IMG/VR virus record: IMGVR_UViG_3300028840_002190
Strand: one strand, 5' to 3'
DNA from: a virus
Length of the DNA: 64,000 bases
Shown: positions 1-64,000 of the stretch, piece by piece
How positions within the stretch are numbered: the stretch's first letter is position 1
How the letters are laid out: each line of letters starts with the position of its first letter
The notes under the pieces: generated by a model
The model's input: the letters and a program-made list of their open reading frames with translations, nothing else
The model's database searches: none
Told to the model about the DNA's origin: nothing
Position numbers and translations under genes: made by a program

Positions 1-210
1 CAGCTCTCCGCAGCTCGGGTCACACTCCGAGATCTCGATCATGTAAGCGCCCTCTCCCTCGTTGTCGATGCAGTAACGCGTCGCAAAGCAGTGGAGGTCA
101 CCCCAGTTGATGGCGTCCTTCTTGAAACGCTCTTTGAACTCCTGGGCGTTGAGAAGCAACACCTCGACGTCGTTGCGGAGCTCGACTAGTTTTTCTTTAG
201 AGACTTTCAT
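1..210 (-). CDS. hypothetical protein (runs off window edge)
   Basis: ATG at 210 overlaps the upstream stop; open to position 1 (MKVSKEKLVELRNDVEVLLL...). Confidence 0.6.
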   Translation of the reverse strand, partial: MKVSKEKLVELRNDVEVLLLNAQEFKERFKKDAINWGDLHCFATRYCIDNEGEGAYMIEISECDPSCGEL

Positions 211-515
211 TTCCAGTAGCTCACTCTCTCCCCTTCATGCTTAGGAGGATGATCAACATACGTCTTCCCATTCTCACGCATCGCCGAAACCTGGCTCTCC
301 TTGAACTTCAACTCGTAGTCGATGAGCTGTCTGGCAAACTCCTCAGCCCAACGACGTAGCTCTTCGTCACAGTAAGTAACCTCCACGGCGTTCCCATCTC
401 GGTCCACCAGGATGGTATTGATGAGAGCCTCGTTGAGGGTGGCAGCAGGAACCGCCTTCACCAAGTCGTAGAAGAACGAGGTGAGAGTCTTCAAGATGTG
501 GATGTCCAGGGGCAT
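207..515 (-). CDS. hypothetical protein
   Basis: 102-aa ORF, coupled to neighbours. Confidence 0.6.
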   Translation of the reverse strand: MPLDIHILKTLTSFFYDLVKAVPAATLNEALINTILVDRDGNAVEVTYCDEELRRWAEEFARQLIDYELKFKESQVSAMRENGKTYVDHPPKHEGERVSYWK

Positions 516-520
516 CGTGT

Positions 521-772
521 TTAAATCCCTTCCAGCGCCTTGATGACGCCATCTATCTGGTCCTTGGCTCGCTCAAGAGCCGTGATGATGACCACCGCCT
601 GGTCTTCCGACGGGAGGTCCTCTTCGGTGAGCTCGCTGATCTCCTCAGCAATGAACGCTGCAAGACCGTCCCCGTGCTCTCCCAGAGGATCATCGTAGTA
701 ATCCTGAATCAGGCCGTCGTCGTAACCCGACGAGGCAATTGCTATGAGTGCTTCAGTCTTCACGTGTATCAA
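521..772 (-). CDS. hypothetical acidic protein
   Basis: 83-aa ORF with AGGA RBS. Confidence 0.6.
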   Translation of the reverse strand: MIHVKTEALIAIASSGYDDGLIQDYYDDPLGEHGDGLAAFIAEEISELTEEDLPSEDQAVVIITALERAKDQIDGVIKALEGI

Positions 773-1031
773 TCCTTCCTAGCTCACCTCGAACATGAGC
801 TTCGTGCTGCAATTTGAAGAGCCACGCAACCATGAGACTCGTCATCTCTGAAGTGTAGAACTGTCCCGACCTTATCTTTCTGGAGAGCATCCTAATCGTG
901 TTGTACAAGTGCCGGTTAGATACGTCCTGGATAAAAACGGTGCGTCCGTCCTTCGTTATCCATTGTCCCCGCTTAAAGGCTTTCAGATGTCGAGAGTAGG
1001 ATGTCTTCTCCCGCTCTTCATCGTTCATCAT
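753..1031 (-). CDS. hypothetical phage protein
   Basis: WITKDGRTVFIQDVSNRHLYNTIRML, a motif typical of small phage proteins. Confidence 0.6.
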   Translation of the reverse strand: MMNDEEREKTSYSRHLKAFKRGQWITKDGRTVFIQDVSNRHLYNTIRMLSRKIRSGQFYTSEMTSLMVAWLFKLQHEAHVRGELGRIDTRED

Positions 1032-1224
1032 CCTCCTCCTCAGGTGGTCTCGGCAACCAGAACTCTAGCTCTTCCACGCGGTCCTGAAGCTCGTACACCA
1101 ATAAGACAAGCTCCATGATGATCGAATCACGATGGGCGTTTTCCAAGTGCTGAAGATGCGGAGGGATGCGCAGATCGCCGTTTTTATACAAGTGCTTAGA
1201 AGGGTCGATTACCTTGTCAGACAT
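1018..1224 (-). CDS. hypothetical protein
   Basis: GGAG RBS before ATG at 1224. Confidence 0.55.
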   Translation of the reverse strand: MSDKVIDPSKHLYKNGDLRIPPHLQHLENAHRDSIIMELVLLVYELQDRVEELEFWLPRPPEEEDDER

Positions 1225-1253
1225 TCCGTTCTCCAGCTTAAATGTGTTAACGG

Positions 1254-1261
1254 CTTTTACC
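1254..1261 (-). promoter_or_regulatory. putative phage promoter element GGTAAAAG
   Basis: recurrent GGTA[C/A/G]AAG motif directly after a terminator U-tract. Confidence 0.5.
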
Positions 1262-1264
1262 AAA

Positions 1265-1291
1265 AAAGAGCAGATGAAGTGTCTGCTCTTT
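1265..1291 (-). terminator. intrinsic terminator
   Basis: AAAGAGCAGA/TCTGCTCTTT stem followed by a U-tract on the minus strand. Confidence 0.75.
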
Positions 1292-1366
1292 AGGGAGCAT
1301 CAGTCTCGGGGATTAACCGCGTCTTCCAAGTAATCCACGGAGAGACTCTCGAGATGCAAAGCGCAT

Positions 1367-1723
1367 CTACCTCGCTCCCACGGCAGTGAGGAATGTTGGG
1401 TACCAGTCGGGCCCGGCCTCGGCACCGACGCGCTTACGTCGTTGGGTCCGGAGCTGTGGAAGGTATTCCACCATGTCTTTCTTGGTGATACTCTCCTTCT
1501 TGTCCTTCTCCGTACGAACGAAGGAGATCCAGCCGTGGCGCTTGGCGTTGAGACGACCTTCCGCGATGAGACGTCCGCGCCTGCGGTTGAAGGAATCGAG
1601 GGGCGAAGCGAAGGCCGCGCCAACCTCGTACTCAACGATATCATCGCTGCCCTCCACTCTGCGGATTGCAAGGGTAACACCCCCGAAAACCGAGGTGGTG
1701 ATGTGCATGAACTGGGTCTTCAT
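1367..1723 (-). CDS. hypothetical protein (MKTQFMH variant A, 118 aa)
   Basis: ATGA overlap with lipoprotein stop; N-terminus shared with 2131-2322. Confidence 0.65.
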   Translation of the reverse strand: MKTQFMHITTSVFGGVTLAIRRVEGSDDIVEYEVGAAFASPLDSFNRRRGRLIAEGRLNAKRHGWISFVRTEKDKKESITKKDMVEYLPQLRTQRRKRVGAEAGPDWYPTFLTAVGAR

Positions 1724-1953
1724 AGCCACTCCTTTACTGCGTCACAGGGGACCTCTGTGAGGCCCATTCCCGATTGGTTGAAGTCTCCGGTCTTCCTGCT
1801 GGCCACGATGCCGAAGCACAGACCGGTGCGGGAATCCTTGACGTAGGTGATGGTATCTCCGAACTTCGAAGCTTCTTCTTTGCCGAACTCGCTCGGGTTG
1901 ATGTCACAGCCCATGACGAATAGGACCAGAAGTAAGACTAGTGTGTACTTCAC
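1720..1953 (-). CDS. small lipoprotein, copy 1
   Basis: GTG start, lipobox LFVMG-C, two further Cys; near-identical to 2319-2552. Confidence 0.75.
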   Translation of the reverse strand: MKYTLVLLLVLFVMGCDINPSEFGKEEASKFGDTITYVKDSRTGLCFGIVASRKTGDFNQSGMGLTEVPCDAVKEWL

Positions 1954-1957
1954 GGCC

Positions 1958-2134
1958 CTACCTCCCCAGGTCCTCATCCAGCGCGTTGATGTTCTCCTGG
2001 GCGTACTCGCGGATGGCAATCATGCGCTCGCGTGTTTCCTCCGGGGGCACGCTGGTGTCTCCGAACATGTTGTCGATTTCCTTCTTGACGATGGCCAAGC
2101 TGCCGTCGTCCATTCCGTTCTCGTAAACGCTCAT
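1958..2134 (-). CDS. hypothetical protein (58 aa)
   Basis: translated by hand: MSVYENGMDDGSLAIVKKEIDNMFG...; ATGA coupling. Confidence 0.55.
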   Translation of the reverse strand: MSVYENGMDDGSLAIVKKEIDNMFGDTSVPPEETRERMIAIREYAQENINALDEDLGR

Positions 2135-2322
2135 TTGCCCTCCTCCATCCGGGTCTTCGAGAAGACTCCAATGCTCGACTTGCAGTACCAGGCAGGCATG
2201 CCCATCTCAGCGAGCTTCTTCACCTTGTACTGCACGGCACAGTTCTCCAGCTCCGTACGGCGCAGGGCGAGCGTGACGCCTCCGTGGGATTCGGTCATGA
2301 TGTGCATGAATTGGGTCTTCAT
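2131..2322 (-). CDS. hypothetical protein (MKTQFMH variant B, 63 aa)
   Basis: N-terminus shared with 1367-1723, unrelated C-terminus. Confidence 0.55.
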   Translation of the reverse strand: MKTQFMHIMTESHGGVTLALRRTELENCAVQYKVKKLAEMGMPAWYCKSSIGVFSKTRMEEGK

Positions 2323-2552
2323 AGCCACTCCTTTACTGCTTCGCAGGGGACCTGTGTGAGGCCCATTCCTGATTGATCCCACTCTCCGGTTTTTCGACTG
2401 GCTACGATTCCGAAGCACAGACCAGTTCGCTTGTCTTTGACGTAGGTAATGGTGTCCCCGAATTTCGAGGCTTCTTCTTTGCCGAACTCGCTCGGGTTGA
2501 TGTCGCAACCCAAGACGAACAAGGACAGGCACAACGTCAATGCGTACTTCAT
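2319..2552 (-). CDS. small lipoprotein, copy 2
   Basis: lipobox LFVLG-C, GGAGGAG RBS. Confidence 0.75.
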   Translation of the reverse strand: MKYALTLCLSLFVLGCDINPSEFGKEEASKFGDTITYVKDKRTGLCFGIVASRKTGEWDQSGMGLTQVPCEAVKEWL

Positions 2553-2581
2553 AACTCCTCCTCTAGAATTTCGTTGGGGTT

Positions 2582-3145
2582 TCATGAGTCCTCCAAAAGC
2601 TTCATCAGCTTCTCGGCCAGCTCCTGGTCGGACTTCTTCTCATCCTCGGAGAGGTCCTCATAAAGCGTCGCCATCTGGCGCTTCCAGCGAGTGTGGTCCT
2701 CTTCCTTGATGGTCTCGAGACGGCCCGGCATGAACATCGAACCTGCGGGAAGGATCTCGTGCGTGATGGTCTTGCTAAAGAGGTACTTCATCCAATGTGC
2801 CCACAGATCCTCGTGGATGAACTTGGCAAGCTTTTCTCTGAGCTGTTCTTTCACTGTCGAAGACTCACCAGGGTAGATGGCTTCGATCCCTTCATCGAGT
2901 TCGAACGAGAAAGAGGAGACGGTCTCAAGATCGGGAACTTCCCAGAAGCAGCCGGTCTCGTCCTCGTCGATGTCCACAGCGGTAGCGCCGGATTCCATCT
3001 CTGTGAGTTCGGGTACCACGCGGTAGTCCAGATCGCGGTCCCGGGCGTACTCGTTGTAGCTAGTGTAGGTGTATCGGACTTCGACCCCGTTTTGCGCAGC
3101 CTCGATGATCTCTTTCCCGCTGAGAGGTTTCGGGTCTTTGGGCAT
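2582..3145 (-). CDS. hypothetical protein with RyR-like C-terminal motif
   Basis: HEDLWAHWM...RWKRQMATLYEDLSEDEKKSD. Confidence 0.6.
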   Translation of the reverse strand: MPKDPKPLSGKEIIEAAQNGVEVRYTYTSYNEYARDRDLDYRVVPELTEMESGATAVDIDEDETGCFWEVPDLETVSSFSFELDEGIEAIYPGESSTVKEQLREKLAKFIHEDLWAHWMKYLFSKTITHEILPAGSMFMPGRLETIKEEDHTRWKRQMATLYEDLSEDEKKSDQELAEKLMKLLEDS

Positions 3146-3507
3146 GCCGACTCTCCTTTCACAGAGTAACTAGAACCGTCTTTAACCTTGATGGCGTCCT
3201 CCACGCGGTAACGAAGAAGGTCATCCGCACACTTGGTGCGCTCCGTGCGGCACTCCTCATAGAGACCTCGGAGCTCTTCCCAGAGCGTTGTACATCGCTC
3301 GAACTGTTGGTCTGAAGTGTGCAGAGACGCGTTACACTCCTCGAGGGAAGCGTCGCACTTATCGATGACCTTTTCCGCTGTGTGTACTGAAGAACGTACG
3401 TTCAATGTAAAGGTGAACACAGCGAGAGCTGAGCCTGTGACGGCCCCCAACCCGAAAAGCAGGAAGTTCTTCCACAGCTCACGAGTGAGCACCTGGGGGT
3501 CGATCAT
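2851..3507 (-). CDS. membrane-anchored coiled-coil protein
   Basis: N-terminal TM helix then a Cys-containing coiled coil; 3' end overlaps the next gene by 295 nt. Confidence 0.55.
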   Translation of the reverse strand: MIDPQVLTRELWKNFLLFGLGAVTGSALAVFTFTLNVRSSVHTAEKVIDKCDASLEECNASLHTSDQQFERCTTLWEELRGLYEECRTERTKCADDLLRYRVEDAIKVKDGSSYSVKGESACPKTRNLSAGKRSSRLRKTGSKSDTPTLATTSTPGTAIWTTAWYPNSQRWNPALPLWTSTRTRPAASGKFPILRPSPLSRSNSMKGSKPSTLVSLRQ

Positions 3508-3764
3508 GACTTCTCCTTGGAGACCCACACCCATGCCTGGACATACGCACCATCAGCGTCCTCTCCGTCACCCCGAGACACCGCGGCGTCGTCGTCGACC
3601 TCGAGTTCCCCTTCGAGGCTGAAGCGCTCCTTCGCCTCTTTTACGAAGTAAAGCTCTTCCTTGTTTCGCTGCGTAGCGAAGAACGACACACACTCTGCCA
3701 ACGTCAAATCGCCGACATCCACCAGTGCCTTCAACAACGTATTCTTGTCTTCTTTCGACAACAT
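3504..3764 (-). CDS. hypothetical phage protein
   Basis: GELEVDDDAAVS...GAYVQAWVWV motif. Confidence 0.65.
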   Translation of the reverse strand: MLSKEDKNTLLKALVDVGDLTLAECVSFFATQRNKEELYFVKEAKERFSLEGELEVDDDAAVSRGDGEDADGAYVQAWVWVSKEKS

Positions 3765-4008
3765 CTCACGGCCTCCTTAGTTGAAAGGTAGAGTTACCTC
3801 CTTCTACCAAAAAAAGAACCATTACCGCACTATTGCGATATCTGGTTCTTCTCGCGGAGCTCACTCTCTCCACTTCCTCCTACGCCCACCAGAGGCGGTA
3901 CCGACCTAGAGGCTGTCAGTACTAGCGTTGACCACCACGCTGAGGACGGAGCATTGGCTTACGCCGTGAGGTTGCCCGTGGACCCTGTGAGGAAGCGCCT
4001 GGGGGTCG

Positions 4009-4302
4009 CTAGCCGTTGTACGCCCTCTCCACCGGCCAGTGGAGGGGAGCGCCAACGACTGCGCCCGGGAGGGGACGAACCACGAGGGACTCGTGATCCC
4101 GCACCTCGAGACCGTGCTTCTCCATGAAGAAGCCCGCGATATCGAGGGCGTCGTCCCGACTGGCCGCCGCAACGCACAGCGCTATACCGTCCAGCTCCAC
4201 GGGAGTGGTACGGAAGCGACGCTCGTCGCGGAGAGCCAGCGCCCAACCTTGACGGTCGTACGTACCGCCATGTCGGGCCGGAGAGTTGATGAAACGCTCC
4301 AT
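4009..4302 (-). CDS. hypothetical protein
   Basis: AAGGAGG RBS, GC3-rich, downstream of GGTACAAG motif. Confidence 0.6.
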   Translation of the reverse strand: MERFINSPARHGGTYDRQGWALALRDERRFRTTPVELDGIALCVAAASRDDALDIAGFFMEKHGLEVRDHESLVVRPLPGAVVGAPLHWPVERAYNG

Positions 4303-4354
4303 CCGGGCACCTCCTTATGAGTGAGTGTTCAGGATCCGTTCTCAACGCTATTTA

Positions 4355-4388
4355 CTTGTACCGAGTTTTAGGGGCTGTTTTATGAAAC
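4355..4388 (-). promoter_or_regulatory. putative early promoter TTTCATAAAAC..AAAACTCGGTACAAGTAA
   Basis: closely matches the element at 24525-24558. Confidence 0.6.
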
Positions 4389-4392
4389 CAAA

Positions 4393-4412
4393 AAAGAGGC
4401 GAAAGCCTCTTT
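4393..4412 (-). terminator. intrinsic terminator (GAAA loop on plus strand)
   Basis: AAAGAGGC/GCCTCTTT stem just after the PurA-like stop. Confidence 0.75.
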
Positions 4413-4418
4413 GGGGGG

Positions 4419-5576
4419 TTAGGACTGAGTCCATTGGACGATGTCGTCCGAGGTGGGACCGTAGCTGACGTAGGCTTCCGAGGCGTCAACGGTATCAATG
4501 ATTCTACGCATGAACTGTTCCACGTTTGGAAAAGCGTGAATACGCCCCCCGATAACCGCTCGGAACTTCCCAGCCTCGAGGAGCAAGTCCATACAATTCA
4601 CAACGAGGTTGACCCGGCGAGTCCCCACAGCTTTAGACGTGGCATACTCCAAGAGGTCAAGGTCGAGATACCCTCTACGGAACCTACCCTGCGGCCCGTC
4701 GTCGTAGCTGCGCTCGTAAGGATTTACGAAAGTAGTCGAGTCAGAAAACTCATGGGTCATCGGACCCGCTCCGTGGCGTGTCTGATACGCCCGGGTGACG
4801 AGCCAGATCTCGCTGGGAGCGCTGCCATTGCGGAGCTCGAGAATATTTTTGAGCCCTGTAGAAGACGGCGTAACATGGGGAAAGAATCCAATCTCTTCGT
4901 CAAGGAGCAGCCCCTGGGAACCTTCGTAGATAGTGACGCTGGGAGGGTCGGGATGAAAAAGCCCAATATCCACAGACTCTACACGCTCCTCCACCACGTA
5001 CTGACACGACGTCAAGAACGCGTCAGTGTCCACTCTTCCAATGGGGTCATCGTCGTAGAACTGTCGAATAAGATCGAGCTTCATACGAAGGGCAGTAGGG
5101 TGGTAGATATCCTCGAAATGCAGGAGGTAACCAAGACCCTCTCTTCGAAGAGTGGCGAAGATACCTGCCCCGCAGGTTCCGTGCTTCGACACGTCTTCCC
5201 AGTGCGCATTCCACGCCAAGTCGTAAGGCGTGATGACCGGGCAACGCGGGTCAATACGGAGACGTGGGGGCTTCGGACACTTGAGCTTGAGGTCGTCGAG
5301 CTCATTGATGAGCGACACAGGATTCACGGGACAATAGTGCGTCCAATTGGTTAACGCACCACGCAGTGACCCGCTACCGAAATGGGAAAATACGTGTTCC
5401 ACCTCTTCGGTCTTTGGGAGCACTACGTGATGCGCTGCTTGCGGTCCTCCGGAAAACCGGAACACCACGGGATAATCGGTCGCGTTGTCGCAGAGCCAGT
5501 CCACGACGTGACCTTTGCCCTCGTCCCCGAAACCTGCGCCGATAACGGCGTGGCTGCCGGTGATAGCTCTCATCAC
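4419..5576 (-). CDS. purA: adenylosuccinate synthetase-like protein
   Basis: GAGFGDEGKG, HGTCGAGI, EGSQGLLLD, FPHVTPS, TRAYQTRHGAGP and RRGYLD motifs. Confidence 0.85.
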   Translation of the reverse strand: MMRAITGSHAVIGAGFGDEGKGHVVDWLCDNATDYPVVFRFSGGPQAAHHVVLPKTEEVEHVFSHFGSGSLRGALTNWTHYCPVNPVSLINELDDLKLKCPKPPRLRIDPRCPVITPYDLAWNAHWEDVSKHGTCGAGIFATLRREGLGYLLHFEDIYHPTALRMKLDLIRQFYDDDPIGRVDTDAFLTSCQYVVEERVESVDIGLFHPDPPSVTIYEGSQGLLLDEEIGFFPHVTPSSTGLKNILELRNGSAPSEIWLVTRAYQTRHGAGPMTHEFSDSTTFVNPYERSYDDGPQGRFRRGYLDLDLLEYATSKAVGTRRVNLVVNCMDLLLEAGKFRAVIGGRIHAFPNVEQFMRRIIDTVDASEAYVSYGPTSDDIVQWTQS

Positions 5577-6511
5577 ATCATCTCGATATTGCCCGTGCCG
5601 GTCTTCTTCTCGGACTTGGGCTTCTTGACCGTCTCATCGTTCTCGGGCAGTGGGCGCACCCCCTGGACCTCCAGGATCTTGTTGGCGATGGTGGCAGCCA
5701 CGTCGTCGTGATGCTGCGAGGTGAGCAACGCATCGGGCCCGATGAGGGACGACCACTTCTGGCGGCTATCCGGCTGCCGTCCTCGCGGGGTCTCCTGGAT
5801 GTGGATGTGGAAGACCTCGTAGGTCTCGCGAGCTCGCTTGAGCAGCTCCTTGGAGACCTCGTCCCCGGTCTGCGCGCCTTCGCCCATGATCTGCTTCAGC
5901 GCCTCCTTGGGAAAGTCCATCAGCGGGGGCTCGTCCCCAATGGTGAAGAGGATACCCTTCTTCTGCCGCTTCTCGAAGCAGTCGATGGAGGTGTGGTTGG
6001 CGGCGAAGTACCAAGCGAGCGGGTAGCTCTCCCCGGCGTTGCCACCCCCGCCACCCTCGAGAAAGATGGACGTGAGCCACTTGTCGAGGAGCTCGTCGCT
6101 GGACTCGAACTGGCCGACCTGCAGCGGGGCCGTGTCGTAATTGTGGTCCCCGATGGCCAAGAACATGACCTGAGGGTCCTCGACACCCGCTTGGATGATC
6201 TTGTCCATGAGCTTGGGGAAGCCCTCAGAGACGAGCTGGTGCGGCACCTGCCCCATCGAACCGGTAACGTCGAGGGCGATGATGATGGCGAAGGAGTTGG
6301 GATGCTCCTCGCTGTCTCTGGACTCGCGGATGTCGACGCCCACCGACCGCATCTCGTGGTGGACCTGACGCTGCGTGAAGACGTCGTGAATCGCCTTTCG
6401 CTTGTAGGTCGACATGTCGGTACCCGTGCTCGAGGCCACGCTGTGGGTGGCGATACCTCGGTCGACGCTGCGAGAAACGGCGCTGTTGTAGCTGTAGCTT
6501 CCTCCTCCCAT
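5573..6511 (-). CDS. vWA-domain protein
   Basis: MIDAS-like DVTGSMG, AIGDH, GGGGNAGESY, FTIGDEP. Confidence 0.85.
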   Translation of the reverse strand: MGGGSYSYNSAVSRSVDRGIATHSVASSTGTDMSTYKRKAIHDVFTQRQVHHEMRSVGVDIRESRDSEEHPNSFAIIIALDVTGSMGQVPHQLVSEGFPKLMDKIIQAGVEDPQVMFLAIGDHNYDTAPLQVGQFESSDELLDKWLTSIFLEGGGGGNAGESYPLAWYFAANHTSIDCFEKRQKKGILFTIGDEPPLMDFPKEALKQIMGEGAQTGDEVSKELLKRARETYEVFHIHIQETPRGRQPDSRQKWSSLIGPDALLTSQHHDDVAATIANKILEVQGVRPLPENDETVKKPKSEKKTGTGNIEMM

Positions 6512-6882
6512 CACACACCTCCCCCGAACAGGTGCTCGTAGCGCTTACGCGCGATGTCGAGCTTGACCTGCAGGTTGTGCATCTCGACGCCGAGCTTGAT
6601 GTCCTGCTCCACGAACCCGACCGAGTCGAAGTCCTTTCCCAGGATCAGGCTGTGGGTGTTGTCGGGGGACATGTCCAGCATGTTCTCCCGCTGACGACGG
6701 AGCTTCTTCAAGTCGAGCTCCATGTCCTCGATGGTGCGCTTGAAGCGGATCTCGGCGTCTTCGGCGATGGACTCCGCCCGATCACGCTTGATCTGCTTGG
6801 CGTTGCGGGCCAGGCTCTCGAAGAACGCGCCCTTCCTCTCGGAGAGAGGCGTGTCCATTTGGTTCTTGGTCTCTTCTGTCAT
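6511..6882 (-). CDS. coiled-coil protein
   Basis: helical, AAGGAG RBS, TGATG coupling to the vWA gene. Confidence 0.75.
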   Translation of the reverse strand: MTEETKNQMDTPLSERKGAFFESLARNAKQIKRDRAESIAEDAEIRFKRTIEDMELDLKKLRRQRENMLDMSPDNTHSLILGKDFDSVGFVEQDIKLGVEMHNLQVKLDIARKRYEHLFGGGV

Positions 6883-6939
6883 GGTGTGCACTCCTTTCGT
6901 TGAAGCAACGGTTTGGCCAAACGAAAGCTTGTACCCAAA

Positions 6940-6962
6940 AAGAAGGGGTTTTAGCCCTTCTT
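6940..6962 (-). terminator. intrinsic terminator, followed by GGTACAAG (6928-6935)
   Basis: AAGAAGGG/CCCTTCTT stem plus U-tract. Confidence 0.7.
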
Positions 6963-6966
6963 GAAG

Positions 6967-7137
6967 TCAGCGTCCTATGGAAGACGCCACTCCCACGAGC
7001 CACGCGAGGTTGTAGCCCTTGTCGTCACCGTCGACAACCGAGAGATAGCCGCACGCCGCGGACGCCGCAAAAACGAAAGTGATGAAGACAACTACAGCGT
7101 AAAGAGCGTGACGTTTGGGATCATAGATTGGGGTCAT
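6967..7137 (-). CDS. small membrane protein (56 aa)
   Basis: translated by hand: MTPIYDPKRHALYAVVVFITFVFAASAACG...; ATGA overlap. Confidence 0.5.
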   Translation of the reverse strand: MTPIYDPKRHALYAVVVFITFVFAASAACGYLSVVDGDDKGYNLAWLVGVASSIGR

Positions 7138-7310
7138 TCACTGTCTCCTCTCTTGTCGGACCATACCTCTTCCGCAATGACCCCAGTAGTTTCGATAACA
7201 ACCTTACGGAGGCGCTCCACCTCAGCAGCGAGGCGTGCCGTAACGCTGTTGGGACGATACTTACGGACATGCTTTACGTACTCACTGTTGAGAGGATCGT
7301 CGTTAGGCAT
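7134..7310 (-). CDS. hypothetical protein (58 aa)
   Basis: translated by hand; abuts neighbouring genes. Confidence 0.5.
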   Translation of the reverse strand: MPNDDPLNSEYVKHVRKYRPNSVTARLAAEVERLRKVVIETTGVIAEEVWSDKRGDSE

Positions 7311-7547
7311 TTACCTTCTCCTCTTCACTGTTTCAGCGGCCATACACTGCTTGTGTCGATAGCTGAGTTCAGAGTCCATCCAGCGCAGCCTGCCAAACAC
7401 CCGACACACGGCCTTCATCTCGTTCTTACCCTTCTGCGTCTCCTCTTCCCACTGTGGGCAGTCGTAGCCGCAGAGATTGTCAGCCTCGTCATCCACTTCA
7501 ATATCGAAGAAGAGGGGCGTGGTTACTTTGATGCGTTGTTTGGGCAT
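7311..7547 (-). CDS. small Cys-containing hypothetical protein
   Basis: 78-aa ORF, GGAGG RBS. Confidence 0.55.
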   Translation of the reverse strand: MPKQRIKVTTPLFFDIEVDDEADNLCGYDCPQWEEETQKGKNEMKAVCRVFGRLRWMDSELSYRHKQCMAAETVKRRR

Positions 7548-7802
7548 TTAGCCCTCCTCCAAATCTTCGCCGTTTTCTGTAAGCCTGAAGAACTCGGGGT
7601 CGCTACCCTGTACCTGCAGCGCTTTCGCCGCTTGCTTCCCGTTCAACACCTTTTGTTTGGTTTCCAGGAAGCGGCCCGACCAACTCCCCGCTGAGGTCTC
7701 GTAATCAAGAGTTTCGAGGTCTACATTATCCGGTAGAGGCTCCTCGGATAGCACCTCGAACTCGACTACGGTCTTGTAGAACTTTCTTTTGCTGAGCATC
7801 AA
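7548..7802 (-). CDS. hypothetical protein
   Basis: 84-aa ORF. Confidence 0.6.
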   Translation of the reverse strand: MMLSKRKFYKTVVEFEVLSEEPLPDNVDLETLDYETSAGSWSGRFLETKQKVLNGKQAAKALQVQGSDPEFFRLTENGEDLEEG

Positions 7803-8155
7803 GCCCCCTCTCCCTTGAGATCTCTCAGAACGTCCGCATACTCCGGGTTTTTTGAGTAGTCTATTGGCGGCAATTGCGAAGCTGCGTTTTGCCCCAGCTT
7901 ATCGAGCAGAATACGCAAAGCATCCTCTACATCGCCTCGCATACGATAAGTGGGCCTAGCCTCCGTCCGACTAAACATGATGATGTAGCTTGCTAGGAGG
8001 TGCAACAAAGTACGAATAACCAACTCTGCGTTAATCTTGTTTGAGTTGGGTACCATACACACGACGTTGATTTGGTCCATTAGAGAGACGGCCAACTCTC
8101 CACAGGCTACCTGCTCTTCCTCTGCCAGATGTACGTATTTTTTCTTTTTGGACAT
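7799..8155 (-). CDS. hypothetical protein
   Basis: AAGGAG RBS before MSKKKK. Confidence 0.6.
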   Translation of the reverse strand: MSKKKKYVHLAEEEQVACGELAVSLMDQINVVCMVPNSNKINAELVIRTLLHLLASYIIMFSRTEARPTYRMRGDVEDALRILLDKLGQNAASQLPPIDYSKNPEYADVLRDLKGEGA

Positions 8156-8187
8156 CGGTTTCTCCTTATTAGTCGAGTAGAAGACTT

Positions 8188-8823
8188 CTACCTTCTCCAA
8201 ACATAAACCTCATTCCCTCGCTTCTCCTGAACGAAGACTTGAGTCTTGAGTTTGTTCTTCATGATCTCATCGAACCGCGCACCCAATGTGTTATGCGGCT
8301 CACCCCACTCAGGATGGTCATTCCGAATAGCCTGATAGATCTCCGAACGCGGAACTGCCCGAGACGAGTCGACAGCGCCGACTTTACCCAGGTACTTCCG
8401 AGCTGCATTAAGAAACTTGTTGCGGCGCGAAGGCTGCTTGTAGGGGTCCTTCGTCAACTTAACGCGCACATCCCCAGGGAGATTAGAGTCCTGCATCTTT
8501 ACGCCTTCTACACCGCCTGAACGCATGGCAATAAGGAATTCCTCGATCCGGGCCGCCGGAAGGACTTGCTGTAACTCCGAGCATGCGGTGTACGTTCTCT
8601 TGTTCAGAACCTTTTTGACGTCTCTGAATCCAGGAGACGCATCAGGGACTAACTGCAGCGGAGCTGTCGACGTCGCCTGCTCCTTTAGGGCGTCTAGTTC
8701 TTGTAACTGCTTCCGTGCAGCGGCGAGCGCTGTTTCGAGCCGCGAGATCTCCTCTTCGACGGAATCGCGGTCCTTCTGCCATCGAGCGTTATCGAACGCA
8801 ACATAGTCTTTCAATGTAACCAT
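8188..8823 (-). CDS. coiled-coil plus possible winged-HTH protein
   Basis: N-terminal heptads; basic C-terminal domain. Confidence 0.55.
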   Translation of the reverse strand: MVTLKDYVAFDNARWQKDRDSVEEEISRLETALAAARKQLQELDALKEQATSTAPLQLVPDASPGFRDVKKVLNKRTYTACSELQQVLPAARIEEFLIAMRSGGVEGVKMQDSNLPGDVRVKLTKDPYKQPSRRNKFLNAARKYLGKVGAVDSSRAVPRSEIYQAIRNDHPEWGEPHNTLGARFDEIMKNKLKTQVFVQEKRGNEVYVWRR

Positions 8824-9245
8824 CACATCGTCCCTTCTTTGCTAGGCCAAACGTACGGAAGGTCATCCGGCACATTCCAGCCGAACTGCTCATAGTGCTC
8901 CGGATACTTACGGAGTAAATTCGATTGGTGAGACTCGTGGAACTTCTCGTTGCCGAACCACGGCGGCATCTCGATGCGCCAGATGGTGTACGTGGCGTCT
9001 ATCGGCATCGTGTTGTTAAAGCCCCGACTTATCCACTCTCGTATCATGGCGTTAGCGTAAGCAGACAACGCCTCCTCGTAGCCTGCCCACATCTTCACTG
9101 CGGGGTGATTACGCCAGCGCTCACTACCGTGGCCTCGTAGAGCGTCGAGTATCTGACGAGCTTCTACTCTCTGCTTTCCTAGGCGTTTATTGTCTAGACA
9201 ACGCGCGGACTCGTAGAAGTCAGGCAACGGAAGGAATGTTTGCAT
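8823..9245 (-). CDS. pyrimidine-dimer DNA glycosylase (DenV/MSMEG_6728-like), copy 1
   Basis: MQTFLP...LDNKRLGKQRVEA.QIL..L...W.NHPAV.MW. Confidence 0.8.
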   Translation of the reverse strand: MQTFLPLPDFYESARCLDNKRLGKQRVEARQILDALRGHGSERWRNHPAVKMWAGYEEALSAYANAMIREWISRGFNNTMPIDATYTIWRIEMPPWFGNEKFHESHQSNLLRKYPEHYEQFGWNVPDDLPYVWPSKEGTM

Positions 9246-9248
9246 GGG

Positions 9249-9539
9249 CTACTCCTCGTACTCCTCCCACTTCGCAACCAACGGCTGCACCATCAACTTC
9301 TCTCGTTCGTCCTTGTCAGTAACTCCACCGCCCCAGAAGTGCTCGCCCGCTTCGTTGTAAGGGTCGGAGTGGTTTCCGACAGTCCATTTCACTTCAGGTC
9401 CGGGCACTCCAGGATTAGAGCATTCCATCCCACCGTACTCGGTCTTGAAGCAGACACTGTCTTCCCACAGGAAGTGTCCAGGAGGACACTCTCCAAGAGT
9501 GCAGGGCCAGCCGAAAGGCTCCAACACTAACCGTTTCAT
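9249..9539 (-). CDS. hypothetical protein
   Basis: GGAGG RBS; MKRLVLEPFGWPCTLGECPPG. Confidence 0.6.
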   Translation of the reverse strand: MKRLVLEPFGWPCTLGECPPGHFLWEDSVCFKTEYGGMECSNPGVPGPEVKWTVGNHSDPYNEAGEHFWGGGVTDKDEREKLMVQPLVAKWEEYEE

Positions 9540-9543
9540 CGTC

Positions 9544-9831
9544 TCACCTCCCAGGATGTGGGTTCCACACCTGTACGGGACCTCCGACCTTCGCAGAACC
9601 TTTACGAACTGACCGCCGAAACCCGCTCGAAGTGACTCCCACAGCATCTCCAGTAGCCTCGTCCATGTTGCCGTTGGAGTGCCAAATGACCTCCAGCTCA
9701 AGAGGGTACTGGTCATAGTTCAGACAGTCAGGACAGAGCCACTCCTTCCGAAAACGGTTACACATTGTGAACTGGTGGCAGCGATTACAGAGGTGCTCTT
9801 CTCTAGTGGTACTGCGAACAGTGTCAGCCAT
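9544..9831 (-). CDS. zinc-finger hypothetical protein
   Basis: CNRC...CPDC. Confidence 0.5.
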   Translation of the reverse strand: MADTVRSTTREEHLCNRCHQFTMCNRFRKEWLCPDCLNYDQYPLELEVIWHSNGNMDEATGDAVGVTSSGFRRSVRKGSAKVGGPVQVWNPHPGR

Positions 9832-10249
9832 GAACAGACTCCTCAAACTTAGGTGTTGGCCAGTAGTAAGGCAGATCATCCGGTTCTTCCCAACCAAAGA
9901 TCATGTAGTGGATCGGATCTTTACGCAGTAAATTCGAACGATGAGAGGCGTGGAGCGGTCCGTAACCGAGCCAGTGGGGAGGGGCGTAAGTTGACGCGTA
10001 CGTGAACGCCATATTGTTGTTGAACCCCCTGACCATCCACTCTGTGAGTACACAGTCATAATACACGCCGAGAGCGTCTTCGAACCCCTCCCACATACGG
10101 ACTGCCGGGTGGTTTTTCCACCCCAAGTTACCTTCCCCCTTAAGAGTTCGAAGAATCTGTGCAGCCTCGACACGCTGCTTGCCCAGGCGTTTGTTGTCCA
10201 AACACGAAGCGCTCTTAGCGAAGTTGGGATACGGCAAGAATGTCTGCAT
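9824..10249 (-). CDS. pyrimidine-dimer DNA glycosylase (DenV/MSMEG_6728-like), copy 2
   Basis: same motifs as 8823-9245. Confidence 0.8.
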   Translation of the reverse strand: MQTFLPYPNFAKSASCLDNKRLGKQRVEAAQILRTLKGEGNLGWKNHPAVRMWEGFEDALGVYYDCVLTEWMVRGFNNNMAFTYASTYAPPHWLGYGPLHASHRSNLLRKDPIHYMIFGWEEPDDLPYYWPTPKFEESVHG

Positions 10250-10310
10250 GGCGGTCACCCCTAGAGGTTAAAGGACAGTTTAACCTCTCATACCGCCTAA
10301 GGGAAGAAAC

Positions 10311-10682
10311 TTACTTACCGTACTGGTCAGTGTGCTTGGTCGTGGCGAGACCGAGACCTGTCCCAGCAAGAAGGCCGAGACCTGCTCCAAGAAGACCTGC
10401 GCGCCCAACACGACGACCGGTCATCTTGCCCGCAGCACGAATCCAACGCTTGGGCATCTTAGAAGTATCGAAACCCTTCCTCGCAGCCAAAGGAGAGCGC
10501 AGCATACGCTTGCCTGCGGAGCGCAAGCCCAAACCCGCGCCCACAGCACCGCCAGCGATGGCGCCCCCCGCCCCGAGCCCAGCCGTAGCTTGGGCGTCGG
10601 GTCCTGGATTGTACTGCTGTAACTTGGAAGGGTCGTAACCCAGCTTCACAAAGACGTCGTTGTATCCTCTTGAGTACCACAT
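10311..10682 (-). CDS. glycine-zipper protein with GY..KLG leader (putative internal virion protein)
   Basis: MWYSRGYNDVFVKLG leader, two Gly-zipper helices, TATACTT upstream. Confidence 0.7.
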   Translation of the reverse strand: MWYSRGYNDVFVKLGYDPSKLQQYNPGPDAQATAGLGAGGAIAGGAVGAGLGLRSAGKRMLRSPLAARKGFDTSKMPKRWIRAAGKMTGRRVGRAGLLGAGLGLLAGTGLGLATTKHTDQYGK

Positions 10683-10687
10683 GTTGG

Positions 10688-10694
10688 AAGTATA
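10688..10694 (-). promoter_or_regulatory. putative late promoter TATACTT
   Basis: one of 8 TATA[A/C]TT copies, most upstream of structural-type genes. Confidence 0.55.
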
Positions 10695-11300
10695 CTACTT
10701 CTCATCCTCTTTTTCATCAGGAGGCATCCACGTCCACGTCGTGCTCTCTCCCTCTTGGCAGCGCTCCCTCGCCTCATCAATGTATCGCCGTAGATTGGTG
10801 ATCGTAGCGTCTAGAGTGTCCCGCTGAATGCGGCAAGGATCGTCCTGGGAAACGGGGCCCAAGCGCTTCAGCATCTCAATGACCACTTCCACATCGGGGA
10901 CGGGGATGTACGTCAGCGGAATCGTAGGACCCCCGACCTGCATGAACATGTTCATCGTGAAGGCCCGAGCGTCTTCGGGAATCTTGGGCGTCTCCGTCGC
11001 AGCCTTAGCCGCGGACTCCCCAGCAGCAAGCGCAGCGTCGCCCTCCTTGAAAGCCTCCTCACGCTCCTGCGCCTTCATGAGGAGCGCCTCACAACGTTTG
11101 CAGCGCTGCATAGGGATAGCACTCGTCTGCGCCAGCCATGTCACCCTACGCCCTGTTTTCGAAGTCAGGGGAGCGAGCTTGGCGCTGCCACACAGAGACA
11201 TGCTGCAGAGCTCCCCGCAATGAGGAGAACCATCGTTAAAATACTCCACAAAGTGCATGGTGCTCAAACCGTCCAAAGTTCGCCACTCACCTCTAATCAT
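10695..11300 (-). CDS. hypothetical protein
   Basis: 201-aa ORF with Cys clusters. Confidence 0.6.
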   Translation of the reverse strand: MIRGEWRTLDGLSTMHFVEYFNDGSPHCGELCSMSLCGSAKLAPLTSKTGRRVTWLAQTSAIPMQRCKRCEALLMKAQEREEAFKEGDAALAAGESAAKAATETPKIPEDARAFTMNMFMQVGGPTIPLTYIPVPDVEVVIEMLKRLGPVSQDDPCRIQRDTLDATITNLRRYIDEARERCQEGESTTWTWMPPDEKEDEK

Positions 11301-11610
11301 TCTTCTTCCTCTCTTCCTCTAGCTCAGCCTGGAGCTCCTGGATACACTGGTCTCGGTAATCGATATCGAGCTGCATCGCCGCACGCTCATCGAGCGTCAT
11401 CCACGTAATCATCGATTCTTCACGCAGGATCATGTCGGCCACGCGCCGAACATGCTCCTCTGTCAGTTCCTTCCCGGTGAGCTTCTCACCCGCTAGTTTA
11501 GTCGCTGTCTCTAAGATGTTGCGGAGCTTCACAAGCTGCTCCACGTGCTCATCGACCATGGCAGCGATGTGCTCACACGCCTTATGGCCGCAAATTTGAC
11601 ACTCCAGCAT
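11293..11610 (-). CDS. hypothetical protein with N-terminal Zn knuckle
   Basis: CQICGHKACEH followed by a coiled coil. Confidence 0.6.
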   Translation of the reverse strand: MLECQICGHKACEHIAAMVDEHVEQLVKLRNILETATKLAGEKLTGKELTEEHVRRVADMILREESMITWMTLDERAAMQLDIDYRDQCIQELQAELEEERKKND

Positions 11611-11612
11611 GT

Positions 11613-12056
11613 CTAACCCTCCTTTTCCTCGAGCCGTTCACACCGCTGCTCGAGCTCCCGCACCGCTGTCTTGAGCAACTCCAGCTCTGTGTCCTGCCCC
11701 CAAGAGTTCTGGTAGCGGCAGCCTCGAAACTGCGAGTGGAAGTGTCCTGGTTTGTCCCGAAAAAGGTGGAAGTCCCCACTGTAGGTGCGGATAATCGTAC
11801 CTCGTTCGTGGGCGCAGATCGACTCCACAAACGCCTTACGGATGAAACGGGGTTCATTATCAATCGCCGATTCCCCTCCTAAGAAGTCATCGAAGTTGAT
11901 ATCCGCCTTACGTCTTAGCTCCTCCTCTCGGAAGATCCGAGCCTCAGCGTTAAAAGGGTGAATTGCTGAGTGCTCGGTCTTCTCGTAAAGAGTTGCGGCG
12001 GTGGTGCCGTCGACAACGACACCTTGCTTGGGACGGGGAAATCCGTCACTCGACAC
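11613..12056 (-). CDS. hypothetical protein
   Basis: 147-aa ORF. Confidence 0.55.
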   Translation of the reverse strand: MSSDGFPRPKQGVVVDGTTAATLYEKTEHSAIHPFNAEARIFREEELRRKADINFDDFLGGESAIDNEPRFIRKAFVESICAHERGTIIRTYSGDFHLFRDKPGHFHSQFRGCRYQNSWGQDTELELLKTAVRELEQRCERLEEKEG

Positions 12057-12059
12057 GAC

Positions 12060-12368
12060 TCACCTCCTAACCTTCGCCGCGTCCCCCAACGCACGTACGA
12101 CAGCTTCAGGTAACGCGTCTACCTTGTGGAAATCCCCAGACTGAGTCTTGATGATCGAACCTTCTTGGTGCGGACTAACAGACTCCACCAAAGACGCACG
12201 AAGAAACCGCGTACCGCCTTCCGCGTCTACGCCTATCAAGTCCGGTAACACCCCCCAGGCGTGTGTGGGCTCCCTAACCTCTGCGGAATGAGGGTCGTGT
12301 TGCTCGTCCCTCAGCTTCTGCATAAGGGAGGCGTATACCGGATCATTAGAATCTATTCCACTAGGCAT
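12060..12368 (-). CDS. hypothetical protein
   Basis: 102-aa ORF. Confidence 0.6.
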   Translation of the reverse strand: MPSGIDSNDPVYASLMQKLRDEQHDPHSAEVREPTHAWGVLPDLIGVDAEGGTRFLRASLVESVSPHQEGSIIKTQSGDFHKVDALPEAVVRALGDAAKVRR

Positions 12369-12739
12369 TATTGATCGACCTCCTCCCCTTCAACAACAGC
12401 AGAGCTCACGACATCCTCCAATGCAGCCAGGACAGCCACCCGCACCTTGTCCGCAACCATCATCGAATAGTTAGCGATATCCGCGGCAGTGTCCAACACT
12501 TCCATGGCGTACAGTGTGACGTCCCCCTCATCGATCTCATCATCAGTATCGTAGAGACCGTCGTGAACACGAATGAGGTCGTCGTGTTGGGAACACAACT
12601 TCTGAAACTTCTTGCCGAGCTCGTTGAGGAGGTAGCGGTTGTCGACTCTAATCCAATGTATCTTCTTACCGTCGTGCTCAGTCAACCGCCGCTCCATGTG
12701 CTCCTCAGCGAACCACGAAACTTCTTTACGGACCTTCAC
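12368..12739 (-). CDS. dATP/dGTP pyrophosphohydrolase-like hypothetical protein
   Basis: MERRLTEHDGK..W...ADIANYSMMVAD; resembles phage MazG-like domains. Confidence 0.45.
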   Translation of the reverse strand: MKVRKEVSWFAEEHMERRLTEHDGKKIHWIRVDNRYLLNELGKKFQKLCSQHDDLIRVHDGLYDTDDEIDEGDVTLYAMEVLDTAADIANYSMMVADKVRVAVLAALEDVVSSAVVEGEEVDQ

Positions 12740-14610
12740 AGCTTCACCGTCCTCTCTTTAATCCGCTTCTCCGCTTTGGTCTTAGCGTCTTTTACCAACT
12801 TTAAGAGCGAAGCATTGAAGTTGCGGTGAGGCAGCGAGTCAAGGTCGTAGATGCCATCAGCGACCATCTCTTTACGTAACTGCGTAGCTCTACGCATCAC
12901 AGCGCGCATCTTCCGACCTCTACAGATCGACAGCAGCCTCGCTTCATCCCGCTCAGACATGTTCGGACGGTAGAGCTCCTTGATAGCGTCATCCTCCTCC
13001 TTCGTCCACGACACTCCACGGAGTGTGCTCCCGGGCTTGCGGCGCTGCTGGACCACTAAATCCTTACGTACACCAGCCTGCAACAGGTTGAACTGCCGCG
13101 CAGGCATATCCGACAGCGTCTTCATCCAGTCTCGAAGCTCTCCGCAGTGGATCACAGGGTTATCCGGAAGCTCCCGACACTCCACCAAGAAATCAAAGGA
13201 GTAGAAGTAACGGTCGTACGCCTCTACGTACGTCACGCCCTTCTTCATTGTGGTTTTACGCGGTAAAGGCGCTGATTTTGCGTACAAAGAGATGTCTCCG
13301 ACGTTCGGGAGGTCGTAATGCAGCGTCGAAGAGATGTCCCACGGCACTCCCCAGAACAGGCCAGAGGGTCTACGGATGACTTCGAACCTCATCGTCTCAC
13401 TGCCACGCTCGAGTAGCGCCGGTGTTTCGAGAACATGGATGCGGGGAGTCTTCGGACCAGTCGGCAAAGAGCCACCAGACCTCTTCTTGTATTTCCTGAC
13501 CGCTTCCATACGGTTGGCCTGCGCCATCCGGCGTGACAACCCCTCCACAGAGAGGAAGAGAACGAATTCTATCGAGTCATCACCCCAGAGCTTCTCGATT
13601 CGACGCCGGTAAACCGACGCCGCACCATGAACGATGATTGGTTCGAAGATGGACTCGAAGTACGACAGCATCCGAGAAGCGGTGAGAGCCTTGCTGCGAC
13701 GCTCCTCAGCGTTGACACGGGTGCGGTAGTAGTTGGTGAGCTGTGTCCGGTACGGAATGTACTTGAGGAGATCAATAGCGATGACATGCTCACTGAGTCG
13801 AGCCACGCCGAAGTCCGTGCGACGGAAATGGAAAGCGTAAAAGAGCTCGTTGAAGTCGTCGTTGAGCTTCGCTGGCCCAAAACCCTCCCCTGAGACTGCG
13901 CTGATGTTGCGGTGAGCTTTCAAACGGTACTGATTCTTCTTCAGCTCTACCGCTGAAAAGATGGTGCAGTCAGCAGGACGGTACGGGCCAACGCTCTTGA
14001 AGATGTCCTCACGAACTGGCTGCGGTGCGAAGATGTTGTAGCGGAGCTTCGGGTCGCTGCCACGAGGAACCAGCGTGTTCTTGAACGACTCCGACAGCGC
14101 GTCGATGGTGCGGTCCTTCTTCATCACGCCCATCGCCAATCCGTTGAAGACTTCCTCTTCGATAGGGGACAGGTCCTGGTAGCCACGGCGACGCTTGTCA
14201 TCCTCCTTCATCGGGAAGTACCGGTAGGTGAGCTGCTGGGCGATCTTGCGTCTCAGCAGGTCGTGGTAGACGACGGAGCGCCGACGAAGAACCTCCCTGA
14301 AGTGCCAGAGCACCGCCACCATGCCGTACTGCTGCCGCTCGAACATCTCGTCGATGCAGCGAAACACCGTCGGCCAATGAATCAGGAACCAATCCTTCCG
14401 CTTGAAAGGGGACTCGGGGTGACGGTTCGACGCTGCGACCCCGAGAGGGTCCAATCCTCGCGCGTAGGATTCAAGCTCAGGTAGTGATTTCGTACGCCTC
14501 AACATGTTGGCGTCCGAGATCACCCAAGACAGCAGGTCGAGCAGATTAGAGTCTGCTAGCTCATAGAAATCGGCGGGGTCGACGCACTCCACTGACATTA
14601 TCTTCTTCAT
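12736..14610 (-). CDS. 624-aa protein with C-terminal Myb/SANT-like domain
   Basis: SWTKEEDDAIKELY...GRKMRAVMRRATQLR. Confidence 0.65.
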   Translation of the reverse strand: MKKIMSVECVDPADFYELADSNLLDLLSWVISDANMLRRTKSLPELESYARGLDPLGVAASNRHPESPFKRKDWFLIHWPTVFRCIDEMFERQQYGMVAVLWHFREVLRRRSVVYHDLLRRKIAQQLTYRYFPMKEDDKRRRGYQDLSPIEEEVFNGLAMGVMKKDRTIDALSESFKNTLVPRGSDPKLRYNIFAPQPVREDIFKSVGPYRPADCTIFSAVELKKNQYRLKAHRNISAVSGEGFGPAKLNDDFNELFYAFHFRRTDFGVARLSEHVIAIDLLKYIPYRTQLTNYYRTRVNAEERRSKALTASRMLSYFESIFEPIIVHGAASVYRRRIEKLWGDDSIEFVLFLSVEGLSRRMAQANRMEAVRKYKKRSGGSLPTGPKTPRIHVLETPALLERGSETMRFEVIRRPSGLFWGVPWDISSTLHYDLPNVGDISLYAKSAPLPRKTTMKKGVTYVEAYDRYFYSFDFLVECRELPDNPVIHCGELRDWMKTLSDMPARQFNLLQAGVRKDLVVQQRRKPGSTLRGVSWTKEEDDAIKELYRPNMSERDEARLLSICRGRKMRAVMRRATQLRKEMVADGIYDLDSLPHRNFNASLLKLVKDAKTKAEKRIKERTVKL

Positions 14611-15700
14611 GGCGGTCCTCCTCGAATGAAACTACCAAACTACACAGAGCACAAAACTCCGGTACCACACATCAGATTTCTGATATAAATTTCTAGCACG
14701 TAAACACGAACACAGCAACACTTTAAGGCAAAAGTAGCGTGGCTATTGTGTTAGTAGGAAGAACAGATTATCCAACGTGTTTCGGAATAACGAGGGTCTG
14801 CAACCCTACGATCTATCCCAACACCCCCGCAACCCAACCGCAACACCGGCGCAACCCAAACGTACCAATCAAAATCTAGACACCACGGCATACGATTTCA
14901 TGTACCTAGAGTTCGGCACTTTCCCCCCTCCCCCGGTAGGCTAGTCCACTATCTTATATCGTTCAACAGCATACATTTCCCCAAACGTCACTTTCCAACG
15001 GGGTACTATATGTATATTAATCTGTTAACTAGCTGATTTCACTGTAACAAAACAACTCGTGTAGTTTCTCATAACCCACTTCGTCAGAATTATGAATACA
15101 CTAGAGAAAGTAAAAAAACGACTCCTACTCTTACCTACATATATCCTATCTACCTACAGATATAATATAGCTAGTATAATCGGTAACTTAACTGACGCAA
15201 CAATGTACGATATGCTAACAACAATCTCTCATATATTCAGATATAATCCCCTTATATTATTATAAACTAGAGTACCTCTTTTATTATTATTATATATAAC
15301 GGCAACTTAGCACTTCTACCCTGTTATACATTTAACGATGTAACTCACCCCTATCATCCATTTTTGTTTTAAATTGGGGGGTCCAGGGGGGGCGGGCCAA
15401 CCGCCCGCAACCGCTCAGCTTTTTCCACGCACTACCATGATTTGTACGGTATATCCAACATATCGCGATAATATCGAAGATATCGGCATACTGTACTACA
15501 TGTCAGTGTAGCAATGGCGCGGGTTTCCGCGTATCCTACATACCAAACTGGAGGATCTTAATTTACAGTGTCAGCAGCCAAAAACAGTGTTTTAGGGCTA
15601 TTATCGCTTCCCTATCTTATTCTTTGCTTTTTCACTAACAAAGAAACCACGACACTTATCCCTCTCGCCTTACTCCCCCAACACTTTCCCGTGTTCTCTT
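14611..15700. other. AT-rich non-coding region, candidate replication origin
   Basis: ~1.1 kb without credible ORFs; AT-rich core ~14980-15375, G-poor on the plus strand, then G6-TCCA-G7 tracts. Confidence 0.55.
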
Positions 15701-16021
15701 CCTGTGCCTATGGTACCCCACATCTCCTTACAGCTCCACACCGTTGAGACTTTGGTACTTTACGCTCTCGCCCACTATCCTCGGGGGTGCGTACCTCTCC
15801 CTACATACCAAGCGTTCCTACGTATGAACATTCGTCGGTTTCGCTCGGACTTTGGTACCGCACTCCCCGTACGTTCTCCGGTCTTCCAGGGTATTCCCCC
15901 GAAGGGTCTCCAGACCCCATACTACACTGCCTCACAGGTACTCCGCAGACCTACAGCCCGAATTGCGACGGGCCTTTACGTGGTAAATACGTCCAAGACA
16001 ATAGACCGGGTCTCGATACGC

Positions 16022-16402
16022 CTACCCTTCGAGGTATGTCCTCCTGAGCAGCGCTTGGTACTCCGAAGCAGGCCGCGAGATGTCGAAGCCCGTGTTTTTT
16101 CGGTGTAGGGTGTCGACGAGAGTTACGAGGGTATCCCCTAGGGTGAACGCCAGTTCCAGATACGCGTCGCACCCACTTACCGTAACCGCGTACAAGTCGA
16201 AGTAGTGCGTTTGGTACATTGTTGCGCTGGCGTGGAGGTACCTACAAAGATAGTGCGGAGTAGCTGGTCCAGGCGTACGAAGTACATACCGGATATGCCA
16301 GTCCATCTGGGTGTGGGAGGACGGGCTAACGGCTATCTCGGGAAACGTATCCAGCAACCTCTCGAAGAAGTCCCAGAATACGTGAAAACCGGTGGTGAGC
16401 AT
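16022..16402 (-). CDS. FPG-array paralog
   Basis: FFERLLDTFPEI; GGAGG RBS. Confidence 0.65.
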   Translation of the reverse strand: MLTTGFHVFWDFFERLLDTFPEIAVSPSSHTQMDWHIRYVLRTPGPATPHYLCRYLHASATMYQTHYFDLYAVTVSGCDAYLELAFTLGDTLVTLVDTLHRKNTGFDISRPASEYQALLRRTYLEG

Positions 16403-16428
16403 GTCCATCCTCCGCGTTTGTGTGGCCT

Positions 16429-16839
16429 TCACCATTTACTGACTCTTTCTTTCAGGGCGTCGAGATACTTATGTGCCATCTGTTTCCGGTCGCGGGTGTC
16501 CAACGAATAGATCACGTGGGAGAACCACGACACCACGAACGGTTGAGGAGAGTAATCGAGTTCCACGCGTACGGGGTTGTGTACGTTCATTGTAGGCGGA
16601 GCAAACCGCGTACCCGAAGAGAGGAGGACGTCCTGGTGCGTAATGTGTTGCCGCGTAAGTAGCCGCACGAATTTCACCGAGTGATCGTAGGTGGGAAGGC
16701 GGTAGACGTGCCGCACAATGTTGTGCGGGGCATTGTAAGTCGCGCAATCTTCGAAACAGCCTGGAAACGCGGTTTCCAACATGAGAAACGAGCGTATTAT
16801 GCTCAACGCCTCGGAGTGGGAGTAGTGTTCAAATGTCAT
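16429..16839 (-). CDS. FPG-array paralog
   Basis: FLMLETAFPGC. Confidence 0.65.
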   Translation of the reverse strand: MTFEHYSHSEALSIIRSFLMLETAFPGCFEDCATYNAPHNIVRHVYRLPTYDHSVKFVRLLTRQHITHQDVLLSSGTRFAPPTMNVHNPVRVELDYSPQPFVVSWFSHVIYSLDTRDRKQMAHKYLDALKERVSKW

Positions 16840-17323
16840 GGCGTGTAACCCAGTCTCGCAGCTCTCCGTAGTTACGGTAGCCGTACTCTGTTAGTTTTTC
16901 GCGCAGCTCTTCTTCGTATGCTCGCGCGAAGTTCTCCACGCGTTGCCAGCGATTTTCGCCTCTCCGAAATGCTGCCGTTTTGGTTCGGATGCGCGCGTAG
17001 ATCTCAGAGAAGAAGGCGGTGGCGGGGACGTCTTCAGCGTTGCAACGGACTACCAATCCTTCGAAGGTATCGAGCTCGGGCGTTCCCAAGAGGGTGTACT
17101 CGGGTCCGCGTGTCTGTTGCCGCAAATACCTCCACATTCTTCGGAGTACAGCTCCTGTAGGGGGGAGCCACCCTACCAAGAAGCAGTCGCAGCATGAATC
17201 AGTGTTATGACTACTGGTCGGGTTGATGTACGACAAGGTGCCGGGGAAGGTTTCGGACGCTCTCAGGATGTAGTCAGAGTAAAGGTAGATACTCCGAACG
17301 CTGCGCGTGTAAAGCTTGGTCAA
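16829..17323 (-). CDS. FPG-array paralog
   Basis: ILRASETFPGT; TTG start overlapping the upstream TGA. Confidence 0.65.
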   Translation of the reverse strand: MTKLYTRSVRSIYLYSDYILRASETFPGTLSYINPTSSHNTDSCCDCFLVGWLPPTGAVLRRMWRYLRQQTRGPEYTLLGTPELDTFEGLVVRCNAEDVPATAFFSEIYARIRTKTAAFRRGENRWQRVENFARAYEEELREKLTEYGYRNYGELRDWVTRHDI

Positions 17324-17745
17324 GGTACCCTCCCTTCCAGTCGGAGCTTTTTGATGGCGTTGAGAAACGGAGCGGCAGGAGCGTGAGTGTTGTAGATATC
17401 CCATGCGTAGGGTGCGGCTTCTCTCAAAACCTCCGCAAACCAATTGACTGCACGCCCGACCACTGCGTACTTCAGCTCTAGAGTGTAGTAAGGATACGTC
17501 ACCTGTTCCTTCAGGGTGAACTGCTCATTGCACACGTGTACGCGCCCACTCTTAACGTAGCGTATGAACCGTTTAGCTCTGTTATCGAGCGTGTCGAAGG
17601 TGTACGCGTTGATAAGTACGGGAGTGAGGTTAAGAATGATCGTGGTGGTTGTGTGGGTCTGCGGGTAGACCTCATCGAGGCGCAGTATTCGGTCGGTAAT
17701 TAGGTAAACGAAGTCACGGACCGCGCTACTCCTTTCAGTCTCCAT
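17320..17745 (-). CDS. FPG-array paralog
   Basis: ILRLDEVYPQT. Confidence 0.65.
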   Translation of the reverse strand: METERSSAVRDFVYLITDRILRLDEVYPQTHTTTTIILNLTPVLINAYTFDTLDNRAKRFIRYVKSGRVHVCNEQFTLKEQVTYPYYTLELKYAVVGRAVNWFAEVLREAAPYAWDIYNTHAPAAPFLNAIKKLRLEGRVP

Positions 17746-17756
17746 GTGCACATCCT

Positions 17757-18182
17757 TTAAATCTTTTTCTTCTTCAGAGCGCGTTTGTAGAGGTTGATCC
17801 AAGACTGTGCTCGCAATTTCTTGGTACTCATGGTCATGTCTATGACAGTTCTGTGCAGGTCGGTGAACCATCTCTTTGCGCGCTGAGACATGCAGTACTC
17901 GACGGAGATGGTATGGTGGCGCTGGTACTTCCACGTACACCACGGGATCGTATACGCCGTCCGTTTTAGGTAGCGAACGAAAGCATCAAGAGACCTTCCT
18001 CTCGAGAAGACGTACACGTGTTCGACGACGTCACTCTTTGTGAGGAATATCTGATCAAGATGGTCTGGGAAGATATCATCGAGTCGGAGCATATGGTCGA
18101 TTGTCCCACTGACGTGGTCAGAGGATACGCGCAACTCCGTCAAGAGAGGGCGTCTCACGTTTTCTTGGAGTTTCATCACCAT
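17757..18182 (-). CDS. FPG-array paralog
   Basis: MLRLDDIFPDH. Confidence 0.65.
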   Translation of the reverse strand: MVMKLQENVRRPLLTELRVSSDHVSGTIDHMLRLDDIFPDHLDQIFLTKSDVVEHVYVFSRGRSLDAFVRYLKRTAYTIPWCTWKYQRHHTISVEYCMSQRAKRWFTDLHRTVIDMTMSTKKLRAQSWINLYKRALKKKKI

Positions 18183-18198
18183 CGCAACCTCCATGTTC

Positions 18199-18567
18199 TC
18201 ACTGCTTTCGCCGCTGCAGCGCATCCCGTACCGCGTCACAGTACGCCTGTCCTAGTACCCCCTCCCAGACATGCTCTTCTCGGGTCACCCGTTCGATGAT
18301 GTTGACAAACCAGTGCATCGTTGAGTTATCGCGGATACTGTAACGGACACGTACACGATGATACGGACGATTATAGTGCTGGGTGCGGTGCCAGCTCTCA
18401 TCTGGGGAGTGCGTCTGGGTGATGTAGTGAACGAAGCGCCGAGCGGCTTGCGCGGTATGAAAGGCGTATTCGTGTTGAACAACCCAGCTGCCCTTCCTTA
18501 CTGATGGAACTCGTAAGCTCCCAGGAAACACTTCATCTAGTACCAACAGGCGTAATCCGGGGCTCAT
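18199..18567 (-). CDS. FPG-array paralog
   Basis: LLVLDEVFPGS. Confidence 0.65.
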   Translation of the reverse strand: MSPGLRLLVLDEVFPGSLRVPSVRKGSWVVQHEYAFHTAQAARRFVHYITQTHSPDESWHRTQHYNRPYHRVRVRYSIRDNSTMHWFVNIIERVTREEHVWEGVLGQAYCDAVRDALQRRKQ

Positions 18568-18685
18568 CTTAACTCTCCAACTGCCCGCGAAAAACGAGTC
18601 GCGCGAGACTCTCAGGGAAGGTCAGGACGATGCTTTCGTATAGGGACGTCAGACCTCCGAGACGCAGATACGTGTAGGCCATGTG

Positions 18686-19222
18686 TCACCTCCCGTACCC
18701 CTGCACCCGGTTGAGGACGTCAGGATGCGGACCGTGTTGGGGACCTTGAAGTTGTTCCTCCCAGCGCTTACGAAGAACGACCCCTCTATCTGAAGGAGGA
18801 CGGTCACTCCAGCTGAGCTGGTACTCCAATTTTTTGCGATGCTCTGCGCCGAGATGATCGAGTACTATGTGAACAATGTCCGCAGTGTCCCGGATGGAAC
18901 GATTGCACATCTCTCGCGCTTTGCGCATGGTGTCACTGTTAGCTTCAACGAGCCACGCCGGAGCTACAACCGCGGAGGACTGGTAGGCCACCATGTACCA
19001 GCTCTTGAAGCGGTAGCGTTCAGCGTAGCGCTCGATGAGGAGGCGGTGGGTCTCCAGGTCGCACTCGATGTGAAAGCGGGGCCCTTCGTTATCCCAACGG
19101 TTCAGGGTCACTCCCGTATAGAACACCTCGAAGAGGTCCTCCAAGAAGTTGTAGAGGTGTTGAGGGCCGGGGCTCAACATCATCTTGAGCGGGTATTCAC
19201 GGATCCGAGACCGATGACCCAT
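18686..19222 (-). CDS. hypothetical protein (possible divergent array member)
   Basis: LYNFLEDLFEVFYTG; start uncertain. Confidence 0.55.
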   Translation of the reverse strand: MGHRSRIREYPLKMMLSPGPQHLYNFLEDLFEVFYTGVTLNRWDNEGPRFHIECDLETHRLLIERYAERYRFKSWYMVAYQSSAVVAPAWLVEANSDTMRKAREMCNRSIRDTADIVHIVLDHLGAEHRKKLEYQLSWSDRPPSDRGVVLRKRWEEQLQGPQHGPHPDVLNRVQGYGR

Positions 19223-19610
19223 CGAACTGCCCCCTTTCTAGCTGGTGTGTGAGTTCGGCCAGCAGGCTCTCTAGCAGTGTCTCTTCGTCGCCGTACGGGT
19301 TCTCCAAGCGCCTGCGAAGCTCCTCCCACGCCGGTTGTGTGTCGAAGCGCGGCCAGGTCGCAGTGAATACTGCGTGAAACCCGGAATCGAAAGACACGAG
19401 AATCTGTGGCGCATTTACCGAGTCGGGACTGTCGTCGAGGGACACCATGCGTTCCAGAATTTTTCTAGCGCGGAAGTATGGTCTCCGAGGAAGCGTGTTT
19501 AGGGCTAAAAGGATGGTTGCGTCTGCGGGGCGCACAGTCACACTCTGTACTACTTCGGGGTACCCGAGCCGGATGAGCTCGAGCCCTCCGATGAGTTCCC
19601 TAGGACCCAT
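19197..19610 (-). CDS. FPG-array paralog
   Basis: LELIRLGYPEV. Confidence 0.6.
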   Translation of the reverse strand: MGPRELIGGLELIRLGYPEVVQSVTVRPADATILLALNTLPRRPYFRARKILERMVSLDDSPDSVNAPQILVSFDSGFHAVFTATWPRFDTQPAWEELRRRLENPYGDEETLLESLLAELTHQLERGQFDGSSVSDP

Positions 19611-19612
19611 AG

Positions 19613-20008
19613 TCAGACTTCCCACCAGGACAACCGAGATGTTTTAGGTGCGTCATGTGTGTCCTCCAGGTAGTAGCGCAGTTCTTCGATCCAGTGCTCG
19701 AGGCGTGTCATGCCCCAACACTTACGAGTCTCGAGGTGCCCGCAGAGGTGATCGCTGATCTCCATCAGATTGAAGTGGAATGTGACTTCGAAATACTCGT
19801 CCAAGAACTTCCGAGTTTGGATATACATCCCTGAGAACAATTTCTCGTCCGTCAGGTAGTCGACACCTTGCTCGTGGACGTTATCGACAAAGATTTGCAT
19901 CGCGTAGTCTCTTACACGAACCCGGCGCAGGGATCCCGGAAACATGAAGTCAAGACGCTTCATAATGTCGAGGATTCGTCGGACCTCTTCTTTACCTCTG
20001 TTAGCCAT
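19613..20008 (-). CDS. FPG-array paralog
   Basis: MKRLDFMFPGS. Confidence 0.65.
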   Translation of the reverse strand: MANRGKEEVRRILDIMKRLDFMFPGSLRRVRVRDYAMQIFVDNVHEQGVDYLTDEKLFSGMYIQTRKFLDEYFEVTFHFNLMEISDHLCGHLETRKCWGMTRLEHWIEELRYYLEDTHDAPKTSRLSWWEV

Positions 20009-20385
20009 GTGTCAAAACCCTCCGCCGAGATGTCTCGACCCTTATGGGAATCGTAGCTTACGGGAAATCTCGGACGCGTGGTAACTGTCAAACCCGGGAA
20101 CCTCACCGTGATGTAGACGGTGTAGTACTTCTCACGGGGTTTGGGTGTGAAGCTAGCCCCTTTGAGACGCCGCGGTTTGTAGAACCCCACCCACACGCCC
20201 GGCATCGAGCTGTAGCGGCGCAGAATCATGCTGTCCCGGATCTCTTTGGGTACCTTGTGCAGTTTAAAGATGAGTTCATCGGAGTCAGCGCGGTAGGTCA
20301 CACAGTGTAGCATGTGTATGAACTTCATCTGGATCTCCGCCCACAGAGCGAAGAGCTCTTCCAGTGACATGTACTTAGGGGGCAT
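19960..20385 (-). CDS. hypothetical protein in array
   Basis: 141 aa, same size class, motif not evident. Confidence 0.55.
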   Translation of the reverse strand: MPPKYMSLEELFALWAEIQMKFIHMLHCVTYRADSDELIFKLHKVPKEIRDSMILRRYSSMPGVWVGFYKPRRLKGASFTPKPREKYYTVYITVRFPGLTVTTRPRFPVSYDSHKGRDISAEGFDTWLTEVKKRSDESSTL

Positions 20386-20409
20386 CCCGAGACCTCCTGA
20401 CTGTGAGGG

Positions 20410-20664
20410 TTAGCGGGTGAGGTGGCCGATAAAGACACCGTCCCCGTATTGCCCGCCTAGGCGTCCGTGAAATTCGAACCATCTGGTGAGTTGGCCGAAC
20501 ATCAGATCACAGGTGCGCGCACGCACGCGTTCTGAAACCCGCACTTCGACCAAGGTACTATATCGTACTACGACGTCAGAGAGTGCGGGAGCCAGGAGGT
20601 ACTCATCACGAATGCCGTTGATTGTCTGCAGCGCGCGCTCCTTGAAGTCGGTCATCCGCGCCAC
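20410..20664 (-). CDS. hypothetical protein in array
   Basis: 84 aa. Confidence 0.5.
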   Translation of the reverse strand: MARMTDFKERALQTINGIRDEYLLAPALSDVVVRYSTLVEVRVSERVRARTCDLMFGQLTRWFEFHGRLGGQYGDGVFIGHLTR

Positions 20665-21191
20665 CTCTTTTTCAGGTATTTGTAAAGGGCGTGTGTCTCG
20701 GAGTCGAGCTCAGACACCGCGTAATTCTTAGTGTAGCTGTGTGGCGGCCCGAGCTTGAAGTTCCAGCCTGCGACACCGGGAGGCGCATACGTCGTGTCGT
20801 ACCCATAGTGGTTAGTGACGTACACGTAGAGGTGCTTATCGAGGAATAGAGTCGCGAGGGCACGCACCAACTGGGCTGCGTATTGAGGGCGGTGTTCGTC
20901 AATCCACATGTTCTCTCGGAAGGGGTCCGTGATGAGGTTGACGCGCTTGCTGGTAGGTCGATTAGTGAAACGTGTATGCGGAAACGGAGTATGTACCAGA
21001 AGGAGTGCTTCGGTACGTTTGACTGTGACTTCGTAGTCGACCTGTAACTCCTCCAACATGATTCCCAGGTGTGCGAAGAGAAAATCGAAACAGCGACGAT
21101 AGAGGCGAGTTCGCCGGTCACGCTGCTTCTTTCTCCGCTTGTTTTGGTGTCGTCGGATGGAAGCCGCCCGCTGTTGTTTACTTTTTCCCAA
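20652..21191 (-). CDS. hypothetical protein with basic N-terminus
   Basis: 179 aa; RRHQNKRRKKQR. Confidence 0.6.
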   Translation of the reverse strand: MGKSKQQRAASIRRHQNKRRKKQRDRRTRLYRRCFDFLFAHLGIMLEELQVDYEVTVKRTEALLLVHTPFPHTRFTNRPTSKRVNLITDPFRENMWIDEHRPQYAAQLVRALATLFLDKHLYVYVTNHYGYDTTYAPPGVAGWNFKLGPPHSYTKNYAVSELDSETHALYKYLKKRWRG

Positions 21192-21591
21192 AGGCGACCC
21201 CCACGTTAGATGTTACGCCCGCTGCTCCATTGAAGTTGGCGCAGTGTGTCCAGAGCATGTTCTCGCAGGCCATGTGCCACAGGGAGAGGCTGTCTCCGAA
21301 GACGGAGATGCCATCCAGGACTTGCGGAAGAAGACGGATGTAGATGGCTGAGAAGTGCGTGCCATCTTGTTCCGCCTCGAAGTACTCGGCATCCCCACCT
21401 TTGCGATTGGTGTTGTGTACCATGGGCAGCCACAGCGCCTCCACAGTTTCCCGCGGAGGACGCTCGGAGAGCATGGAGATACCGTTTTCGTCACGTCCTA
21501 CTGCGTGTGCGGGAAACTTGAATTCGAATTCGGCGCAGAGGTCCCTTACCAGCTCCACTTGAAGGAGGGCTTTTTCTTCGGTTTCACGCAT
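21178..21591 (-). CDS. FPG-array paralog
   Basis: CAEFEFKFPAH. Confidence 0.55.
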   Translation of the reverse strand: MRETEEKALLQVELVRDLCAEFEFKFPAHAVGRDENGISMLSERPPRETVEALWLPMVHNTNRKGGDAEYFEAEQDGTHFSAIYIRLLPQVLDGISVFGDSLSLWHMACENMLWTHCANFNGAAGVTSNVGVAFGKK

Positions 21592-22103
21592 GACTTGTCT
21601 CCCGTGCTCTTGCCCTTGTGCAGGAGCTCATGGCTGACGTCCACAGGGCCCTCCTGGTAGGCGACCACCGGGTAGAGAGCAACGCGCAGGATCCTCGAGG
21701 CGTGGCTAACGTCCGAAAAGTCGATGGGCTTTCTCGGCGCCTTGTAGGATGCCGAGGTGCGCAACATTCTCTCAATGGCCAGATTGGCGTAGACGGGGCC
21801 CGTGCGTCCCGTGTGGTAAGACGGGTGTGGGAGCTGGAGGGTCATCGAGTAGACGTCGTCACCTACGAACTTCTGAGCGCGGAAGGTGAGACGAGGGTCA
21901 TTCCTGACGACCTTGGAGAACTTGCGGTCGAGGATGCCCAACACCACGGGAGTGACGTTGTACTGTATCCAGCTGATGTTCTGAGGGTTGACTTCGCAGA
22001 TATCCGTCTGGTTGGGAAAGGTGTCGGACACGTAATCGATGAAGTCCATGATTAGACCGAACTCGTCTAGCTGATCCCGCGGAAGGAGTTGTATTTTGGA
22101 CAT
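21546..22103 (-). CDS. FPG-array paralog
   Basis: IDYVSDTFPNQ. Confidence 0.65.
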   Translation of the reverse strand: MSKIQLLPRDQLDEFGLIMDFIDYVSDTFPNQTDICEVNPQNISWIQYNVTPVVLGILDRKFSKVVRNDPRLTFRAQKFVGDDVYSMTLQLPHPSYHTGRTGPVYANLAIERMLRTSASYKAPRKPIDFSDVSHASRILRVALYPVVAYQEGPVDVSHELLHKGKSTGDKSCVKPKKKPSFKWSW

Positions 22104-22651
22104 GGTCTCCCCTCCTTCAGATGGTCTAGGGTTCTTTCCAGGATTGTAACCAGGTGTGCGACTGTGAGGCTGCCAGAGGGCGCAGAGCTCAACCGCCTAT
22201 CTTTGACGAGATCGCGAAAGAAGGCTGCACTGGGTCCTACGACCACGACCGTGCCGTACCTCCCACCAAACGACAAGCGTTTCTTAAACTCATAAGTCTC
22301 GGGGTCGGTATCACGTTCGGAGAAGTAAACAGCGCTAGGGTTGATAGACTTCATACTGAAACGAATGACCCACTGCGTGTCGGCGACCTTCCGATATTCC
22401 CGAACAACGGAGGATTTCTTGTCTTGCCGTTTCATCATCTCGTACCGTGGCGTGTGGCGCATCACGTATGAGACGCTAGACTGCCTTAAGCGTGGGCGGA
22501 TCAACTTGGTACGCACAGTCCCTGGAACGGAGGTGAGCTGCACGTCCAGTCGATTCTTGGTGGCGTTGCGGAGCGTGGCTAGGGGCCCGACGACGCTGTC
22601 GAGCCAACCGAGGAACTCTGCGACTCGTCGGTCATGTTCGTACTTATCCAT
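22067..22651 (-). CDS. hypothetical protein in array
   Basis: FLGWLDSVVGP (weak motif). Confidence 0.55.
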   Translation of the reverse strand: MDKYEHDRRVAEFLGWLDSVVGPLATLRNATKNRLDVQLTSVPGTVRTKLIRPRLRQSSVSYVMRHTPRYEMMKRQDKKSSVVREYRKVADTQWVIRFSMKSINPSAVYFSERDTDPETYEFKKRLSFGGRYGTVVVVGPSAAFFRDLVKDRRLSSAPSGSLTVAHLVTILERTLDHLKEGRPCPKYNSFRGIS

Positions 22652-23070
22652 TCCTGGTAGCTCCTTCCGTCCACTGTACCGTCGGCCACGGCAGTGAGCA
22701 ACGCTGCGAGGTTTGAGGGGGTGATCTTATCGACCTTCTCATGGGCGGTGGTCATAAAGAGGATCGGGAAGATGTCGGGCCACTCCTCCGTCGGGAAGTC
22801 GAAGTGCAACACGAGGAAGTTGTTCTCCGCGTCGAATTCGAAGTTGAGGGTCTCGTTACCGCGGAGACGCGGGTAGATGAGCTCCTGGAAGCTGCTGGGC
22901 AAGACGTTGCCGATGTGGATGGTCAACCGGTCGCAGACATCGAACGCTTCGCACTGCACATGGCAGGACCCGGGGAAGGCGAAGTCTGTCAGTTCGAGAA
23001 TGGCGGCGATTCGTCTCAGCTTCTCCTCGAGTGTATCGTCGAATTCGAGAGGGTTTCTTTCGATAGTCAT
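22579..23070 (-). CDS. FPG-array paralog
   Basis: LELTDFAFPGS. Confidence 0.65.
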   Translation of the reverse strand: MTIERNPLEFDDTLEEKLRRIAAILELTDFAFPGSCHVQCEAFDVCDRLTIHIGNVLPSSFQELIYPRLRGNETLNFEFDAENNFLVLHFDFPTEEWPDIFPILFMTTAHEKVDKITPSNLAALLTAVADGTVDGRSYQEWISTNMTDESQSSSVGSTASSGP

Positions 23071-23489
23071 GCCGTTACCTCCAAAAGCCGAATGATCTGG
23101 TTCATCGTTTCGGCCACTTCTTGTACCGGGGGGAACTGTTTCTCCGCCAGTGTACCTGTTAGCGCTATACGCAGAGTAGTCAGCACCGGCGCAACATCCT
23201 GGCTGACATAGAAGTAAACTCGCAATGGAGCGGAGTCATCACTGTCGGCGTAATCCTCGTACTGGTACCTCACCTCTATGAGGAACTTATTGTGGTTGGG
23301 CATCAAGAGAGTTTCCACGACCCTGAAGTTGGCTATCCTTACGCGCACAATGAGTCGGTCCCCATCGATAGCGTGCAGCTCCGTGATACCGGGAAAGTAG
23401 TTCTCAGTAACTAGAATGCCTTTTCGGATCTCCTTCAATTGGTTGTAAGAGGCGTGTTTGGTAGAGCGATCACCTGGGTGTGACATCAC
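23067..23489 (-). CDS. FPG-array paralog
   Basis: ILVTENYFPGI. Confidence 0.65.
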   Translation of the reverse strand: MMSHPGDRSTKHASYNQLKEIRKGILVTENYFPGITELHAIDGDRLIVRVRIANFRVVETLLMPNHNKFLIEVRYQYEDYADSDDSAPLRVYFYVSQDVAPVLTTLRIALTGTLAEKQFPPVQEVAETMNQIIRLLEVTA

Positions 23490-23532
23490 GCAGCACCTCC
23501 CCCCAGGTACTCCAAGAACTCTTTTAACGCCG

Positions 23533-23934
23533 TCATGTCAGGTCATCCGTGAAGCCGGTAGCCCTGGGGAAGAGTTGCTCCTGCAGCTGACGGATGAGCC
23601 ACTCGATGGGAGCGTACGGCGGGATCTCATGACGCTTGGGAAAGATGCTCTCCCACACCAGGAGGTCGCTGCCGATGGAGATGCAGGTGTACTCGAACTT
23701 GTCGTTCTCATCCGGTGGAAGGACGTATACGCTGACGTTGAGGTTGACCGGCTTGGCGATCTCTTTCACGTGCGGCTCGAGCAGCTTTCGGCCTGTGGCT
23801 TCCGTTACGCCTCTCAGTTGAATGTAGGGATCCGTCCCCCACAGGTAGTAGAACATCCCCATACCGGGACACTTGTCGTCCACGTAGTTGGCGATGTCGT
23901 AGATCGCCTGGATTTGATCCTTCATCGAATGCAC
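23533..23934 (-). CDS. FPG-array paralog
   Basis: ANYVDDKCPGM. Confidence 0.6.
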   Translation of the reverse strand: MHSMKDQIQAIYDIANYVDDKCPGMGMFYYLWGTDPYIQLRGVTEATGRKLLEPHVKEIAKPVNLNVSVYVLPPDENDKFEYTCISIGSDLLVWESIFPKRHEIPPYAPIEWLIRQLQEQLFPRATGFTDDLT

Positions 23935-24117
23935 CTCCTTGTCGACGCATACATGTAGTCGCTTGTACCCGTTTATGGGGAGAGTTTAGGTGGAAGCAAA
24001 AAAGAGGGATTAACGCACCCTCTCATTCACCCCTTCTCTCGAGGACGGCGGCCCCTACCTAACTGTTTTAGACTGGCCCAGTAGAGGTAGGCCAGTAGTC
24101 CTTCAGGTGGACCAGCC

Positions 24118-24465
24118 CTAGGCAGCGTGACCGAGCTCGTCGAGCGACTTATCGACGAAGGTGGAGAAGAGCTTCACCTTGTCTTCGTAGTCGCTGGGCG
24201 TGCAGTCACGGAAGATGAGCGCGTAGCTGAGCACCTCATCAACGAAGCCGGTGATAGGCGTTGCAGCGTAGGTGGGCAACGATGTCATCTCGAGGAAGCG
24301 GATGTTGGTCTCGGCGAGGTTGCCGATGGCGCGGAGGGCCGTGACGATCTGGGAACGCTGGACGTCCTGGTCGGCGTCCGGGTCGATGGCGTGCATCGCC
24401 AGCATGAAGTCAACGCTTTGCACTCCAGCGAGTGCGCCCAGGATGGCAAGACGGATAGCCTTCAT
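24118..24465 (-). CDS. hypothetical protein, GC3-rich
   Basis: 115 aa; downstream of GGTACAAG promoter motif. Confidence 0.65.
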   Translation of the reverse strand: MKAIRLAILGALAGVQSVDFMLAMHAIDPDADQDVQRSQIVTALRAIGNLAETNIRFLEMTSLPTYAATPITGFVDEVLSYALIFRDCTPSDYEDKVKLFSTFVDKSLDELGHAA

Positions 24466-24524
24466 GACATCGACCTTTCGAGTTAACAGAGAACGTTCTT
24501 ATAACGCCTCTGGATGTCTACTTA

Positions 24525-24558
24525 CTTGTACCGATTTTTGAGGTGCGTTTTGTGAAAG
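24525..24558 (-). promoter_or_regulatory. putative early promoter TTTCACAAAAC..AAAAATCGGTACAAGTAA
   Basis: closely matches the element at 4355-4388. Confidence 0.6.
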
Positions 24559-24793
24559 CAAAAAGAGCGTGTTAAAGAAACGACTAGTCTCTTCTGGGAG
24601 GAGTTACCCAGAAGAGACTAGCCGCGGGAGAAGGGAACAACGAAACCTCCCCCCTGAACCAGGACTTTCCAAACGCGACCAAACATCGAGCGCGAACATC
24701 CGACGCGTGAAGCTGTAATAACTGCCACCCCTTTTGTACCCGGGGGTGGCATCGGGGCTCGCTGTTCCCCCTCGCGAGTCAGAGGGCGACCGC

Positions 24794-24964
24794 CTAGTCG
24801 TATTCCACCTCGAGGCCACGGTCCTCGTCGGGGTCCGTGTCCTCGTCCATGACGATGACGGGCAGACCCAGGGAGTCCGGGACGAGCTGGCCGTTCTGGA
24901 CCTTGACGGCTTGGGAGCGCGCAACCACACGCCCCGTACGCATGTCCATGAAGTAGATCGTCAT
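24794..24964 (-). CDS. hypothetical protein (56 aa)
   Basis: translated by hand: MTIYFMDMRTGRVVARSQAVKV...; AGGAG RBS. Confidence 0.55.
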   Translation of the reverse strand: MTIYFMDMRTGRVVARSQAVKVQNGQLVPDSLGLPVIVMDEDTDPDEDRGLEVEYD

Positions 24965-24973
24965 GAGCTCCTC

Positions 24974-25195
24974 CTAACCGCTGATGAAGCGGCGCACGCG
25001 GAAGTCCGGGGCCATCTGCCGGTTCTTCTGAACCAGTAGGCTGGCCGCCCACGCCGCCCTCACGGTGCAGCCGGAATCGGCAGCCTTGTCGAGCTCGTCG
25101 GCGATTCGGAGATATTCCGGATCGTCGTCGTGCTGAGTGCGGAGCTCGTGTGCCTTTTCGCGCAACACATCCTCGTCGTGCCTCGTCAGGATCAT
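24974..25195 (-). CDS. hypothetical protein
   Basis: AAGGAGG RBS; GGTACAAG at 25226-25233. Confidence 0.6.
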   Translation of the reverse strand: MILTRHDEDVLREKAHELRTQHDDDPEYLRIADELDKAADSGCTVRAAWAASLLVQKNRQMAPDFRVRRFISG

Positions 25196-25233
25196 GACAA
25201 TGCCTCCTTGGGTTGGTGTTACCTACTTGTACC

Positions 25234-25944
25234 TCAGGAGTGCATGGGATTCTCAATTCCTGCCCAAGCCCAGGCGGCCTGAATGTAAAGGTACTCGGCT
25301 TCCTTGTAAACGGCTTCTTTAGGCCAGCGTTTTAGATTGTCGGAGAAGTGGCCGGTGTCGAAGCCGAGCCAGTAGAGATAGTCGGGGAGGACAAGCTTGA
25401 AGTCTTCAGCGTGGACGGCAGGACATTCCTCTCCACTGTAAGTGAGGCCTCCGTGGATGTTAGGGTCAACGTCATCGTAGTATTTTTCGAACCAAGGATG
25501 GTCCTCGGGAACACCCACGTAGCCGTTGCCCCATCCAGAATCTACCTTCGGGTGGTACCGCGGGCCTTTACAGATGACGAAACGCATATCCTGATCGATG
25601 AGCTTACTGATGACAGGGATATGTTCGTCTACACAGATCGTCTTTTCAGGGTAGCGAGAACTCAACGCAGCGACGTAGTTTCGGGCACTCCGAAATCGAG
25701 TGGGAATAGGAGACATGAGACGGATACGAACGTCCTCCACGTACGAGTCTGCGTGGATAGTTCCCCCATCTCGCAGGTAGTTCCGGGCATTGTGTACGAA
25801 GTCTAGGTTAGAGCCTGCGAGGCGCAACCCGAGAGATATCGGATCACCAGCCACGGCTTCTAGTATCGCAGTACCCGGGTACTTTTCAGCCAGGTAGCTT
25901 AAGGCGCGGGTCACTTTCGTGGATGCAGAGTCCTGGGACGCCAT
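25234..25944 (-). CDS. FPG-like N-terminus fused to a conserved phage HGGLT domain
   Basis: LSYLAEKYPGT ... WGNGYVGVPEDHP...IHGGLTYSG...LGFDTGH. Confidence 0.65.
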   Translation of the reverse strand: MASQDSASTKVTRALSYLAEKYPGTAILEAVAGDPISLGLRLAGSNLDFVHNARNYLRDGGTIHADSYVEDVRIRLMSPIPTRFRSARNYVAALSSRYPEKTICVDEHIPVISKLIDQDMRFVICKGPRYHPKVDSGWGNGYVGVPEDHPWFEKYYDDVDPNIHGGLTYSGEECPAVHAEDFKLVLPDYLYWLGFDTGHFSDNLKRWPKEAVYKEAEYLYIQAAWAWAGIENPMHS

Positions 25945-26293
25945 CTCCTTCCTCCTCTTGGTCGAGAATGCACTGAATGCATTTACTAGGTAAAGGCAGC
26001 TCCTCAGGAGGAGTTTGATGCCGCAGTTCTATAGCGGCCAACTCATCACGTCGAGGGATGGCCCGGGAGGGGCTGTTTGACGACGCCATCCAGCCCCACC
26101 TCTCGATGGGGGCTTCTTGACCCTCAAAGCCGACGAGTTCGTAGTCGCGTCTCTTGTAGTGCTGGAACCCGGCGAGGTTCATCAAGACTTGCTGCAGCGT
26201 GAGGGTGACGGCAACGAGGTCATGCTCCGAGTCGGAATACACCGTCATACGAATTAACGAAGGATCAATGTCCGTGTCGATCAAGACGCGCAT
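25886..26293 (-). CDS. hypothetical protein
   Basis: 135-aa ORF. Confidence 0.55.
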   Translation of the reverse strand: MRVLIDTDIDPSLIRMTVYSDSEHDLVAVTLTLQQVLMNLAGFQHYKRRDYELVGFEGQEAPIERWGWMASSNSPSRAIPRRDELAAIELRHQTPPEELPLPSKCIQCILDQEEEGDGVPGLCIHESDPRLKLPG

Positions 26294-26307
26294 GAGGGTC
26301 CCCTTTC

Positions 26308-26625
26308 TTAGTTGATATTTCGGGAGACGGGTTCGAGCACGATAGTGAAGTCGAATTCTTTGTCGAGCGCTTCCCGCATGGCTTCAGCTACGAGACCGCT
26401 GTACTGGCAGGAGGAGGCGTAGGCATCTTGTAGCCCTTCGCTGGAGAGGACTGTCATAACTGCCAGTATACGCACGAGAAGGTTCAGCAATTGACCCGAG
26501 GAAACCGCCGGAGTTCCGTCTTCTTTGTTCCCGACTTCGACGAGCGCCCGGTCGATGAAATCCAGAGGATTGTTCGGGTCGAGGTCGTCAGGGTCAAAGG
26601 TGATGGTGATCTTGGCTTGGCTCAC
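26308..26625 (-). CDS. hypothetical protein
   Basis: GTG start overlapping the upstream TGA. Confidence 0.55.
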   Translation of the reverse strand: MSQAKITITFDPDDLDPNNPLDFIDRALVEVGNKEDGTPAVSSGQLLNLLVRILAVMTVLSSEGLQDAYASSCQYSGLVAEAMREALDKEFDFTIVLEPVSRNIN

Positions 26626-26885
26626 GGCGACACCGTTCCTACCTCGTGTGCGCGGCCCAAGTTCCAGCACGCCTGGGCGAAGAGGTAGAACGCGTGATCC
26701 CAGCGTCCTTGTTCGAGAGCAGCGTCAGCACCTACTAACGACAGCTCCACTTTGGAGAGGAGTCCCAAGGCGGCCCGGGCATCTTCGCTGTCTTCTTCCA
26801 GTTGGGGCTGGAGAGCTTCACGCAGTTTGTCGAGTTGCGTGCTGCGTTTAGTTATTTCCTCTTTCAGAGCACCCTTGGCGGTCAT
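26622..26885 (-). CDS. helical hypothetical protein
   Basis: 87 aa, GGAGG RBS. Confidence 0.6.
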   Translation of the reverse strand: MTAKGALKEEITKRSTQLDKLREALQPQLEEDSEDARAALGLLSKVELSLVGADAALEQGRWDHAFYLFAQACWNLGRAHEVGTVSP

Positions 26886-27103
26886 CGTCTCCTCCTCGGC
26901 AGGGTCACAGACTCCACGTACTCCCAGTAACTAAGTGACGTCGCATACCACATCGCAATCCCAGCCGCTATGGCAGAAAAAGGAGCGATACTGATGTCCG
27001 CGGTGACCAAAGGTCCTACGAATGCCCCCGCGATGGTTCCGTACAGCGTCAAACGTTCGCGTCTCCTTCTTAGCGCACGAATCCTGGACTTTATGGATGT
27101 CAT
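26882..27103 (-). CDS. small membrane protein
   Basis: basic N-terminus and 2 TM helices. Confidence 0.6.
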   Translation of the reverse strand: MTSIKSRIRALRRRRERLTLYGTIAGAFVGPLVTADISIAPFSAIAAGIAMWYATSLSYWEYVESVTLPRRRR

Positions 27104-27190
27104 AAGGACCTCCCTTAAGTTGCAGTTAAAGCTTAACAACTCCTTCTACCAAAAGAAAGGCGCACGTGTGCACGCCTCTCAAGATGGGGG

Positions 27191-27577
27191 TCACTCGTCG
27201 GACTCCCAGGTGTGGATGAAGGAGTCGTCGAGATCGAAGTTGAGGAGATCCTCGAGGAGGGGGGCGTCCGCGGGAGCGATGTCGATGTACCCGAAGATGG
27301 GGAGGCCGCCGGTCTCCGTCTCGGACTTGACGCGCGGGGCGCTGCGCACGAGCTGGGCTGCTTCACTGTGGGTGGTGTCCCAGTGGTCGCTGAGGTCTCG
27401 AACGAGTCCTCGAAGCTGCGCCTTGTTCGAGACGCGGATGAGCCCGTAGTACGGGTCGCAGTACTCGAACGTGGGGAAAGTGGCGGGCGCCTGGTAGGAG
27501 TGCCCGTGAAGACACCCGGTCCAGTGCCCTCCCTCGTCCCACTTTTCCTTGCGACGGTTCCTTCGCTTCTTGCCCAT
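27191..27577 (-). CDS. hypothetical protein, GC3-rich
   Basis: 128 aa; GGTACAAG at 27613-27620. Confidence 0.65.
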   Translation of the reverse strand: MGKKRRNRRKEKWDEGGHWTGCLHGHSYQAPATFPTFEYCDPYYGLIRVSNKAQLRGLVRDLSDHWDTTHSEAAQLVRSAPRVKSETETGGLPIFGYIDIAPADAPLLEDLLNFDLDDSFIHTWESDE

Positions 27578-27763
27578 GGAGATTCTCCTGTTCTAGTTAG
27601 GGGTTACAAGTACTTGTACCAGCACAGGAGGGCTAAATTAGAAGTGCCCGGGAGACGCCGGGTAAGGAGGAGTGACCGCCAAATCAGACCCCTACCGACA
27701 TCCTCGGGCACTCTCTAATTATAGGCCAAAGAAGAGGAGGCCGAAGCCTCCCCTCCAAAAAAC

Positions 27764-27964
27764 TTATCTGAAGAGATCCGAGTCCATGTTCAATGGCTCG
27801 AAATAAGCGGAGTCGTCTTCCGGTACTTGGACGCGCGTTTCCAAGGGCGTCTCCTTATTGAATTCGTCGAGGAATTCGTCAAGGGGTTCGAAGCAGACAG
27901 TTAGCAGTCTTCGACCGGTACGGTTGAGGACGCCAGAATACCGGACTTTGGGACAACAGGTCAT
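27764..27964 (-). CDS. hypothetical protein
   Basis: AAGGAGG RBS. Confidence 0.5.
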   Translation of the reverse strand: MTCCPKVRYSGVLNRTGRRLLTVCFEPLDEFLDEFNKETPLETRVQVPEDDSAYFEPLNMDSDLFR

Positions 27965-28028
27965 AGACACACCTCCTTGGCTTTGGAAACTATTTTCTTA
28001 TACCCGCGGAGGGCCTATAATTACGGGC

Positions 28029-28400
28029 ATGAAGACGCCATTCGAAATGGGGTATCGGGACGCGCTGATGAAGCTCGGCACCGACGCAACATCCACGTGG
28101 ATGCCGCCAGGGGCGAGACCTGAAAGACCGTCTATGTTCCAAGGATCAGAGGCTGCAGCGCACTCTCGCCGGGTGGGGGCCGACAAGGCTCCCCCAGGAC
28201 TTCTACGTAAAGGCTGGTCGAAGTTTCGGAGTCTCCCGCTCAAAGCGCAGATCGGAATAGGGGCGGGGGCTGCCGGACTGGCGGGTCTCGGTGCTCTGCT
28301 AGCCAAAAAAGAGAAAGAGCAGCCTGGAAGCCGATTCGCTTATCGGGACAACACCCCTGAATTGCAAGCCGCAGCTTATCAGCAGAGACTGTACTCCTAA
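28029..28400 (+). CDS. glycine-zipper protein with GY..KLG leader
   Basis: MKTPFEMGYRDALMKLG; TATAATT at 28016-28022. Confidence 0.7.
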   Translation: MKTPFEMGYRDALMKLGTDATSTWMPPGARPERPSMFQGSEAAAHSRRVGADKAPPGLLRKGWSKFRSLPLKAQIGIGAGAAGLAGLGALLAKKEKEQPGSRFAYRDNTPELQAAAYQQRLYS

Positions 28401-28873
28401 TCCGCACGTACAAAGCTGGCGACGCCCAACGCCCCTATCGCCACAGTCTCAACAAGAATAACACTCCACATGAGTACCTTTTCGATCTTGTGGCTCTTGC
28501 TTCCAGATAGGAGAGAGGTTTCGAGCTCGCCCACTCGAGTCTTCCGGTAGTCGTTGTCAGCTTGCAGAAGTTTGATGGTTGCTTCGTAGCTGCTGATCTT
28601 GAGCTCATAGGCTGTGACGATGTCGTTATGCGCGTCCAGGGCTCCCTGAATCTTCAGCCGCCATTTGAAGAGTCCCTGGTAATCAGCTGCCAAGAGCGCT
28701 ACGTTCTGCCACCCCTTTACCGTAGTGCACACACGAGTCTCCCCGTCGATCTCCTCTATTGTAGGGGTAGGGAGCCGTCGAAGCGTCTCGTAGGGATTCG
28801 CATCAGGAACCACGTCGTCGGCGTACGACACCGTAGGCGCTAAGACCAAAAGAAAAGCCAGTAGGTATCTCAT
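28397..28873 (-). CDS. secreted coiled-coil protein with C-terminal TM (spanin-like?)
   Basis: signal peptide, coiled coil, C-terminal hydrophobic helix. Confidence 0.55.
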   Translation of the reverse strand: MRYLLAFLLVLAPTVSYADDVVPDANPYETLRRLPTPTIEEIDGETRVCTTVKGWQNVALLAADYQGLFKWRLKIQGALDAHNDIVTAYELKISSYEATIKLLQADNDYRKTRVGELETSLLSGSKSHKIEKVLMWSVILVETVAIGALGVASFVRAD

Positions 28874-29250
28874 AGTCCCAGCTCCTCCTGGATCTTGAGC
28901 AGTTCCTCAGCGCTTGTCGCTTTGAGGATCTTCTCACGAGCCTTGAGAGTATCTTGGTCGATGTCCCCGGCCTGGTTCAACTTGGTCGCCATCTCTTTCT
29001 TTTTGGCCTTGAGCAGTCCATCAAGAACCTTGCGCTGGTCGTCGTACCCTTCTAGCGCGGTATCGACGACGTTGTCGTGCGCTTTGTCAGACTTGGTCCG
29101 GTCTACTCGAGGTCCAGGCAAAAATTTAGCGATCCCTGCCAGGACCGCCAAAAGGACAATGCCAACCAACGCAAGCACTCCTAACACTTTGCCCCACCAG
29201 GGGAGACCCTTGTACCAGGCCCATGTGTCGGAGAGCTTGCGTTGGAGCAT
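28870..29250 (-). CDS. type II membrane coiled-coil protein (i-spanin-like?)
   Basis: N-terminal TM followed by a coiled coil. Confidence 0.55.
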   Translation of the reverse strand: MLQRKLSDTWAWYKGLPWWGKVLGVLALVGIVLLAVLAGIAKFLPGPRVDRTKSDKAHDNVVDTALEGYDDQRKVLDGLLKAKKKEMATKLNQAGDIDQDTLKAREKILKATSAEELLKIQEELGL

Positions 29251-29254
29251 TGGT

Positions 29255-29431
29255 CTATTCCTCCTTCTGGACTTGCCAGTCGATGAACTCAACATCCTCA
29301 TCATACTCCGGATCGTCATAAATATCACCGTGACCGTCAGCGACAAGGAGGAGTGCCTCTATTTCGCTGACGGCCTCGATGTGTACTTCTTGGATCCAGC
29401 GTTCGCGCTTGAAGACCCGGTACCGGGTCAT
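29255..29431 (-). CDS. hypothetical protein (58 aa)
   Basis: MTRYRVFKRERWIQEVHIEA; ATGA overlap. Confidence 0.5.
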   Translation of the reverse strand: MTRYRVFKRERWIQEVHIEAVSEIEALLLVADGHGDIYDDPEYDEDVEFIDWQVQKEE

Positions 29432-29700
29432 ACGGCTGCGTTCTGCAGGCTGCTGCACCGGCGCAACTTCGGCGTGGGCAGTGAGTACGTCGAGTTGAGG
29501 TGGTCGTCGCACGCGTAGTTCCCCTGGAACCAGTTGAGTTTGTTCGACCGATTCTTGTGGGCGCCACACACAGCGCATCCCATTGCCAGCTTGGCGCTCA
29601 TGCATTCGGTGCAGTAGCGCCTCGCGTTCGCAGGGGTCTTGACACACACCTCAATGAGGGTGTGACAGCCCGAGCACTTTCGCAGTGTCTTTTTGGACAT
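29428..29700 (-). CDS. Cys-rich zinc-finger protein
   Basis: CSGC, CTEC, CAVC, ACDDH. Confidence 0.6.
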   Translation of the reverse strand: MSKKTLRKCSGCHTLIEVCVKTPANARRYCTECMSAKLAMGCAVCGAHKNRSNKLNWFQGNYACDDHLNSTYSLPTPKLRRCSSLQNAAV

Positions 29701-29745
29701 TCCACACCTCCTTTACCTAACCTAAGACACCTTTAACCACGAAAT

Positions 29746-29994
29746 TTACGAAAAGCAAACTGCTTTGCTCACTTTTGGTATCTTCGGAGGATCGCCGAGT
29801 TCTTTTTTCGACGTTGGACGTTCCGTCCATTCGTACGTCGTGAAACCGTCGATAAAATGAACTCGGCGAGGCCGGACGTAGATATCGAAAGTGTGTACAA
29901 ACGTCTGACTGTCGTGCCTCGGTAAGGGTGTAACACCCTCGAGTGCCGTAACGGCGTTATCCAGTTTGCTGAAGTAAAAAGGGAGAGGGAGCAC
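29746..29994 (-). CDS. hypothetical protein
   Basis: 82-aa ORF. Confidence 0.4.
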   Translation of the reverse strand: MLPLPFYFSKLDNAVTALEGVTPLPRHDSQTFVHTFDIYVRPRRVHFIDGFTTYEWTERPTSKKELGDPPKIPKVSKAVCFS

Positions 29995-30002
29995 ATGCTA
30001 CT

Positions 30003-30218
30003 AGGCTCTGGGAGTGACCTGCAGAGCTCATGATCTAGAAAAGCGGCATTTTCGTTGGATCACCTCGAGCCGCGGTTACGAGACTAGCGAGTCTAGTCCC
30101 GTGGGGCGGGGCCGCGAAGGACAACGATGTCCGAGCAGACGAAGTAACCACGCCTCGAGGTGATCTAACGAAAAACGCATTTTCTAGATCATGAGCTCTG
30201 CATGGTTACTCGTAGCCT
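30003..30218. repeat. long imperfect inverted repeat / candidate structured RNA
   Basis: ~60-bp arms at 30020-30079 and 30144-30202 enclosing short hairpins. Confidence 0.85.
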
Positions 30219-30363
30219 CGTGCCACTTAATGGAAAACCGATGTTAGACAGTTACTGTCTATGGCCCTCGTTTGCTCGTCAGGGAGCAGAGGCCGGGCGA
30301 GAGATTCCCGACATGCCCCCGTTCGTGCCAGGGCGCTAGCATGTGCACTAGCTTTCGCCCCTC

Positions 30364-31239
30364 TCAAATTGGTGTCGGAAGCGGCTTGCTGGGCGAATAG
30401 CGAAGCCGCGTGACTTCTTCTTTACGGTAGGCGTTCCACGCAATGATGCACTTCGCGAAGATCTCTCTCCGCGTAGCTGCTGACTTGTTGGTGAGGATGT
30501 TGGCGCCGGAGTTGAGCGTGGCGGTGAGGAGGAAGTTGTTCAGCTGGCGGTCGGGAAGGTCCGGAGAGATTCCCGTAGCGTCTCGGACAGCGGTCCAGAA
30601 CCGTCGGCTGAAGTCTTCGCTGATCTTGTAGGTCTCGAAGATGGCGGCTACTACGGCTCCCTTCTTCATGAACTTGAACCCCCCGGAACCCGACGTCTTG
30701 GAGAGCTCTTGTACGAAGAGGATGAAGTCCTCATTCTTGGTCAGGAGCTGCGCTCGATCCTCCCTGCGTTTGGCCATGTACTGCTCACCCCACTTGGCGT
30801 AAGCGAGCGCCGTCGTACAGAGATTGACGAGCCACGTGGGCATGTCCATGAGGGACTCGAGCGTCCCCGCGTAGACGCGGTTGACGTCACCGGCGTTTCG
30901 GGAGCTCACTCCAGAATCGAACTTGGAGTAGAGCTCGGCGACCTCCTCCATGTCCTTGCACTCGTAGACCGTCACGTTGACACGCAGGCCCGAGTTGACG
31001 AGCTTCGGGTTGGTGTGGAAGAGGTAACTCGTGTGCTGTCCGTTCACGCGGTAGACGTCGTTGCCCACTTGAGCCGCCGCCCACTGAAAGACGATGGTCT
31101 TCTTGGTCTTGACGTCGGCACAGAGTTCTCGGATGCGCTTCTGGCTCAGCGGACGCTCTCGAGGGACGGGCTCCATGGTGGCGTACTTCTTGGCCAGCGC
31201 CTTTGTTAACGCGGTCGTTTTGGTGTGCAGAATGCGCAT
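30364..31239 (-). CDS. ParB-N/DGQHR-like domain protein
   Basis: ERPLSQKRIRELCAD...VYRVNGQHT; GC3-rich; GGTAAAAG at 31292-31299. Confidence 0.6.
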   Translation of the reverse strand: MRILHTKTTALTKALAKKYATMEPVPRERPLSQKRIRELCADVKTKKTIVFQWAAAQVGNDVYRVNGQHTSYLFHTNPKLVNSGLRVNVTVYECKDMEEVAELYSKFDSGVSSRNAGDVNRVYAGTLESLMDMPTWLVNLCTTALAYAKWGEQYMAKRREDRAQLLTKNEDFILFVQELSKTSGSGGFKFMKKGAVVAAIFETYKISEDFSRRFWTAVRDATGISPDLPDRQLNNFLLTATLNSGANILTNKSAATRREIFAKCIIAWNAYRKEEVTRLRYSPSKPLPTPI

Positions 31240-31314
31240 CGGATAGTACCTCCCTCGTAGTTAGCAACCCACATAGGGGACAGATTGATTACTTTTACCA
31301 CGTAAAAAGGAGTT

Positions 31315-31770
31315 TTAAGCTTGGCGGTTGAGTAACCGCTCCTTGACGAGTTGCGCCAAGAAAGAAGTACTCTCTATCTCGTAACCATCCGCGCTTATTG
31401 CGATAGCTCCGCCACCGAATTCGTCCGTTCGAGGTTTGCTACAAGAGTCAGCCCATTGAAGGAGTACTACGTCTTTTCGATTGTGCTCATGCAAGAACGT
31501 AGAGATGAACGAGGCTACTATATCGAGATTAGTCCCTTCCTCTTCGTAGAAGTACGCCTCGTCCGCATGTTCGTCGATATCCACGGTCCCAGGAGGCCAG
31601 CCCCAGTCTAGAACGTCTGGCTTGGCCAACTCAAAAAGTGCGCAGAATTTCTCGAGCTCTTTCTCTTCTAGCTCCTCGGGATCGATTGACGTGTGGGAGA
31701 GAAGCCAAGCACGCTCAGCTCGGTTGTGTATAGAAACGGCGATGCTGTACTGACAGTAGTTATTAGCCAT
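31315..31770 (-). CDS. hypothetical acidic protein
   Basis: WADSCSKPRTDEFGGGA motif. Confidence 0.6.
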   Translation of the reverse strand: MANNYCQYSIAVSIHNRAERAWLLSHTSIDPEELEEKELEKFCALFELAKPDVLDWGWPPGTVDIDEHADEAYFYEEEGTNLDIVASFISTFLHEHNRKDVVLLQWADSCSKPRTDEFGGGAIAISADGYEIESTSFLAQLVKERLLNRQA

Positions 31771-31774
31771 CGGT

Positions 31775-31975
31775 TCAATCCTCGTCGTCGAGATAATCGA
31801 CATCTGGTGCCCAGGGGTGCAGGTCCCAGTGCAGGTCCGAGAGCTTGTCAGCTATCTCGGAGAGTTCCATACGCTCACTGTCTTGAATATCCGCGGTCTC
31901 GGAATCCCGAAGATCCCGGATACCGCGGACGCAGATGCCCAGGAGCATCCGCACTTCTTGGATGTTGACGTTCAT
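31775..31975 (-). CDS. hypothetical protein
   Basis: AAGGAGG RBS. Confidence 0.55.
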   Translation of the reverse strand: MNVNIQEVRMLLGICVRGIRDLRDSETADIQDSERMELSEIADKLSDLHWDLHPWAPDVDYLDDED

Positions 31976-31988
31976 ACTGTCCTCCTTG

Positions 31989-32062
<74 letters not shown>

Positions 32063-32309
32063 GGTGTGTCGCTGTTTTCGTAACGTCCGCTATTGTACTT
32101 CACTGGATGCTAACGATGTCCATTCTGCAACCATGGTGATCCAGGGGTGAATCGTGACAACTCTTCAGAGTTGGCGCGATGAACATCACATGGTTGCTTC
32201 GTAGTGTGCATCCAGTGATAGCGGACAGAGCGAATATGCGTGCACAGAATACACGCGATTCGAGAAAGTATCTTTCTCTTTGAGCGCTCCGACTCAAACC
32301 CACACTTTG

Positions 32310-32394
32310 TACCAGGGACGGGAATCGAACCCGTACGGAGTTACCTCCACAGGATTTTAAGTCCCGTGCGTCTACCTAGTTCCGCCACCCTGGC
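32310..32394 (-). tRNA. tRNA-Leu(UAA)
   Basis: long variable arm; CGGGA-CTTAAAA-TCCTG. Confidence 0.95.
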
Positions 32395-32951
32395 TATTTT
32401 TTGGAGATCAAGTCTTCAAGATTGGCAGGTAAGCTGTCAGCATTCTGCTGCACCATTGGTTCTACCGGAGGAGGCTCGGGAAGATCAAACTGGTCCTCTT
32501 CGGGGAGCTCTTCGATAGCTGCGGAGAGAGGGTCGTCGATTCGGAGAGACTTGGACATCTTGTGCCCTCCGGACCCATAACCCATAGGAGCACCCGAACC
32601 GCCTCCACCAATGCCTCCCCCATAAACAGCAGGCTCAGGCCCGGATTCTTCTTCGACAGCGCTGTCTACCATGCTGAGCTCGACGCGGAGCTCAGTCACC
32701 ATGCTGAACAGCTTGGCGTTGATTGAACGTTGGTACTCGAGTTCCCGGGCGAGACGCTCACGATCCTTCTCAGCGCTCTTGAACTGGTCTCGAATCAGAT
32801 CAAGAACCATCTCGCTCTTGTCGTCAGCTTTCTGGGCCTTTTCACCTGCGGTATCAAAAACATTGAATCCCACAGCAGTGATGAGAGCTGCTACCCCCGA
32901 GAGGATGCCGCCCCACGTCCCGGTAATCCTTGCCGCGCGTGATTCTGCCAT
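32394..32951 (-). CDS. membrane-anchored coiled-coil protein
   Basis: N-terminal TM, coiled coil, Gly-rich linker. Confidence 0.65.
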   Translation of the reverse strand: MAESRAARITGTWGGILSGVAALITAVGFNVFDTAGEKAQKADDKSEMVLDLIRDQFKSAEKDRERLARELEYQRSINAKLFSMVTELRVELSMVDSAVEEESGPEPAVYGGGIGGGGSGAPMGYGSGGHKMSKSLRIDDPLSAAIEELPEEDQFDLPEPPPVEPMVQQNADSLPANLEDLISKK

Positions 32952-33007
32952 GTCAGAAAACCTCCTGACTTAAGCATACGACGACTTTTACCAAAAAAGA
33001 ATTAGGA

Positions 33008-33676
33008 TTAGCGGGTGTTAGGCACGTCAACAGTAGCGACGATTCGAACCCTGTTCAGATCTTCGTATGTCTGGAATGCGAGGGAAGGGAGGCCCTGAAC
33101 GGTCACGCGGTCTCTAGCTCTGTCAGGAACAGAGAGGTCGTCTCTGTCGAGCTGGATAGAGAAAGGATGGCCGCCCTTAAAGGACTGTGCGAAGACTCCC
33201 CCTGCCTGGAGGATGAAGGGGCGAGTCGCCACAGGATCTTCCGCAATGGTCTCGTTGTAGGGATCAAACGCACCGTAGTAGACTCCCACTGCTCCAACAT
33301 CACAGCGAACGATCAGGCTCGTGAGCAACAGCTGCCCTCCAAACTTAGGCTGCATTGCCAGTCTATTCTCTACCGGAAACTGGATAGCGTAGAGCCAACC
33401 CGGATCGATGTAGATAGGGATCGACTTCAGGTAATCTGGGAAGTCTGAAAAGTCTTTAGCGTCGTTTGTAGGCCCCAGATCAAGAGTCGCTACAAGACGA
33501 GATTTAAAATCCTCATCGAAGTCGAAGTGGATTACGGGCTTCTTATCCGCAGCGTCATTTTCTTGGAGAGGGAAAGTGAGCGCGCCTTCAGTTTTGATGT
33601 GCCCAGACCGGTTGTCATACTGGGCTACGAGTGCTGAAGCAGGAAACGCCTGGTTGGATGTGGGTGCAGATGCCAT
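33008..33676 (-). CDS. putative virion protein
   Basis: beta-rich; in an operon with the tail-fibre-like paralogs. Confidence 0.5.
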   Translation of the reverse strand: MASAPTSNQAFPASALVAQYDNRSGHIKTEGALTFPLQENDAADKKPVIHFDFDEDFKSRLVATLDLGPTNDAKDFSDFPDYLKSIPIYIDPGWLYAIQFPVENRLAMQPKFGGQLLLTSLIVRCDVGAVGVYYGAFDPYNETIAEDPVATRPFILQAGGVFAQSFKGGHPFSIQLDRDDLSVPDRARDRVTVQGLPSLAFQTYEDLNRVRIVATVDVPNTR

Positions 33677-34302
33677 TAGACGTACTCCACGAATCTGTAG
33701 AAGCTCGTCACAGAGAGGCGAACTCCCGTTGTAGTGGTAGCCTGAATCCCCAAGAGGCCCATGGCAGAGTTAGCGACTCCTGCTTCATCCGTCCCCATGA
33801 GGGGAGGGTTGGGGTCAGCCCAAAAAAGGAAATCTCCCTTTTCCATGGGGTATGGGACGTACTGGGTAGACCTCACTGAAGGTCCGAGTTGCATCTGGTT
33901 ATTGAGCATGATGCAGGACCCTTCAGTGCACTCAATGTAGAGTGCGACCAAGTACCCCCAGAGGCCCGGACCGTACTCGAAAGAGTATGCGGGTTCATAT
34001 ACGGGATACGCGGCGTAGAGCCCGTACTGATCGTCCAACATGTACCCCAAGCCCACCGAAGGATCGAACGAGTGTTCAATAGAGTACATGGCGTGGTAGT
34101 CCACGTCTGATACTAACTCCTCGAGAACTGCCGATTTGTCGACATCAGGCTTACCCATGTCGAACTCACTCGAGAAGTCTACTCCGAGTTTGAATTCGGT
34201 CTCAGGAAGCGTAAGAGGATTAGGCAGTAGCCCGAGGATTCCTGAGCCTACCGCGAAGCCTCCGAAAGCTCCCGAGCCAAATGCGCCTGATCCGAATCCC
34301 AT
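33676..34302 (-). CDS. putative virion protein
   Basis: N-terminal GFGSGAFGSGAFGG repeat typical of phage structural proteins. Confidence 0.55.
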   Translation of the reverse strand: MGFGSGAFGSGAFGGFAVGSGILGLLPNPLTLPETEFKLGVDFSSEFDMGKPDVDKSAVLEELVSDVDYHAMYSIEHSFDPSVGLGYMLDDQYGLYAAYPVYEPAYSFEYGPGLWGYLVALYIECTEGSCIMLNNQMQLGPSVRSTQYVPYPMEKGDFLFWADPNPPLMGTDEAGVANSAMGLLGIQATTTTGVRLSVTSFYRFVEYV

Positions 34303-34313
34303 GACTTACTCCG

Positions 34314-34772
34314 TTACTTGGCTGCCGTGGCCTGCTCCAACAAGAAAATTCCGGTGCCTCCGCTGTTCAAAAAAACAGGGATGTCTGCAACTCCGAACGG
34401 CCCAGCTCCTATGCCGGTACTCCCCACTATCCCAGGAGTATTCCACTTGACACCCGCAGGTCCTGATACGTATAGCGCCTGGCCTGAAGGAATAGCGAAG
34501 GGGCCTCCCATTAACCGGATGGACGCGAATCCCCACCGCGGAACGAGCAGGTACACGACATCCAATAGCGTCAAGGTCGATGTAGGGCTATCCCAAGACA
34601 TGTCCCCGTAGGTTTGAGGCCCCAAAATGATGCCGATACGCTGCTGCGTCATCATGATCTCGATATCGAGATCCGACATCTGACCTTCGTATTGCTCGTC
34701 CCACGGATCGAGATCTGCAGCGGGATACCGAATGTTCAAGTTGGAAGTGTATCTGTAGTTCGGGTCAGCCAT
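34314..34772 (-). CDS. MADP-family putative fibre/appendage protein 3
   Basis: MADPNYRYTSNLNIRYPAADLDPWD. Confidence 0.65.
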   Translation of the reverse strand: MADPNYRYTSNLNIRYPAADLDPWDEQYEGQMSDLDIEIMMTQQRIGIILGPQTYGDMSWDSPTSTLTLLDVVYLLVPRWGFASIRLMGGPFAIPSGQALYVSGPAGVKWNTPGIVGSTGIGAGPFGVADIPVFLNSGGTGIFLLEQATAAK

Positions 34773-34783
34773 CTTTCACTCCT

Positions 34784-35257
34784 TTAAAGCGTAGACGGGT
34801 ATGCGAAATGGTCTTGAATGCCCATGACGAATGCGCCTGCGATGTGAAGACCGAATACTACTTGCCCTCTAACGTAAGCGGCAGGGGCGGTAGGCGTCAC
34901 AAACAACTCAGCAGCACCTATAGCGTACGTACTGTCCCAAGGGATATCCTCAGGGACGTTCATCAACACGTAGTTGTCGGCTGGAACTACAAGAGGAGTG
35001 GCCCCGTCACCCCATGTAAAGACACCGCCAAAGATGGGACACAGCATTGTGAACCCATTGATGGTGAGCGTGGTCGACGCAGTGTCCCACTCTATCTTGC
35101 GCCCAACGAACGCCAATCGTGCCGACTGCATGGCGAAAAGGATGGTCACGTCAAGTCGGTCCATCTGCTCGATGTACTTGTCATCCCACGGATCGAGATC
35201 CTTCGCAGGATACGATAAGTGGAGATTCGAAGTTACTCTGATATCAGGATCAGCCAT
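34784..35257 (-). CDS. MADP-family putative fibre/appendage protein 2
   Basis: MADPDIRVTSNLHLSYPAKDLDPWD. Confidence 0.65.
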   Translation of the reverse strand: MADPDIRVTSNLHLSYPAKDLDPWDDKYIEQMDRLDVTILFAMQSARLAFVGRKIEWDTASTTLTINGFTMLCPIFGGVFTWGDGATPLVVPADNYVLMNVPEDIPWDSTYAIGAAELFVTPTAPAAYVRGQVVFGLHIAGAFVMGIQDHFAYPSTL

Positions 35258-35270
35258 GACTCAGCACTCC

Positions 35271-35765
35271 TTACGGGAACGAAATGGTACGCGATGTCGT
35301 CCTGAGGAGGAACGCGATCTCTCCAGGCATGGACCCGTCGTAAACTAATAGCGGGATGCGTCTCTCGTTGGGTTCATAAGTAGACATGTCTGCGGTGAAT
35401 ATTCCGTTCGCGGCCCACATACCTGTACCTCTCCACCAAGGGTTAGGCGATGCTGAACCGACATCAACATACGCAAGTTGTGAAGGCGATACCGCGAGGC
35501 TCGTGGGGCCAAGGGTGATGACTCCCCCGGTAGCAGAGACATACAGACGGATGTTACCGTTGACTGTAAGCTGAGAACCATTCCACGTCAGATAAGTGTT
35601 TAAATCCCCTGCATCCACCAAAACAGTACCGATATTGACCGAATAGGCCAGCCACTTTTCAAGATCATTCATCTGCTGGATGATCTGCTTGTCATCAGGT
35701 ATCAGGCCCGTGTTCGGGTACTTGAGCCTAAGATATTCAGTTTGTCGGGTGCTTGGATCGGCCAT
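35271..35765 (-). CDS. MADP-family putative fibre/appendage protein 1
   Basis: MADPSTRQTEYLRLKYP; TATACTT at 35799-35805. Confidence 0.65.
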   Translation of the reverse strand: MADPSTRQTEYLRLKYPNTGLIPDDKQIIQQMNDLEKWLAYSVNIGTVLVDAGDLNTYLTWNGSQLTVNGNIRLYVSATGGVITLGPTSLAVSPSQLAYVDVGSASPNPWWRGTGMWAANGIFTADMSTYEPNERRIPLLVYDGSMPGEIAFLLRTTSRTISFP

Positions 35766-35830
35766 GGGAGTGCGCCTCCTTCTAGTGAATTTCAGCTAAA
35801 GTATAGGCCGAAAGCCAAAAAAATGCGACT

Positions 35831-36055
35831 TCAGTCTTCGGGGTCAGGTTCGAGTCGTGCCTCGGACTCTCGGATAGCAGCCAAGCACTTTGGGCAGTTG
35901 GAGTACTGCACCTCAGGGGTGTACTTGGTGCCATCCGTAGAGACGTAGACTTCGTCTAAGGGAGAGTCGTCTTTATCGAAGTCTGGAGACACCCACTTCC
36001 CGCTACAGCAGATTCTGTAACGGGGAGGGTCGTATGCGTCTGTGCAGTGAACCAT
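35831..36055 (-). CDS. small Cys-containing hypothetical protein
   Basis: GGAGG RBS; ICCSG...CPKC. Confidence 0.45.
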   Translation of the reverse strand: MVHCTDAYDPPRYRICCSGKWVSPDFDKDDSPLDEVYVSTDGTKYTPEVQYSNCPKCLAAIRESEARLEPDPED

Positions 36056-36319
36056 GTCGGCCTCCCTACTACTAGAGTAGCACCTTTGGATTCGACATCC
36101 AAGGCGCTCCTGGCAGCCTCCTGTAGGCGCCATTCATCAGCTTACCGGGTTAATATCTCCGTGTCAGGTACTAGAGATGCATGGCGCCTACAGGGGCAGC
36201 CGGAGGTCCTTGGATGTCGGACTCCGAACGTACGCTACTGTGGCGCTAAATTATCCCGGCGAACAAGGACGTAACGTCCTCTACCCCACTCAGCGGTTTG
36301 GGGGTGCTAGTAGAGATTG

Positions 36320-37087
36320 CTATTGGTTTTCGTACAGCCGACCGGCGAGGTGTCCGTATCCGCGTTCGTAAAGATCGGAGAGGGTGTTTGCACGTTCGCG
36401 CGCTTCCCGCATCCCTTCGAGGGTACCTTCGCCTCCACCGAGAGCAGCTCCAGCAATCTGGGATTGGAGACGTGAGCTAGTGTCCTCATCCTCACCACCC
36501 CCGAGACCACCCAAAGCGGCTCCTGAGAGAGCACCTTCGAGTCCACGCTCCGTCATGAGCTCCTTCATGAGCCCTTCACGAATGTCTCCGTACTCTTGGG
36601 GTGTGAGCGGCTGCGCCGTCTGCTCTTGGATACCGCGAGCATGCGGTACGAGCCCCTCATGCGTGCCGTAAGGCATATGACGCGGAACGCGACCTTCCTG
36701 AGCAATCTCACCGAGGGTTGTCCCCCAACGCTTTCCGTGACGCTCAGCACCGCTACGGCGCGATAAACCGCTCAAGGCACCAAGCCCACCGCCCCCGAGG
36801 AGACCCAGGCCGCCTCCGATGAGCGCACCCTTTCCTCCTCCGAGTCCGTATCCGAGGCCGCCTCCCAAGAGTCCTCCGAGGCCACCCCCGACGATGCCTC
36901 CCGTGGTGGGAGCATCACGGTGACGTTCGTAGCCTTCTTGGCCCTTCATCTTGGAAAACGCCTGGATCTCCTCAGGAGTAATTTCACGCCGCTTATTCCC
37001 CGTGAGGGCTGCGGCGATATCTTCTTCCGTGATCTCAGCCAACTTGGTCATCACTTCGCGGTAACCTTGAACAAATGCGGGATGCAT
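36320..37087 (-). CDS. glycine-zipper protein with GY..KLA leader
   Basis: MHPAFVQGYREVMTKLA; long GGLGGLLGGG zippers; TATACTT at 37115-37121. Confidence 0.75.
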   Translation of the reverse strand: MHPAFVQGYREVMTKLAEITEEDIAAALTGNKRREITPEEIQAFSKMKGQEGYERHRDAPTTGGIVGGGLGGLLGGGLGYGLGGGKGALIGGGLGLLGGGGLGALSGLSRRSGAERHGKRWGTTLGEIAQEGRVPRHMPYGTHEGLVPHARGIQEQTAQPLTPQEYGDIREGLMKELMTERGLEGALSGAALGGLGGGEDEDTSSRLQSQIAGAALGGGEGTLEGMREARERANTLSDLYERGYGHLAGRLYENQ

Positions 37088-37123
37088 GGGGGAACCTCCT
37101 TCAAAGTTCCTCACAAGTATAGT

Positions 37124-37906
37124 TCAAGAGACCTCTACAATCCAAGGAGAATATGTCTTGTTTCTCTGGAAGTAGTAGCCGTGCTGGTTACAGACGAAAC
37201 GCGTTTCGAAGTACGTAACGTCCACGCGAGGACCGTGGTCATGCCCGTAGACCCACAGCTCAGGCTCGTACCGGTCTATGATCCTGGAGAGATCGGATTC
37301 GAAGGCTGCACGCGTGAGCGTCTTCAAGAACTTCGGAGGGTGTAGCTGTTTAAGAGGGGCGCAGTGGGTCACTACGACCGTGGGTCGGCGCTTGTTTCGT
37401 GTAGCCAGTGCCTCCTCGAGCCACTCACGACAACGCATATGCTCTCGCGTCCAGACGAAGGGAGTCATCGGTCCATAATCCCCGCGAACCTTTATGGCGG
37501 GTGCTCTCTCCTTCGAATCGATTTTGAAGTCCGTAATGGCCGTCTGAACAGCCAAGGCATCAAGAGGGTTGCTGATGTCCGACCAGAGAGTCGTACCTAG
37601 AAACTGAACACGCGAGATTGTTTGCATGTCCTTTTCTAGGAGGTAGACCGCAGGGAACTCGGCGACGACTTTTCGGTATTCGTCCAGTGCGTCCGGGAAG
37701 TACCTGCCGTAGTACTCGTGGTTTCCCAAGACGTAGACGATGGGAATGTGCTTCTGCTTGAGGATCCTACGAAAGACTTTACGCAGACTGGCAGGCTTCT
37801 TGTGGATGTCGCCCGCCAAAACCAGCACTTCAGCGTCAGGATGGACTTCGATCTTCGTCTTCGAGTGGAGCTCCAGATGGAAGTCCGAGGCGATTTGAAT
37901 TTTCAT
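37124..37906 (-). CDS. calcineurin-like metallophosphoesterase
   Basis: SDFH, AGDI, GNHE, THCAP, GHDH. Confidence 0.9.
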   Translation of the reverse strand: MKIQIASDFHLELHSKTKIEVHPDAEVLVLAGDIHKKPASLRKVFRRILKQKHIPIVYVLGNHEYYGRYFPDALDEYRKVVAEFPAVYLLEKDMQTISRVQFLGTTLWSDISNPLDALAVQTAITDFKIDSKERAPAIKVRGDYGPMTPFVWTREHMRCREWLEEALATRNKRRPTVVVTHCAPLKQLHPPKFLKTLTRAAFESDLSRIIDRYEPELWVYGHDHGPRVDVTYFETRFVCNQHGYYFQRNKTYSPWIVEVS

Positions 37907-37930
37907 CTTCGAGCTCCTTTGTTTTGAGAT

Positions 37931-38251
37931 TTACCTCGTAAAGTCCAGCTTGGTCTGGCGCGGGTCGTCTGGTATCGGAGGCCCAAGGTCTTCTTCCTGA
38001 GTCTCTGGAGTCCGGAAATCCAGCTCCTCTGGGATCGTCCAGAGTCGAGGCAGCTTCTCTACTTCAGTTACGCTGTCAATGTCGGGGTGGTCGCTCGCGA
38101 AGTCGTCTAGGTCCCAACCCGAGTACGCCTCTACTATGTCTGTTATGTCAGGAGCTACGTTGTCTCTAGCTGAATCCTTGGTGTCTGCGTACACGTAGAC
38201 TTCAGCTACTTCCACCGCCGTGCGTGATACTTTAACTTTGAACATCGGCAT
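37931..38251 (-). CDS. hypothetical acidic protein
   Basis: GGAGG RBS. Confidence 0.55.
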   Translation of the reverse strand: MPMFKVKVSRTAVEVAEVYVYADTKDSARDNVAPDITDIVEAYSGWDLDDFASDHPDIDSVTEVEKLPRLWTIPEELDFRTPETQEEDLGPPIPDDPRQTKLDFTR

Positions 38252-38540
38252 CGCCGTCACCTCCCCTTGCTGCACGGGCTTTCTTTAGACGCTCCGCCAT
38301 GGCTGCTCGTTGCTCTTCCGAAATTTCTCGTTTGGTGTCCTCCTTGAGAACCGCGCCTTTGGCACGCGGATTATACCTCGACCAGTCGAAGTCAGGCTCT
38401 AATTTACGGTACGGCATCCAGCGGTAGAGAGAGCAGCTAGGAACCTCACAATCAACCTTGCCATCTTCGTACTGTCCGCAGCACTCGTGGCATTTTTTGA
38501 GCATAGCTTCACTGCGTCCTGGTCCTTTAGACTTGGCCAT
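38232..38540 (-). CDS. Zn-binding conserved phage protein
   Basis: KKCHECCG...DCEVPSCSLYRWMPY. Confidence 0.65.
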   Translation of the reverse strand: MAKSKGPGRSEAMLKKCHECCGQYEDGKVDCEVPSCSLYRWMPYRKLEPDFDWSRYNPRAKGAVLKEDTKREISEEQRAAMAERLKKARAARGGDGDADVQS

Positions 38541-38568
38541 GAGGTCACTCCTGTGGGTTTGTAAAAGT

Positions 38569-38890
38569 CCTCGTCTTTCCGAGGCGTCACCGGTTCCGTC
38601 CCTTGTCTGATAATGCTGTTCGCTCCTCCCACGGGCCCACCAAGACTGGGCCTTCTACTCTTGGCCTCAGCCTTCTAGGGAGGGTCAGTCACCGGAAACC
38701 ATCTCTCAAGCACTCTCACACTACTGTGATGGGAAGTATCCCACCCGTGGTTCTTGCCAGGGTATTGACTAAGCCTACATTCGTCCACTCGTCCGTAGGC
38801 TTAAGAGATACGCTGGCTTGAACCTGGGGTGGGTTCTTGCCGACTGCTAGTGACATAATTAGCCACTATGAGAACGTAACGTTCTCTGTC
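38569..38890 (-). ncRNA. candidate structured ncRNA (~320 nt)
   Basis: ORF-free, multiple helices, 3' CCTC-GGAAAGAC-GAGG hairpin shared with 45740. Confidence 0.5.
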
Positions 38891-38919
38891 TCGAGATGTA
38901 GTAGACACTAGTGTGGGAT

Positions 38920-39489
38920 CTAGACTTCTGGGTACTCGTACTCGACGAAGCAAAGCGCGACGTAGACCAGGCCGTACGCAGCGTCAACGATAATGTCCCG
39001 AGTGTAGTAGGTCACATCAACGATATCGAAAGTCCTCGGGTCTCCCTTGTACCGTCTTTCGACGATACCTTCGAGGTCCTTCTTGAGAATGGCCTTAGCT
39101 TTCTCTTTCGAACCGTGACCTTCGTACTCGGCGGCGAAACCCCCGAGGTGCTCGCGATTACCGTCATCGTCCACGACGTAAACTTGGCACGTACCGATAC
39201 CGGCACAGAGGTGCTCCCCCTCGACACCCTCCATCTGAGCTTTGATAGTTTCGAGCACTGCACCATGGTGGACCAACCCGAGCTTCTTAGCTTGCTCGAG
39301 CTTGATCTCCTTGGCTTCCGGCGGAAGAACGCTGGTGTACGTCATCACGTTGAAGTTTTCGATGCCGCCATCCAGGAGGGCCATATCATATGCGGAAGTC
39401 TCGTAGTGGTCAGAGCCCGTCTCAGCACTGGACTGCCCCGCACCGGAGGTTACGAAGTAGAGTGTAGGAATTCGACATTTGGTTCTCAT
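38920..39489 (-). CDS. pdaD: pyruvoyl-dependent arginine decarboxylase
   Basis: SAYDMALLDGGIENFNVMTYT-SVLPP self-cleavage region. Confidence 0.8.
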   Translation of the reverse strand: MRTKCRIPTLYFVTSGAGQSSAETGSDHYETSAYDMALLDGGIENFNVMTYTSVLPPEAKEIKLEQAKKLGLVHHGAVLETIKAQMEGVEGEHLCAGIGTCQVYVVDDDGNREHLGGFAAEYEGHGSKEKAKAILKKDLEGIVERRYKGDPRTFDIVDVTYYTRDIIVDAAYGLVYVALCFVEYEYPEV

Positions 39490-39794
39490 CTGTGTTTTCT
39501 CCCCTTCAGACGTTTCGTATTGATGTTGTTAGCTACCGGAATCATACGATCTCGCGCCACAGGATTGGCGGTGTGTACCCCTATAAAAGGCGCATAGTTG
39601 ACGTACTCGTGCGCACGCCGTTCGATGCGATAGAGGATGTCGTACCCAGTCTTGGTTCCTCCAAGATCGTGATCAAGACTGATAACATCAAAGTCCCAGT
39701 CGTTCTGCTCGAGGAGCTTCATCGCAGATTTGTAACTTTTGGCCCAGATCCAACCGTCGGGAGCGGGACGTACGTCGTCTACCCAGAGTTTCAT
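39486..39794 (-). CDS. cyclic-phosphate processing receiver-domain protein
   Basis: KLWVDDVRPAP..W...ISLDHDLG..TGYDIL...HTANP. Confidence 0.8.
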   Translation of the reverse strand: MKLWVDDVRPAPDGWIWAKSYKSAMKLLEQNDWDFDVISLDHDLGGTKTGYDILYRIERRAHEYVNYAPFIGVHTANPVARDRMIPVANNINTKRLKGRKHR

Positions 39795-40675
39795 CGCTTC
39801 TTTTTCTTACCTCGTTTAATCGGCTTCTTGGTGCCAGGGTCGGTTTTGAAGCTCATATCGAAGAAGCCCTTCTCGTCGCGCATGTCCTCGTCGGAGATTT
39901 CCAGGGTGTCAGGCTCACCGACACCCAGGACCCCCCCGATATATTGGGAGATCTCCTGGTAGACCTCGTAAGGATCTGCAACTTTCATGTAACCGACTTT
40001 ACGTAACGCATCGTTGACGTGGAGGGCCAGACATCCACGACCGTAGGGACCGTCCATCCTTCTCAATGTTATGATGGGAGACTTGAAGTGTTGGAAGAGC
40101 CGTGAGTCGTCTCTAGGCAGTCGCTTGTTGAAGAATGCCTCGAACTCTTCTCGATGCAGTTCGTAGATGTCACCGTCTTTTCTGTGTTTACGTTTCCGCT
40201 GTTCCTTCTTGGAAAGTTTAGCGTAATACAGTGTCCTGAGGCGCTTAGGGAACTTGTCTACGATTTTGTCAGCTTGTTGGACGTTGTACGCGAAATCCAC
40301 AGTGGCGTCGAAGTCGTCTAATGAACAGCTGTACCGTGCTTTATTCCCGTATCGGAACCGCAGGCAGGGGCGGATCTTGCCACACACTCCCACCACGAGG
40401 ATATTGACCGAAAAATGGAAAGAGTCTTCTCTTCCTTCGAGTTCAGCACGCCAACAGTTTTCCTGAGGTTCCCAGAAGAGGTCCATCCCGGGAGTCTCGA
40501 CGTCAACTTCCCCGTGGAGTTCTCCCTGGGCGGTTAAGTCGGTGTAGATTTTTCGAAGGGTGTCTCCCTCGTTGACGCCGTAGCGTGTAACCTTACGGAG
40601 ATACACGAGAGACAGATCGACACCGTGTGCTTGAACTGAGTCGTAGTAATCACGAAACTTCGAAATGATTCTCAT
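39791..40675 (-). CDS. conserved phage hypothetical protein
   Basis: MRIISKFRDYYD...AYQEISQYIGG...KGF pattern. Confidence 0.7.
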   Translation of the reverse strand: MRIISKFRDYYDSVQAHGVDLSLVYLRKVTRYGVNEGDTLRKIYTDLTAQGELHGEVDVETPGMDLFWEPQENCWRAELEGREDSFHFSVNILVVGVCGKIRPCLRFRYGNKARYSCSLDDFDATVDFAYNVQQADKIVDKFPKRLRTLYYAKLSKKEQRKRKHRKDGDIYELHREEFEAFFNKRLPRDDSRLFQHFKSPIITLRRMDGPYGRGCLALHVNDALRKVGYMKVADPYEVYQEISQYIGGVLGVGEPDTLEISDEDMRDEKGFFDMSFKTDPGTKKPIKRGKKKKR

Positions 40676-40690
40676 GTCGTTTTCCTTTCG

Positions 40691-40762
40691 AGGCCCGCGT
40701 TGGGATCGAACCAACGACCTGGTGGTTAACAGCCACCTGCTCTACCGCTGAGCTAGCGAGCC
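40691..40762 (-). tRNA. tRNA-Asn(GUU)
   Basis: GGTGG-CTGTTAA-CCACC; cloverleaf. Confidence 0.92.
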
Positions 40763-40852
40763 AACGCGCGAGTGCTGCCAATGGAGAGTCCTAAACAGTT
40801 GTTTTTGGTTACGGCAGCACCCGCGCAACATCCAAGTTTACATAGTAAAGCC

Positions 40853-41206
40853 TTAGGAGGCGACCTTCAAATCCTTCTCGGACACTCCCCTAATGTAGTC
40901 CTTGGCGCTGTCGATCCAGGACTGGATGTACAGCTCCTCACCGTCGAACCTCTTGGCGATCTTGGCGATCTCCTTGAAGTTGGGGGGACACTCGGTGTGT
41001 CTCTCGATGGCCTCGTACGGGACTCTACGCAGAAGCCCGTAGGCAAGTAGGTTGTCTCTTGCGGCCCAGCGCACAGTAGTAGTGCGATGGTGATTGAGAC
41101 GCCACTTGGCCATCCCGTTTACCTTCCGGGCTTCTTCCCGGATGGTGCGTGCTTCGTCTGCGAGGTTTTTGATTTTGACCCGAAGGTGGATTATTCGTTC
41201 GTTCAT
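40853..41206 (-). CDS. conserved phage hypothetical protein
   Basis: LRVKIKNLADEARTIR...LAYGLLRRVPYEAIE. Confidence 0.7.
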   Translation of the reverse strand: MNERIIHLRVKIKNLADEARTIREEARKVNGMAKWRLNHHRTTTVRWAARDNLLAYGLLRRVPYEAIERHTECPPNFKEIAKIAKRFDGEELYIQSWIDSAKDYIRGVSEKDLKVAS

Positions 41207-41334
41207 CGTCTTTCTCCTTGTTGGTGTTGTCTCCACGGGAACAGAGAAAGACGTGAAGGGGGGCCTCTAGCGGTTTTGTATTCAGGTGAATCTCATGTGC
41301 TTATCCTATTCATGGTTGCAGAGGATGTCAACTG

Positions 41335-41407
41335 CGCCCCCACCAGGACTCGAACCTGGAACGGCGTGGATTGAAAGCCAGCTACTCTGCCATTGAGTTA
41401 TAGGGGC
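41335..41407 (-). tRNA. aberrant tRNA-Glu-like (UUC) with distorted anticodon arm
   Basis: acceptor, D and T arms canonical; anticodon stem pairs only with an 8-nt loop plus a bulge. Confidence 0.6.
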
Positions 41408-42390
41408 TATGTGTTACAGATTCGGAATGTTGTGCTCGAGGTACGAGGGGATTATCTCATGACAGTTGCCACACGCTAAGACCTTTTCCTGCGTATGCTT
41501 CTGGATGTGCCACCATGGTGCGAGAATCGAGGACCCACACACCATGCACTTTCCAGGATTTTTGTACTTCACCTTCCTCTCTTCCCAGTGGTAAGTGGGT
41601 GTGATCCCTCTGGACCAATGCCAAAGCCCTTCGCTGATGGAAAAAACGTAAGCAAGGTACTCGTAAGTGTGTAGCGCGTAATGAGGGTCTTCGACAATCT
41701 CGATCTCTTCTATCGAGTTCTCTGCGTTACGTGTCCAGTTAGCAGTACCTCGTATAGCCGCCGTAGGGATGTACTTTCCACCTTTACCCGGCAATAGCCG
41801 CACCGCGTGTTTGAGGTGCATTAGTGGACTCGTCTCATTTTCTCTAAGCGGAGCACGGCTCCCTCGAAAATCTCCTACAAGACGTACGGCGTCTATCATT
41901 CCGTAGTCGTTTTGTCCGTCACGACGACTCAGGTGTGCAAAACAGTTACCCGGTAACTGGTTACGTCTCACGTAACAGACGAGATTGTTGTACGCCCGGG
42001 CAACGCGTAGTGTAGGGCGGAACTTATCCACAACTACTGCGCAGTTTCCGTGTTCTAACGCGTTGATGAGGTCTTTGTGTGTCAGGATATTGAGTCCTGC
42101 CAGGATCATCCCGTCAGCCCTGTTAGTCTCACGTATAAACTTAATAATTTCGTCCATGAAGTTTGCACGGTAACGCGTTACGTTTACGATCTTGGCGTAC
42201 GTACGTTTTTGCGGGAGTGACGGAGCTCCCCGCGTACCCGCGTAGGTGGCGAGGTCACTGTTAAAATTTTGGTCAGGTGCTGGACGACTGCTGGGAGTTG
42301 CCTCATACGTTTTCATTTCTAGACCTTTCTCTTGTGTCTCTAGACGCACTTTTAAGGATGTGCGCGTGTAACCTATTGAGTTATAGGGGC
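41392..42390. repeat. 16-bp direct repeat ATTGAGTTATAGGGGC at 41392-41407 and 42375-42390
   Basis: exact match; equals the first 16 nt of the tRNA-Glu-like gene; flanks the PLD ORF. Confidence 0.9.
41414..42316 (-). CDS. PLD-superfamily (Nuc-like) nuclease with C-terminal zinc finger
   Basis: LMHLKHAV...IRGTANWTRNAENSIE (HxK and GxxN motifs); CMVC...CGNC. Confidence 0.7.
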   Translation of the reverse strand: MKTYEATPSSRPAPDQNFNSDLATYAGTRGAPSLPQKRTYAKIVNVTRYRANFMDEIIKFIRETNRADGMILAGLNILTHKDLINALEHGNCAVVVDKFRPTLRVARAYNNLVCYVRRNQLPGNCFAHLSRRDGQNDYGMIDAVRLVGDFRGSRAPLRENETSPLMHLKHAVRLLPGKGGKYIPTAAIRGTANWTRNAENSIEEIEIVEDPHYALHTYEYLAYVFSISEGLWHWSRGITPTYHWEERKVKYKNPGKCMVCGSSILAPWWHIQKHTQEKVLACGNCHEIIPSYLEHNIPNL

Positions 42391-42720
42391 GTTTCCGAAG
42401 GTGTGCTACTACGCCAAAGACCTGTCTTCTACCCGGCGGCTATCTCCCGCTGTTCTACGCGTCGCCTACCGCCGAAAACACCGCGCAGAACACCAGCTGT
42501 AGCACGGCTGGAACACGCCCCCTGGACCTCAGACGTTTACCTTGCTCAAGGGCTCAATCTATTCGGATCCAGAGAGGGAGTACACTTGCAGCCTCAGGTC
42601 CAGTTTTTATTCGGCTAGTAACAAGCCGCCAACTAGCTGCCGGGCCTACGTGCCTCTGCGAAGATGGCGGGCCACTCTTTAAAGGATGGCTGCCTCTAAG
42701 CCAACCTCCCGCCAGAAACG
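42391..42720 (-). ncRNA. ncRNA containing a split 23S rRNA H43/H44 (L11-binding) mimic
   Basis: GGGAGGTTGGCTTAGAGGCAGCCATCCTTTAAAGAGT (42710-42674) plus GCGTAGTAGCACACC (42414-42400); ends paired. Confidence 0.75.
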
Positions 42721-42723
42721 CTG

Positions 42724-42797
42724 TCGGGGCGATAGGATTCGAACCTACGGCATCCAGCTCCCAAAGCTGGCGCGCTACCAGACTGCGCCACACCCCG
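42724..42797 (-). tRNA. tRNA-Pro(UGG)
   Basis: CCAGC-TTTGGGA-GCTGG. Confidence 0.95.
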
Positions 42798-42882
42798 TAA
42801 AAAAGAGCAGTGAGACGGAGTGGGGATGTGGGGGGAACATCCGGGGATTTCCATCTCACTGCTCAAGAGAATGATACTGCGA

Positions 42883-43269
42883 TTAGGTGCCGAAGAGAAG
42901 GGACGATGCTCGACGCGTAGCGTCTTGTAGCCATTCCTGAAGTTTTTCAGCTGCTTCCAAGTCGATACCTTCGTCCTTAGCCATCTTGGCAACCTCTTCC
43001 TGGATCTCTGCAACCTTGAGGAGGTTCTCTGCGTAGGTTCCATCCTGATCCTTCTCTAGCGGAGTAACCATGAAGTCCGGAACGACGGTAGGCGCATCTT
43101 GGTCCCTTCGGAGCATCCAAAGCTTCTCAGGATCGAGGGATATGGTTATACCCCGGTAGTGTACTTGATCTGTGTGCGTCTCCCTCACGGGGAACCTGAC
43201 AGAGATGCGGCACTGTCGTCCCGAGCTCGGGATGATGTTGATGATAGGTTCCCCTATGATGTACGCCAT
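42883..43269 (-). CDS. hypothetical protein
   Basis: GGAGG RBS right after the tRNA-Gln CCA. Confidence 0.6.
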   Translation of the reverse strand: MAYIIGEPIINIIPSSGRQCRISVRFPVRETHTDQVHYRGITISLDPEKLWMLRRDQDAPTVVPDFMVTPLEKDQDGTYAENLLKVAEIQEEVAKMAKDEGIDLEAAEKLQEWLQDATRRASSLLFGT

Positions 43270-43278
43270 GGTTCCTCC

Positions 43279-43354
43279 TGGATGGGGCAGAGGGACTCGA
43301 ACCCCCAACACTCGGCACCAAAAGCCGATGATCTACCAGTTGATCTATGCCCCA
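43279..43354 (-). tRNA. tRNA-Gln(UUG)
   Basis: TCGGC-TTTTGGT-GCCGA; encoded CCA. Confidence 0.93.
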
Positions 43355-43732
43355 AGAAAAAAAGGGGACAGGCGCCCCAGAGCTTGGATAGTCGGATATC
43401 GGGTAATCGCAGCCGCGCTTCTTCCAGCTTCATAACTTCCACTGAAAGCTAGATCGCGGCGTTTCGGTTGTTCGTGCAGTCGGTACAGTCGGACGTTCGG
43501 AGTTCGGCTGTTCACACAGTCGGAGTTCCTGGTCCATGAGACACGCCGTGTGAGGGCGCGTACCGTGTGGGGTGAGGCTTAAAAGGCCAATCCACATGGG
43601 CTGTACTTCATCTTTTTTCAAATGATGATATCGATCCGCAACGATGTCACCGGCGACACCTACGGCTTAGGGTGCCGTGCAAACCCTTGCTCTGCGCTAC
43701 GCCTGTCCTATGTAGTACGCTCTAGGAGCGTT

Positions 43733-44371
43733 CTACACCGAGAAGTTGTCGAGAACCGTCTTGGACACCTCGACCTGGGTGTCCCAGTTGGTCTTCTGGA
43801 TGCACGCGTCCACCTCCCGCAGCTTGCGCTGCAGCGTGTCGACGACCTGGAAGGGCTTGAGCTCCGAGGGAGCCTTGCGCTTGACCTTGGTCACCAGGTC
43901 CCCCAGACCGTCGGCGATGGGGACGCGCTCGGAGATCTCCTGGAAGAGCTCCTCCGCCGAGACGCGGAAGTTGTGGGGGGCCGGGGCGCGGCGGATGCGA
44001 TCCTCGAGCTCCTTGCGCCGGACGAGCAGCTCGGCCAGCTTGACGGTGGCGGGTCCCGTGGACGCGACCTCCTCGTCCGACATCAGGTCGTGGGTGACCT
44101 CGACGTCCGTGACCCAGTTGGCCTGCTGCACGACGCTGTCCGCGAGGCGCCGCTGGTGCGCGTAGTAGTTGGTCTCCTTCTCCAGGAGGCCCTTGTCCAC
44201 CAGGCTGACGTGACCGACCACCTGGTCGATCTCGTCGTTGACCTTGCGCCGCTGGACGCTGTCACGGGTGATACCCGCCTCCTGCGCTCCCAAGCGTCCG
44301 CTGAAGAGGGCGTTGAGCTCCTTACGACGCAGGAGCAGCTCAGCCAAGGCGATTTTCTTCTTGTCGGTCAT
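43733..44371 (-). CDS. tandem two-repeat DIP1984-like protein
   Basis: two copies of LAELL.RRKEL...D..(V/I)Q..NW.T.VEV; GC3-rich; GGTACAAG at 44431-44438. Confidence 0.65.
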   Translation of the reverse strand: MTDKKKIALAELLLRRKELNALFSGRLGAQEAGITRDSVQRRKVNDEIDQVVGHVSLVDKGLLEKETNYYAHQRRLADSVVQQANWVTDVEVTHDLMSDEEVASTGPATVKLAELLVRRKELEDRIRRAPAPHNFRVSAEELFQEISERVPIADGLGDLVTKVKRKAPSELKPFQVVDTLQRKLREVDACIQKTNWDTQVEVSKTVLDNFSV

Positions 44372-44453
44372 GATCCGTACCTCCTTCGTAGTTCTGAGAC
44401 GCGAAAGCGTCCGATAGGGGAAAGTACGGACTTGTACCTCCTTTGAGACTTGT

Positions 44454-44466
44454 TTTTCAAAGAGCA
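44454..44466 (-). promoter_or_regulatory. rrn-type boxA-like motif TGCTCTTTGAAAA
   Basis: matches the rRNA antitermination boxA pattern; second copy at 45568-45580. Confidence 0.55.
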
Positions 44467-44599
44467 CTCTGTAGGAAGCAAGGCTCCCATTACACCTTAT
44501 TACAGACTATTGCGCGCCCACCTGTGGTCTGAACATGAGTACCACATGCCCGTCAGACCCTACCGTGCAGGTACTTGGTCTAGTCTCGCGCACCGATAG

Positions 44600-44673
44600 T
44601 GACCCCGGCGGGGCTCGAACCCGCAATCTTCGGCGTGAAAGGCCGATGTCCTAAACCATTAGACGACGGGGCC
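44600..44673 (-). tRNA. tRNA-Glu(UUC)
   Basis: TCGGC-CTTTCAC-GCCGA. Confidence 0.95.
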
Positions 44674-44902
44674 AAAATAAGGAGAAGGCTGCCCGGGACT
44701 TCGTGAAGTAACCAGACCGAAGACATCGACCATCCGGACCTTCTCCTGACTACGTTAACAAAGGGGGAGTACTTATAGCCTGCGCCCTCCCCAGGCGCAT
44801 GCGTCTTTTGCTTCTCGGACTCAACGCAACTTGTCCCGGTATTGTACCTTATTTTGTATAGCGACAAAGAAGCCCATCGCTTTTTCACAGCTGCCAACTG
44901 TG

Positions 44903-45288
44903 TGGTGGAGCCGCCGGGAGTCGAACCCGGGTCCGCCTACGGGTCATGTACTGATCTTCACGTGTGTGGTCTCCCTTTTCGTTTCAGACGGTGACTTCCG
45001 AGAGACGAGTCATCACGGTCTTACTGCGCTTTCGTTTACCCGGCGTCATCGCGCAGAACTCAGCCTGGGTTTGCCCGTGTAATTACGCCCCCTGGGTTAC
45101 TCGAGCTCCTCACTCAGGGCACGCCCGCGCCGTTTAAGCGGCCACGGCGAGCGGACTCGCCATGGGGGTCGGGAAGGGAACTACGTTGTCGGCAGTTCGA
45201 GTTGAGTGTCCTTTTTAACCCGCCGAACACACAAGGCGGAACACGCACAGTACACTTCCATCGCACACGTCGAAACCGTGTCGGCCCC
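44903..45288 (-). ncRNA. ssrA: tmRNA; tag ADNVVPFPTPMASPLAVAA*
   Basis: 5' GGGGCCGACACGGTTTCGAC; 3' GGTTCGACTCCCGGCGGCTCCACCA; tag ORF 45193-45134. Confidence 0.95.
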
Positions 45289-45431
45289 ATGAGAAGGATC
45301 TAAGTTGCCATGGTGTCCTCCAATCTGTTGGTCCCTACCAGGGGTGCGTGCTCTTGCCATCAGTCCGAGAAGGTTATCCGAGGGTTATGAGCCCCCCGAC
45401 TCCCTCAAGGTCCGGACTCGAGCGCGGGTTT

Positions 45432-45567
45432 ATTGGTCTTTCCTAGTAGCTCCTCGAGGCAGCGGGAGTCGGTCCGAGTTTACGGACTCACAACTTCCAT
45501 CACCAAGGCGCTTCCCGTTTCCTTGGTTGCTGAGGAGCCCTACAAGGAGCTACTAGGAAAGACCAAT
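45432..45567. repeat. perfect 23-bp inverted repeat enclosing a 90-nt structured segment
   Basis: ATTGGTCTTTCCTAGTAGCTCCT / AGGAGCTACTAGGAAAGACCAAT. Confidence 0.9.
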
Positions 45568-45580
45568 TTTTCAAAGAGTA
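45568..45580 (-). promoter_or_regulatory. rrn-type boxA-like motif TACTCTTTGAAAA
   Basis: immediately 5' of the 23-bp stem on the minus strand. Confidence 0.55.
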
Positions 45581-45661
45581 CGCCTCCTACCTTACTCCTC
45601 CAGAGGACCTAGGAATCTGGAGTTTCATCCATGCCTCCACTCCAATACCTCGGAGACGTGA

Positions 45662-45734
45662 TAGCGGGGACCGGATTCGAACCGGCGTGACGGGATTATG
45701 AGTCCCGCGACTGAAACCACTCGTCTACCCCGCA
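45662..45734 (-). tRNA. tRNA-Met(CAU), initiator-like
   Basis: CGGGA-CTCATAA-TCCCG; unpaired 1:72. Confidence 0.9.
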
Positions 45735-45739
45735 TCAAT

Positions 45740-45908
45740 GCCCGTCTTTCCGGGCTGTCCGCTCTAACCAGGACCTCCCCTTATCCGGCCTTACAGTAGC
45801 ATGCCCGACCGGCATTTGGGTATTCGACCTGGACGTCAGCGACCCGCTAACACGAACCCACTGACAGCTGCGATGACCTACGAGCAGCGTCCTGTAGGTC
45901 AGGGCATC
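45740..45908 (-). ncRNA. candidate structured ncRNA (~170 nt)
   Basis: starts just after GGTAAAAG (45914-45921); several stems; ends GCCC-GGAAAGAC-GGGC. Confidence 0.5.
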
Positions 45909-46071
45909 AGCTTCTTTTACCAGGTAATGTGAGGCTTTTCAATTCTTGCGGGGGAGGGGATCTGTGACAGGCTTGCCCTTGCGCGCACGGTGACGGCGCC
46001 ACTTTTCGAGGTCTCTCTTCTTGGGAGGCTTCGCAGGAAGGTTAACCGTCGGTCGACGGTAGATGGTGGGT

Positions 46072-47016
46072 TCACCCATAATAGAAGCCCGCATACGGAT
46101 CATTGACGTAACGTCGGTCATGGGGACTGAAGCCTTCACGCTCAGGGCCGCCCATGGCCTCAACACGCTCCATGGTTTCACGCTCCTTCTGCTTCGCCTT
46201 CTTGGCGGCGATAGCAGCGAGAAGGATCGCACCCACGGTTGCTCCGGCGAACGGGGCCACTTTCTTGCCCTTCTCAAGACCCTCAATGATCTTCTCAGTG
46301 ATGTGGATCTTACGCCGCAGACTCTCTTGGCCAATATCTAGGATAGGGTCGATGACTTTCTTACCTGCGTAATACCCACCGAGGCCCCCCGCGGCACCGG
46401 CGACCCAGGGCATCGCACCACTCTCGAGAAACGCGACTTTATGCAGAAGGGTAGCGACTTTCATCTCGGCAGATTCTCCCGTATACGCTTGAGTCTTGGC
46501 GCTGTTCTTCGGAGGCTTGGGCACGTCAGGCATCCCCCCGCTGGTGCTCATGGGGGCGGGCATCTTCGGAAACTTGGCGGGTTTCGGCGTCACGGGTGCG
46601 TTTGGGGTATAGTCGAAGTTTGCTCCAAACTTGTACGCTTCGAGCTGAGCTGCTTGCTCTTTCAGCGCCTTGTCGTTCTTCGCAGAATCGATCCACGCTT
46701 TCCCTAGGAGTCCTGCACCCACAGCGCCTCCAAGAAGGCCCGCACGTCGCAGCCAGCGATACTTGCCTGGTTGGGACCAAAGACGACGAACCTTGCCTAC
46801 CGTGTGGTGCTTGACCTTCTGCGCCGTACTCGGACCCGTACCCTTGATGACTTCTTTCTCCATCGCAGGGTGGGGTCCGGGGGTACTTCCTGACATCCGC
46901 ATGCCAGGAGTGAAGTCCGAGATGCCTCGAGCTTGAGCCAACTCTTTCTCTCGCTGCAGCAGGCGCTCGTACAGCTCGTCATGGCCGCCCAACGCTAGTT
47001 TCTCGAGTGTACGCAT
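46072..47016 (-). CDS. glycine-zipper protein with KxA motifs (putative internal virion protein)
   Basis: MRTLEKLA, LHKVA; three hydrophobic Gly-rich helices. Confidence 0.7.
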   Translation of the reverse strand: MRTLEKLALGGHDELYERLLQREKELAQARGISDFTPGMRMSGSTPGPHPAMEKEVIKGTGPSTAQKVKHHTVGKVRRLWSQPGKYRWLRRAGLLGGAVGAGLLGKAWIDSAKNDKALKEQAAQLEAYKFGANFDYTPNAPVTPKPAKFPKMPAPMSTSGGMPDVPKPPKNSAKTQAYTGESAEMKVATLLHKVAFLESGAMPWVAGAAGGLGGYYAGKKVIDPILDIGQESLRRKIHITEKIIEGLEKGKKVAPFAGATVGAILLAAIAAKKAKQKERETMERVEAMGGPEREGFSPHDRRYVNDPYAGFYYG

Positions 47017-47021
47017 TTATC

Positions 47022-47657
47022 CTACATCCCCGTGTTACTCAGTGTCACCGCGTAGGGAGTCTGTGCCGAGGCGCTCGTGAGAGGTACTCCCTGGAGGAGG
47101 GGCCGGTTGTACGGCTGCTCGCTTTTCAGGGCCTCTTTTAGTGCATTTCTCTGTAAAACGCGCTCAGCAAGCAGCCCCCGCGATACCTGGCGTGCCTGGC
47201 GCTCTCGTTGGTCTCCTTTGGCGCCCCAGAGAGCGCTCCCAGTCAGTAACCCAGCCCCGGCACCGAGCAGTGGGAGGAGTTTCACTGAGAGCGGAAGGTT
47301 CTTGAGACCTTTGAGACTTCGGTTCTTCAACAGCCCCTGTTCCAGCATCTCTTTGAAGGGGGCCGTAGTAGCCTTCCCGCCGAGACCACGAGCCAGGACA
47401 CCTCCTCCGATACCTCCAGCGAGGGCGCCTCCCGCAGCTGGGCGCAATAACCCACGAGACCTCTCGGACTTAGCGAGGTCGTCTACAGTTTGCCCCTCGT
47501 GGAGTCCCCGAGCCATGCGCTCGACCATGGAACGGGGAGCCCACTCGGACATTCCGGTGAGCCTCTCCTGGTAATTCGGAGTACCCGCAAAGGTGAACGG
47601 GATTCCAGAAGGCCGGAACCAGATACCACCTGCGTGTTTCAGTAGTCCTTCACTCAT
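47022..47657 (-). CDS. glycine-zipper protein with KxA leader
   Basis: MSEGLLKHAG; TATAATT at 47667-47673. Confidence 0.7.
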   Translation of the reverse strand: MSEGLLKHAGGIWFRPSGIPFTFAGTPNYQERLTGMSEWAPRSMVERMARGLHEGQTVDDLAKSERSRGLLRPAAGGALAGGIGGGVLARGLGGKATTAPFKEMLEQGLLKNRSLKGLKNLPLSVKLLPLLGAGAGLLTGSALWGAKGDQRERQARQVSRGLLAERVLQRNALKEALKSEQPYNRPLLQGVPLTSASAQTPYAVTLSNTGM

Positions 47658-47760
47658 GACACCACGAATTATACGGCAAAATCCTTGGTAAAAGAAGGGG
47701 GACCCATTGGCTTTGGAAACTAGTGGCTATCCCACGTAGAGGGACCTCGGGGTCCCTCTT

Positions 47761-48027
47761 TTAGCTTCTAGGTCCTTGAGCCCCTCCGTAACCGGACTGG
47801 ATCTTGGTTGCGGGACGCTTTGGACTGTGCGTATGGACGTACCCGGCCTTGTTCCCTTTGCAGCCTGGATACGAAGGAATGACGGTATTCATAGTGACAG
47901 GACCGCTGCGCCATACTCGAGATAGGATGTTCCCGCAGTCCGGACAAGGCACCTCTTCTTTGGCGTCGCTGACCACTTCTTCGGTTTCGAGTTTGCAGCG
48001 TTCACAAATGTAATCGAACATGGGCAT
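47761..48027 (-). CDS. FmdB-family zinc-ribbon protein
   Basis: MPMFDYICERC...CPDCG..LSRV. Confidence 0.85.
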   Translation of the reverse strand: MPMFDYICERCKLETEEVVSDAKEEVPCPDCGNILSRVWRSGPVTMNTVIPSYPGCKGNKAGYVHTHSPKRPATKIQSGYGGAQGPRS

Positions 48028-49845
48028 TTAGGACTCCGTCGTCTCGGATACAATAGACATGTTAGCATCGAACTCCACTGAAGGAGCCGGAGAAATCTCT
48101 TCACAAAGATTGAGTTGAACCTCAGACTCCACCGGCGCAACACCAACGCTCATATCGTCATTAAAGTATTGGTTCTCCAGGTCCTCCACAGCGCTATCGA
48201 GACCCTCGAGAACAGGGGTAAGTCCGCTAGAGCTCCCTCCGAAGATCCAGCCGATGAGTCGCATGAAACTTTCGACTATCTGCTTACCGCTCTGAGCCCC
48301 CACGTCAGCTGCTGCGCTGGGGGACGGTCCCCCTGCCATCAAAATGACACCCGTAACGTACTCATCCCCCTTATGGAATGGAGGAGAAGACGCGTAGCTG
48401 GAACGAAGAGACAGCGCTAAATCCTGTATGAAGAACGTGTTGCCACCTTCCCCCTCAAAGGTACGGTAATAGACCCCCGCAGTCGGAAGTTGGAACTTGA
48501 AGGTGAGCTGCTCTAAGGCATCCAAGATCTTGTTGACGAGCTCTTCATATCGCTGGATCTCTGACTTCAAGAACTCGACGTACTCAGTGATGAAGTCCAG
48601 AGCCCCGACGAGCTTACCTGCCATCTTCTCGAGCTCCGCTACCAACAAGCGCAAGAGGTAGGCAAACTCCGGAAACAAGGAAGAGACAGAGGGAGTGCGT
48701 CTCCAGTCGGGAGGGGTACTCCCAGGAACAGTAGGGTAGGGGACAACACGAACAACATTAGAGGTGTACCAGTACTCGTAAGCGGTACCGTCGGACGTGG
48801 TGCGATCTTCGTCAGCACCGTACGCCCGGAGTTTCCACGCGATAGTGTAGTAGAACGAGTCGTCGGGTTCGGATTCGATGTTCTCATCGATGTAGGTAAC
48901 GTCTGTAGGGTCGTACGGGCCTTCAAAGACTACCTCACTGGGTCCAAAGGTAGAGCCATTAGACAACGTCCGAGTACCCATCAAGTCAACAACACTGTTA
49001 GCACTGAGTGCGTTGACATTGTTCTTGGAGCGAATGATAGCGTACCGCTCCGGGAAGAGGATGATTCCTCCGAGGTCAGTCAACTTGGTGATAGGAACTT
49101 CGACGGGGTCCCACTCAAGGAAGGTGCTGAACTTTCCTCCCGTGTCGTTTACTGCGGACTTTACGATGGGGGTCATGGCCCGACCCTGTAAGTTCTGAGG
49201 CCGGGGAGCTTTGGGGACACCGTCCAGATCAAAGTCGAAGAGTCCGAAGAGTTTCCAGATGTCATCCAAGAAACCTAAAGCATCGAATCCTCCGACGCCC
49301 ATGACCAAGACCACACCGCCAACGTAATCGTCCTCATCATAGAACTGCGGGCGGTTAGTATCGCCCTCGTCTCTAAGGGATTCGATGACAGTCTTGAAGA
49401 ACCCGTAGTTGCCTCCGTTGTAGCGGTTGGCTTCGACCAAGAAGTCGTTGAGGTTGTCGTCTTTCCAAGGAGGAAGGATCTGTCCGAGATTTCCAGGCTG
49501 GTCGGTATCCGCGACACCTTCTCCGAAGATGCCAAGGCTGCCTGCCCAATCTGGAGTGATGTCCCCCAAGTTCAAGAAGTTGGTAGCGAATCGTTTCCGG
49601 ATAGGGACTCCCAAGATGTAGACCCCAACATCTTCGAGGAACCCCTCCACGACTTCCTTGATCTTATCGATAATGGCTTTGATGGCTGCGGCTAAGGGGT
49701 CGGTGAACGCAGTAATGAAGTTGAGGATGCTCTCGAGAATCCCAACGATGATCTCTAAGAACTCACGAATCTTGTCGATGATCTCCGATAAGTCAGCTAC
49801 GGCCCCGAGATCCGGAAGATCGAGTTCCCATTTCTGCCAACCCAT
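48028..49845 (-). CDS. putative baseplate/tail structural protein
   Basis: 605 aa, acidic, helical ends and beta-rich middle; in the virion region. Confidence 0.5.
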   Translation of the reverse strand: MGWQKWELDLPDLGAVADLSEIIDKIREFLEIIVGILESILNFITAFTDPLAAAIKAIIDKIKEVVEGFLEDVGVYILGVPIRKRFATNFLNLGDITPDWAGSLGIFGEGVADTDQPGNLGQILPPWKDDNLNDFLVEANRYNGGNYGFFKTVIESLRDEGDTNRPQFYDEDDYVGGVVLVMGVGGFDALGFLDDIWKLFGLFDFDLDGVPKAPRPQNLQGRAMTPIVKSAVNDTGGKFSTFLEWDPVEVPITKLTDLGGIILFPERYAIIRSKNNVNALSANSVVDLMGTRTLSNGSTFGPSEVVFEGPYDPTDVTYIDENIESEPDDSFYYTIAWKLRAYGADEDRTTSDGTAYEYWYTSNVVRVVPYPTVPGSTPPDWRRTPSVSSLFPEFAYLLRLLVAELEKMAGKLVGALDFITEYVEFLKSEIQRYEELVNKILDALEQLTFKFQLPTAGVYYRTFEGEGGNTFFIQDLALSLRSSYASSPPFHKGDEYVTGVILMAGGPSPSAAADVGAQSGKQIVESFMRLIGWIFGGSSSGLTPVLEGLDSAVEDLENQYFNDDMSVGVAPVESEVQLNLCEEISPAPSVEFDANMSIVSETTES

Positions 49846-50601
49846 CTACTTCACCCGATTCATAATAGTGCGCATCTGGGAATTCTGGAGCACTGGAAGA
49901 GTCCCGAAACCCTCCAACCGGCTTGCTCCGTACCTACGCCAGAGCGCGTACACGTACTCACAGTCCAGGAGGACAAGCCGCTTGAACGGTTCGAGTCTCC
50001 AACCCGGAGGAGCAGACGTGAGGTTATTTACGACGTAAAGCAGGTCGTCATACGCCTTGTTCGTGGAGTCTGAGGACGTGGTGCTCTCAATCTCCCAGTT
50101 GAACCTGCCACGACCTGCAGGAACCTGAATCGGTTTAACCGTCGAGACTACCCCTGGAGACGCGGCGTTCCAGAGCTCTGTAAAGAGAGCCGAACCCAAG
50201 GTGGTGTAGAGGTACGCGCATTTCCAAAAGTTCTCGTCGGCTTCCGTAAACAGCGAGGTGTACGTGGTATAAACACTTAAAGCTGCCCGGTTGATTTCAC
50301 GACCATATACGAACGCACACGTCTCCATTTCCTGCAGCTGTTCAGTTCGGATGTTCACGGTGCGCGCCTCGTTTACTGAGGCTTTCATGAAACCCACACG
50401 CCGATCTTTTTGGACTGGAGGGGACAACGAGAGGGAAGGGTCCACACGTAAAACGTGCCCCAAAAGTAGACCAACTGGAGCATCCCCACGCATGGCACCG
50501 ACGGCACCTCCAAACTGCTGACGTGCTGTAGCGTAGAGACTAGCGTCCCGGACGGCTTTTTCGTCCGCTGCTCTCTGACCGCTCTGAAGATCCAGGCTCA
50601 T
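49846..50601 (-). CDS. hypothetical protein
   Basis: 251-aa ORF abutting neighbours. Confidence 0.6.
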   Translation of the reverse strand: MSLDLQSGQRAADEKAVRDASLYATARQQFGGAVGAMRGDAPVGLLLGHVLRVDPSLSLSPPVQKDRRVGFMKASVNEARTVNIRTEQLQEMETCAFVYGREINRAALSVYTTYTSLFTEADENFWKCAYLYTTLGSALFTELWNAASPGVVSTVKPIQVPAGRGRFNWEIESTTSSDSTNKAYDDLLYVVNNLTSAPPGWRLEPFKRLVLLDCEYVYALWRRYGASRLEGFGTLPVLQNSQMRTIMNRVK

Positions 50602-50794
50602 GTTCCCTCAGCATGTCCAAATCCGCGGCGGCGTGTTTTCGAAACTCGGAGAGGAAGTTCGTCTTCACTCCATGGGCACGAAATTGAGCCTGCGCCCGAG
50701 CTAGCTTCTCGTACGTCATCACGCGGATTAGACGCACAGTAAGCTTACCCAATTTTTCGAGTTCAGACGACTCCGGTCGCTGACGCCAAGTCAT
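50540..50794 (-). CDS. hypothetical protein
   Basis: MTWRQRPESSELEKLG; contains EKLA and KHA motifs. Confidence 0.45.
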   Translation of the reverse strand: MTWRQRPESSELEKLGKLTVRLIRVMTYEKLARAQAQFRAHGVKTNFLSEFRKHAAADLDMLREHEPGSSERSESSGRKSRPGR

Positions 50795-50829
50795 AGAGAA
50801 AACGATAACAGAGAAAGGAGCCTGCAACA

Positions 50830-51021
50830 ATGGGTAAACGAGGAGGCGGTACGTGGAAGCTCGTCTTAGTAGAGGTGGGGGTGGCACTCCTTGCGGTACT
50901 CGGTAAGGAGATCGCCAACCGAGCCTCCGAGTACATGGACGAGCGGGCCGAAAAGCGGAAAGAGAAGGCCAAGGAAGAAGATAAAGAGTCAAAAAGTGAG
51001 GGGGAAAACGGTACAAGTTAG
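50830..51021 (+). CDS. small membrane peptide with charged tail
   Basis: AAGGAG RBS; hydrophobic helix followed by K/E-rich tail. Confidence 0.6.
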   Translation: MGKRGGGTWKLVLVEVGVALLAVLGKEIANRASEYMDERAEKRKEKAKEEDKESKSEGENGTS

Positions 51022-51071
51022 TGTACTCAGAACAGGCCGATAGACCGGTCGAACAACTAAGGAGGAGAGAG

Positions 51072-51209
51072 ATGAAGTCGTTCTTCAAGGCGATCCTGAT
51101 CCCGCTCGGAACCTACGCCGTCCTGCGCGGTGGCGAAGCCGTCGCCAGCGCCGTCGCCAAGCGCCACTCCCGCAAGAAGCGCGAGAGCGAGCAGAGCAGC
51201 GAGAACTAG
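51072..51209 (+). CDS. small membrane peptide (45 aa), GC3-rich
   Basis: AAGGAGGAG RBS; GGTACAAG at 51010-51017. Confidence 0.6.
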   Translation: MKSFFKAILIPLGTYAVLRGGEAVASAVAKRHSRKKRESEQSSEN

Positions 51210-51245
51210 CGACACCTCCCCGGCGACGATCCCACCGGATACTAC

Positions 51246-51275
51246 AAGACACGGAATCCCCTCCGTGTCTTTTTT
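51246..51275 (+). terminator. intrinsic terminator
   Basis: AAGACACGGA/TCCGTGTCTT plus U-tract. Confidence 0.75.
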
Positions 51276-51290
51276 GGTAGGAGGTTCCGT

Positions 51291-51917
51291 ATGGGTAAGT
51301 ACTTAAGAGCGCGGCAATCTAATTACATTGGGTGTGCTGTTACGGGTTGTTCGAAAGACTGCTGTGTGGAGTTAGTGGCGATGCGAAAAGATGGGAGTAG
51401 GATCTACATTCCTGCCTGTCAGAAGCATATCTCCCAAGCTCACACAGCCAAGAGAGATCTAGAAAGTGGAAAAGAGCCACGAGAGGTTAGGGTCCAGGTC
51501 CAGGTGAAGGGCGAGAAGGTACTCAAACCGTTAAGCCTTTGCGAGCTGTTCTACCGGGCCCCTGGAGAGCAAATCAAACATCGGTCTGAAGAAGAGCAAG
51601 AGATACTAGACAAAGCCAGAGTCGTCAAAAAATGGAAATGGGTAGAAGATTTCGACATGTGGATGAACGCAGCCGGTAAGACCGTCCCTCTCAAGGACCT
51701 CGAGTATAAAGAGCTCGAAGATTCGGCGTTGCTTATTCGACGTGTCAATATACAGAGACGCACCAAGAAGATTCAATGGATAACCGAGCTGGAGAAGATC
51801 GCGCCACCCATTCAATACGCTTACCCCGAGGACGAGCTCGAAGTAGGTATGGAAATGGCGTACGCAAAACTCGACGAATTCTACGAGGAATACAGATCGA
51901 GAGGGGTCCTTCCATGA
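51291..51917 (+). CDS. hypothetical protein with N-terminal Zn-binding motif
   Basis: CAVTGC...C...ACQKH. Confidence 0.65.
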   Translation: MGKYLRARQSNYIGCAVTGCSKDCCVELVAMRKDGSRIYIPACQKHISQAHTAKRDLESGKEPREVRVQVQVKGEKVLKPLSLCELFYRAPGEQIKHRSEEEQEILDKARVVKKWKWVEDFDMWMNAAGKTVPLKDLEYKELEDSALLIRRVNIQRRTKKIQWITELEKIAPPIQYAYPEDELEVGMEMAYAKLDEFYEEYRSRGVLP

Positions 51918-51930
51918 AAGGGAGCGTTTC

Positions 51931-52281
51931 ATGGGAGATTGGTGGACAGACGTCACGCGTCTGTGGGCTCAGGTTAGAGGGCACTACGTCCTTACAGACC
52001 AAGACGTAGAGCTTTACTTCTACAAAGACCAGAGGGTCTGGGACAGCCGACATTCTGGTAAAGTAGCATTCGCTTTGGGGCCTGTGGCTATGTTCCGGTC
52101 AGAAGAAGATATGACCCCAGAGAACATCCGGCACGAGCTGAAGCACTGCGAGCAAATCCAGAAAGCAGGAGGGTTCCGAAAGTTCTTTTTGAAGTACCGT
52201 TACGGACAGCTCAAGGCGTTGATCCTCACGGGGGACATAGACATGAATCCCCTGGAACAAGAGGCACTGGCGGCTGAGTAA
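51931..52281 (+). CDS. HExxH metallopeptidase-like protein
   Basis: IRHELKHCEQ...FFLKY...NPLEQEA. Confidence 0.65.
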   Translation: MGDWWTDVTRLWAQVRGHYVLTDQDVELYFYKDQRVWDSRHSGKVAFALGPVAMFRSEEDMTPENIRHELKHCEQIQKAGGFRKFFLKYRYGQLKALILTGDIDMNPLEQEALAAE

Positions 52282-52286
52282 GGTAG

Positions 52287-52321
52287 AAGAGGCACAGGAG
52301 AAATCCCGTGCCTCTTTTTTT
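52287..52321. terminator. terminator between convergent genes
   Basis: AAGAGGCAC/GTGCCTCTT plus U-tract. Confidence 0.75.
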
Positions 52322-52325
52322 GGTT

Positions 52326-53237
52326 CTAGGCAGCGAGGATGGCGCTGATCTGAGCCAGCTTGTTGTTGGTCCGCAGATCAATTTGCGCGAAATCACCAGC
52401 CGCGCCGACGATGGGGGCCGCGATGGAGTAGTCCACCGTGGTGTCGTCGATGAAGTTGATGGTCGCAGCAGCGCCGCCGACAGTCAGGCTGTGGCCCGCA
52501 CCGTTCAAGAGGCCCGAGGAACGCTCCGAGGCATGCGCAGCTACGATCTGATCACTACCGACATCCCACACAGCGCGGGCAACCGCTGCGAAACCCGCAT
52601 CGAGATTGGCGATAGCACCCAGCGTCGCCCAGGTATGCGCAGCGTTCGCGAAGTCGCTCACGAGAGCAACGTTAGCGGGAACGAAACCCGCCGCGTAAGG
52701 ATTGGCACCCGTGGCTGCCGTGAACGTGATCGCCTGAGGATTACCGACACCGGCGTCAGCCAGAGACACCGTCATGTAACCACCCGTATTAGCGTCACCA
52801 CTGAGAGTGGGGTCTGCGGTAAGTAGGTCAATGCGCAGGAAATTATTAGGATCTGCCGCGTCACCAAGAGTGACATGGTCCTTCACTTGGCCGCCCAGGA
52901 GGTTGACTCCCGTGATGATCCCGTTGGCGACACCACCACCGACAGACAACGGGCTCGTAGCGGTATCGATGAAGCTCAGCATCGGAACGCCTTCGTACCC
53001 GAATTCGTCGACACGCTCGTCTCCGTCAGAAGACTCCACGCTCCAGCGGAGGAGCCCCGAAGCTTCGAGACCCACCATCTGTTCACGGAGGCGCTCGAGC
53101 TGACCACGCGTGACATCCGTTTCGACATCGGTGGTCGGAGTCGTAGCGGGAAGAAGGATGACGAGCTTGTCATCCGTGGGGAACGGATCCTGAAGCGTCA
53201 CGTCATTGACCAGGGCCGTAGCGATTAGTTTGGGCAT
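52326..53237 (-). CDS. putative virion structural protein
   Basis: Ala/Gly-rich beta protein; TATACTT at 53292-53298. Confidence 0.6.
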   Translation of the reverse strand: MPKLIATALVNDVTLQDPFPTDDKLVILLPATTPTTDVETDVTRGQLERLREQMVGLEASGLLRWSVESSDGDERVDEFGYEGVPMLSFIDTATSPLSVGGGVANGIITGVNLLGGQVKDHVTLGDAADPNNFLRIDLLTADPTLSGDANTGGYMTVSLADAGVGNPQAITFTAATGANPYAAGFVPANVALVSDFANAAHTWATLGAIANLDAGFAAVARAVWDVGSDQIVAAHASERSSGLLNGAGHSLTVGGAAATINFIDDTTVDYSIAAPIVGAAGDFAQIDLRTNNKLAQISAILAA

Positions 53238-53332
53238 CTTTCAAACCCTCCGTTGTAGGGAGTAGAAACTCTCCTTCAATTTCGTTGAACCAAGTATAGG
53301 GCGTCTGTTGGTCTTATACAAGACGAAGATTC

Positions 53333-54889
53333 CTACGCTCCAATGAGAACTCGGATACTCGAAATGTTAGGCACCATGGACGAGATGGCGCTCGCGAATC
53401 CTCCAGGTTGGGGAGCCATGGCGGGGCTGGAGGGGCCCCAGGCGGTGGAATGAGTGTGCGTGTCCAGGAGACCAATAAGTGTAGACATCATGGACGAGAA
53501 CGGCTCAAAGAGCATGGCGTGCATAGTGGCGATAGAGGGGCCAGGGCCTACGGTTCCTCCAAGAGCCACAGAACTGGGCTGTGTCGTATTGAGATTAACG
53601 TGAGCTTTCGTGGCGGGGATTCCGAGAGGATTCTCTCCGAATGTGATTGTCCCGTTGTTCACGAAAACGTTATATCCTGCCATCGCCGCAGGGCTAGCAC
53701 CTGCTGTGGGATTGCCCAGCTCCAGGTAGTAACTTCCGTTCAGGATTTGACGATCCACAGCGACATTCGTGGGGGCTGCCGTGAGAGGGTCACCCCCGGT
53801 GATAGTCTCCTGGAAGTTTCCTCCAACTTGTGTGACCTTGTTGCGGTTTATGGTCCGGACTTGATCGTTTCCGATAACCTTCTTGTCACTCTCAGAGGTG
53901 TTGGTAACTTTCTCACCTTGGATAGTAGTATTCGAAGACCCGGAGACCTTATCTACGGTGTTTCCAAGAACCCTACGGTAATGGTTTCCGCCGATCTCTT
54001 CGCTTCGAGGAGCGCCGTCAGCATTGACGAGCTCGATGCCTTTGACTGCCATGATTTTTATTTGGCCGTCAGGAGTCATTTTGAGCTGCGAAAGAGTCTT
54101 TCCGGTTAGCGTCGTGATCCGCATATCGAAGAACTCACCGGAGTCTCCGATGTCTAAGCGGAAGGTCCACTGCTCTTCGTCTCCCCCCGTCTCGTTCAGT
54201 TGGTCGGCGCCTCCACGAATCTCGATGTTCCCGCGACCTTCCGCGTTACTGATTCTGAATGTTCCAAAACCGTTGTAATGCTCAAGGTCCTCGCAGATGG
54301 TCCGGATGAGATCGTTGTACCCGATGACTTGTATCTGGGCTTTTTCACTGCCGAAGACTCGAGTCTCTTTACCCCGTAAAACAGCAACGTAGTTACCGTC
54401 GGGAGACATACGCACAAAGTCCCCCGGAACTACGTCATCAGGAGTTTGGATGTTTTTGTAGTAACCGGGGAGGCCCTGTCCTGTCATGGCCTCGGTGACT
54501 AGTTCGCCTTCGGACCCTGCCAGGGAAGGAGGCTTAGGAGCACGCTCTCGTTTCTCACTGGACGCATTGATGTTCAAGACGCCATCGATGTAGGGGAATC
54601 CGAGAGAGGTGTCCACTACCACTACGGTTCCAGTCTCTAGAGGCGCGATAGTTCCGGGGTCCTCTACGCGCCGAGGGACTCCTGGAAGACTGCGTCCTCC
54701 TGCTTGCCCCGCTACGCCTCCCAGTCCCCGAGTTACCAAGAGGTAGGTGTCGGATTTGGCGTCGTAGTTCTGAACTTCTGCAAGGACTTTCGAACCTGGA
54801 CCGAAGAGGTTATTTCGCATGGGCTGCTCGCCCAGCGCAGTACGCCTGGTCTCTTCAGAGGAGTCTAGATGGGGGGGTCTCCGTGGCAT
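53333..54889 (-). CDS. baseplate central spike (gp5/VgrG-like)
   Basis: N-terminal OB-like region, beta-helix repeats (V.G......I.G), C-terminal HTH metal-binding tip motif. Confidence 0.7.
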   Translation of the reverse strand: MPRRPPHLDSSEETRRTALGEQPMRNNLFGPGSKVLAEVQNYDAKSDTYLLVTRGLGGVAGQAGGRSLPGVPRRVEDPGTIAPLETGTVVVVDTSLGFPYIDGVLNINASSEKRERAPKPPSLAGSEGELVTEAMTGQGLPGYYKNIQTPDDVVPGDFVRMSPDGNYVAVLRGKETRVFGSEKAQIQVIGYNDLIRTICEDLEHYNGFGTFRISNAEGRGNIEIRGGADQLNETGGDEEQWTFRLDIGDSGEFFDMRITTLTGKTLSQLKMTPDGQIKIMAVKGIELVNADGAPRSEEIGGNHYRRVLGNTVDKVSGSSNTTIQGEKVTNTSESDKKVIGNDQVRTINRNKVTQVGGNFQETITGGDPLTAAPTNVAVDRQILNGSYYLELGNPTAGASPAAMAGYNVFVNNGTITFGENPLGIPATKAHVNLNTTQPSSVALGGTVGPGPSIATMHAMLFEPFSSMMSTLIGLLDTHTHSTAWGPSSPAMAPQPGGFASAISSMVPNISSIRVLIGA

Positions 54890-54910
54890 CGTACGGAGAC
54901 TATATCAGGA

Positions 54911-55684
54911 TCACGGATATTCGTCACTAGCGTCCAGCTGGTCGTCATTCAGTCCGGTGTTCTTGACGAGTGTGTCTGGATCGCTGTGGACGAAGCCGAT
55001 GACTTGATCGATAGTAGACCGCGGCACGTTTTGCATCTGCGCCACCGAGGTCGGACGGAATGGCAGGAGCCTGTCGCACATGCCACCCACATCTTCCATG
55101 ACCATGTTCTGACCCGCAGTGAACCCGACCGTGTAGCTGTTGATCATGGCCAGCTCGGCGTAGAAACCGCCGATGAGGTCGTGCACCTTGTCCTTGAAGA
55201 TCGCGCCGAGGCCGAATGGAACGTAGTAGAGTTCGGAGTCCAGGTTCGTGAACATGTTATCAAACTGGTTCTCGGCTGCAGGGTCATCCAGTTTCTGGAC
55301 TTCCACTCCCCCAGCGACGGCGTTGTGGTAGAGCGCCCGCAGGAGATTACGGCCATTGGCGAAAAGGCGGCCAATGCGCCACGTGGTCTGGCTCTTACCG
55401 CTGACGTAGAACGTGCGGCCAGAACCAATAGCCATCAGCGGCTGGGTCGGCTTCTGAGACGTAATCTGGAACGTCTGCATCATCCCGATAGCCAGCAGGC
55501 TCTGCCACCCGGAGGTGGACTGTTCCTGCACACTCAGCTTCCGTGGAGGACCCGCCAGTACCAGCGTATCATCGGGGTGAGCCGACGTGTACGCTGCGTT
55601 ATCGGTGACGCGCTCAACAGAGTGCTGTTGGGAAAACCAGTTCCCAATACCCTTCGTGATTCCCAGTGGTACGTTACCTGGCAT
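54911..55684 (-). CDS. tail tube protein
   Basis: downstream of the sheath; IGMMQTFQITSQK..QPLMAIGS pattern. Confidence 0.65.
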   Translation of the reverse strand: MPGNVPLGITKGIGNWFSQQHSVERVTDNAAYTSAHPDDTLVLAGPPRKLSVQEQSTSGWQSLLAIGMMQTFQITSQKPTQPLMAIGSGRTFYVSGKSQTTWRIGRLFANGRNLLRALYHNAVAGGVEVQKLDDPAAENQFDNMFTNLDSELYYVPFGLGAIFKDKVHDLIGGFYAELAMINSYTVGFTAGQNMVMEDVGGMCDRLLPFRPTSVAQMQNVPRSTIDQVIGFVHSDPDTLVKNTGLNDDQLDASDEYP

Positions 55685-55686
55685 GA

Positions 55687-56358
55687 TTATCCTCCGTACA
55701 TCCGCTGTTGCGGGTACATCTGCTGCATCTGTTGAGCTGGCTGTGCGCCTCCGCGCATCATTCCAAGAGCTCCGGCACCCATACCGGCGTAGCCAACCCC
55801 CCTACCTATGGCACCGCCTGTACCTTTTCCGCCGAAAAAGAGCGCACCTTTACCTGCGTTGTAAGCACCGGAACCGAGGAGCTTGGCTTTGCCACCGATC
55901 CCTTGAGCGCCTTCCCAAGAACGTCCTGCCTGTCGAAGACCGGCAGTGCCCTTGAGAGTAGCCTTGTGCATACCCTTCATGACCTTGCCCGCACCTTGAC
56001 CCGCAGCGCCCACAGCTCCTCCAGCCATCTGAGAGAAGTTGCCACCACGCATTAACTTGCCCTTGGTTTTACCGGCAAATCGCCCGATAGCCTTGGCTCC
56101 TCTAGCTAGCCATGGGGCGACTTTAGCCCCCACCGAAGCAATCCCTGCAATGATCGCGGGAGCGATGGCTTCCTTGGTGAGGTCAGTCTCTGAAGCAGCT
56201 TTTACAAAGACCCCGGCCACGTCTTCAGGAAAAAGATCGGCTTGGACAAATGCCAGCTTGACCCCTTCCTGAGAATACCCTCGGTCAAACATCGCCTGCG
56301 CTACACCCATCAGGTGTGCCGTTTTGACGATGATGTCTTCACTTACCTTCTCCATCAT
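55687..56358 (-). CDS. glycine-rich protein with GY..KLA and KxA motifs
   Basis: MFDRGYSQEGVKLA, TKEA-IAP; lies between sheath and tube. Confidence 0.7.
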   Translation of the reverse strand: MMEKVSEDIIVKTAHLMGVAQAMFDRGYSQEGVKLAFVQADLFPEDVAGVFVKAASETDLTKEAIAPAIIAGIASVGAKVAPWLARGAKAIGRFAGKTKGKLMRGGNFSQMAGGAVGAAGQGAGKVMKGMHKATLKGTAGLRQAGRSWEGAQGIGGKAKLLGSGAYNAGKGALFFGGKGTGGAIGRGVGYAGMGAGALGMMRGGAQPAQQMQQMYPQQRMYGG

Positions 56359-59234
56359 GCCACCAGGTGCAGGCCAATCGTATTGAGGACCATCGGGAGA
56401 TCGACGCTGACGTACGCCTCGATCCGGTCCGTGCTCAAGTCTGATTCTTCCACACCATCGATGACCGCGTCAATGAGAGGCGGCCCAATACGCGTAACAT
56501 AGCGCGCCTTGAGGTTATCGATGGTCGTCCGGATAGCCTGCCGGATGAACTCGATAGCCTCGGGCGTCACGTTCCAGATCCCCAAGAAGGGGAGGAGCGT
56601 GTCGAGGAACGTCCAGGAGATGAAGTCGAAGTTCTTCACCACCATGTACTCACCCGTTTCGAGCGCGGTAGTGTCGGTCGTGACCTCGTGGACGCTGTAA
56701 GGAAGCGCCGTCGGGTTATCCTGGATGAATACGTAGACTCCGCCGTTGGACAGGTCGGTGATCTGCTGCTCGTTGAAGTACTCGCTCGAGTTGTAGAGCT
56801 TGGTGATCCCAGCAATGCCCAGGTTCGTGAAGCCTTGTTGTGAAGGCTGACCGGCAGTCTGCCCACCGACGGCGCAAGCCAGGTAGTAACCCGGCTGCGG
56901 ATCCGCTTCTGCCGGAGTGCTTGCACCGTAGCGCGGCTTGCTTCCGTCCACGAGACCTGAGACGTCTACTTCATCCGGGTAGGCCAGAAGCAAGCGCTTA
57001 CTAGCGAAGCTCGAAGCCGTAGAGACCATGGTCGTGACCTGTTCAGTCTTGTCCATGTCTCGCATGATCCGGAAGAAGATTTCTCCGTTGGTGACGTCCT
57101 CGAGCTGACCACTAACGAGGGTCCTCTTGAACAGGTGCGGAAGCTCATTGGCTACCGTCGAGGTATTCGAACCTTCGTTTCGGACTTCAATCCGTTCCTG
57201 ACTGAGAACGGCGTTCACCTCCCAAGTCTGAGACGTGGCGAGATCTCCCCAGTCCCCAGGATCGGATTCACAGTCCACCGGCATCTCCAAGATGTCTCCA
57301 GGGATAACGCCATCGGTGATGAACGTCGCGCCCGGGGACTGGAGAATGAGATAGTAGTTGTCCAAGTTTTTGGCTTCGACAACGATGTCCGCCGCTCCCG
57401 CAGCGACCGTGATTGCCCCACCGATCTTGGAAGCACCAGTGCTGTCCTGGATATCGATCTGCTGGACGTTGGGGCCAGGAACACCCGTGTTGTCCATGTC
57501 GTAGCCGCCTGCCAACCAGTTGTCCCAAGTGTTGGGTCCCGCACCCCACACGGGGAGACCCTGTTGCGTCACAGGTTGAGCGGTGCGCAGATCCACCTCG
57601 AAAGACTCAGCAGGTCCAGCTACTGTTCCGTTGTAATGGGCCACATCCCAGGTCATTTCGTGGTTAGCGACACCGTCCCAGAGCTTGACCCAAAGCTTAT
57701 CACCAGGAACCAACTTCGCACCGGCATTACCGAGGGTCGGCAGAGATGCCCCGGAGATTTCTACAGTGCGGTAGTCATCGTTAACCGGCACGACAGGAGC
57801 AGTCCCCGACTTTTGCAAAGTCGAGGCTCCCCCCGTCACGTCCTTGACGATCTTCTGAGTCTCGAGTTCGACCGCCCCCAGAATCACGCGGAACTTCTGT
57901 TTGATTCCGTTGGTGAGCACGTAGTTCGGGTCGGACAGGTTCTCGACCGTCGACTTCAGGGTCGCCAAGACCGTGGTGTTGTAGGTCAAGGGGACGATGG
58001 CGTAGATATCACGTTCCGCGCTGACACGGTCGATGAAGTCGAGATACGCCAGTTCCTCCGTGGCGAAGTTGCCGAGGCCGTAAACCTTGACCGGAGTCGT
58101 GGTGTTGAGGGCAGCCACATACGCACCTACGTACAGAGGGTTACGTGCGTCGAGCTTACCCAGCGTAGTGGTCATCTCAGCAGTCGAAGTCAGCGTGTTG
58201 ATCTCTTGCAGATCCGTACGCTGCGCCATGTACTCCACGTAGATCTCCGCGTAGGTGATAGGGAGCCCCGTGAGGGTCCCTACATCCACGGTGATACCTG
58301 CGTCGATGGTGATGGAGTTACCGCTCACACTGAAATCGGTGCTGTCCAGCTCGACGTCGCTGAGCTCACGCTCGAAGCGCCACTTCTCCGTTGAGGCTCC
58401 TGGAGGGGGACCGATATAGTCCGTTGCGAAGTCGGAATTCATCCGAGCGTTGCACCAGTCGTACATCGACCCGGTCGCGGTGTCCTGGCATCGAATTGTC
58501 CCACTGGGAGATTGGACAACAACCTGGCATACAGGGGCGGCGAGAAGGTTACCTGGTCCGGGGATAACCTCTTCCACTTCGAGAACTTTCTGGCTGATAA
58601 CACGCTTGACAGTGTACGAACCGTCCCGTGACGTACCGCCTGCGTCTGCGCTAATTGTCAGAGTGTCTCCAGGGGCAACCCCATTGGTTTGGAAGTTCAG
58701 GGCGGCACCTGAGTTGTCATAGAACGTGTAGCACAACTCGCGGACCGTCTTCTTGTAATCCGCCGAAACACCGGCGTTGTACTGAGTAAAGAGCAGATCC
58801 CCGGGAGCCACATTCGCCTGACCGAGGTGCTGACCTCCACCACCAGGACCGGTGTTGGCCTCGAACAAATTGTCGTTCTGGTAGTAGCGACCATACGCCG
58901 GAGCCGAACCATCATGCTCCGCTACGACCGCCCTGGCCTCGTCAAAGAAAATCCGGACACTGTCGGCATCCAGGATCGCCCCCGACTCAACATTCGGCGG
59001 ATCCGACAACGTCACAGCCGTGGGTGCCGTGTAGTTATCACTTCCCGGCACAGGAATGGCGCCATCTTCAACGCCGTAGTCGGAACTCGCTTGGCAATCG
59101 GACTTGTCATCCAGGTAGTCCAGAATCTGATACGCGTAGCCCACTACGATGACGTTCAGGTCCGGAATGTCAGGGGCTACCGTGATGCTTTCGTACTCCT
59201 GAAAAACAATCACGTTAGGTCGTTGCATAGCCAT
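56355..59234 (-). CDS. contractile tail sheath protein
   Basis: N-terminal RPNVIVFQEY; C-terminal GFTNLGIAG...VHEVTTD...VVKNFDFIS sheath core; ~960 aa. Confidence 0.85.
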   Translation of the reverse strand: MAMQRPNVIVFQEYESITVAPDIPDLNVIVVGYAYQILDYLDDKSDCQASSDYGVEDGAIPVPGSDNYTAPTAVTLSDPPNVESGAILDADSVRIFFDEARAVVAEHDGSAPAYGRYYQNDNLFEANTGPGGGGQHLGQANVAPGDLLFTQYNAGVSADYKKTVRELCYTFYDNSGAALNFQTNGVAPGDTLTISADAGGTSRDGSYTVKRVISQKVLEVEEVIPGPGNLLAAPVCQVVVQSPSGTIRCQDTATGSMYDWCNARMNSDFATDYIGPPPGASTEKWRFERELSDVELDSTDFSVSGNSITIDAGITVDVGTLTGLPITYAEIYVEYMAQRTDLQEINTLTSTAEMTTTLGKLDARNPLYVGAYVAALNTTTPVKVYGLGNFATEELAYLDFIDRVSAERDIYAIVPLTYNTTVLATLKSTVENLSDPNYVLTNGIKQKFRVILGAVELETQKIVKDVTGGASTLQKSGTAPVVPVNDDYRTVEISGASLPTLGNAGAKLVPGDKLWVKLWDGVANHEMTWDVAHYNGTVAGPAESFEVDLRTAQPVTQQGLPVWGAGPNTWDNWLAGGYDMDNTGVPGPNVQQIDIQDSTGASKIGGAITVAAGAADIVVEAKNLDNYYLILQSPGATFITDGVIPGDILEMPVDCESDPGDWGDLATSQTWEVNAVLSQERIEVRNEGSNTSTVANELPHLFKRTLVSGQLEDVTNGEIFFRIMRDMDKTEQVTTMVSTASSFASKRLLLAYPDEVDVSGLVDGSKPRYGASTPAEADPQPGYYLACAVGGQTAGQPSQQGFTNLGIAGITKLYNSSEYFNEQQITDLSNGGVYVFIQDNPTALPYSVHEVTTDTTALETGEYMVVKNFDFISWTFLDTLLPFLGIWNVTPEAIEFIRQAIRTTIDNLKARYVTRIGPPLIDAVIDGVEESDLSTDRIEAYVSVDLPMVLNTIGLHLVA

Positions 59235-59284
59235 GGGGTCTCCTCCACGTCTGTACGCGTCTATGTGCTCGTCCAATTATACGG

Positions 59285-60013
59285 TCAACCACTGTGATCG
59301 CGTAGTGCAATTTCGTGGTAGACCAATTGAGCATTCTGCGCATCTTGAATCTGCAGCGCGATTTCTCGCAAGAACGGAGCGATGGGACGCGTGGTCCAAC
59401 GCAAATCAAACTGCACGTTGAACTCAATAGTCGTTTGCCAGATGGTCTTGTCTTGCATCGTCTGGGGCTGCGTAGGACCCAGGACGGGGTTTGAGATTTC
59501 GTGGAACCCGAAGTCTTTCCGAAAGAGATCTCGAGTTGCGAGCACAAAGAACCAAGCCGTGTCTGCTAGAACACTGCACTCCCCTGCTGACTCCGACTCC
59601 ACCAGAAACGACATGGGCATGTTCGCCATGGCGTGATGGGCCTTGAGTCCGGAAGGGATGTACTTCCCAACGAAGTTGTCCACGTGGTGTTTCATAGGCG
59701 TCAACGCGCCGCGGTCTACGTAGATTGCGGGACGGTAATTTCGTACCTGCTTCTCAACGTTAAATGCCGCCTCAATGAGCAGCTTTCTAGGGACCCCGTC
59801 TTCACTACGTGGCTGCCCGTCCTCGTCGTCATCGGGTTTTAAATCAGGGTCCCACACCCAAGGAAGTGGCTCTCCAGGGTTGTCATTGAAGCGGTATCGA
59901 AGCGCTGCTATCCAGCACCCGATCACGGCGAGGGGCGTCCCCGGCATGATATCTTGGTGCTCCCCCTCCAAACGAGGCTGGTTAGGAGGCTGCGTTACTA
60001 CCACTCCACCCAT
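59285..60013 (-). CDS. tail completion/terminator protein
   Basis: position between neck and sheath; fold pattern. Confidence 0.55.
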   Translation of the reverse strand: MGGVVVTQPPNQPRLEGEHQDIMPGTPLAVIGCWIAALRYRFNDNPGEPLPWVWDPDLKPDDDEDGQPRSEDGVPRKLLIEAAFNVEKQVRNYRPAIYVDRGALTPMKHHVDNFVGKYIPSGLKAHHAMANMPMSFLVESESAGECSVLADTAWFFVLATRDLFRKDFGFHEISNPVLGPTQPQTMQDKTIWQTTIEFNVQFDLRWTTRPIAPFLREIALQIQDAQNAQLVYHEIALRDHSG

Positions 60014-60020
60014 TACATCC

Positions 60021-60905
60021 TCAGAACCAGAGGGGGTCGTGCCAAGGATCAACTTCAGGTCCGTACTCTCTCGAAGATCTGGAGAGTTCGGAAACCTGAA
60101 GTTCCTGATGCACGTCCACCGACTGTAGTTGTGTTGGGTTTGACATCTCAACAATGTAACGCGTGTCGTCACGCAAAAAGACGAGAATATCGTCTTTCTC
60201 CACACGCGGAATGTTGAGCATAATGACCGAAACCTTGTTCACATCTACGTTCCCTTCAGGCGCTATCTGCGTCTGTACTGGAGAACGTTGACGTTGTGCG
60301 TATCCGTAAACAGGGTCCCAATACCCTCCCAAGAATCCGGTACCCCAACAGTACTTACAGTGAGCACGAACTACCTGCGTGGTTCCTTTCGAAACACAAC
60401 GGTTACACTTTACACCCCATCGACGCTGTTTGAGCACTGCGACTTCGGTCCCTACAACTAACTTCAAAGCCTTCGCAGCATCGCGAATGAGTTTTCGCTG
60501 AATACCCTTGCGCCTTCGGTCCAGACCCGGCTCTAATTGCGCTACCGTTTCCACAGTTTGCGCGCCAAACCGACACACCACTTTGTAATAGATGACGCGG
60601 GTGAGAGAGAACAGATTGAGATCCCGGCGTTCACCACCCACCACAGTGGGCTGATTGAAGTTTTCATCTACGTAAAAGAAGGTGTCTTGGAGGTCAGTAG
60701 TTAACTCTTCCCAGGGGCCTTCTGAAGATCCTGCCCGGTAAACATCAAAAAAGAAACCCTCACCGGCGGGAGGCTTTCTGAGAGTCCACTGGATGAATAC
60801 TCGGCGAGGGAAAGACGCAACGGTCCGGGTCACCTCTACGCTGAACTCTGACGGTAGCGGAGAGGTCTTTTGCTTACCATAGGTCTGCGAGTAGGGCGTT
60901 CCCAT
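60021..60905 (-). CDS. neck/head-closure protein
   Basis: FN3-like N-terminus; KCNRC...CKYCWGTGFLGGY. Confidence 0.65.
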   Translation of the reverse strand: MGTPYSQTYGKQKTSPLPSEFSVEVTRTVASFPRRVFIQWTLRKPPAGEGFFFDVYRAGSSEGPWEELTTDLQDTFFYVDENFNQPTVVGGERRDLNLFSLTRVIYYKVVCRFGAQTVETVAQLEPGLDRRRKGIQRKLIRDAAKALKLVVGTEVAVLKQRRWGVKCNRCVSKGTTQVVRAHCKYCWGTGFLGGYWDPVYGYAQRQRSPVQTQIAPEGNVDVNKVSVIMLNIPRVEKDDILVFLRDDTRYIVEMSNPTQLQSVDVHQELQVSELSRSSREYGPEVDPWHDPLWF

Positions 60906-60908
60906 ATC

Positions 60909-61256
60909 CTAGTACTGCGGATACCCCATCAAACGAGGGTCCGGTTCAGGCTGGTATGGCGCCTGTGGGGTCTGGTAAAGCAGCTCCGGATACGCTTCAA
61001 GAAGCTGATTCAGCTCTTCAGCTTCCTGCTGAGCCTTCTGCTCCCCCTTACCCATAGCCGTGGCGATACCGCCCACACCTGCTGCCCCAAGACCGACGCC
61101 AAGCTTTCCGCGGTGAGCCATGAGGAGATTCTTGAGCTTCGTACCGCCGCCCCGGAACACCTCTCCCATAGGCGGAACAGGCCCGGCAGCAGACTTTTCG
61201 AAGACTTTTTGCTGGTCCAAGAACTCGGCAATTTTTTCACGCAGAGCTGGGCTCAT
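60909..61256 (-). CDS. glycine-zipper protein with KxA leader
   Basis: LREKIA...FEKSA; GVGLGAAGVGG helix; Q/P/Y-rich tail. Confidence 0.7.
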   Translation of the reverse strand: MSPALREKIAEFLDQQKVFEKSAAGPVPPMGEVFRGGGTKLKNLLMAHRGKLGVGLGAAGVGGIATAMGKGEQKAQQEAEELNQLLEAYPELLYQTPQAPYQPEPDPRLMGYPQY

Positions 61257-61266
61257 GTTCTTCCTC

Positions 61267-61770
61267 CTAGATCTTCCGATACCAGCGGCCTACCCACTTG
61301 TATCCAGAAGAGATACCACCGTACGCGCCGCCGCCCCCACTCGTCAAGCCGCCCCACCCACCTTCCATGTTGGCTTGCGTCTTAACAGCGCGGGCAATTT
61401 TCTCGAACTCTGCGCAGAACCAATCCGCCCAACGCATGTAGAGAGATTCTTTCTCATCAAGCCCGACTGGGGCTATCCCACCGTCTTGAGCTTGGACCTG
61501 ATTGCGCAGTTGTCGCGCACCTTCAGAGCGGAACAGGATACAACACACACCGGTCAGGAGCATCCACGCATTCATCTGCTCAGCGTAGATATTCGTGATA
61601 GGTGTCATCACATTGTACTTAGAGACAGCCAAGTCAATGGCGTTGTTGATCTCGGTGTCGTCCCACTCAACGTCCTCGAGAAGAGGGTTCTTCTCAGGCT
61701 GGTCCCTCAAGAACATCCGGATAATATCCATTGTGAGAGGGGCAGCGTTGGAGTTAAGCGCAACAACCAC
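61267..61770 (-). CDS. head-tail adaptor protein
   Basis: FLRDQPEKNPLL...WDDTEINNAIDLAVSKYN. Confidence 0.6.
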   Translation of the reverse strand: MVVALNSNAAPLTMDIIRMFLRDQPEKNPLLEDVEWDDTEINNAIDLAVSKYNVMTPITNIYAEQMNAWMLLTGVCCILFRSEGARQLRNQVQAQDGGIAPVGLDEKESLYMRWADWFCAEFEKIARAVKTQANMEGGWGGLTSGGGGAYGGISSGYKWVGRWYRKI

Positions 61771-62567
61771 TAGAGCACCTGTTCTTTTACGAGGTAAAGC
61801 GTCACATATTTATCGGAACCCACAGGAACTCCCGAAGCCGTTTCCTGGACCATAACTTCTTCCGTCGCCAAGAAAGGAACATCCACGGCATGTTCATCAG
61901 CGGCACCACTCACTGCGGCTAGGATCTTCCGGGGGTTCGCACCACCCTTGTCTTGCAGGTACACATCAACGGTAGACCCGGCCCCGCAAACGAGGCTCAC
62001 AGACTTGAGAGTTACGTTTCGAGGCCCAGGAGTAAACGCAAAGACGCCCCCGTCATCTTGTACGGCTTGAGCAACCGTCGGCTGTACGAACTTAGGGGTT
62101 CCTGCAGCAACGAAAGGAGCCCCAGTACCGGGCAGCGTCACGGAGAAAGCAGCAGCGACGTTTGCGTCAGCGGCAAGCGCGGCTTGAAGGAGCGCGTAAG
62201 TCGTGGTGCCCGGGACGTACTCGATGAAAATCGTCCAGGGGGCACCTACACGCACGGTTAGCGCAGCACCTTCAGACATCACTACCTTAGTTCCGAGGCC
62301 GTCTACGGTAGTATTCAACGCTTTCAGGACCACCTGCGCGTTAACGTCAGCAGGGTCTCCGATAAGACATTCAGGTTGGATGTCGGAGTACATGTAAACG
62401 CCGTCAGCGTAGTAGGCACCGTCCAGGGGATCAATCTGCGGGGGGCCAGTAATCACCGGCGCAACACCATTGAATTGGGCTGCCAACTTCACACGTTGAC
62501 GCACCGCAACCAGTTCGTTTCCGATAATCGTCTTCGACTCCACAGTCCGGGTCGGAATGCCTGCCAT
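61770..62567 (-). CDS. putative virion structural protein
   Basis: beta-rich; TATACTT at 62597-62603. Confidence 0.6.
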   Translation of the reverse strand: MAGIPTRTVESKTIIGNELVAVRQRVKLAAQFNGVAPVITGPPQIDPLDGAYYADGVYMYSDIQPECLIGDPADVNAQVVLKALNTTVDGLGTKVVMSEGAALTVRVGAPWTIFIEYVPGTTTYALLQAALAADANVAAAFSVTLPGTGAPFVAAGTPKFVQPTVAQAVQDDGGVFAFTPGPRNVTLKSVSLVCGAGSTVDVYLQDKGGANPRKILAAVSGAADEHAVDVPFLATEEVMVQETASGVPVGSDKYVTLYLVKEQVL

Positions 62568-62611
62568 GACGTAGCCTCCTAACCAAAAGCTGCACTAAGT
62601 ATAGCGCAGAT

Positions 62612-63253
62612 CTACTTGTTTTTCTTGTCCAATACGTCTTCTAGGACTTCCCGTAGGGCGTCCTCGACGGTAGCGGTATCTACGGAGGTGGTTTCGGTCT
62701 CGATGCGGTTTAGCGTCTGGCGTTGTGACTGCTGTTCTTCTCGCACTTGGCCCACTGCGACCTTGAGCTCTTCTACAGCCTTACTGGACTGTTTCGCAGT
62801 CTCTTCTAAACGTACATGGGAGTACACCCATCCCCCACCCGCAGTAATGAGGAGGAGGATCATACCGACTAGCCCGCGAAGAAACCATGTGCCCCAGAAG
62901 TTTACCGTTTTCTCCACGAGATCGATCCTTTCCTCAGACGTGCACACGTGGTGCCCTGCAGCATCTTTAGCACTTGATGCTACGTCCTGCACGCCCGTGA
63001 TGTCTTTTCCAAGATCACGGCGCACATCTGTGATGTCCTCGATAAACTCGGAACGCAGCTTATCGAGCTGGGTTTGGAGGTCTTTAAATTTCTCTTTAAC
63101 GCTTTCGAGCGCGGGTTTGTAGTGCGCCTTGTCGACTTTGCCGTGCTCGAGTCGGCTGAGTTCCCGCTCGATCCATTTGAGTCCATTGCCGTTACTTGTC
63201 GAAAACGAACTCCGGGGGGTGGCCGGAGGTCGGGAATCCATCGAGTCGCCCAT
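62612..63253 (-). CDS. membrane coiled-coil protein
   Basis: coiled coil, one TM, coiled coil. Confidence 0.6.
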   Translation of the reverse strand: MGDSMDSRPPATPRSSFSTSNGNGLKWIERELSRLEHGKVDKAHYKPALESVKEKFKDLQTQLDKLRSEFIEDITDVRRDLGKDITGVQDVASSAKDAAGHHVCTSEERIDLVEKTVNFWGTWFLRGLVGMILLLITAGGGWVYSHVRLEETAKQSSKAVEELKVAVGQVREEQQSQRQTLNRIETETTSVDTATVEDALREVLEDVLDKKNK

Positions 63254-63269
63254 GACAGTACCTCAAGTC

Positions 63270-63539
63270 TCACGTCGTGATCTCCCGATGCTCGGGGCCA
63301 AATTCATTTAACTTCTGAAAATGTACAGCCCAGCTTCGCCCATCATCGAGATCGAAGGTATCCACCCATTCTCCGTTGGCATCCGTAGTCGTGTGCGCAA
63401 CCCACGTACTGGTGTCCCCCGCCAAGAACTTCTCGAGTTCAAAAATCCGAATCTCCACTCCTTCGACAGCTACTCCTGAAGGAGACACTACCGCCATATC
63501 CCCGACATGCGGGTAATCGTGGTTTACAGAGACCGTCAT
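63270..63539 (-). CDS. small beta-sandwich protein, paralog A
   Basis: V.HDYP...V..V.IR(I/V)...W...T.TD..G.W. Confidence 0.6.
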   Translation of the reverse strand: MTVSVNHDYPHVGDMAVVSPSGVAVEGVEIRIFELEKFLAGDTSTWVAHTTTDANGEWVDTFDLDDGRSWAVHFQKLNEFGPEHREITT

Positions 63540-63811
63540 GTACTGATCTCCACGGTTTTTTCAGCGTACGTGAGGTTCCTGTTGAAGCTGACTACCCAGT
63601 CAGTACCGTCTGGTAGGTAGAGAGGGTCGAGCCACTTACCTTCACTGTCCGTAACGGTCGCGCCAGTCCAAGAGTATTCGTCACCAGCAGGAGGATAGGA
63701 AGCGGCAGCGTAAACTCTGATACGGACGTTCTTTATAGGTAGGCCTGTATCCTCGTCGGTCACGGAGAGGTTACCGGGCGTAGGATAGTCATGATCCACC
63801 TTCGTAGTCAT
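63536..63811 (-). CDS. small beta-sandwich protein, paralog B
   Basis: same pattern as 63270-63539. Confidence 0.6.
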   Translation of the reverse strand: MTTKVDHDYPTPGNLSVTDEDTGLPIKNVRIRVYAAASYPPAGDEYSWTGATVTDSEGKWLDPLYLPDGTDWVVSFNRNLTYAEKTVEIST

Positions 63812-63874
63812 ACCCAAAAGAATACGACGTGGAACGTCGAATCACAACAACGATGTGGAAGGAAGAGGGGAGGT

Positions 63875-64000
63875 TTAGAGGTTCTCGATAGCCCACTCGA
63901 GGACCCGACCGGCGAAGGACTTGCTCACGCCTGCTTCGACAAGAGCATCTTCGTCGGCGTCGGCGAGCTCCTGGATAGTCGTGAAGGAGTCCAGCACCGA
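63875..64000 (-). CDS. partial ORF with HhH-like C-terminus
   Basis: ...FTTIQELADADEDALVEAGVSKSFAGRVLEWAIENL*. Confidence 0.55.
   Translation of the reverse strand, partial: SVLDSFTTIQELADADEDALVEAGVSKSFAGRVLEWAIENL

Follow-up and report, generated by a model that had tools for sequence, protein, structure and literature searches.

A dense cluster of translation-related RNA genes in a large uncultured phage includes an RNA that mimics the GTPase-associated centre of 23S rRNA

Positions 37124-46000 of the window (the whole 64,000-nucleotide stretch of DNA that was analysed) belong to an uncultured phage of ~123 kb and are unusually rich in translation-related RNA genes, with tRNAs, a tmRNA and a covarying RNA that reproduces the GTPase-associated centre, the site to which uL11 binds. 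The reading that we favour, with a probability of about 0.6, is a modular, indel-prone cluster of translation-support genes, an accessory region and insertion/deletion hot spot in which a co-oriented array of tRNA and tmRNA genes has gathered stable non-coding RNAs and small enzyme genes. Every feature listed is on the minus strand; ~62% of the region is protein-coding, ~13% is made up of confirmed RNA genes and ~11% of further candidate RNA. The initial annotation had described an integrated, largely RNA-based translation-protection operon. Nearly all of the items that it named are real and its observation is confirmed; "largely RNA-based" overstates the case at ~62% coding sequence, and the operon reading is partly supported. 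Some parts of the cluster look undescribed.

Comparisons were made with L170/L171 (hereafter L170), the only relative available, and folding is given as z-scores against shuffles, for which five coding controls gave -0.9 to +2.0.

Protein-coding genes

37124-37906, minus strand: calcineurin-like metallophosphoesterase, 260 aa (Pfam Metallophos 1e-11; phrog_1649 1.6e-42)
38232-38540, minus strand: Cys-rich (Zn-ribbon-like) protein, 102 aa (ORF; 66% identical homologue in L170)
38920-39489, minus strand: pyruvoyl-dependent arginine decarboxylase, 189 aa (Pfam PvlArgDC 1.4e-25, full profile)
39486-39794, minus strand: cRec (cyclic-phosphate-processing receiver) protein, 102 aa (cREC_REC 4.7e-25; phrog_1479 1.6e-25)
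39791-40675, minus strand: p307, 294-aa protein (phrog_4243 5.6e-22)
41414-42316, minus strand: orphan ORF, 300 aa, possibly PLD/HKD-like, with a C-terminal Cys cluster (motif by eye)
43733-44371, minus strand: DUF6847 protein, 212 aa, internally duplicated (Pfam DUF6847 4.5e-9)

The profile matches bear out the metallophosphoesterase, the cyclic-phosphate receiver domain and the arginine decarboxylase of the initial annotation. The stop codon of p307 overlaps the start of cRec, and the stop of cRec overlaps the start of the PvlArgDC gene (ATGA), so that the three genes are joined by stop/start overlaps. Both cRec and the metallophosphoesterase are predicted to act on cyclic-phosphate ends, in the case of cRec 2',3'-cyclic ends (PMC7824862). 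Homologues of cRec were found in L170 (72% identical), in L154 and in L124/L151, an unrelated phage bearing the GTPase-centre mimic described below, where a metallophosphoesterase homologue directly follows the cRec gene. The L170 homologues of the metallophosphoesterase and of the DUF6847 protein, which contains an internal sequence repeat, are 70% and 58% identical respectively. Distant homologues of p307 are present in Xanthomonas phage XaC1 and Stenotrophomonas phage DLP_6. The 102-aa Cys-rich protein matched no Pfam or PHROG family, and tblastn gave no homologue of PvlArgDC in L170. The PvlArgDC, DUF6847 and p307 genes, which are part of the coding 62%, have no link to translation. Scans of the ORFs against Pfam or PHROGs turned up neither an RNA ligase nor a kinase.

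The ORF at 41414-42316 had been called a PLD nuclease, which database searches did not uphold: there was no Pfam, PHROG or PDB sequence match. An HxK...GTxN pattern is visible by eye, a language model gave a sub-threshold lead to PLDc_2 (0.87), and the AlphaFold2 model (pLDDT 40) was unusable. Among 5.8 billion proteins two were found, the ORF product itself and one at 50% identity; L170 has no homologue. The ORF is bounded by an exact 16-nt direct repeat (41392-41407 and 42375-42390) and is probably a selfish, endonuclease-type insertion.

tRNA genes and neighbouring hairpins

40690-40762, minus strand: tRNA-Asn (GUU) (ARAGORN; Rfam 65.8 bits)
41334-41407, minus strand: tRNA-Glu (UUC), copy 2 (ARAGORN; Rfam 45.6 bits)
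42723-42797, minus strand: tRNA-Pro (UGG) (ARAGORN; Rfam 67.2 bits)
42799-42864, minus strand: terminator-like 15-bp hairpin with a C-rich loop, then T6 (inverted repeat; z -8.3)
43279-43354, minus strand: tRNA-Gln (UUG) (ARAGORN; Rfam 62 bits)
44599-44673, minus strand: tRNA-Glu (UUC), copy 1 (ARAGORN; Rfam 66.3 bits)
44674-44790, minus strand: spacer before tRNA-Glu copy 1, with a 9-bp stem around a hairpin (79% identical to L170)
45662-45734, minus strand: tRNA with CAU anticodon, Met or Ile2 type (ARAGORN; Rfam 54.8 bits)

All six tRNA-like genes noted before are thus called by ARAGORN and score 46-67 bits with Rfam. Packing is tight, with ORF starts 10-15 nt past tRNA-Gln and tRNA-Asn. 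The tRNA-Pro gene is 91.6% identical to its L170 counterpart. The first 16 nt of tRNA-Glu copy 2 are repeated at 42375-42390; in L170 nucleotides 1-53 alone remain of this gene, directly after tRNA-Pro.

The phage's own usage of the codons that its tRNAs read is low (AAA 30%, GAA 34%, CAA 29%, CCA 9% and TTA 5%), and simple codon supplementation is therefore not clearly supported. The phage's tRNAs for Lys (UUU), Glu (UUC), Gln (UUG) and Asn (GUU) belong to known target classes of anticodon nucleases, which counts towards the integrated-operon reading. The concept behind this argument has been described (PMC10264068), and replacement of cleaved host tRNAs by phage tRNAs has been published (PMC10264068, PMC11555353).

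The hairpin at 42799-42864 is 1 nt before tRNA-Pro; its L170 counterpart lies after the homologue of o142, with a stem that is altered yet complementary and the same loop motif. In the spacer at 44674-44790 one pair is compensated relative to L170 (CTTCG/CGAAG to CTTTG/CAAAG), and since z is ~0 its structure is only tentatively proposed.

A copy of the GTPase-associated centre

42391-42720, minus strand: GTPase-centre mimic RNA, 330 nt (23S identity, Rfam LSU match, family model)

Four elements make up the mimic: a closing helix that resembles H42, then H43 and its 1067 loop, a structured insert of 260 nt, and H44, which carries the 1095 loop. Within it, 37 nt (42673-42709) are 100% identical to helix 43 of 23S rRNA in more than 90 fetched genomes, and 42666-42710 has a local match (E 1.1e-5) to positions 1095-1146 of the Rfam bacterial LSU model, in agreement with the rRNA GTPase-centre mimic of the initial annotation. 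The RNA belongs to a family of 33 distinct members, among them phages pf16, XacN1 and GAP32, and the family model R1 scores the window copy, which is outside the seed, at 78.6 bits (E 1e-23). In the closing helix 8.39 of 10 pairs form within a member as against 5.15 between members; 97% of cells are paired, and the score of 0.376 for covariation (versus 0.131) was reached by none of 500 shuffles. The window copy forms 9 of 10 pairs of the closing helix and 5 of 6 of the helix at the base of the insert, and its insert and that of L137 have 14 compensated pairs in common. Its fold z-score is ~0.

The 23S GTPase-associated centre (the top of H42 with H43 and H44, E. coli ~1051-1108) binds uL11 and thiostrepton. 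Besides the identical H43 with its 1067 loop, the mimic retains in the H44 loop the equivalents of U1094, A1095 and A1098, and it keeps the G-C pairs of H44 and the closing pairs. It differs in being free-standing, outside the ribosome, with its own 11-bp closing helix, and in having the 260-nt insert between H43 and H44. Across the family there are also fixed differences from rRNA, with GCACAC in place of the Rfam 23S consensus GCUCAC and an additional helix following AAAGAGU. Changes specific to the family include A instead of U past H44 and variable loop positions 1096/1097.

About half of the members directly abut same-strand tRNA genes. The window copy starts 2-3 nt after tRNA-Pro, and its end falls exactly at the start of the 16 nt duplicated from the 5' end of tRNA-Glu. 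It shares its core, closing helix and position among tRNA genes with other mimic loci, and differs from them in that its insert is among the longer ones and contains no sarcin-ricin-loop copy. No other mimic locus examined has both boxA motifs and a tmRNA in its array, and no other has a truncated 5' end of a tRNA and an inserted ORF behind it: none of 34 other mimic loci has a tmRNA beside it, and five whole mimic-bearing records contain no tmRNA above the Rfam cut-off. The complete genomes of pf16, XacN1 and GAP32 have one mimic copy each and encode no uL11 gene. The family has no entry in Rfam 15, and no description of it was found in the literature searched.

tmRNA, its leader and the boxA motifs

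44454-44465, minus strand: boxA-like motif 1, GCTCTTTGAAAA (83 nt upstream of the DUF6847 start codon)
44903-45288, minus strand: tmRNA (Rfam RF00023, 110.5 bits, full length; ARAGORN)
45289-45433, minus strand: tmRNA leader, 145 nt, directly upstream of the tmRNA (conservation with L170)
45432-45567, minus strand: perfect 23-bp stem around 90 nt with two inner hairpins (inverted repeat, 100% complementary; z -9.1)
45568-45579, minus strand: boxA-like motif 2, ACTCTTTGAAAA (abuts the 23-bp stem)

The tmRNA had been identified correctly. Its tag reading frame (45134-45193) translates as ADNVVPFPTPMASPLAVAA followed by a stop, and the L170 tag is ADNVVPFPTPMATPVARAA, the differences being silent and conservative. 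ARAGORN itself placed the tag in the pseudoknot region, probably in error. The leader is conserved to the same extent as the tmRNA, within a 548-nt block that is 92.7% identical to L170 (93-95% for the leader alone, ~70% for flanking genes); it matched no Rfam family and has z ~0.

Exactly two copies of CTCTTTGAAAA are present in the 64 kb, both on the minus strand within the cluster, where ~0.03 exact matches would be expected; the two motifs share a 22-nt repeat. The boxA motifs of the initial annotation are identical to a real rrn leader boxA. In a Rokubacteria MAG the 12-mer GCTCTTTGAAAA lies 126 nt ahead of the 16S rRNA; it occupies the leader boxA position of rrn operons in L027, L032, L041 and L071, and the identity is with Rokubacteria and NC10 leaders. 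The resemblance in sequence suggests a boxA function. Motif 2 directly precedes the 23-bp stem, which recalls the long processing stem of rrn operons, although here the stem surrounds 90 nt and not rRNA. Motif 1 departs from the rrn arrangement in lying ahead of a protein gene; in L170 the same 12-mer is 92 nt upstream of the DUF6847-gene homologue, between flanks that cannot be aligned. The stem element occurs once in the window and was not found in IMG/VR or in L170.

Other structured RNAs

38541-38919, minus strand: 379-nt non-coding spacer (z -5.2)
43365-43712, minus strand: RNA-2, ~345-nt structured RNA (z -4.8 for 43355-43732; compensatory changes relative to L170)

At least three other structured RNAs had been suggested, and three are supported by z-scores of -4.8 (RNA-2, with compensatory changes), -6.1 (a long imperfect hairpin domain at 38714-38919) and -9.1 (the 23-bp stem). 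Besides RNA-2, three intergenic stretches in all fold much better than their shuffled sequences. RNA-2 has a long-range closing helix of ~22 bp, a near-invariant 5' domain, a central run of about eight GAAC/GACU-N4 units and a U-run at its end, with a terminator-like site at 43365-43378. Relative to L170, 10 of 68 predicted pairs are changed on both sides; four of these are in the closing helix, where none is broken. A separate fold of the 379-nt spacer with its hairpin gave z -4.76. Positions 38541-38713 are conserved in L170 (74.6% identity over 38326-38713), and a tRNA-Leu gene there occupies the place of the hairpin. Neither RNA-2 nor the spacer matched Rfam. As a single related lineage was available, most of the window-specific RNAs are predicted from two sequences or from folding energy.

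Comparison with the related phage

L170 keeps the order Met-tmRNA-Glu-boxA-DUF6847-RNA-2-Gln-Pro, together with cRec and the phosphoesterase. Missing from L170 are the mimic, the PLD-like ORF, PvlArgDC, o127, tRNA-Asn, all but the last ~30 codons of p307, and the 228-nt segment (45434-45661) that contains boxA motif 2 and the stem; the L170 array instead carries other tRNAs and a different inserted ORF. The related phage shows a changeable mosaic, not one integrated, co-inherited system.

Discussion

That the region forms one rrn-like, antiterminated RNA operon, which repairs, replaces or decoys parts of the translation apparatus hit by ribotoxins or the stringent response, seems to us unlikely. 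The density of RNA genes, the single strand, the tight packing, the co-orientation and the overlapping genes would fit such an operon, as would the rrn-type boxA, one copy of which precedes a 23-bp stem as in rRNA operons, and the known anticodon-nuclease target classes among the tRNAs. The predicted processing of 2',3'-cyclic ends by cRec (PMC7824862) and the recurrence of the cRec-phosphoesterase pair in another mimic-bearing phage point the same way. Co-inheritance, however, does not hold in the mosaic of L170, and in 34 other loci the mimic is never found beside a tmRNA. Two hairpin and U-run sites and one 10/12 promoter-like site within the stretch argue against a single obligatory transcript, the coding 62% takes in genes that have no link to translation, and "repairs" is weak because ligase and kinase were not found in the scanned ORFs.

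An ordinary codon-supplementing tRNA cluster, whose spacers, hairpins and PLD-like ORF would be functionless recombination debris or selfish DNA, would account for the heavy indel traffic relative to L170, including the deletion that destroyed tRNA-Glu copy 2 and p307 there, for the 16-nt duplication, for the lineage-specific 23-bp-stem element and hairpin at 38.7 kb and for the several spacers with z near 0. We hold it to be improbable, given that the mimic is a covarying family retained in distant phages, that the compensated closing helix of RNA-2 is unbroken, that the tmRNA leader is far better conserved than the neighbouring genes and that boxA is conserved between diverged flanks. It is less probable by far that illegitimate recombination gave the phage its rRNA-like piece as a defunct remnant of host 23S rDNA, as the 37 nt of identity to many real 23S rRNAs might suggest: the similarity breaks off right at the edges of H43 and is taken up again 260 nt on at H44, the flanks build their own closing helix, which covaries across the 33 members, the family differences from rRNA are fixed, and there is no other rRNA similarity in the 9 kb. 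These features contradict that origin.

The modular cluster has its closest likeness in other large phages. The tRNA region of T4 also codes for the homing endonuclease SegB and for two functionally uncharacterised stable RNAs, and cluster C mycobacteriophages have tRNA and tmRNA arrays. Shared with these are a tmRNA encoded by the phage, content that varies between relatives and a co-oriented array of tRNA genes among which small ORFs, additional small stable RNAs and inserted genes of endonuclease type are interspersed. The present cluster differs in also having the GTPase-centre copy, the rrn-type boxA, the 345-nt covarying RNA and the cRec, phosphoesterase and PvlArgDC genes, for which no description in a phage tRNA array was found in the literature searched. 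RNA repair cassettes (T4 Pnk with Rnl1/Rnl2, bacterial Pnkp-Hen1, RtcB-type) differ in that here no kinase or ligase was found among the scanned ORFs and the cRec and phosphoesterase genes are non-adjacent; the likeness lies in a possible end-healing phosphoesterase and cRec (PMC7824862).

From the genes, motifs, covariation and indel pattern observed, we infer how transcription and processing may proceed, and what binding partners and protective role there might be. Host RNA polymerase would transcribe the array, starting at the tRNA-Met side. To judge by their sequence, the two boxA motifs could load the host NusB/NusE antitermination complex, which would let the untranslated stretches (tRNA-Met to tmRNA, and DUF6847 to RNA-2) escape Rho and pass the internal hairpin and U-run sites. 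RNase P and the tRNA 3'-end enzymes would excise the tRNAs and tmRNA, the same cuts releasing the flush mimic, and the long terminal helices (23, 22 and 11 bp) may protect or mark the other RNAs. The products would then work separately: the tRNAs would supplement or substitute host tRNAs, the tmRNA would rescue stalled ribosomes, and cRec and the phosphoesterase would probably process cyclic-phosphate ends, with the PLD-like ORF probably a selfish passenger of endonuclease type. As a detached copy of the uL11/GTPase-factor site of 23S rRNA, the mimic would most likely bind host uL11 or a factor directed there.

Results

Composition of the array and its relatives

Between 37 and 47 kb every real gene is encoded on the minus strand. 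The long ORFs of the plus strand in this interval were rejected as genes, since they only shadow genes on the opposite strand for which families are known. The parts of the array referred to below are:

37124-37906, minus strand, metallophosphoesterase
38920-39489, minus strand, predicted pyruvoyl-dependent arginine decarboxylase (PvlArgDC)
39486-39794, minus strand, cyclic-phosphate receiver domain protein (cRec)
41334-41407, minus strand, second tRNA-Glu copy (tRNA-Glu2)
41414-42316, minus strand, PLD-like ORF
42391-42720, minus strand, RNA resembling the GTPase-associated centre of 23S rRNA (the mimic)
43365-43712, minus strand, structured RNA (RNA-2)
44454-44465, minus strand, boxA motif 1
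44903-45288, minus strand, tmRNA
45568-45579, minus strand, boxA motif 2

The initial annotation had read these parts, with six tRNA genes, as one integrated translation-protection island. Its list of parts stands, with the exception of the PLD nuclease.

No megablast match to the 9-kb stretch was found among 50,697 phage records, and in a distant blastn search tRNA genes were the only matches. Relatives were recovered with protein queries (the array ORF p307, the protein p314 and the DUF6847 protein), two DNA patterns and one metagenome scan. All represent one lineage, since the contigs L001, L170, L171 and L173 are identical or nearly so; a further contig, L172, has the tmRNA ends alone in common with the window phage. 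L170 is used below as the relative.

The GC content is about 55% and the PLD-like ORF is carried on a contig of 122,991 bp. The proteins of the window are for the most part orphans, and the few that can be named are of kinds typical of phages: an adenylosuccinate synthetase resembling PurZ, a glycosylase resembling DenV and members of several PHROG families. The synthetase (4419-6514, minus strand; phrog_1211 7e-50; Pfam Adenylsucc_synt 1e-38) adjoins a phrog_2971 gene, and 2-aminoadenine (Z) may replace adenine in the DNA of this phage. The DenV-like pyrimidine-dimer DNA glycosylase is at 8823-9245 (minus strand; Pfam Pyr_excise 3e-24). At 34314-35765 (minus strand) there are three tandem paralogues of 152-164 amino acids, each with the N-terminus MADP...YPA.DLDPWD. 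The array is flanked by three proteins rich in Gly and Ala, which contain long GG(L/A)G stretches and have no family match (36320-37114 and 46072-47657, minus strand), and a very basic 46-residue ORF, MGEPTIYRRPTVNLPAKPPKKRDLEKWRRHRARKGKPVTDPLPRKN (45939-46079, minus strand), starts in overlap with the stop of the preceding 314-residue gene; it too has no family match and is kept in the relative with mostly silent changes. A further tRNA pair, Leu(UAA) and Lys(UUU), lies 5 kb outside the array (31988-32394, minus strand). Because the 246-nt spacer between the two is about 82% identical to the relative against a background near 70%, it may be an additional conserved RNA.

A family of GTPase-centre mimics

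The proposed GTPase-centre mimic was confirmed, with H43, an H44-like hairpin and covarying closing and insert-base helices all present. The Rfam bacterial LSU model aligned 42666-42710 to its positions 1095-1146; no other family in Rfam 15 matched the mimic. Across H43 and the 1067 loop, 37 nt are identical to 23S rRNAs. Exact matches to the core 31-mer occur in at least 120 genomic contigs, the identity reaching 37-38 nt in more than 90 of the matches listed and then ending. A degenerate H43 pattern retrieved 45 contigs from IMG/VR; similarity to rRNA extends over 36-77 nt in 43 of them, while of the other two, one is a genuine 23S gene and the second a contig end with 109 nt of 23S-like sequence. 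In nearly all contigs of the family an H44-like hairpin, GGCGUAnnAGCACAC, follows 46-339 nt 3′ of H43. In the window it is 260 nt downstream, with one mismatch to the family motif.

The regions around these two hairpins are held together by pairing. The 5′ and 3′ flanks form a closing helix with 8.39 of 10 pairs within a member versus 5.15 between members, and the insert-base helix has 4.39 of 6 pairs versus 2.78 in the control; the window copy forms 9/10 and 5/6. In a 15-member alignment 97% of cells are paired, both sides have changed at seven pairs and the covariation score is 0.376 versus 0.131, with none of 500 shuffles as high. The 1058-1080 pair also covaries, being G-C in six members, A-U in five and U-A in four.

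A covariance model of the family (R1), built without the window copy, scored the window mimic at 78.6 bits (E 1e-23). Three complete phage genomes, those of Pseudomonas phage pf16, Xanthomonas phage XacN1 and Cronobacter phage GAP32, each proved to have exactly one copy, in every case in a gap without annotation. None of these three genomes has a uL11 gene, so any uL11 partner of the mimic would be that of the host. About half of the family members are flush with same-strand tRNA genes. The 260-nt insert of the window copy shares its architecture with that of a member on an AT-rich 171-kb contig, the matches including six consecutive compensated pairs. A copy of the sarcin-ricin loop is absent from the insert in the window and present in just one of 33 members, and no other rRNA fragments were found in the array. 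No description of the family was found in the literature searched, and it is apparently both widespread and undescribed.

boxA motifs

The boxA motifs were likewise recovered: CTCTTTGAAAA occurs exactly twice in the 64 kb, both times on the minus strand within the array. The phage 12-mer GCTCTTTGAAAA is identical to the motif located 126 nt upstream of the 16S rRNA in a Rokubacteria MAG (L027), and the rrn loci of L032, L041 and L071 have it at a matching offset. In the relative, motif 1 has kept its position 5′ of the DUF6847 gene, between flanks that can no longer be aligned; judged from sequence, this shows selection, not a mechanism. Motif 2 abuts a perfect 23-bp stem enclosing 90 nt (folding z-score against shuffles −9.1), a layout that echoes the boxA and processing stem of rrn operons. 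The possibility that the stem is a repeated mobile element was rejected, as it has a single copy in the window and none in IMG/VR. We infer that NusB/NusE would bind these motifs. As regards the host, four genomes sharing the boxA and H43 sequences have tmRNAs without real similarity to that of the phage, and there is only a hint of Rokubacteria/NC10.

tmRNA, tRNAs and other structured RNAs

The tmRNA matches RF00023 over its full length (model positions 1-374) at 110.5 bits against a cut-off of 47 bits. A tag frame is in the usual place (45134-45193) and encodes ADNVVPFPTPMASPLAVAA, with a hydrophobic Ala-rich tail followed by a stop codon. In the relative the frame is kept as ADNVVPFPTPMATPVARAA, with silent and conservative codon changes. 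The tag peptide given by ARAGORN (GQTQAEF...) is very likely a miscall that sits in the pseudoknot region, and the same was seen with the tmRNA of the relative. Conservation of the 145 nt 5′ of the gene equals that of the tmRNA (a 548-nt block is 92.7% identical to L170, versus about 70% for genes nearby); a search of this leader for a tRNA-like fold, with the ARAGORN thresholds relaxed, yielded nothing beyond noise. ARAGORN and Rfam agree on the six tRNAs (Asn, Glu, Pro, Gln, Glu and one with a CAU anticodon), and the phage's own usage of the codons they read is modest.

At least three other structured RNAs had been proposed, and RNA-2, a hairpin domain at 38.7 kb and the 23-bp-stem element bear this out. 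RNA-2 has a closing helix of about 22 bp, a U-run at its end and a z-score of −4.8; relative to L170, four pairs of the helix have changed on both sides and none is broken. Within it, about eight consecutive GAAC/GACU-N4 units of 7-9 nt (43440-43560, minus strand) are kept in L170 and might serve as a repeated platform for protein binding. In the relative, a tRNA-Leu gene occupies the position of the 38.7-kb hairpin domain (z −6.1). 3′ of the ORF o142 there is a hairpin with a U-run, in which the stem covaries and the C-rich loop is conserved.

Proteins and the PLD-like ORF

The metallophosphoesterase, cRec and pyruvoyl arginine decarboxylase assignments were confirmed with Pfam and PHROGs. 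The last of these predicted enzymes matches PF01862 over its full length (E 1.4e-25, profile positions 1-160 of 161); p307, cRec and PvlArgDC are linked through overlapping ATGA stop/start codons. The ORF at 41414-42316, called a PLD nuclease, is the sole listed item that went unconfirmed, with no match in Pfam, PHROG or PDB sequence searches. Only two such proteins were present in a total of 5.8 billion. An HLK...GTANW pattern can be made out on inspection, and the 50% homologue has the same H, K, G and N; a language model pointed to PLDc_2 at 0.87, under the 0.9 reliability level of the tool, and the AlphaFold2 model (pLDDT 40 on a two-sequence alignment) was unusable.

This ORF is bounded by an exact 16-nt duplicate of the 5′ end of tRNA-Glu2, the upstream copy of which starts exactly at the end of the mimic. 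The older order was therefore probably Pro-mimic-Glu2, subsequently divided by a selfish insertion.

Comparison with the relative

The relative keeps Met-leader-tmRNA-Glu-boxA-DUF6847-RNA-2, followed by Gln, o142, Pro, cRec, a Zn protein and the phosphoesterase. The mimic, the PLD-like ORF and PvlArgDC are absent from it, together with the ORF o127, tRNA-Asn and a 228-nt segment with boxA and stem. At 14710-14790 (plus strand) of L170 a deletion has left tRNA-Glu2 with nt 1-53, fused without a gap to what remains of the p307 homologue, its final ~30 codons; the 3′ half of tRNA-Glu2, o127 and tRNA-Asn are lost. The relative also has extra tRNAs and a different inserted ORF, split by a frameshift, between RNA-2 and tRNA-Gln (13360-13843, plus strand). 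This has a weak N-terminal HTH match in Pfam and a C-terminal HH...N...CxxCH that is HNH-like by eye; an HNH identity has no Pfam support. It looks like a selfish insert distinct from the PLD-like one, in the same array at another site.

Discussion

The initial annotation took the array to be a single, largely RNA-based protection system that repairs, replaces or decoys parts of the host translation apparatus. The parts, the PLD nuclease apart, are there, but a single integrated system is not supported: the relative keeps some and lacks others, and a tmRNA accompanies the mimic at none of 34 other mimic loci, nor was one above cut-off found in five mimic-bearing records. One other phage with a mimic also has a cRec-phosphoesterase pair, about 10 kb away from the mimic. 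"Largely RNA-based" is an overstatement for a stretch of which about 62% is coding. As for RNA repair, cRec and the phosphoesterase are candidates for end healing, and no RNA ligase or polynucleotide kinase was found in the ORFs scanned against Pfam or PHROGs, a set made up of larger ORFs from one part of the 123-kb genome.

A more specific proposal is a miniature rrn-like RNA operon antiterminated by NusB/NusE. Among its processed products, the free-standing copy of the uL11/GTPase-factor site would titrate the uL11 of the host, RelA, or some defence factor directed at that site, while replacement tRNAs and tmRNA would sustain translation under host shutdown. We regard this as unlikely. The comparison with one relative also counsels caution: that parts lie together in such an array says little about a shared function, because cassettes are gained and lost quickly. 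The array is most likely a modular, fast-changing accessory region with RNA products that act independently of one another.

Fifty years after phage tRNA clusters became known, the non-tRNA RNAs within them are, to our knowledge, mostly unexplained. The window sets side by side a member of a family of GTPase-associated centre copies, a covarying RNA of about 345 nt, a strongly conserved tmRNA leader and boxA motifs identical in sequence to ones in cellular rRNA operons. The cultured carriers of the mimic, pf16, XacN1 and GAP32, make the questions it raises testable. If the boxA sites work, phages would be borrowing the antitermination system of host rRNA operons for the transcription of long arrays of untranslated RNA. 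Binding of the mimic to uL11, or to a factor that targets this site, would make it a novel type of interference, by means of RNA, with the control of translation in the host.

Follow-up and report, generated by a model that had tools for sequence, protein, structure and literature searches.

The GTPase-associated center of 23S rRNA comprises the top of H42, H43 and H44 (E. coli 1051-1108) and is the 58-nt domain to which uL11 and thiostrepton bind. The C-terminal domain of uL11 binds these 58 nt in isolation, and the contacts of thiostrepton are with A1067 and A1095 (PMC1802607). A thiostrepton-resistance methyltransferase is reported to recognize the isolated domain (PMC2719339), and the bacterial toxin Tre23 ADP-ribosylates H44 at positions 1095-1098 (PMC8661411). 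Ribosomal-protein mRNA leaders (L10, L1) are off-ribosome RNAs that copy an rRNA site recognized by a ribosomal protein; such leaders work in cis, ahead of the genes for ribosomal proteins, and what they copy is no more than a small motif. Phages encode T4 species 1 and 2 RNAs, tmRNAs, and large ornate RNAs such as GOLLD and ROOL in the setting of tRNA genes, from which tRNA enzymes probably release them. None of these is known as a copy of an rRNA domain.

Here, we describe a free-standing copy of the GTPase-associated center, the split-GAC RNA, carried by an uncultured large phage. The window, by which we mean the whole 64,000-nt stretch of viral DNA that was analyzed (IMG/VR record IMGVR_UViG_3300028840_002190), holds the RNA at 42719-42391 on the minus strand (329 nt). 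It consists of an H43/H44 copy that is closed by a stem of its own and split by an insert of 259 nt (42673-42415) between 23S positions 1090 and 1091 (E. coli numbering). An earlier note on this DNA had quoted a 5' half at 42710-42674 and a 3' half at 42414-42400, 259 nt apart on the minus strand, and both halves are present there. Directly upstream lies tRNA-Pro(UGG) (42723-42797, minus strand; ARAGORN, with an Rfam tRNA score of 67.2 bits), and between its discriminator base and the start of the RNA lie 4 nt of spacer (42723-42720), in agreement with the note.

All parts of the RNA are on the minus strand and follow the order of the native domain. The 5' strand of the closing stem (42719-42709) is the equivalent of the top of H42 (1045-1055) and pairs with the 3' strand (42401-42391; 1104-1114) at 10 of 11 positions, with one mismatch, so the RNA ends do pair as had been proposed. 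The H43 copy (1057-1081) follows at 42707-42683, identified by BLAST to 23S and by helix conservation in the family described below; it contains the equivalents of U1060 (42704), A1067 (42697) and G1071/C1072 (42693-42692). The loop closed by the 1082-1086 pair and the lower 5' strand of H44 (G1087, A1088, G1089 and U1090) occupy 42682-42674 and were assigned from covariation and GAGU conservation. The inserted domain proper (42673-42419, 255 nt) begins and ends with a base helix that covaries in the family and reads GGCC/GGUC in the window (42673-42670 with 42422-42419). A linker conserved in the family, UUUG (42418-42415), joins the insert to G1091, and the upper part of H44 with its loop, then its 3' strand (1091-1104), occupies 42414-42401, with the A1095 equivalent at 42410. 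The loop equivalents of A1067 and A1095 are both kept, another claim of the note that holds.

With the insert removed, window positions 1055-1104 are identical to a native Paenibacillus 23S (the copy in L160) at 45 of 50 positions and to E. coli 23S at 43 of 50; the agreement of about 46/52 given in the note was about right. A search of the halves against LSU rRNA had also been proposed, and the 5' half matches 23S genes in 5,426 of 5,426 complete E. coli genomes, with a median of 7 matching places in each. Identity in these matches is mostly 90-95%, and the best among the matches listed is 91.9% over 37 nt. When the E. coli rrn operon was compared with the whole window, the sole significant match was 37 nt of the 5' half (E = 2.8e-7). 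In this comparison, no rRNA continues beyond the domain on either side, where the flanks are a tRNA and an ORF, and no further rRNA copy, such as the sarcin-ricin loop, was found in the window. Each half matches the family pattern with 0 mismatches and does so once in the window, where the chance expectation at ≤3 mismatches is 0.15 for the 5' half and 0.14 for the 3' half. The RNA has the H43 and H44 pairing, the 1082-1086 pair and the conserved tertiary-contact nucleotides of the GTPase-associated center fold. In the cultured phage Milchi, the corresponding stretch is the only match to the Rfam bacterial LSU model (E = 0.0025).

A distant BLAST search of the element against cultured phages recovered the same 5' half, in intergenic positions, in the Pseudomonas phages Milchi, Astolliot, pf16 and UNO-G1W1, as well as in Aeromonas phage 4_4572 and Xanthomonas phage XacN1. 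With a shorter query, XaC1, XbC2, Serratia BF, Cronobacter GAP32 and several Erwinia jumbo phages that form a group were also recovered; the rest of its matches were small records of true host 23S. The order of closing stem, H43 copy, insert, UUUG and H44 copy is common to GAP32 and to four of the cultured-phage loci found first. When IMG/VR was scanned for the pattern of the 5' half, 53 contigs were returned, only one of which (L020) was uninterrupted, true 23S. A scan with the 3' half of one genome per prokaryote species gave 88 places, 35 of which had the 5' half within 700 nt upstream; these 35 lie in assemblies from many phyla. After removal of duplicates, 79 distinct elements of the split design were collected from cultured phages, IMG/VR contigs and bacterial assemblies. 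The insert is at the same site in 79/79 elements and ranges from 45 to 355 nt (median, 140 nt). The element in the window shares the features of this family: its stem joins position 1055 to 1104, its insert lies exactly at 1090/1091 with a helix at the start and UUUG at the end, and it sits in a tRNA array on the strand of the tRNAs.

Three Clostridia genomes contain an element that differs from the native 23S copy of the same genome, so the family is not re-copied from each host. In isolates of Flintibacter muris (L122), Bacterium D16-76 (L132) and Clostridiaceae strain 9 (L062), a member occurs in the same assembly as a different native 23S copy. The Clostridia isolate members suggest prophage carriers, and hence temperate as well as lytic phages. 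On one bacterial MAG contig (L095), two members (3990-4351 and 5198-5393) lie about 1.2 kb apart with unrelated inserts. The carrier in the window is a novel phage, with no close relatives in the cultured-phage collection, where its best protein match has 30% identity (Salmonella phage Arash). Its genome also encodes a short adenylosuccinate-synthetase homologue of 385 amino acids (4419-5576, minus strand; Pfam E = 1.3e-38) and a homologue of pyrimidine-dimer DNA glycosylase (8823-9245, minus strand; Pfam Pyr_excise, E = 3.3e-24). Short phage homologues of adenylosuccinate synthetase (PurZ) can mark 2-aminoadenine genomes; the ORFs beside 4419-5576 gave no supporting Pfam matches.

We examined the fold by covariation, an analysis that the earlier note had called for, in an alignment of the 79 elements whose structure comprised the rRNA-derived pairs and the first four insert pairs (24 pairs). 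Standard pairs fill 93.6% of pair cells, compared with 69.3% in shuffles (0 of 500 shuffles reach the observed value), and sliding the partners by 1-3 columns reduces pairing to 37-54%. Changes on both sides are seen in 20/24 pairs, and the covariation score is 0.623, compared with 0.157 in shuffles. Compensatory changes occur in 9/9 family pairs tested in the closing stem. The six helix pairs of H43 are paired in 99.4% of cases, with double changes in all six; the pair 1058-1080, for example, is GC in 41 elements, AU in 18, UA in 13 and CG in 4, with a mixed picture relative to the host in the few examples compared. The pair 1082-1086 is UA in 56 elements, CG in 17 and AU in 3. GAGU (1087-1090) is conserved in 75-77 of the 79 elements, and a U1090-A1101 pair is the signature of the family (74/79). 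These results support the rRNA-like fold, and the central claim of the note, a free-standing H43/H44 rebuilt around an insert, is strongly supported and now extends to 79 elements. The folding energy of the window RNA is no better than that of shuffles (z = -0.07), so the case for structure rests on comparison and not on energy.

To guard against circularity, each half was scored for conservation only in elements that had been picked by the other half (39 for the 5' half and 36 for the 3' half). Among elements picked by the 3' half, the 5' half always has U1060, U1066, G1071, C1072 and A1077; A1088 is kept in 36/39 and A1067 in 35/39, with G at A1067 in 4/39. In the viral subset picked by the 5' half alone, G1093, U1094 and A1098 are invariant and A1095 is present in 35/36. 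Native rRNA leaves position 1061 free, and the family has U, A or G there. The invariant nucleotides are those that make the tertiary contacts of the native domain, so selection appears to keep the three-dimensional fold and not the helices alone.

The insert begins directly after U1090 throughout the family. Its first four pairs are paired in 99, 99, 96 and 70% of elements, with all pair types represented. Nearly all members have UUUG as the linker, whose bases U, U, U and G are found in 35, 35, 34 and 32 of 36 elements, respectively (viral subset picked by the 5' half alone). The insert helix abuts the linker and U1090 pairs with A1101; H44 is therefore a three-way junction with a continuous 3' strand. 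An alternative in which AAAG at 1084-1087 pairs with CUUU at the end of the insert was rejected, as 1086 covaries with 1082 and not with the linker, and in 99% of elements the base that opens the insert is paired with the nucleotide preceding the linker.

Beyond the junction, the inserts are diverse. BLAST clustering gave one class of 20 and otherwise pairs, one triple and singletons, and 48/79 inserts have no detectable similarity to any other in the set. Toward the end of the insert, in its last third, the class of 20 (L001, L002, L003 and 17 further loci) has a conserved module. This module is a GNRA or UAAN hairpin that bears a UAA bulge, and compensatory changes occur in its closing pair; when it was searched for with a strict pattern, 16 inserts and 0 shuffles matched. 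A second insert type is common to XacN1, GAP32 and a few others, and a GUAGAA(C/U) loop motif is weakly enriched (8 elements, compared with 2.1 expected). The only insert similar to that of the window is the one in L025/L028 (score of 155 in global alignment, compared with 88 ± 8 for shuffled sequences; z about 8.5), and motif scans of viral and metagenome contigs found relatives only in this lineage. The helices proposed within the window insert, whose type has only one relative, are putative. No comparable duplex in the family is lower in energy than the UGGCGGG/CCCGCCA helix that had been put forward as a switch, but this helix is specific to the window, with a family median z of 0.07 and no counterpart in L025.

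The tRNA setting recurs across the family. At least one tRNA lies within 5 kb of the element in 57/79 cases and within 300 nt in 46/79; a tRNA ends ≤50 nt upstream in 19/79 and one starts ≤50 nt downstream in 24/79. All 366 of 366 neighboring ARAGORN calls (tRNAs, and tmRNAs where present) are on the strand of the element, and the 8 tRNAs and the tmRNA of the window likewise share the strand of the RNA. This tmRNA (44903-45288, minus strand), which encodes a 30-residue tag peptide and scores 110.5 bits with Rfam, lies in the array of 8 tRNAs and is the only Rfam family in the window besides tRNA. The array includes a normal tRNA-Glu at 44599-44673 and a second tRNA-Glu(UUC) call at 41334-41407 (minus strand), whose anticodon falls at position 33 and whose Rfam tRNA score (45.6 bits) is the lowest in the window. 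A long hairpin at 42800-42866 (minus strand), with an 11-13 bp stem, a loop of about 30 nt and a following U run, ends 1-2 nt before tRNA-Pro and looks like the terminator of the upstream ORF. In that case, transcription of tRNA-Pro and the RNA would depend on read-through or on a separate promoter, and no such promoter was found.

The RNA was earlier said to end exactly at a tRNA 5' sequence, but the nucleotides in question (42390-42375) do not belong to a tRNA; they duplicate the first 16 nt of the tRNA at 41407 (41407-41392). Since this copy follows directly on the RNA, the RNA was once flush with that tRNA. The two identical copies flank an ORF of 311 amino acids (41414-42349, minus strand) that lies between the RNA and the tRNA at 41407 and matches nothing in Pfam or PHROG; the arrangement looks like the insertion of a mobile gene. 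The 3' end of the RNA today has no intact tRNA to guide RNase P. The suggestion that tRNA processing releases the RNA fits the tRNA context of the family, although in the window an intact tRNA is flush with the RNA on its 5' side alone.

No conserved protein neighbor was found, as no protein family occurs in more than 4 of the 79 neighborhoods. The RNA-binding domain of uL11 is absent from the 5 complete carrier phage genomes, whereas the control search found it in 14/14 cellular genomes. With no recurrent neighbor and no uL11 domain in the 5 carriers, the partner of the RNA appears not to be phage-encoded. Since the fold-defining nucleotides are all kept, no phage-encoded partner was found and carriers are spread over many phyla, the most likely partner is a universal ligand of the domain in the host. 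Our leading candidate is uL11, a proposal that we hold with belief and doubt in about equal measure.

The reading we favor, with roughly even confidence, is that the RNA is an off-ribosome mimic of the GTPase-associated center that most likely binds host uL11. A stable non-coding RNA of about 329 nt would be made together with tRNA-Pro as one transcript, with both its expression and its exact ends predicted from the DNA. Its ends fold into a self-closed top of H42, H43 and H44, the minimal uL11-binding domain, from which the 255-nt domain branches off H44 as a third helix, followed by the UUUG linker. The RNA would then bind a host factor that recognizes the fold, most likely free or exchangeable uL11, and might draw uL11 off ribosomes during infection, for example blunting uL11-dependent RelA signaling. 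What a phage would gain from the removal of uL11 is speculative. A plain uL11 sponge should need the 58-nt domain alone, and the main point against this model is that it does not explain the obligatory insert and UUUG linker.

The main rival, which we consider unlikely, casts the RNA as a decoy. A host or competitor enzyme directed against the GTPase-associated center, such as an ADP-ribosyltransferase, a nuclease or a methyltransferase, would take it as a substrate or be trapped by it. Phage tRNA arrays are held to offset tRNA-targeting defenses, and a decoy would be their RNA-domain counterpart. The position of the element inside a tRNA array would suit this role, as would the almost full retention of the H43 loop and of the H44 loop (G1093, U1094, A1095 and A1098) and the failure to find a phage-encoded partner in the 79 neighborhoods and 5 complete carrier genomes. 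A known toxin, Tre23, strikes exactly this site (PMC8661411), and the isolated 58-nt domain can be recognized by enzymes, as reported for the thiostrepton-resistance methyltransferase (PMC2719339). However, the literature searched yielded no anti-phage system directed against this center, a decoy must compete with the very abundant ribosomes of the cell, and the drift of A1067 to G in 4/39 elements is at odds with such a role. A counter-defense spare part or trap, in which the RNA soaks up a still unrecognized class of anti-phage effectors that disable H43/H44 or its insert docks it on damaged ribosomes, where it supplies a working uL11 stalk base in trans, is slightly less likely than this; it would be the rRNA counterpart of phage tRNA arrays. 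Equally unlikely is a reading in which the rRNA-like part serves as no more than a handle, whether as a stable fold or as a cap coated with uL11, and the activity lies in the variable insert, for instance that of an aptamer, ribozyme or additional binding site. That the insert is obligatory (79/79), that conserved classes exist (the GNRA/UAA-bulge module in 20/79 and the XacN1/GAP32 class) and that the window insert is conserved with that of L025 all speak for an active insert, but inserts vary from 45 to 355 nt and 48/79 resemble no other in the set, while the rRNA-like core is nearly invariant. This pattern of diverse inserts and a constant core points to the core as the constrained, functional part.

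The insert could also be an intervening sequence; its excision would leave a 58-nt domain that is contiguous if the ends are re-ligated and nicked if they are not. Its conserved boundaries (U before it and UUUG at its end), the helix that joins its ends and the annotation of a gene neighboring the XacN1 element as a 2'-5' RNA ligase are compatible with excision, which we nevertheless judge to be very unlikely. No processing enzyme is a conserved neighbor, and the hint of a group I intron in the earlier note did not hold up: neither group I (RF00028) nor group II models gave a match in the window stretch (E ≤ 10) or in four cultured-phage loci (E ≤ 5), and family inserts are as short as 45 nt, those of 45-62 nt being unable to hold an intron core. 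Group I introns at LSU sites near 1090 do interrupt the rRNA at the same place, with U before the insert and G at its end; unlike them, the phage RNA has no intron core, and its "exons" amount to only a 70-nt mini-domain. Small "phage" records that consist of true host 23S exist (L020 and Paenibacillus phage Pd_22F), and on that account one might suspect a pseudogene of rRNA, a chance match or a contig misassembled with host rRNA. This explanation is contradicted by the evidence and extremely improbable: the likeness to rRNA is confined to positions 1045-1114 of a self-closed element flanked by a tRNA and phage ORFs, the design recurs with covariation in 79 elements, and the U1090-A1101 pair, the UUUG linker and the insert are absent from the native 23S copies compared.

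If the favored mimic does bind uL11, or if it binds another ligand of the center, phages of hosts from many phyla would be using an RNA decoy to manipulate translation-factor docking, stringent signaling or ribosome-targeting immunity. The RNA would then represent a new class of phage-host interaction and provide a natural, self-folding scaffold of a classic antibiotic target. Cultivable carriers (pf16, Milchi, Aeromonas 4_4572, XacN1, GAP32, Serratia BF and the Erwinia jumbo phages) make its function directly testable.

With the GTPase-associated center of 23S rRNA, the phage RNA has in common the helices, the 1082-1086, 1091-1100 and 1092-1099 pairs, the nucleotides U1060, A1088, G1071 and C1072, and the A1067 and A1095 loops. 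Unlike the ribosomal center, it is free-standing, self-closed and encoded in a phage tRNA array outside any rRNA gene, and it has an obligatory domain inserted after 1090 together with the UUUG linker. Position 1101, the partner of U1090, is A in the phage RNA and U in the native copies compared. We found no virus-encoded, free-standing copy of an rRNA functional center in Rfam 15 or in the searchable literature, a full-text search of which returned no description of such an RNA. The T4 species 1 and 2 RNAs, phage tmRNAs, GOLLD and ROOL share its setting among phage tRNA genes, but the 601-nt stretch that holds the element matches no Rfam 15 family except tRNA, even at E ≤ 10. A ribosomal-protein leader was rejected as an identity for the RNA, there being no conserved protein neighbor and no Pfam or PHROG match for the downstream ORF at 41414-42349. 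In contrast to the L10 and L1 leaders, the phage RNA has no conserved downstream gene, is phage-encoded and reproduces a whole tertiary domain almost base for base.
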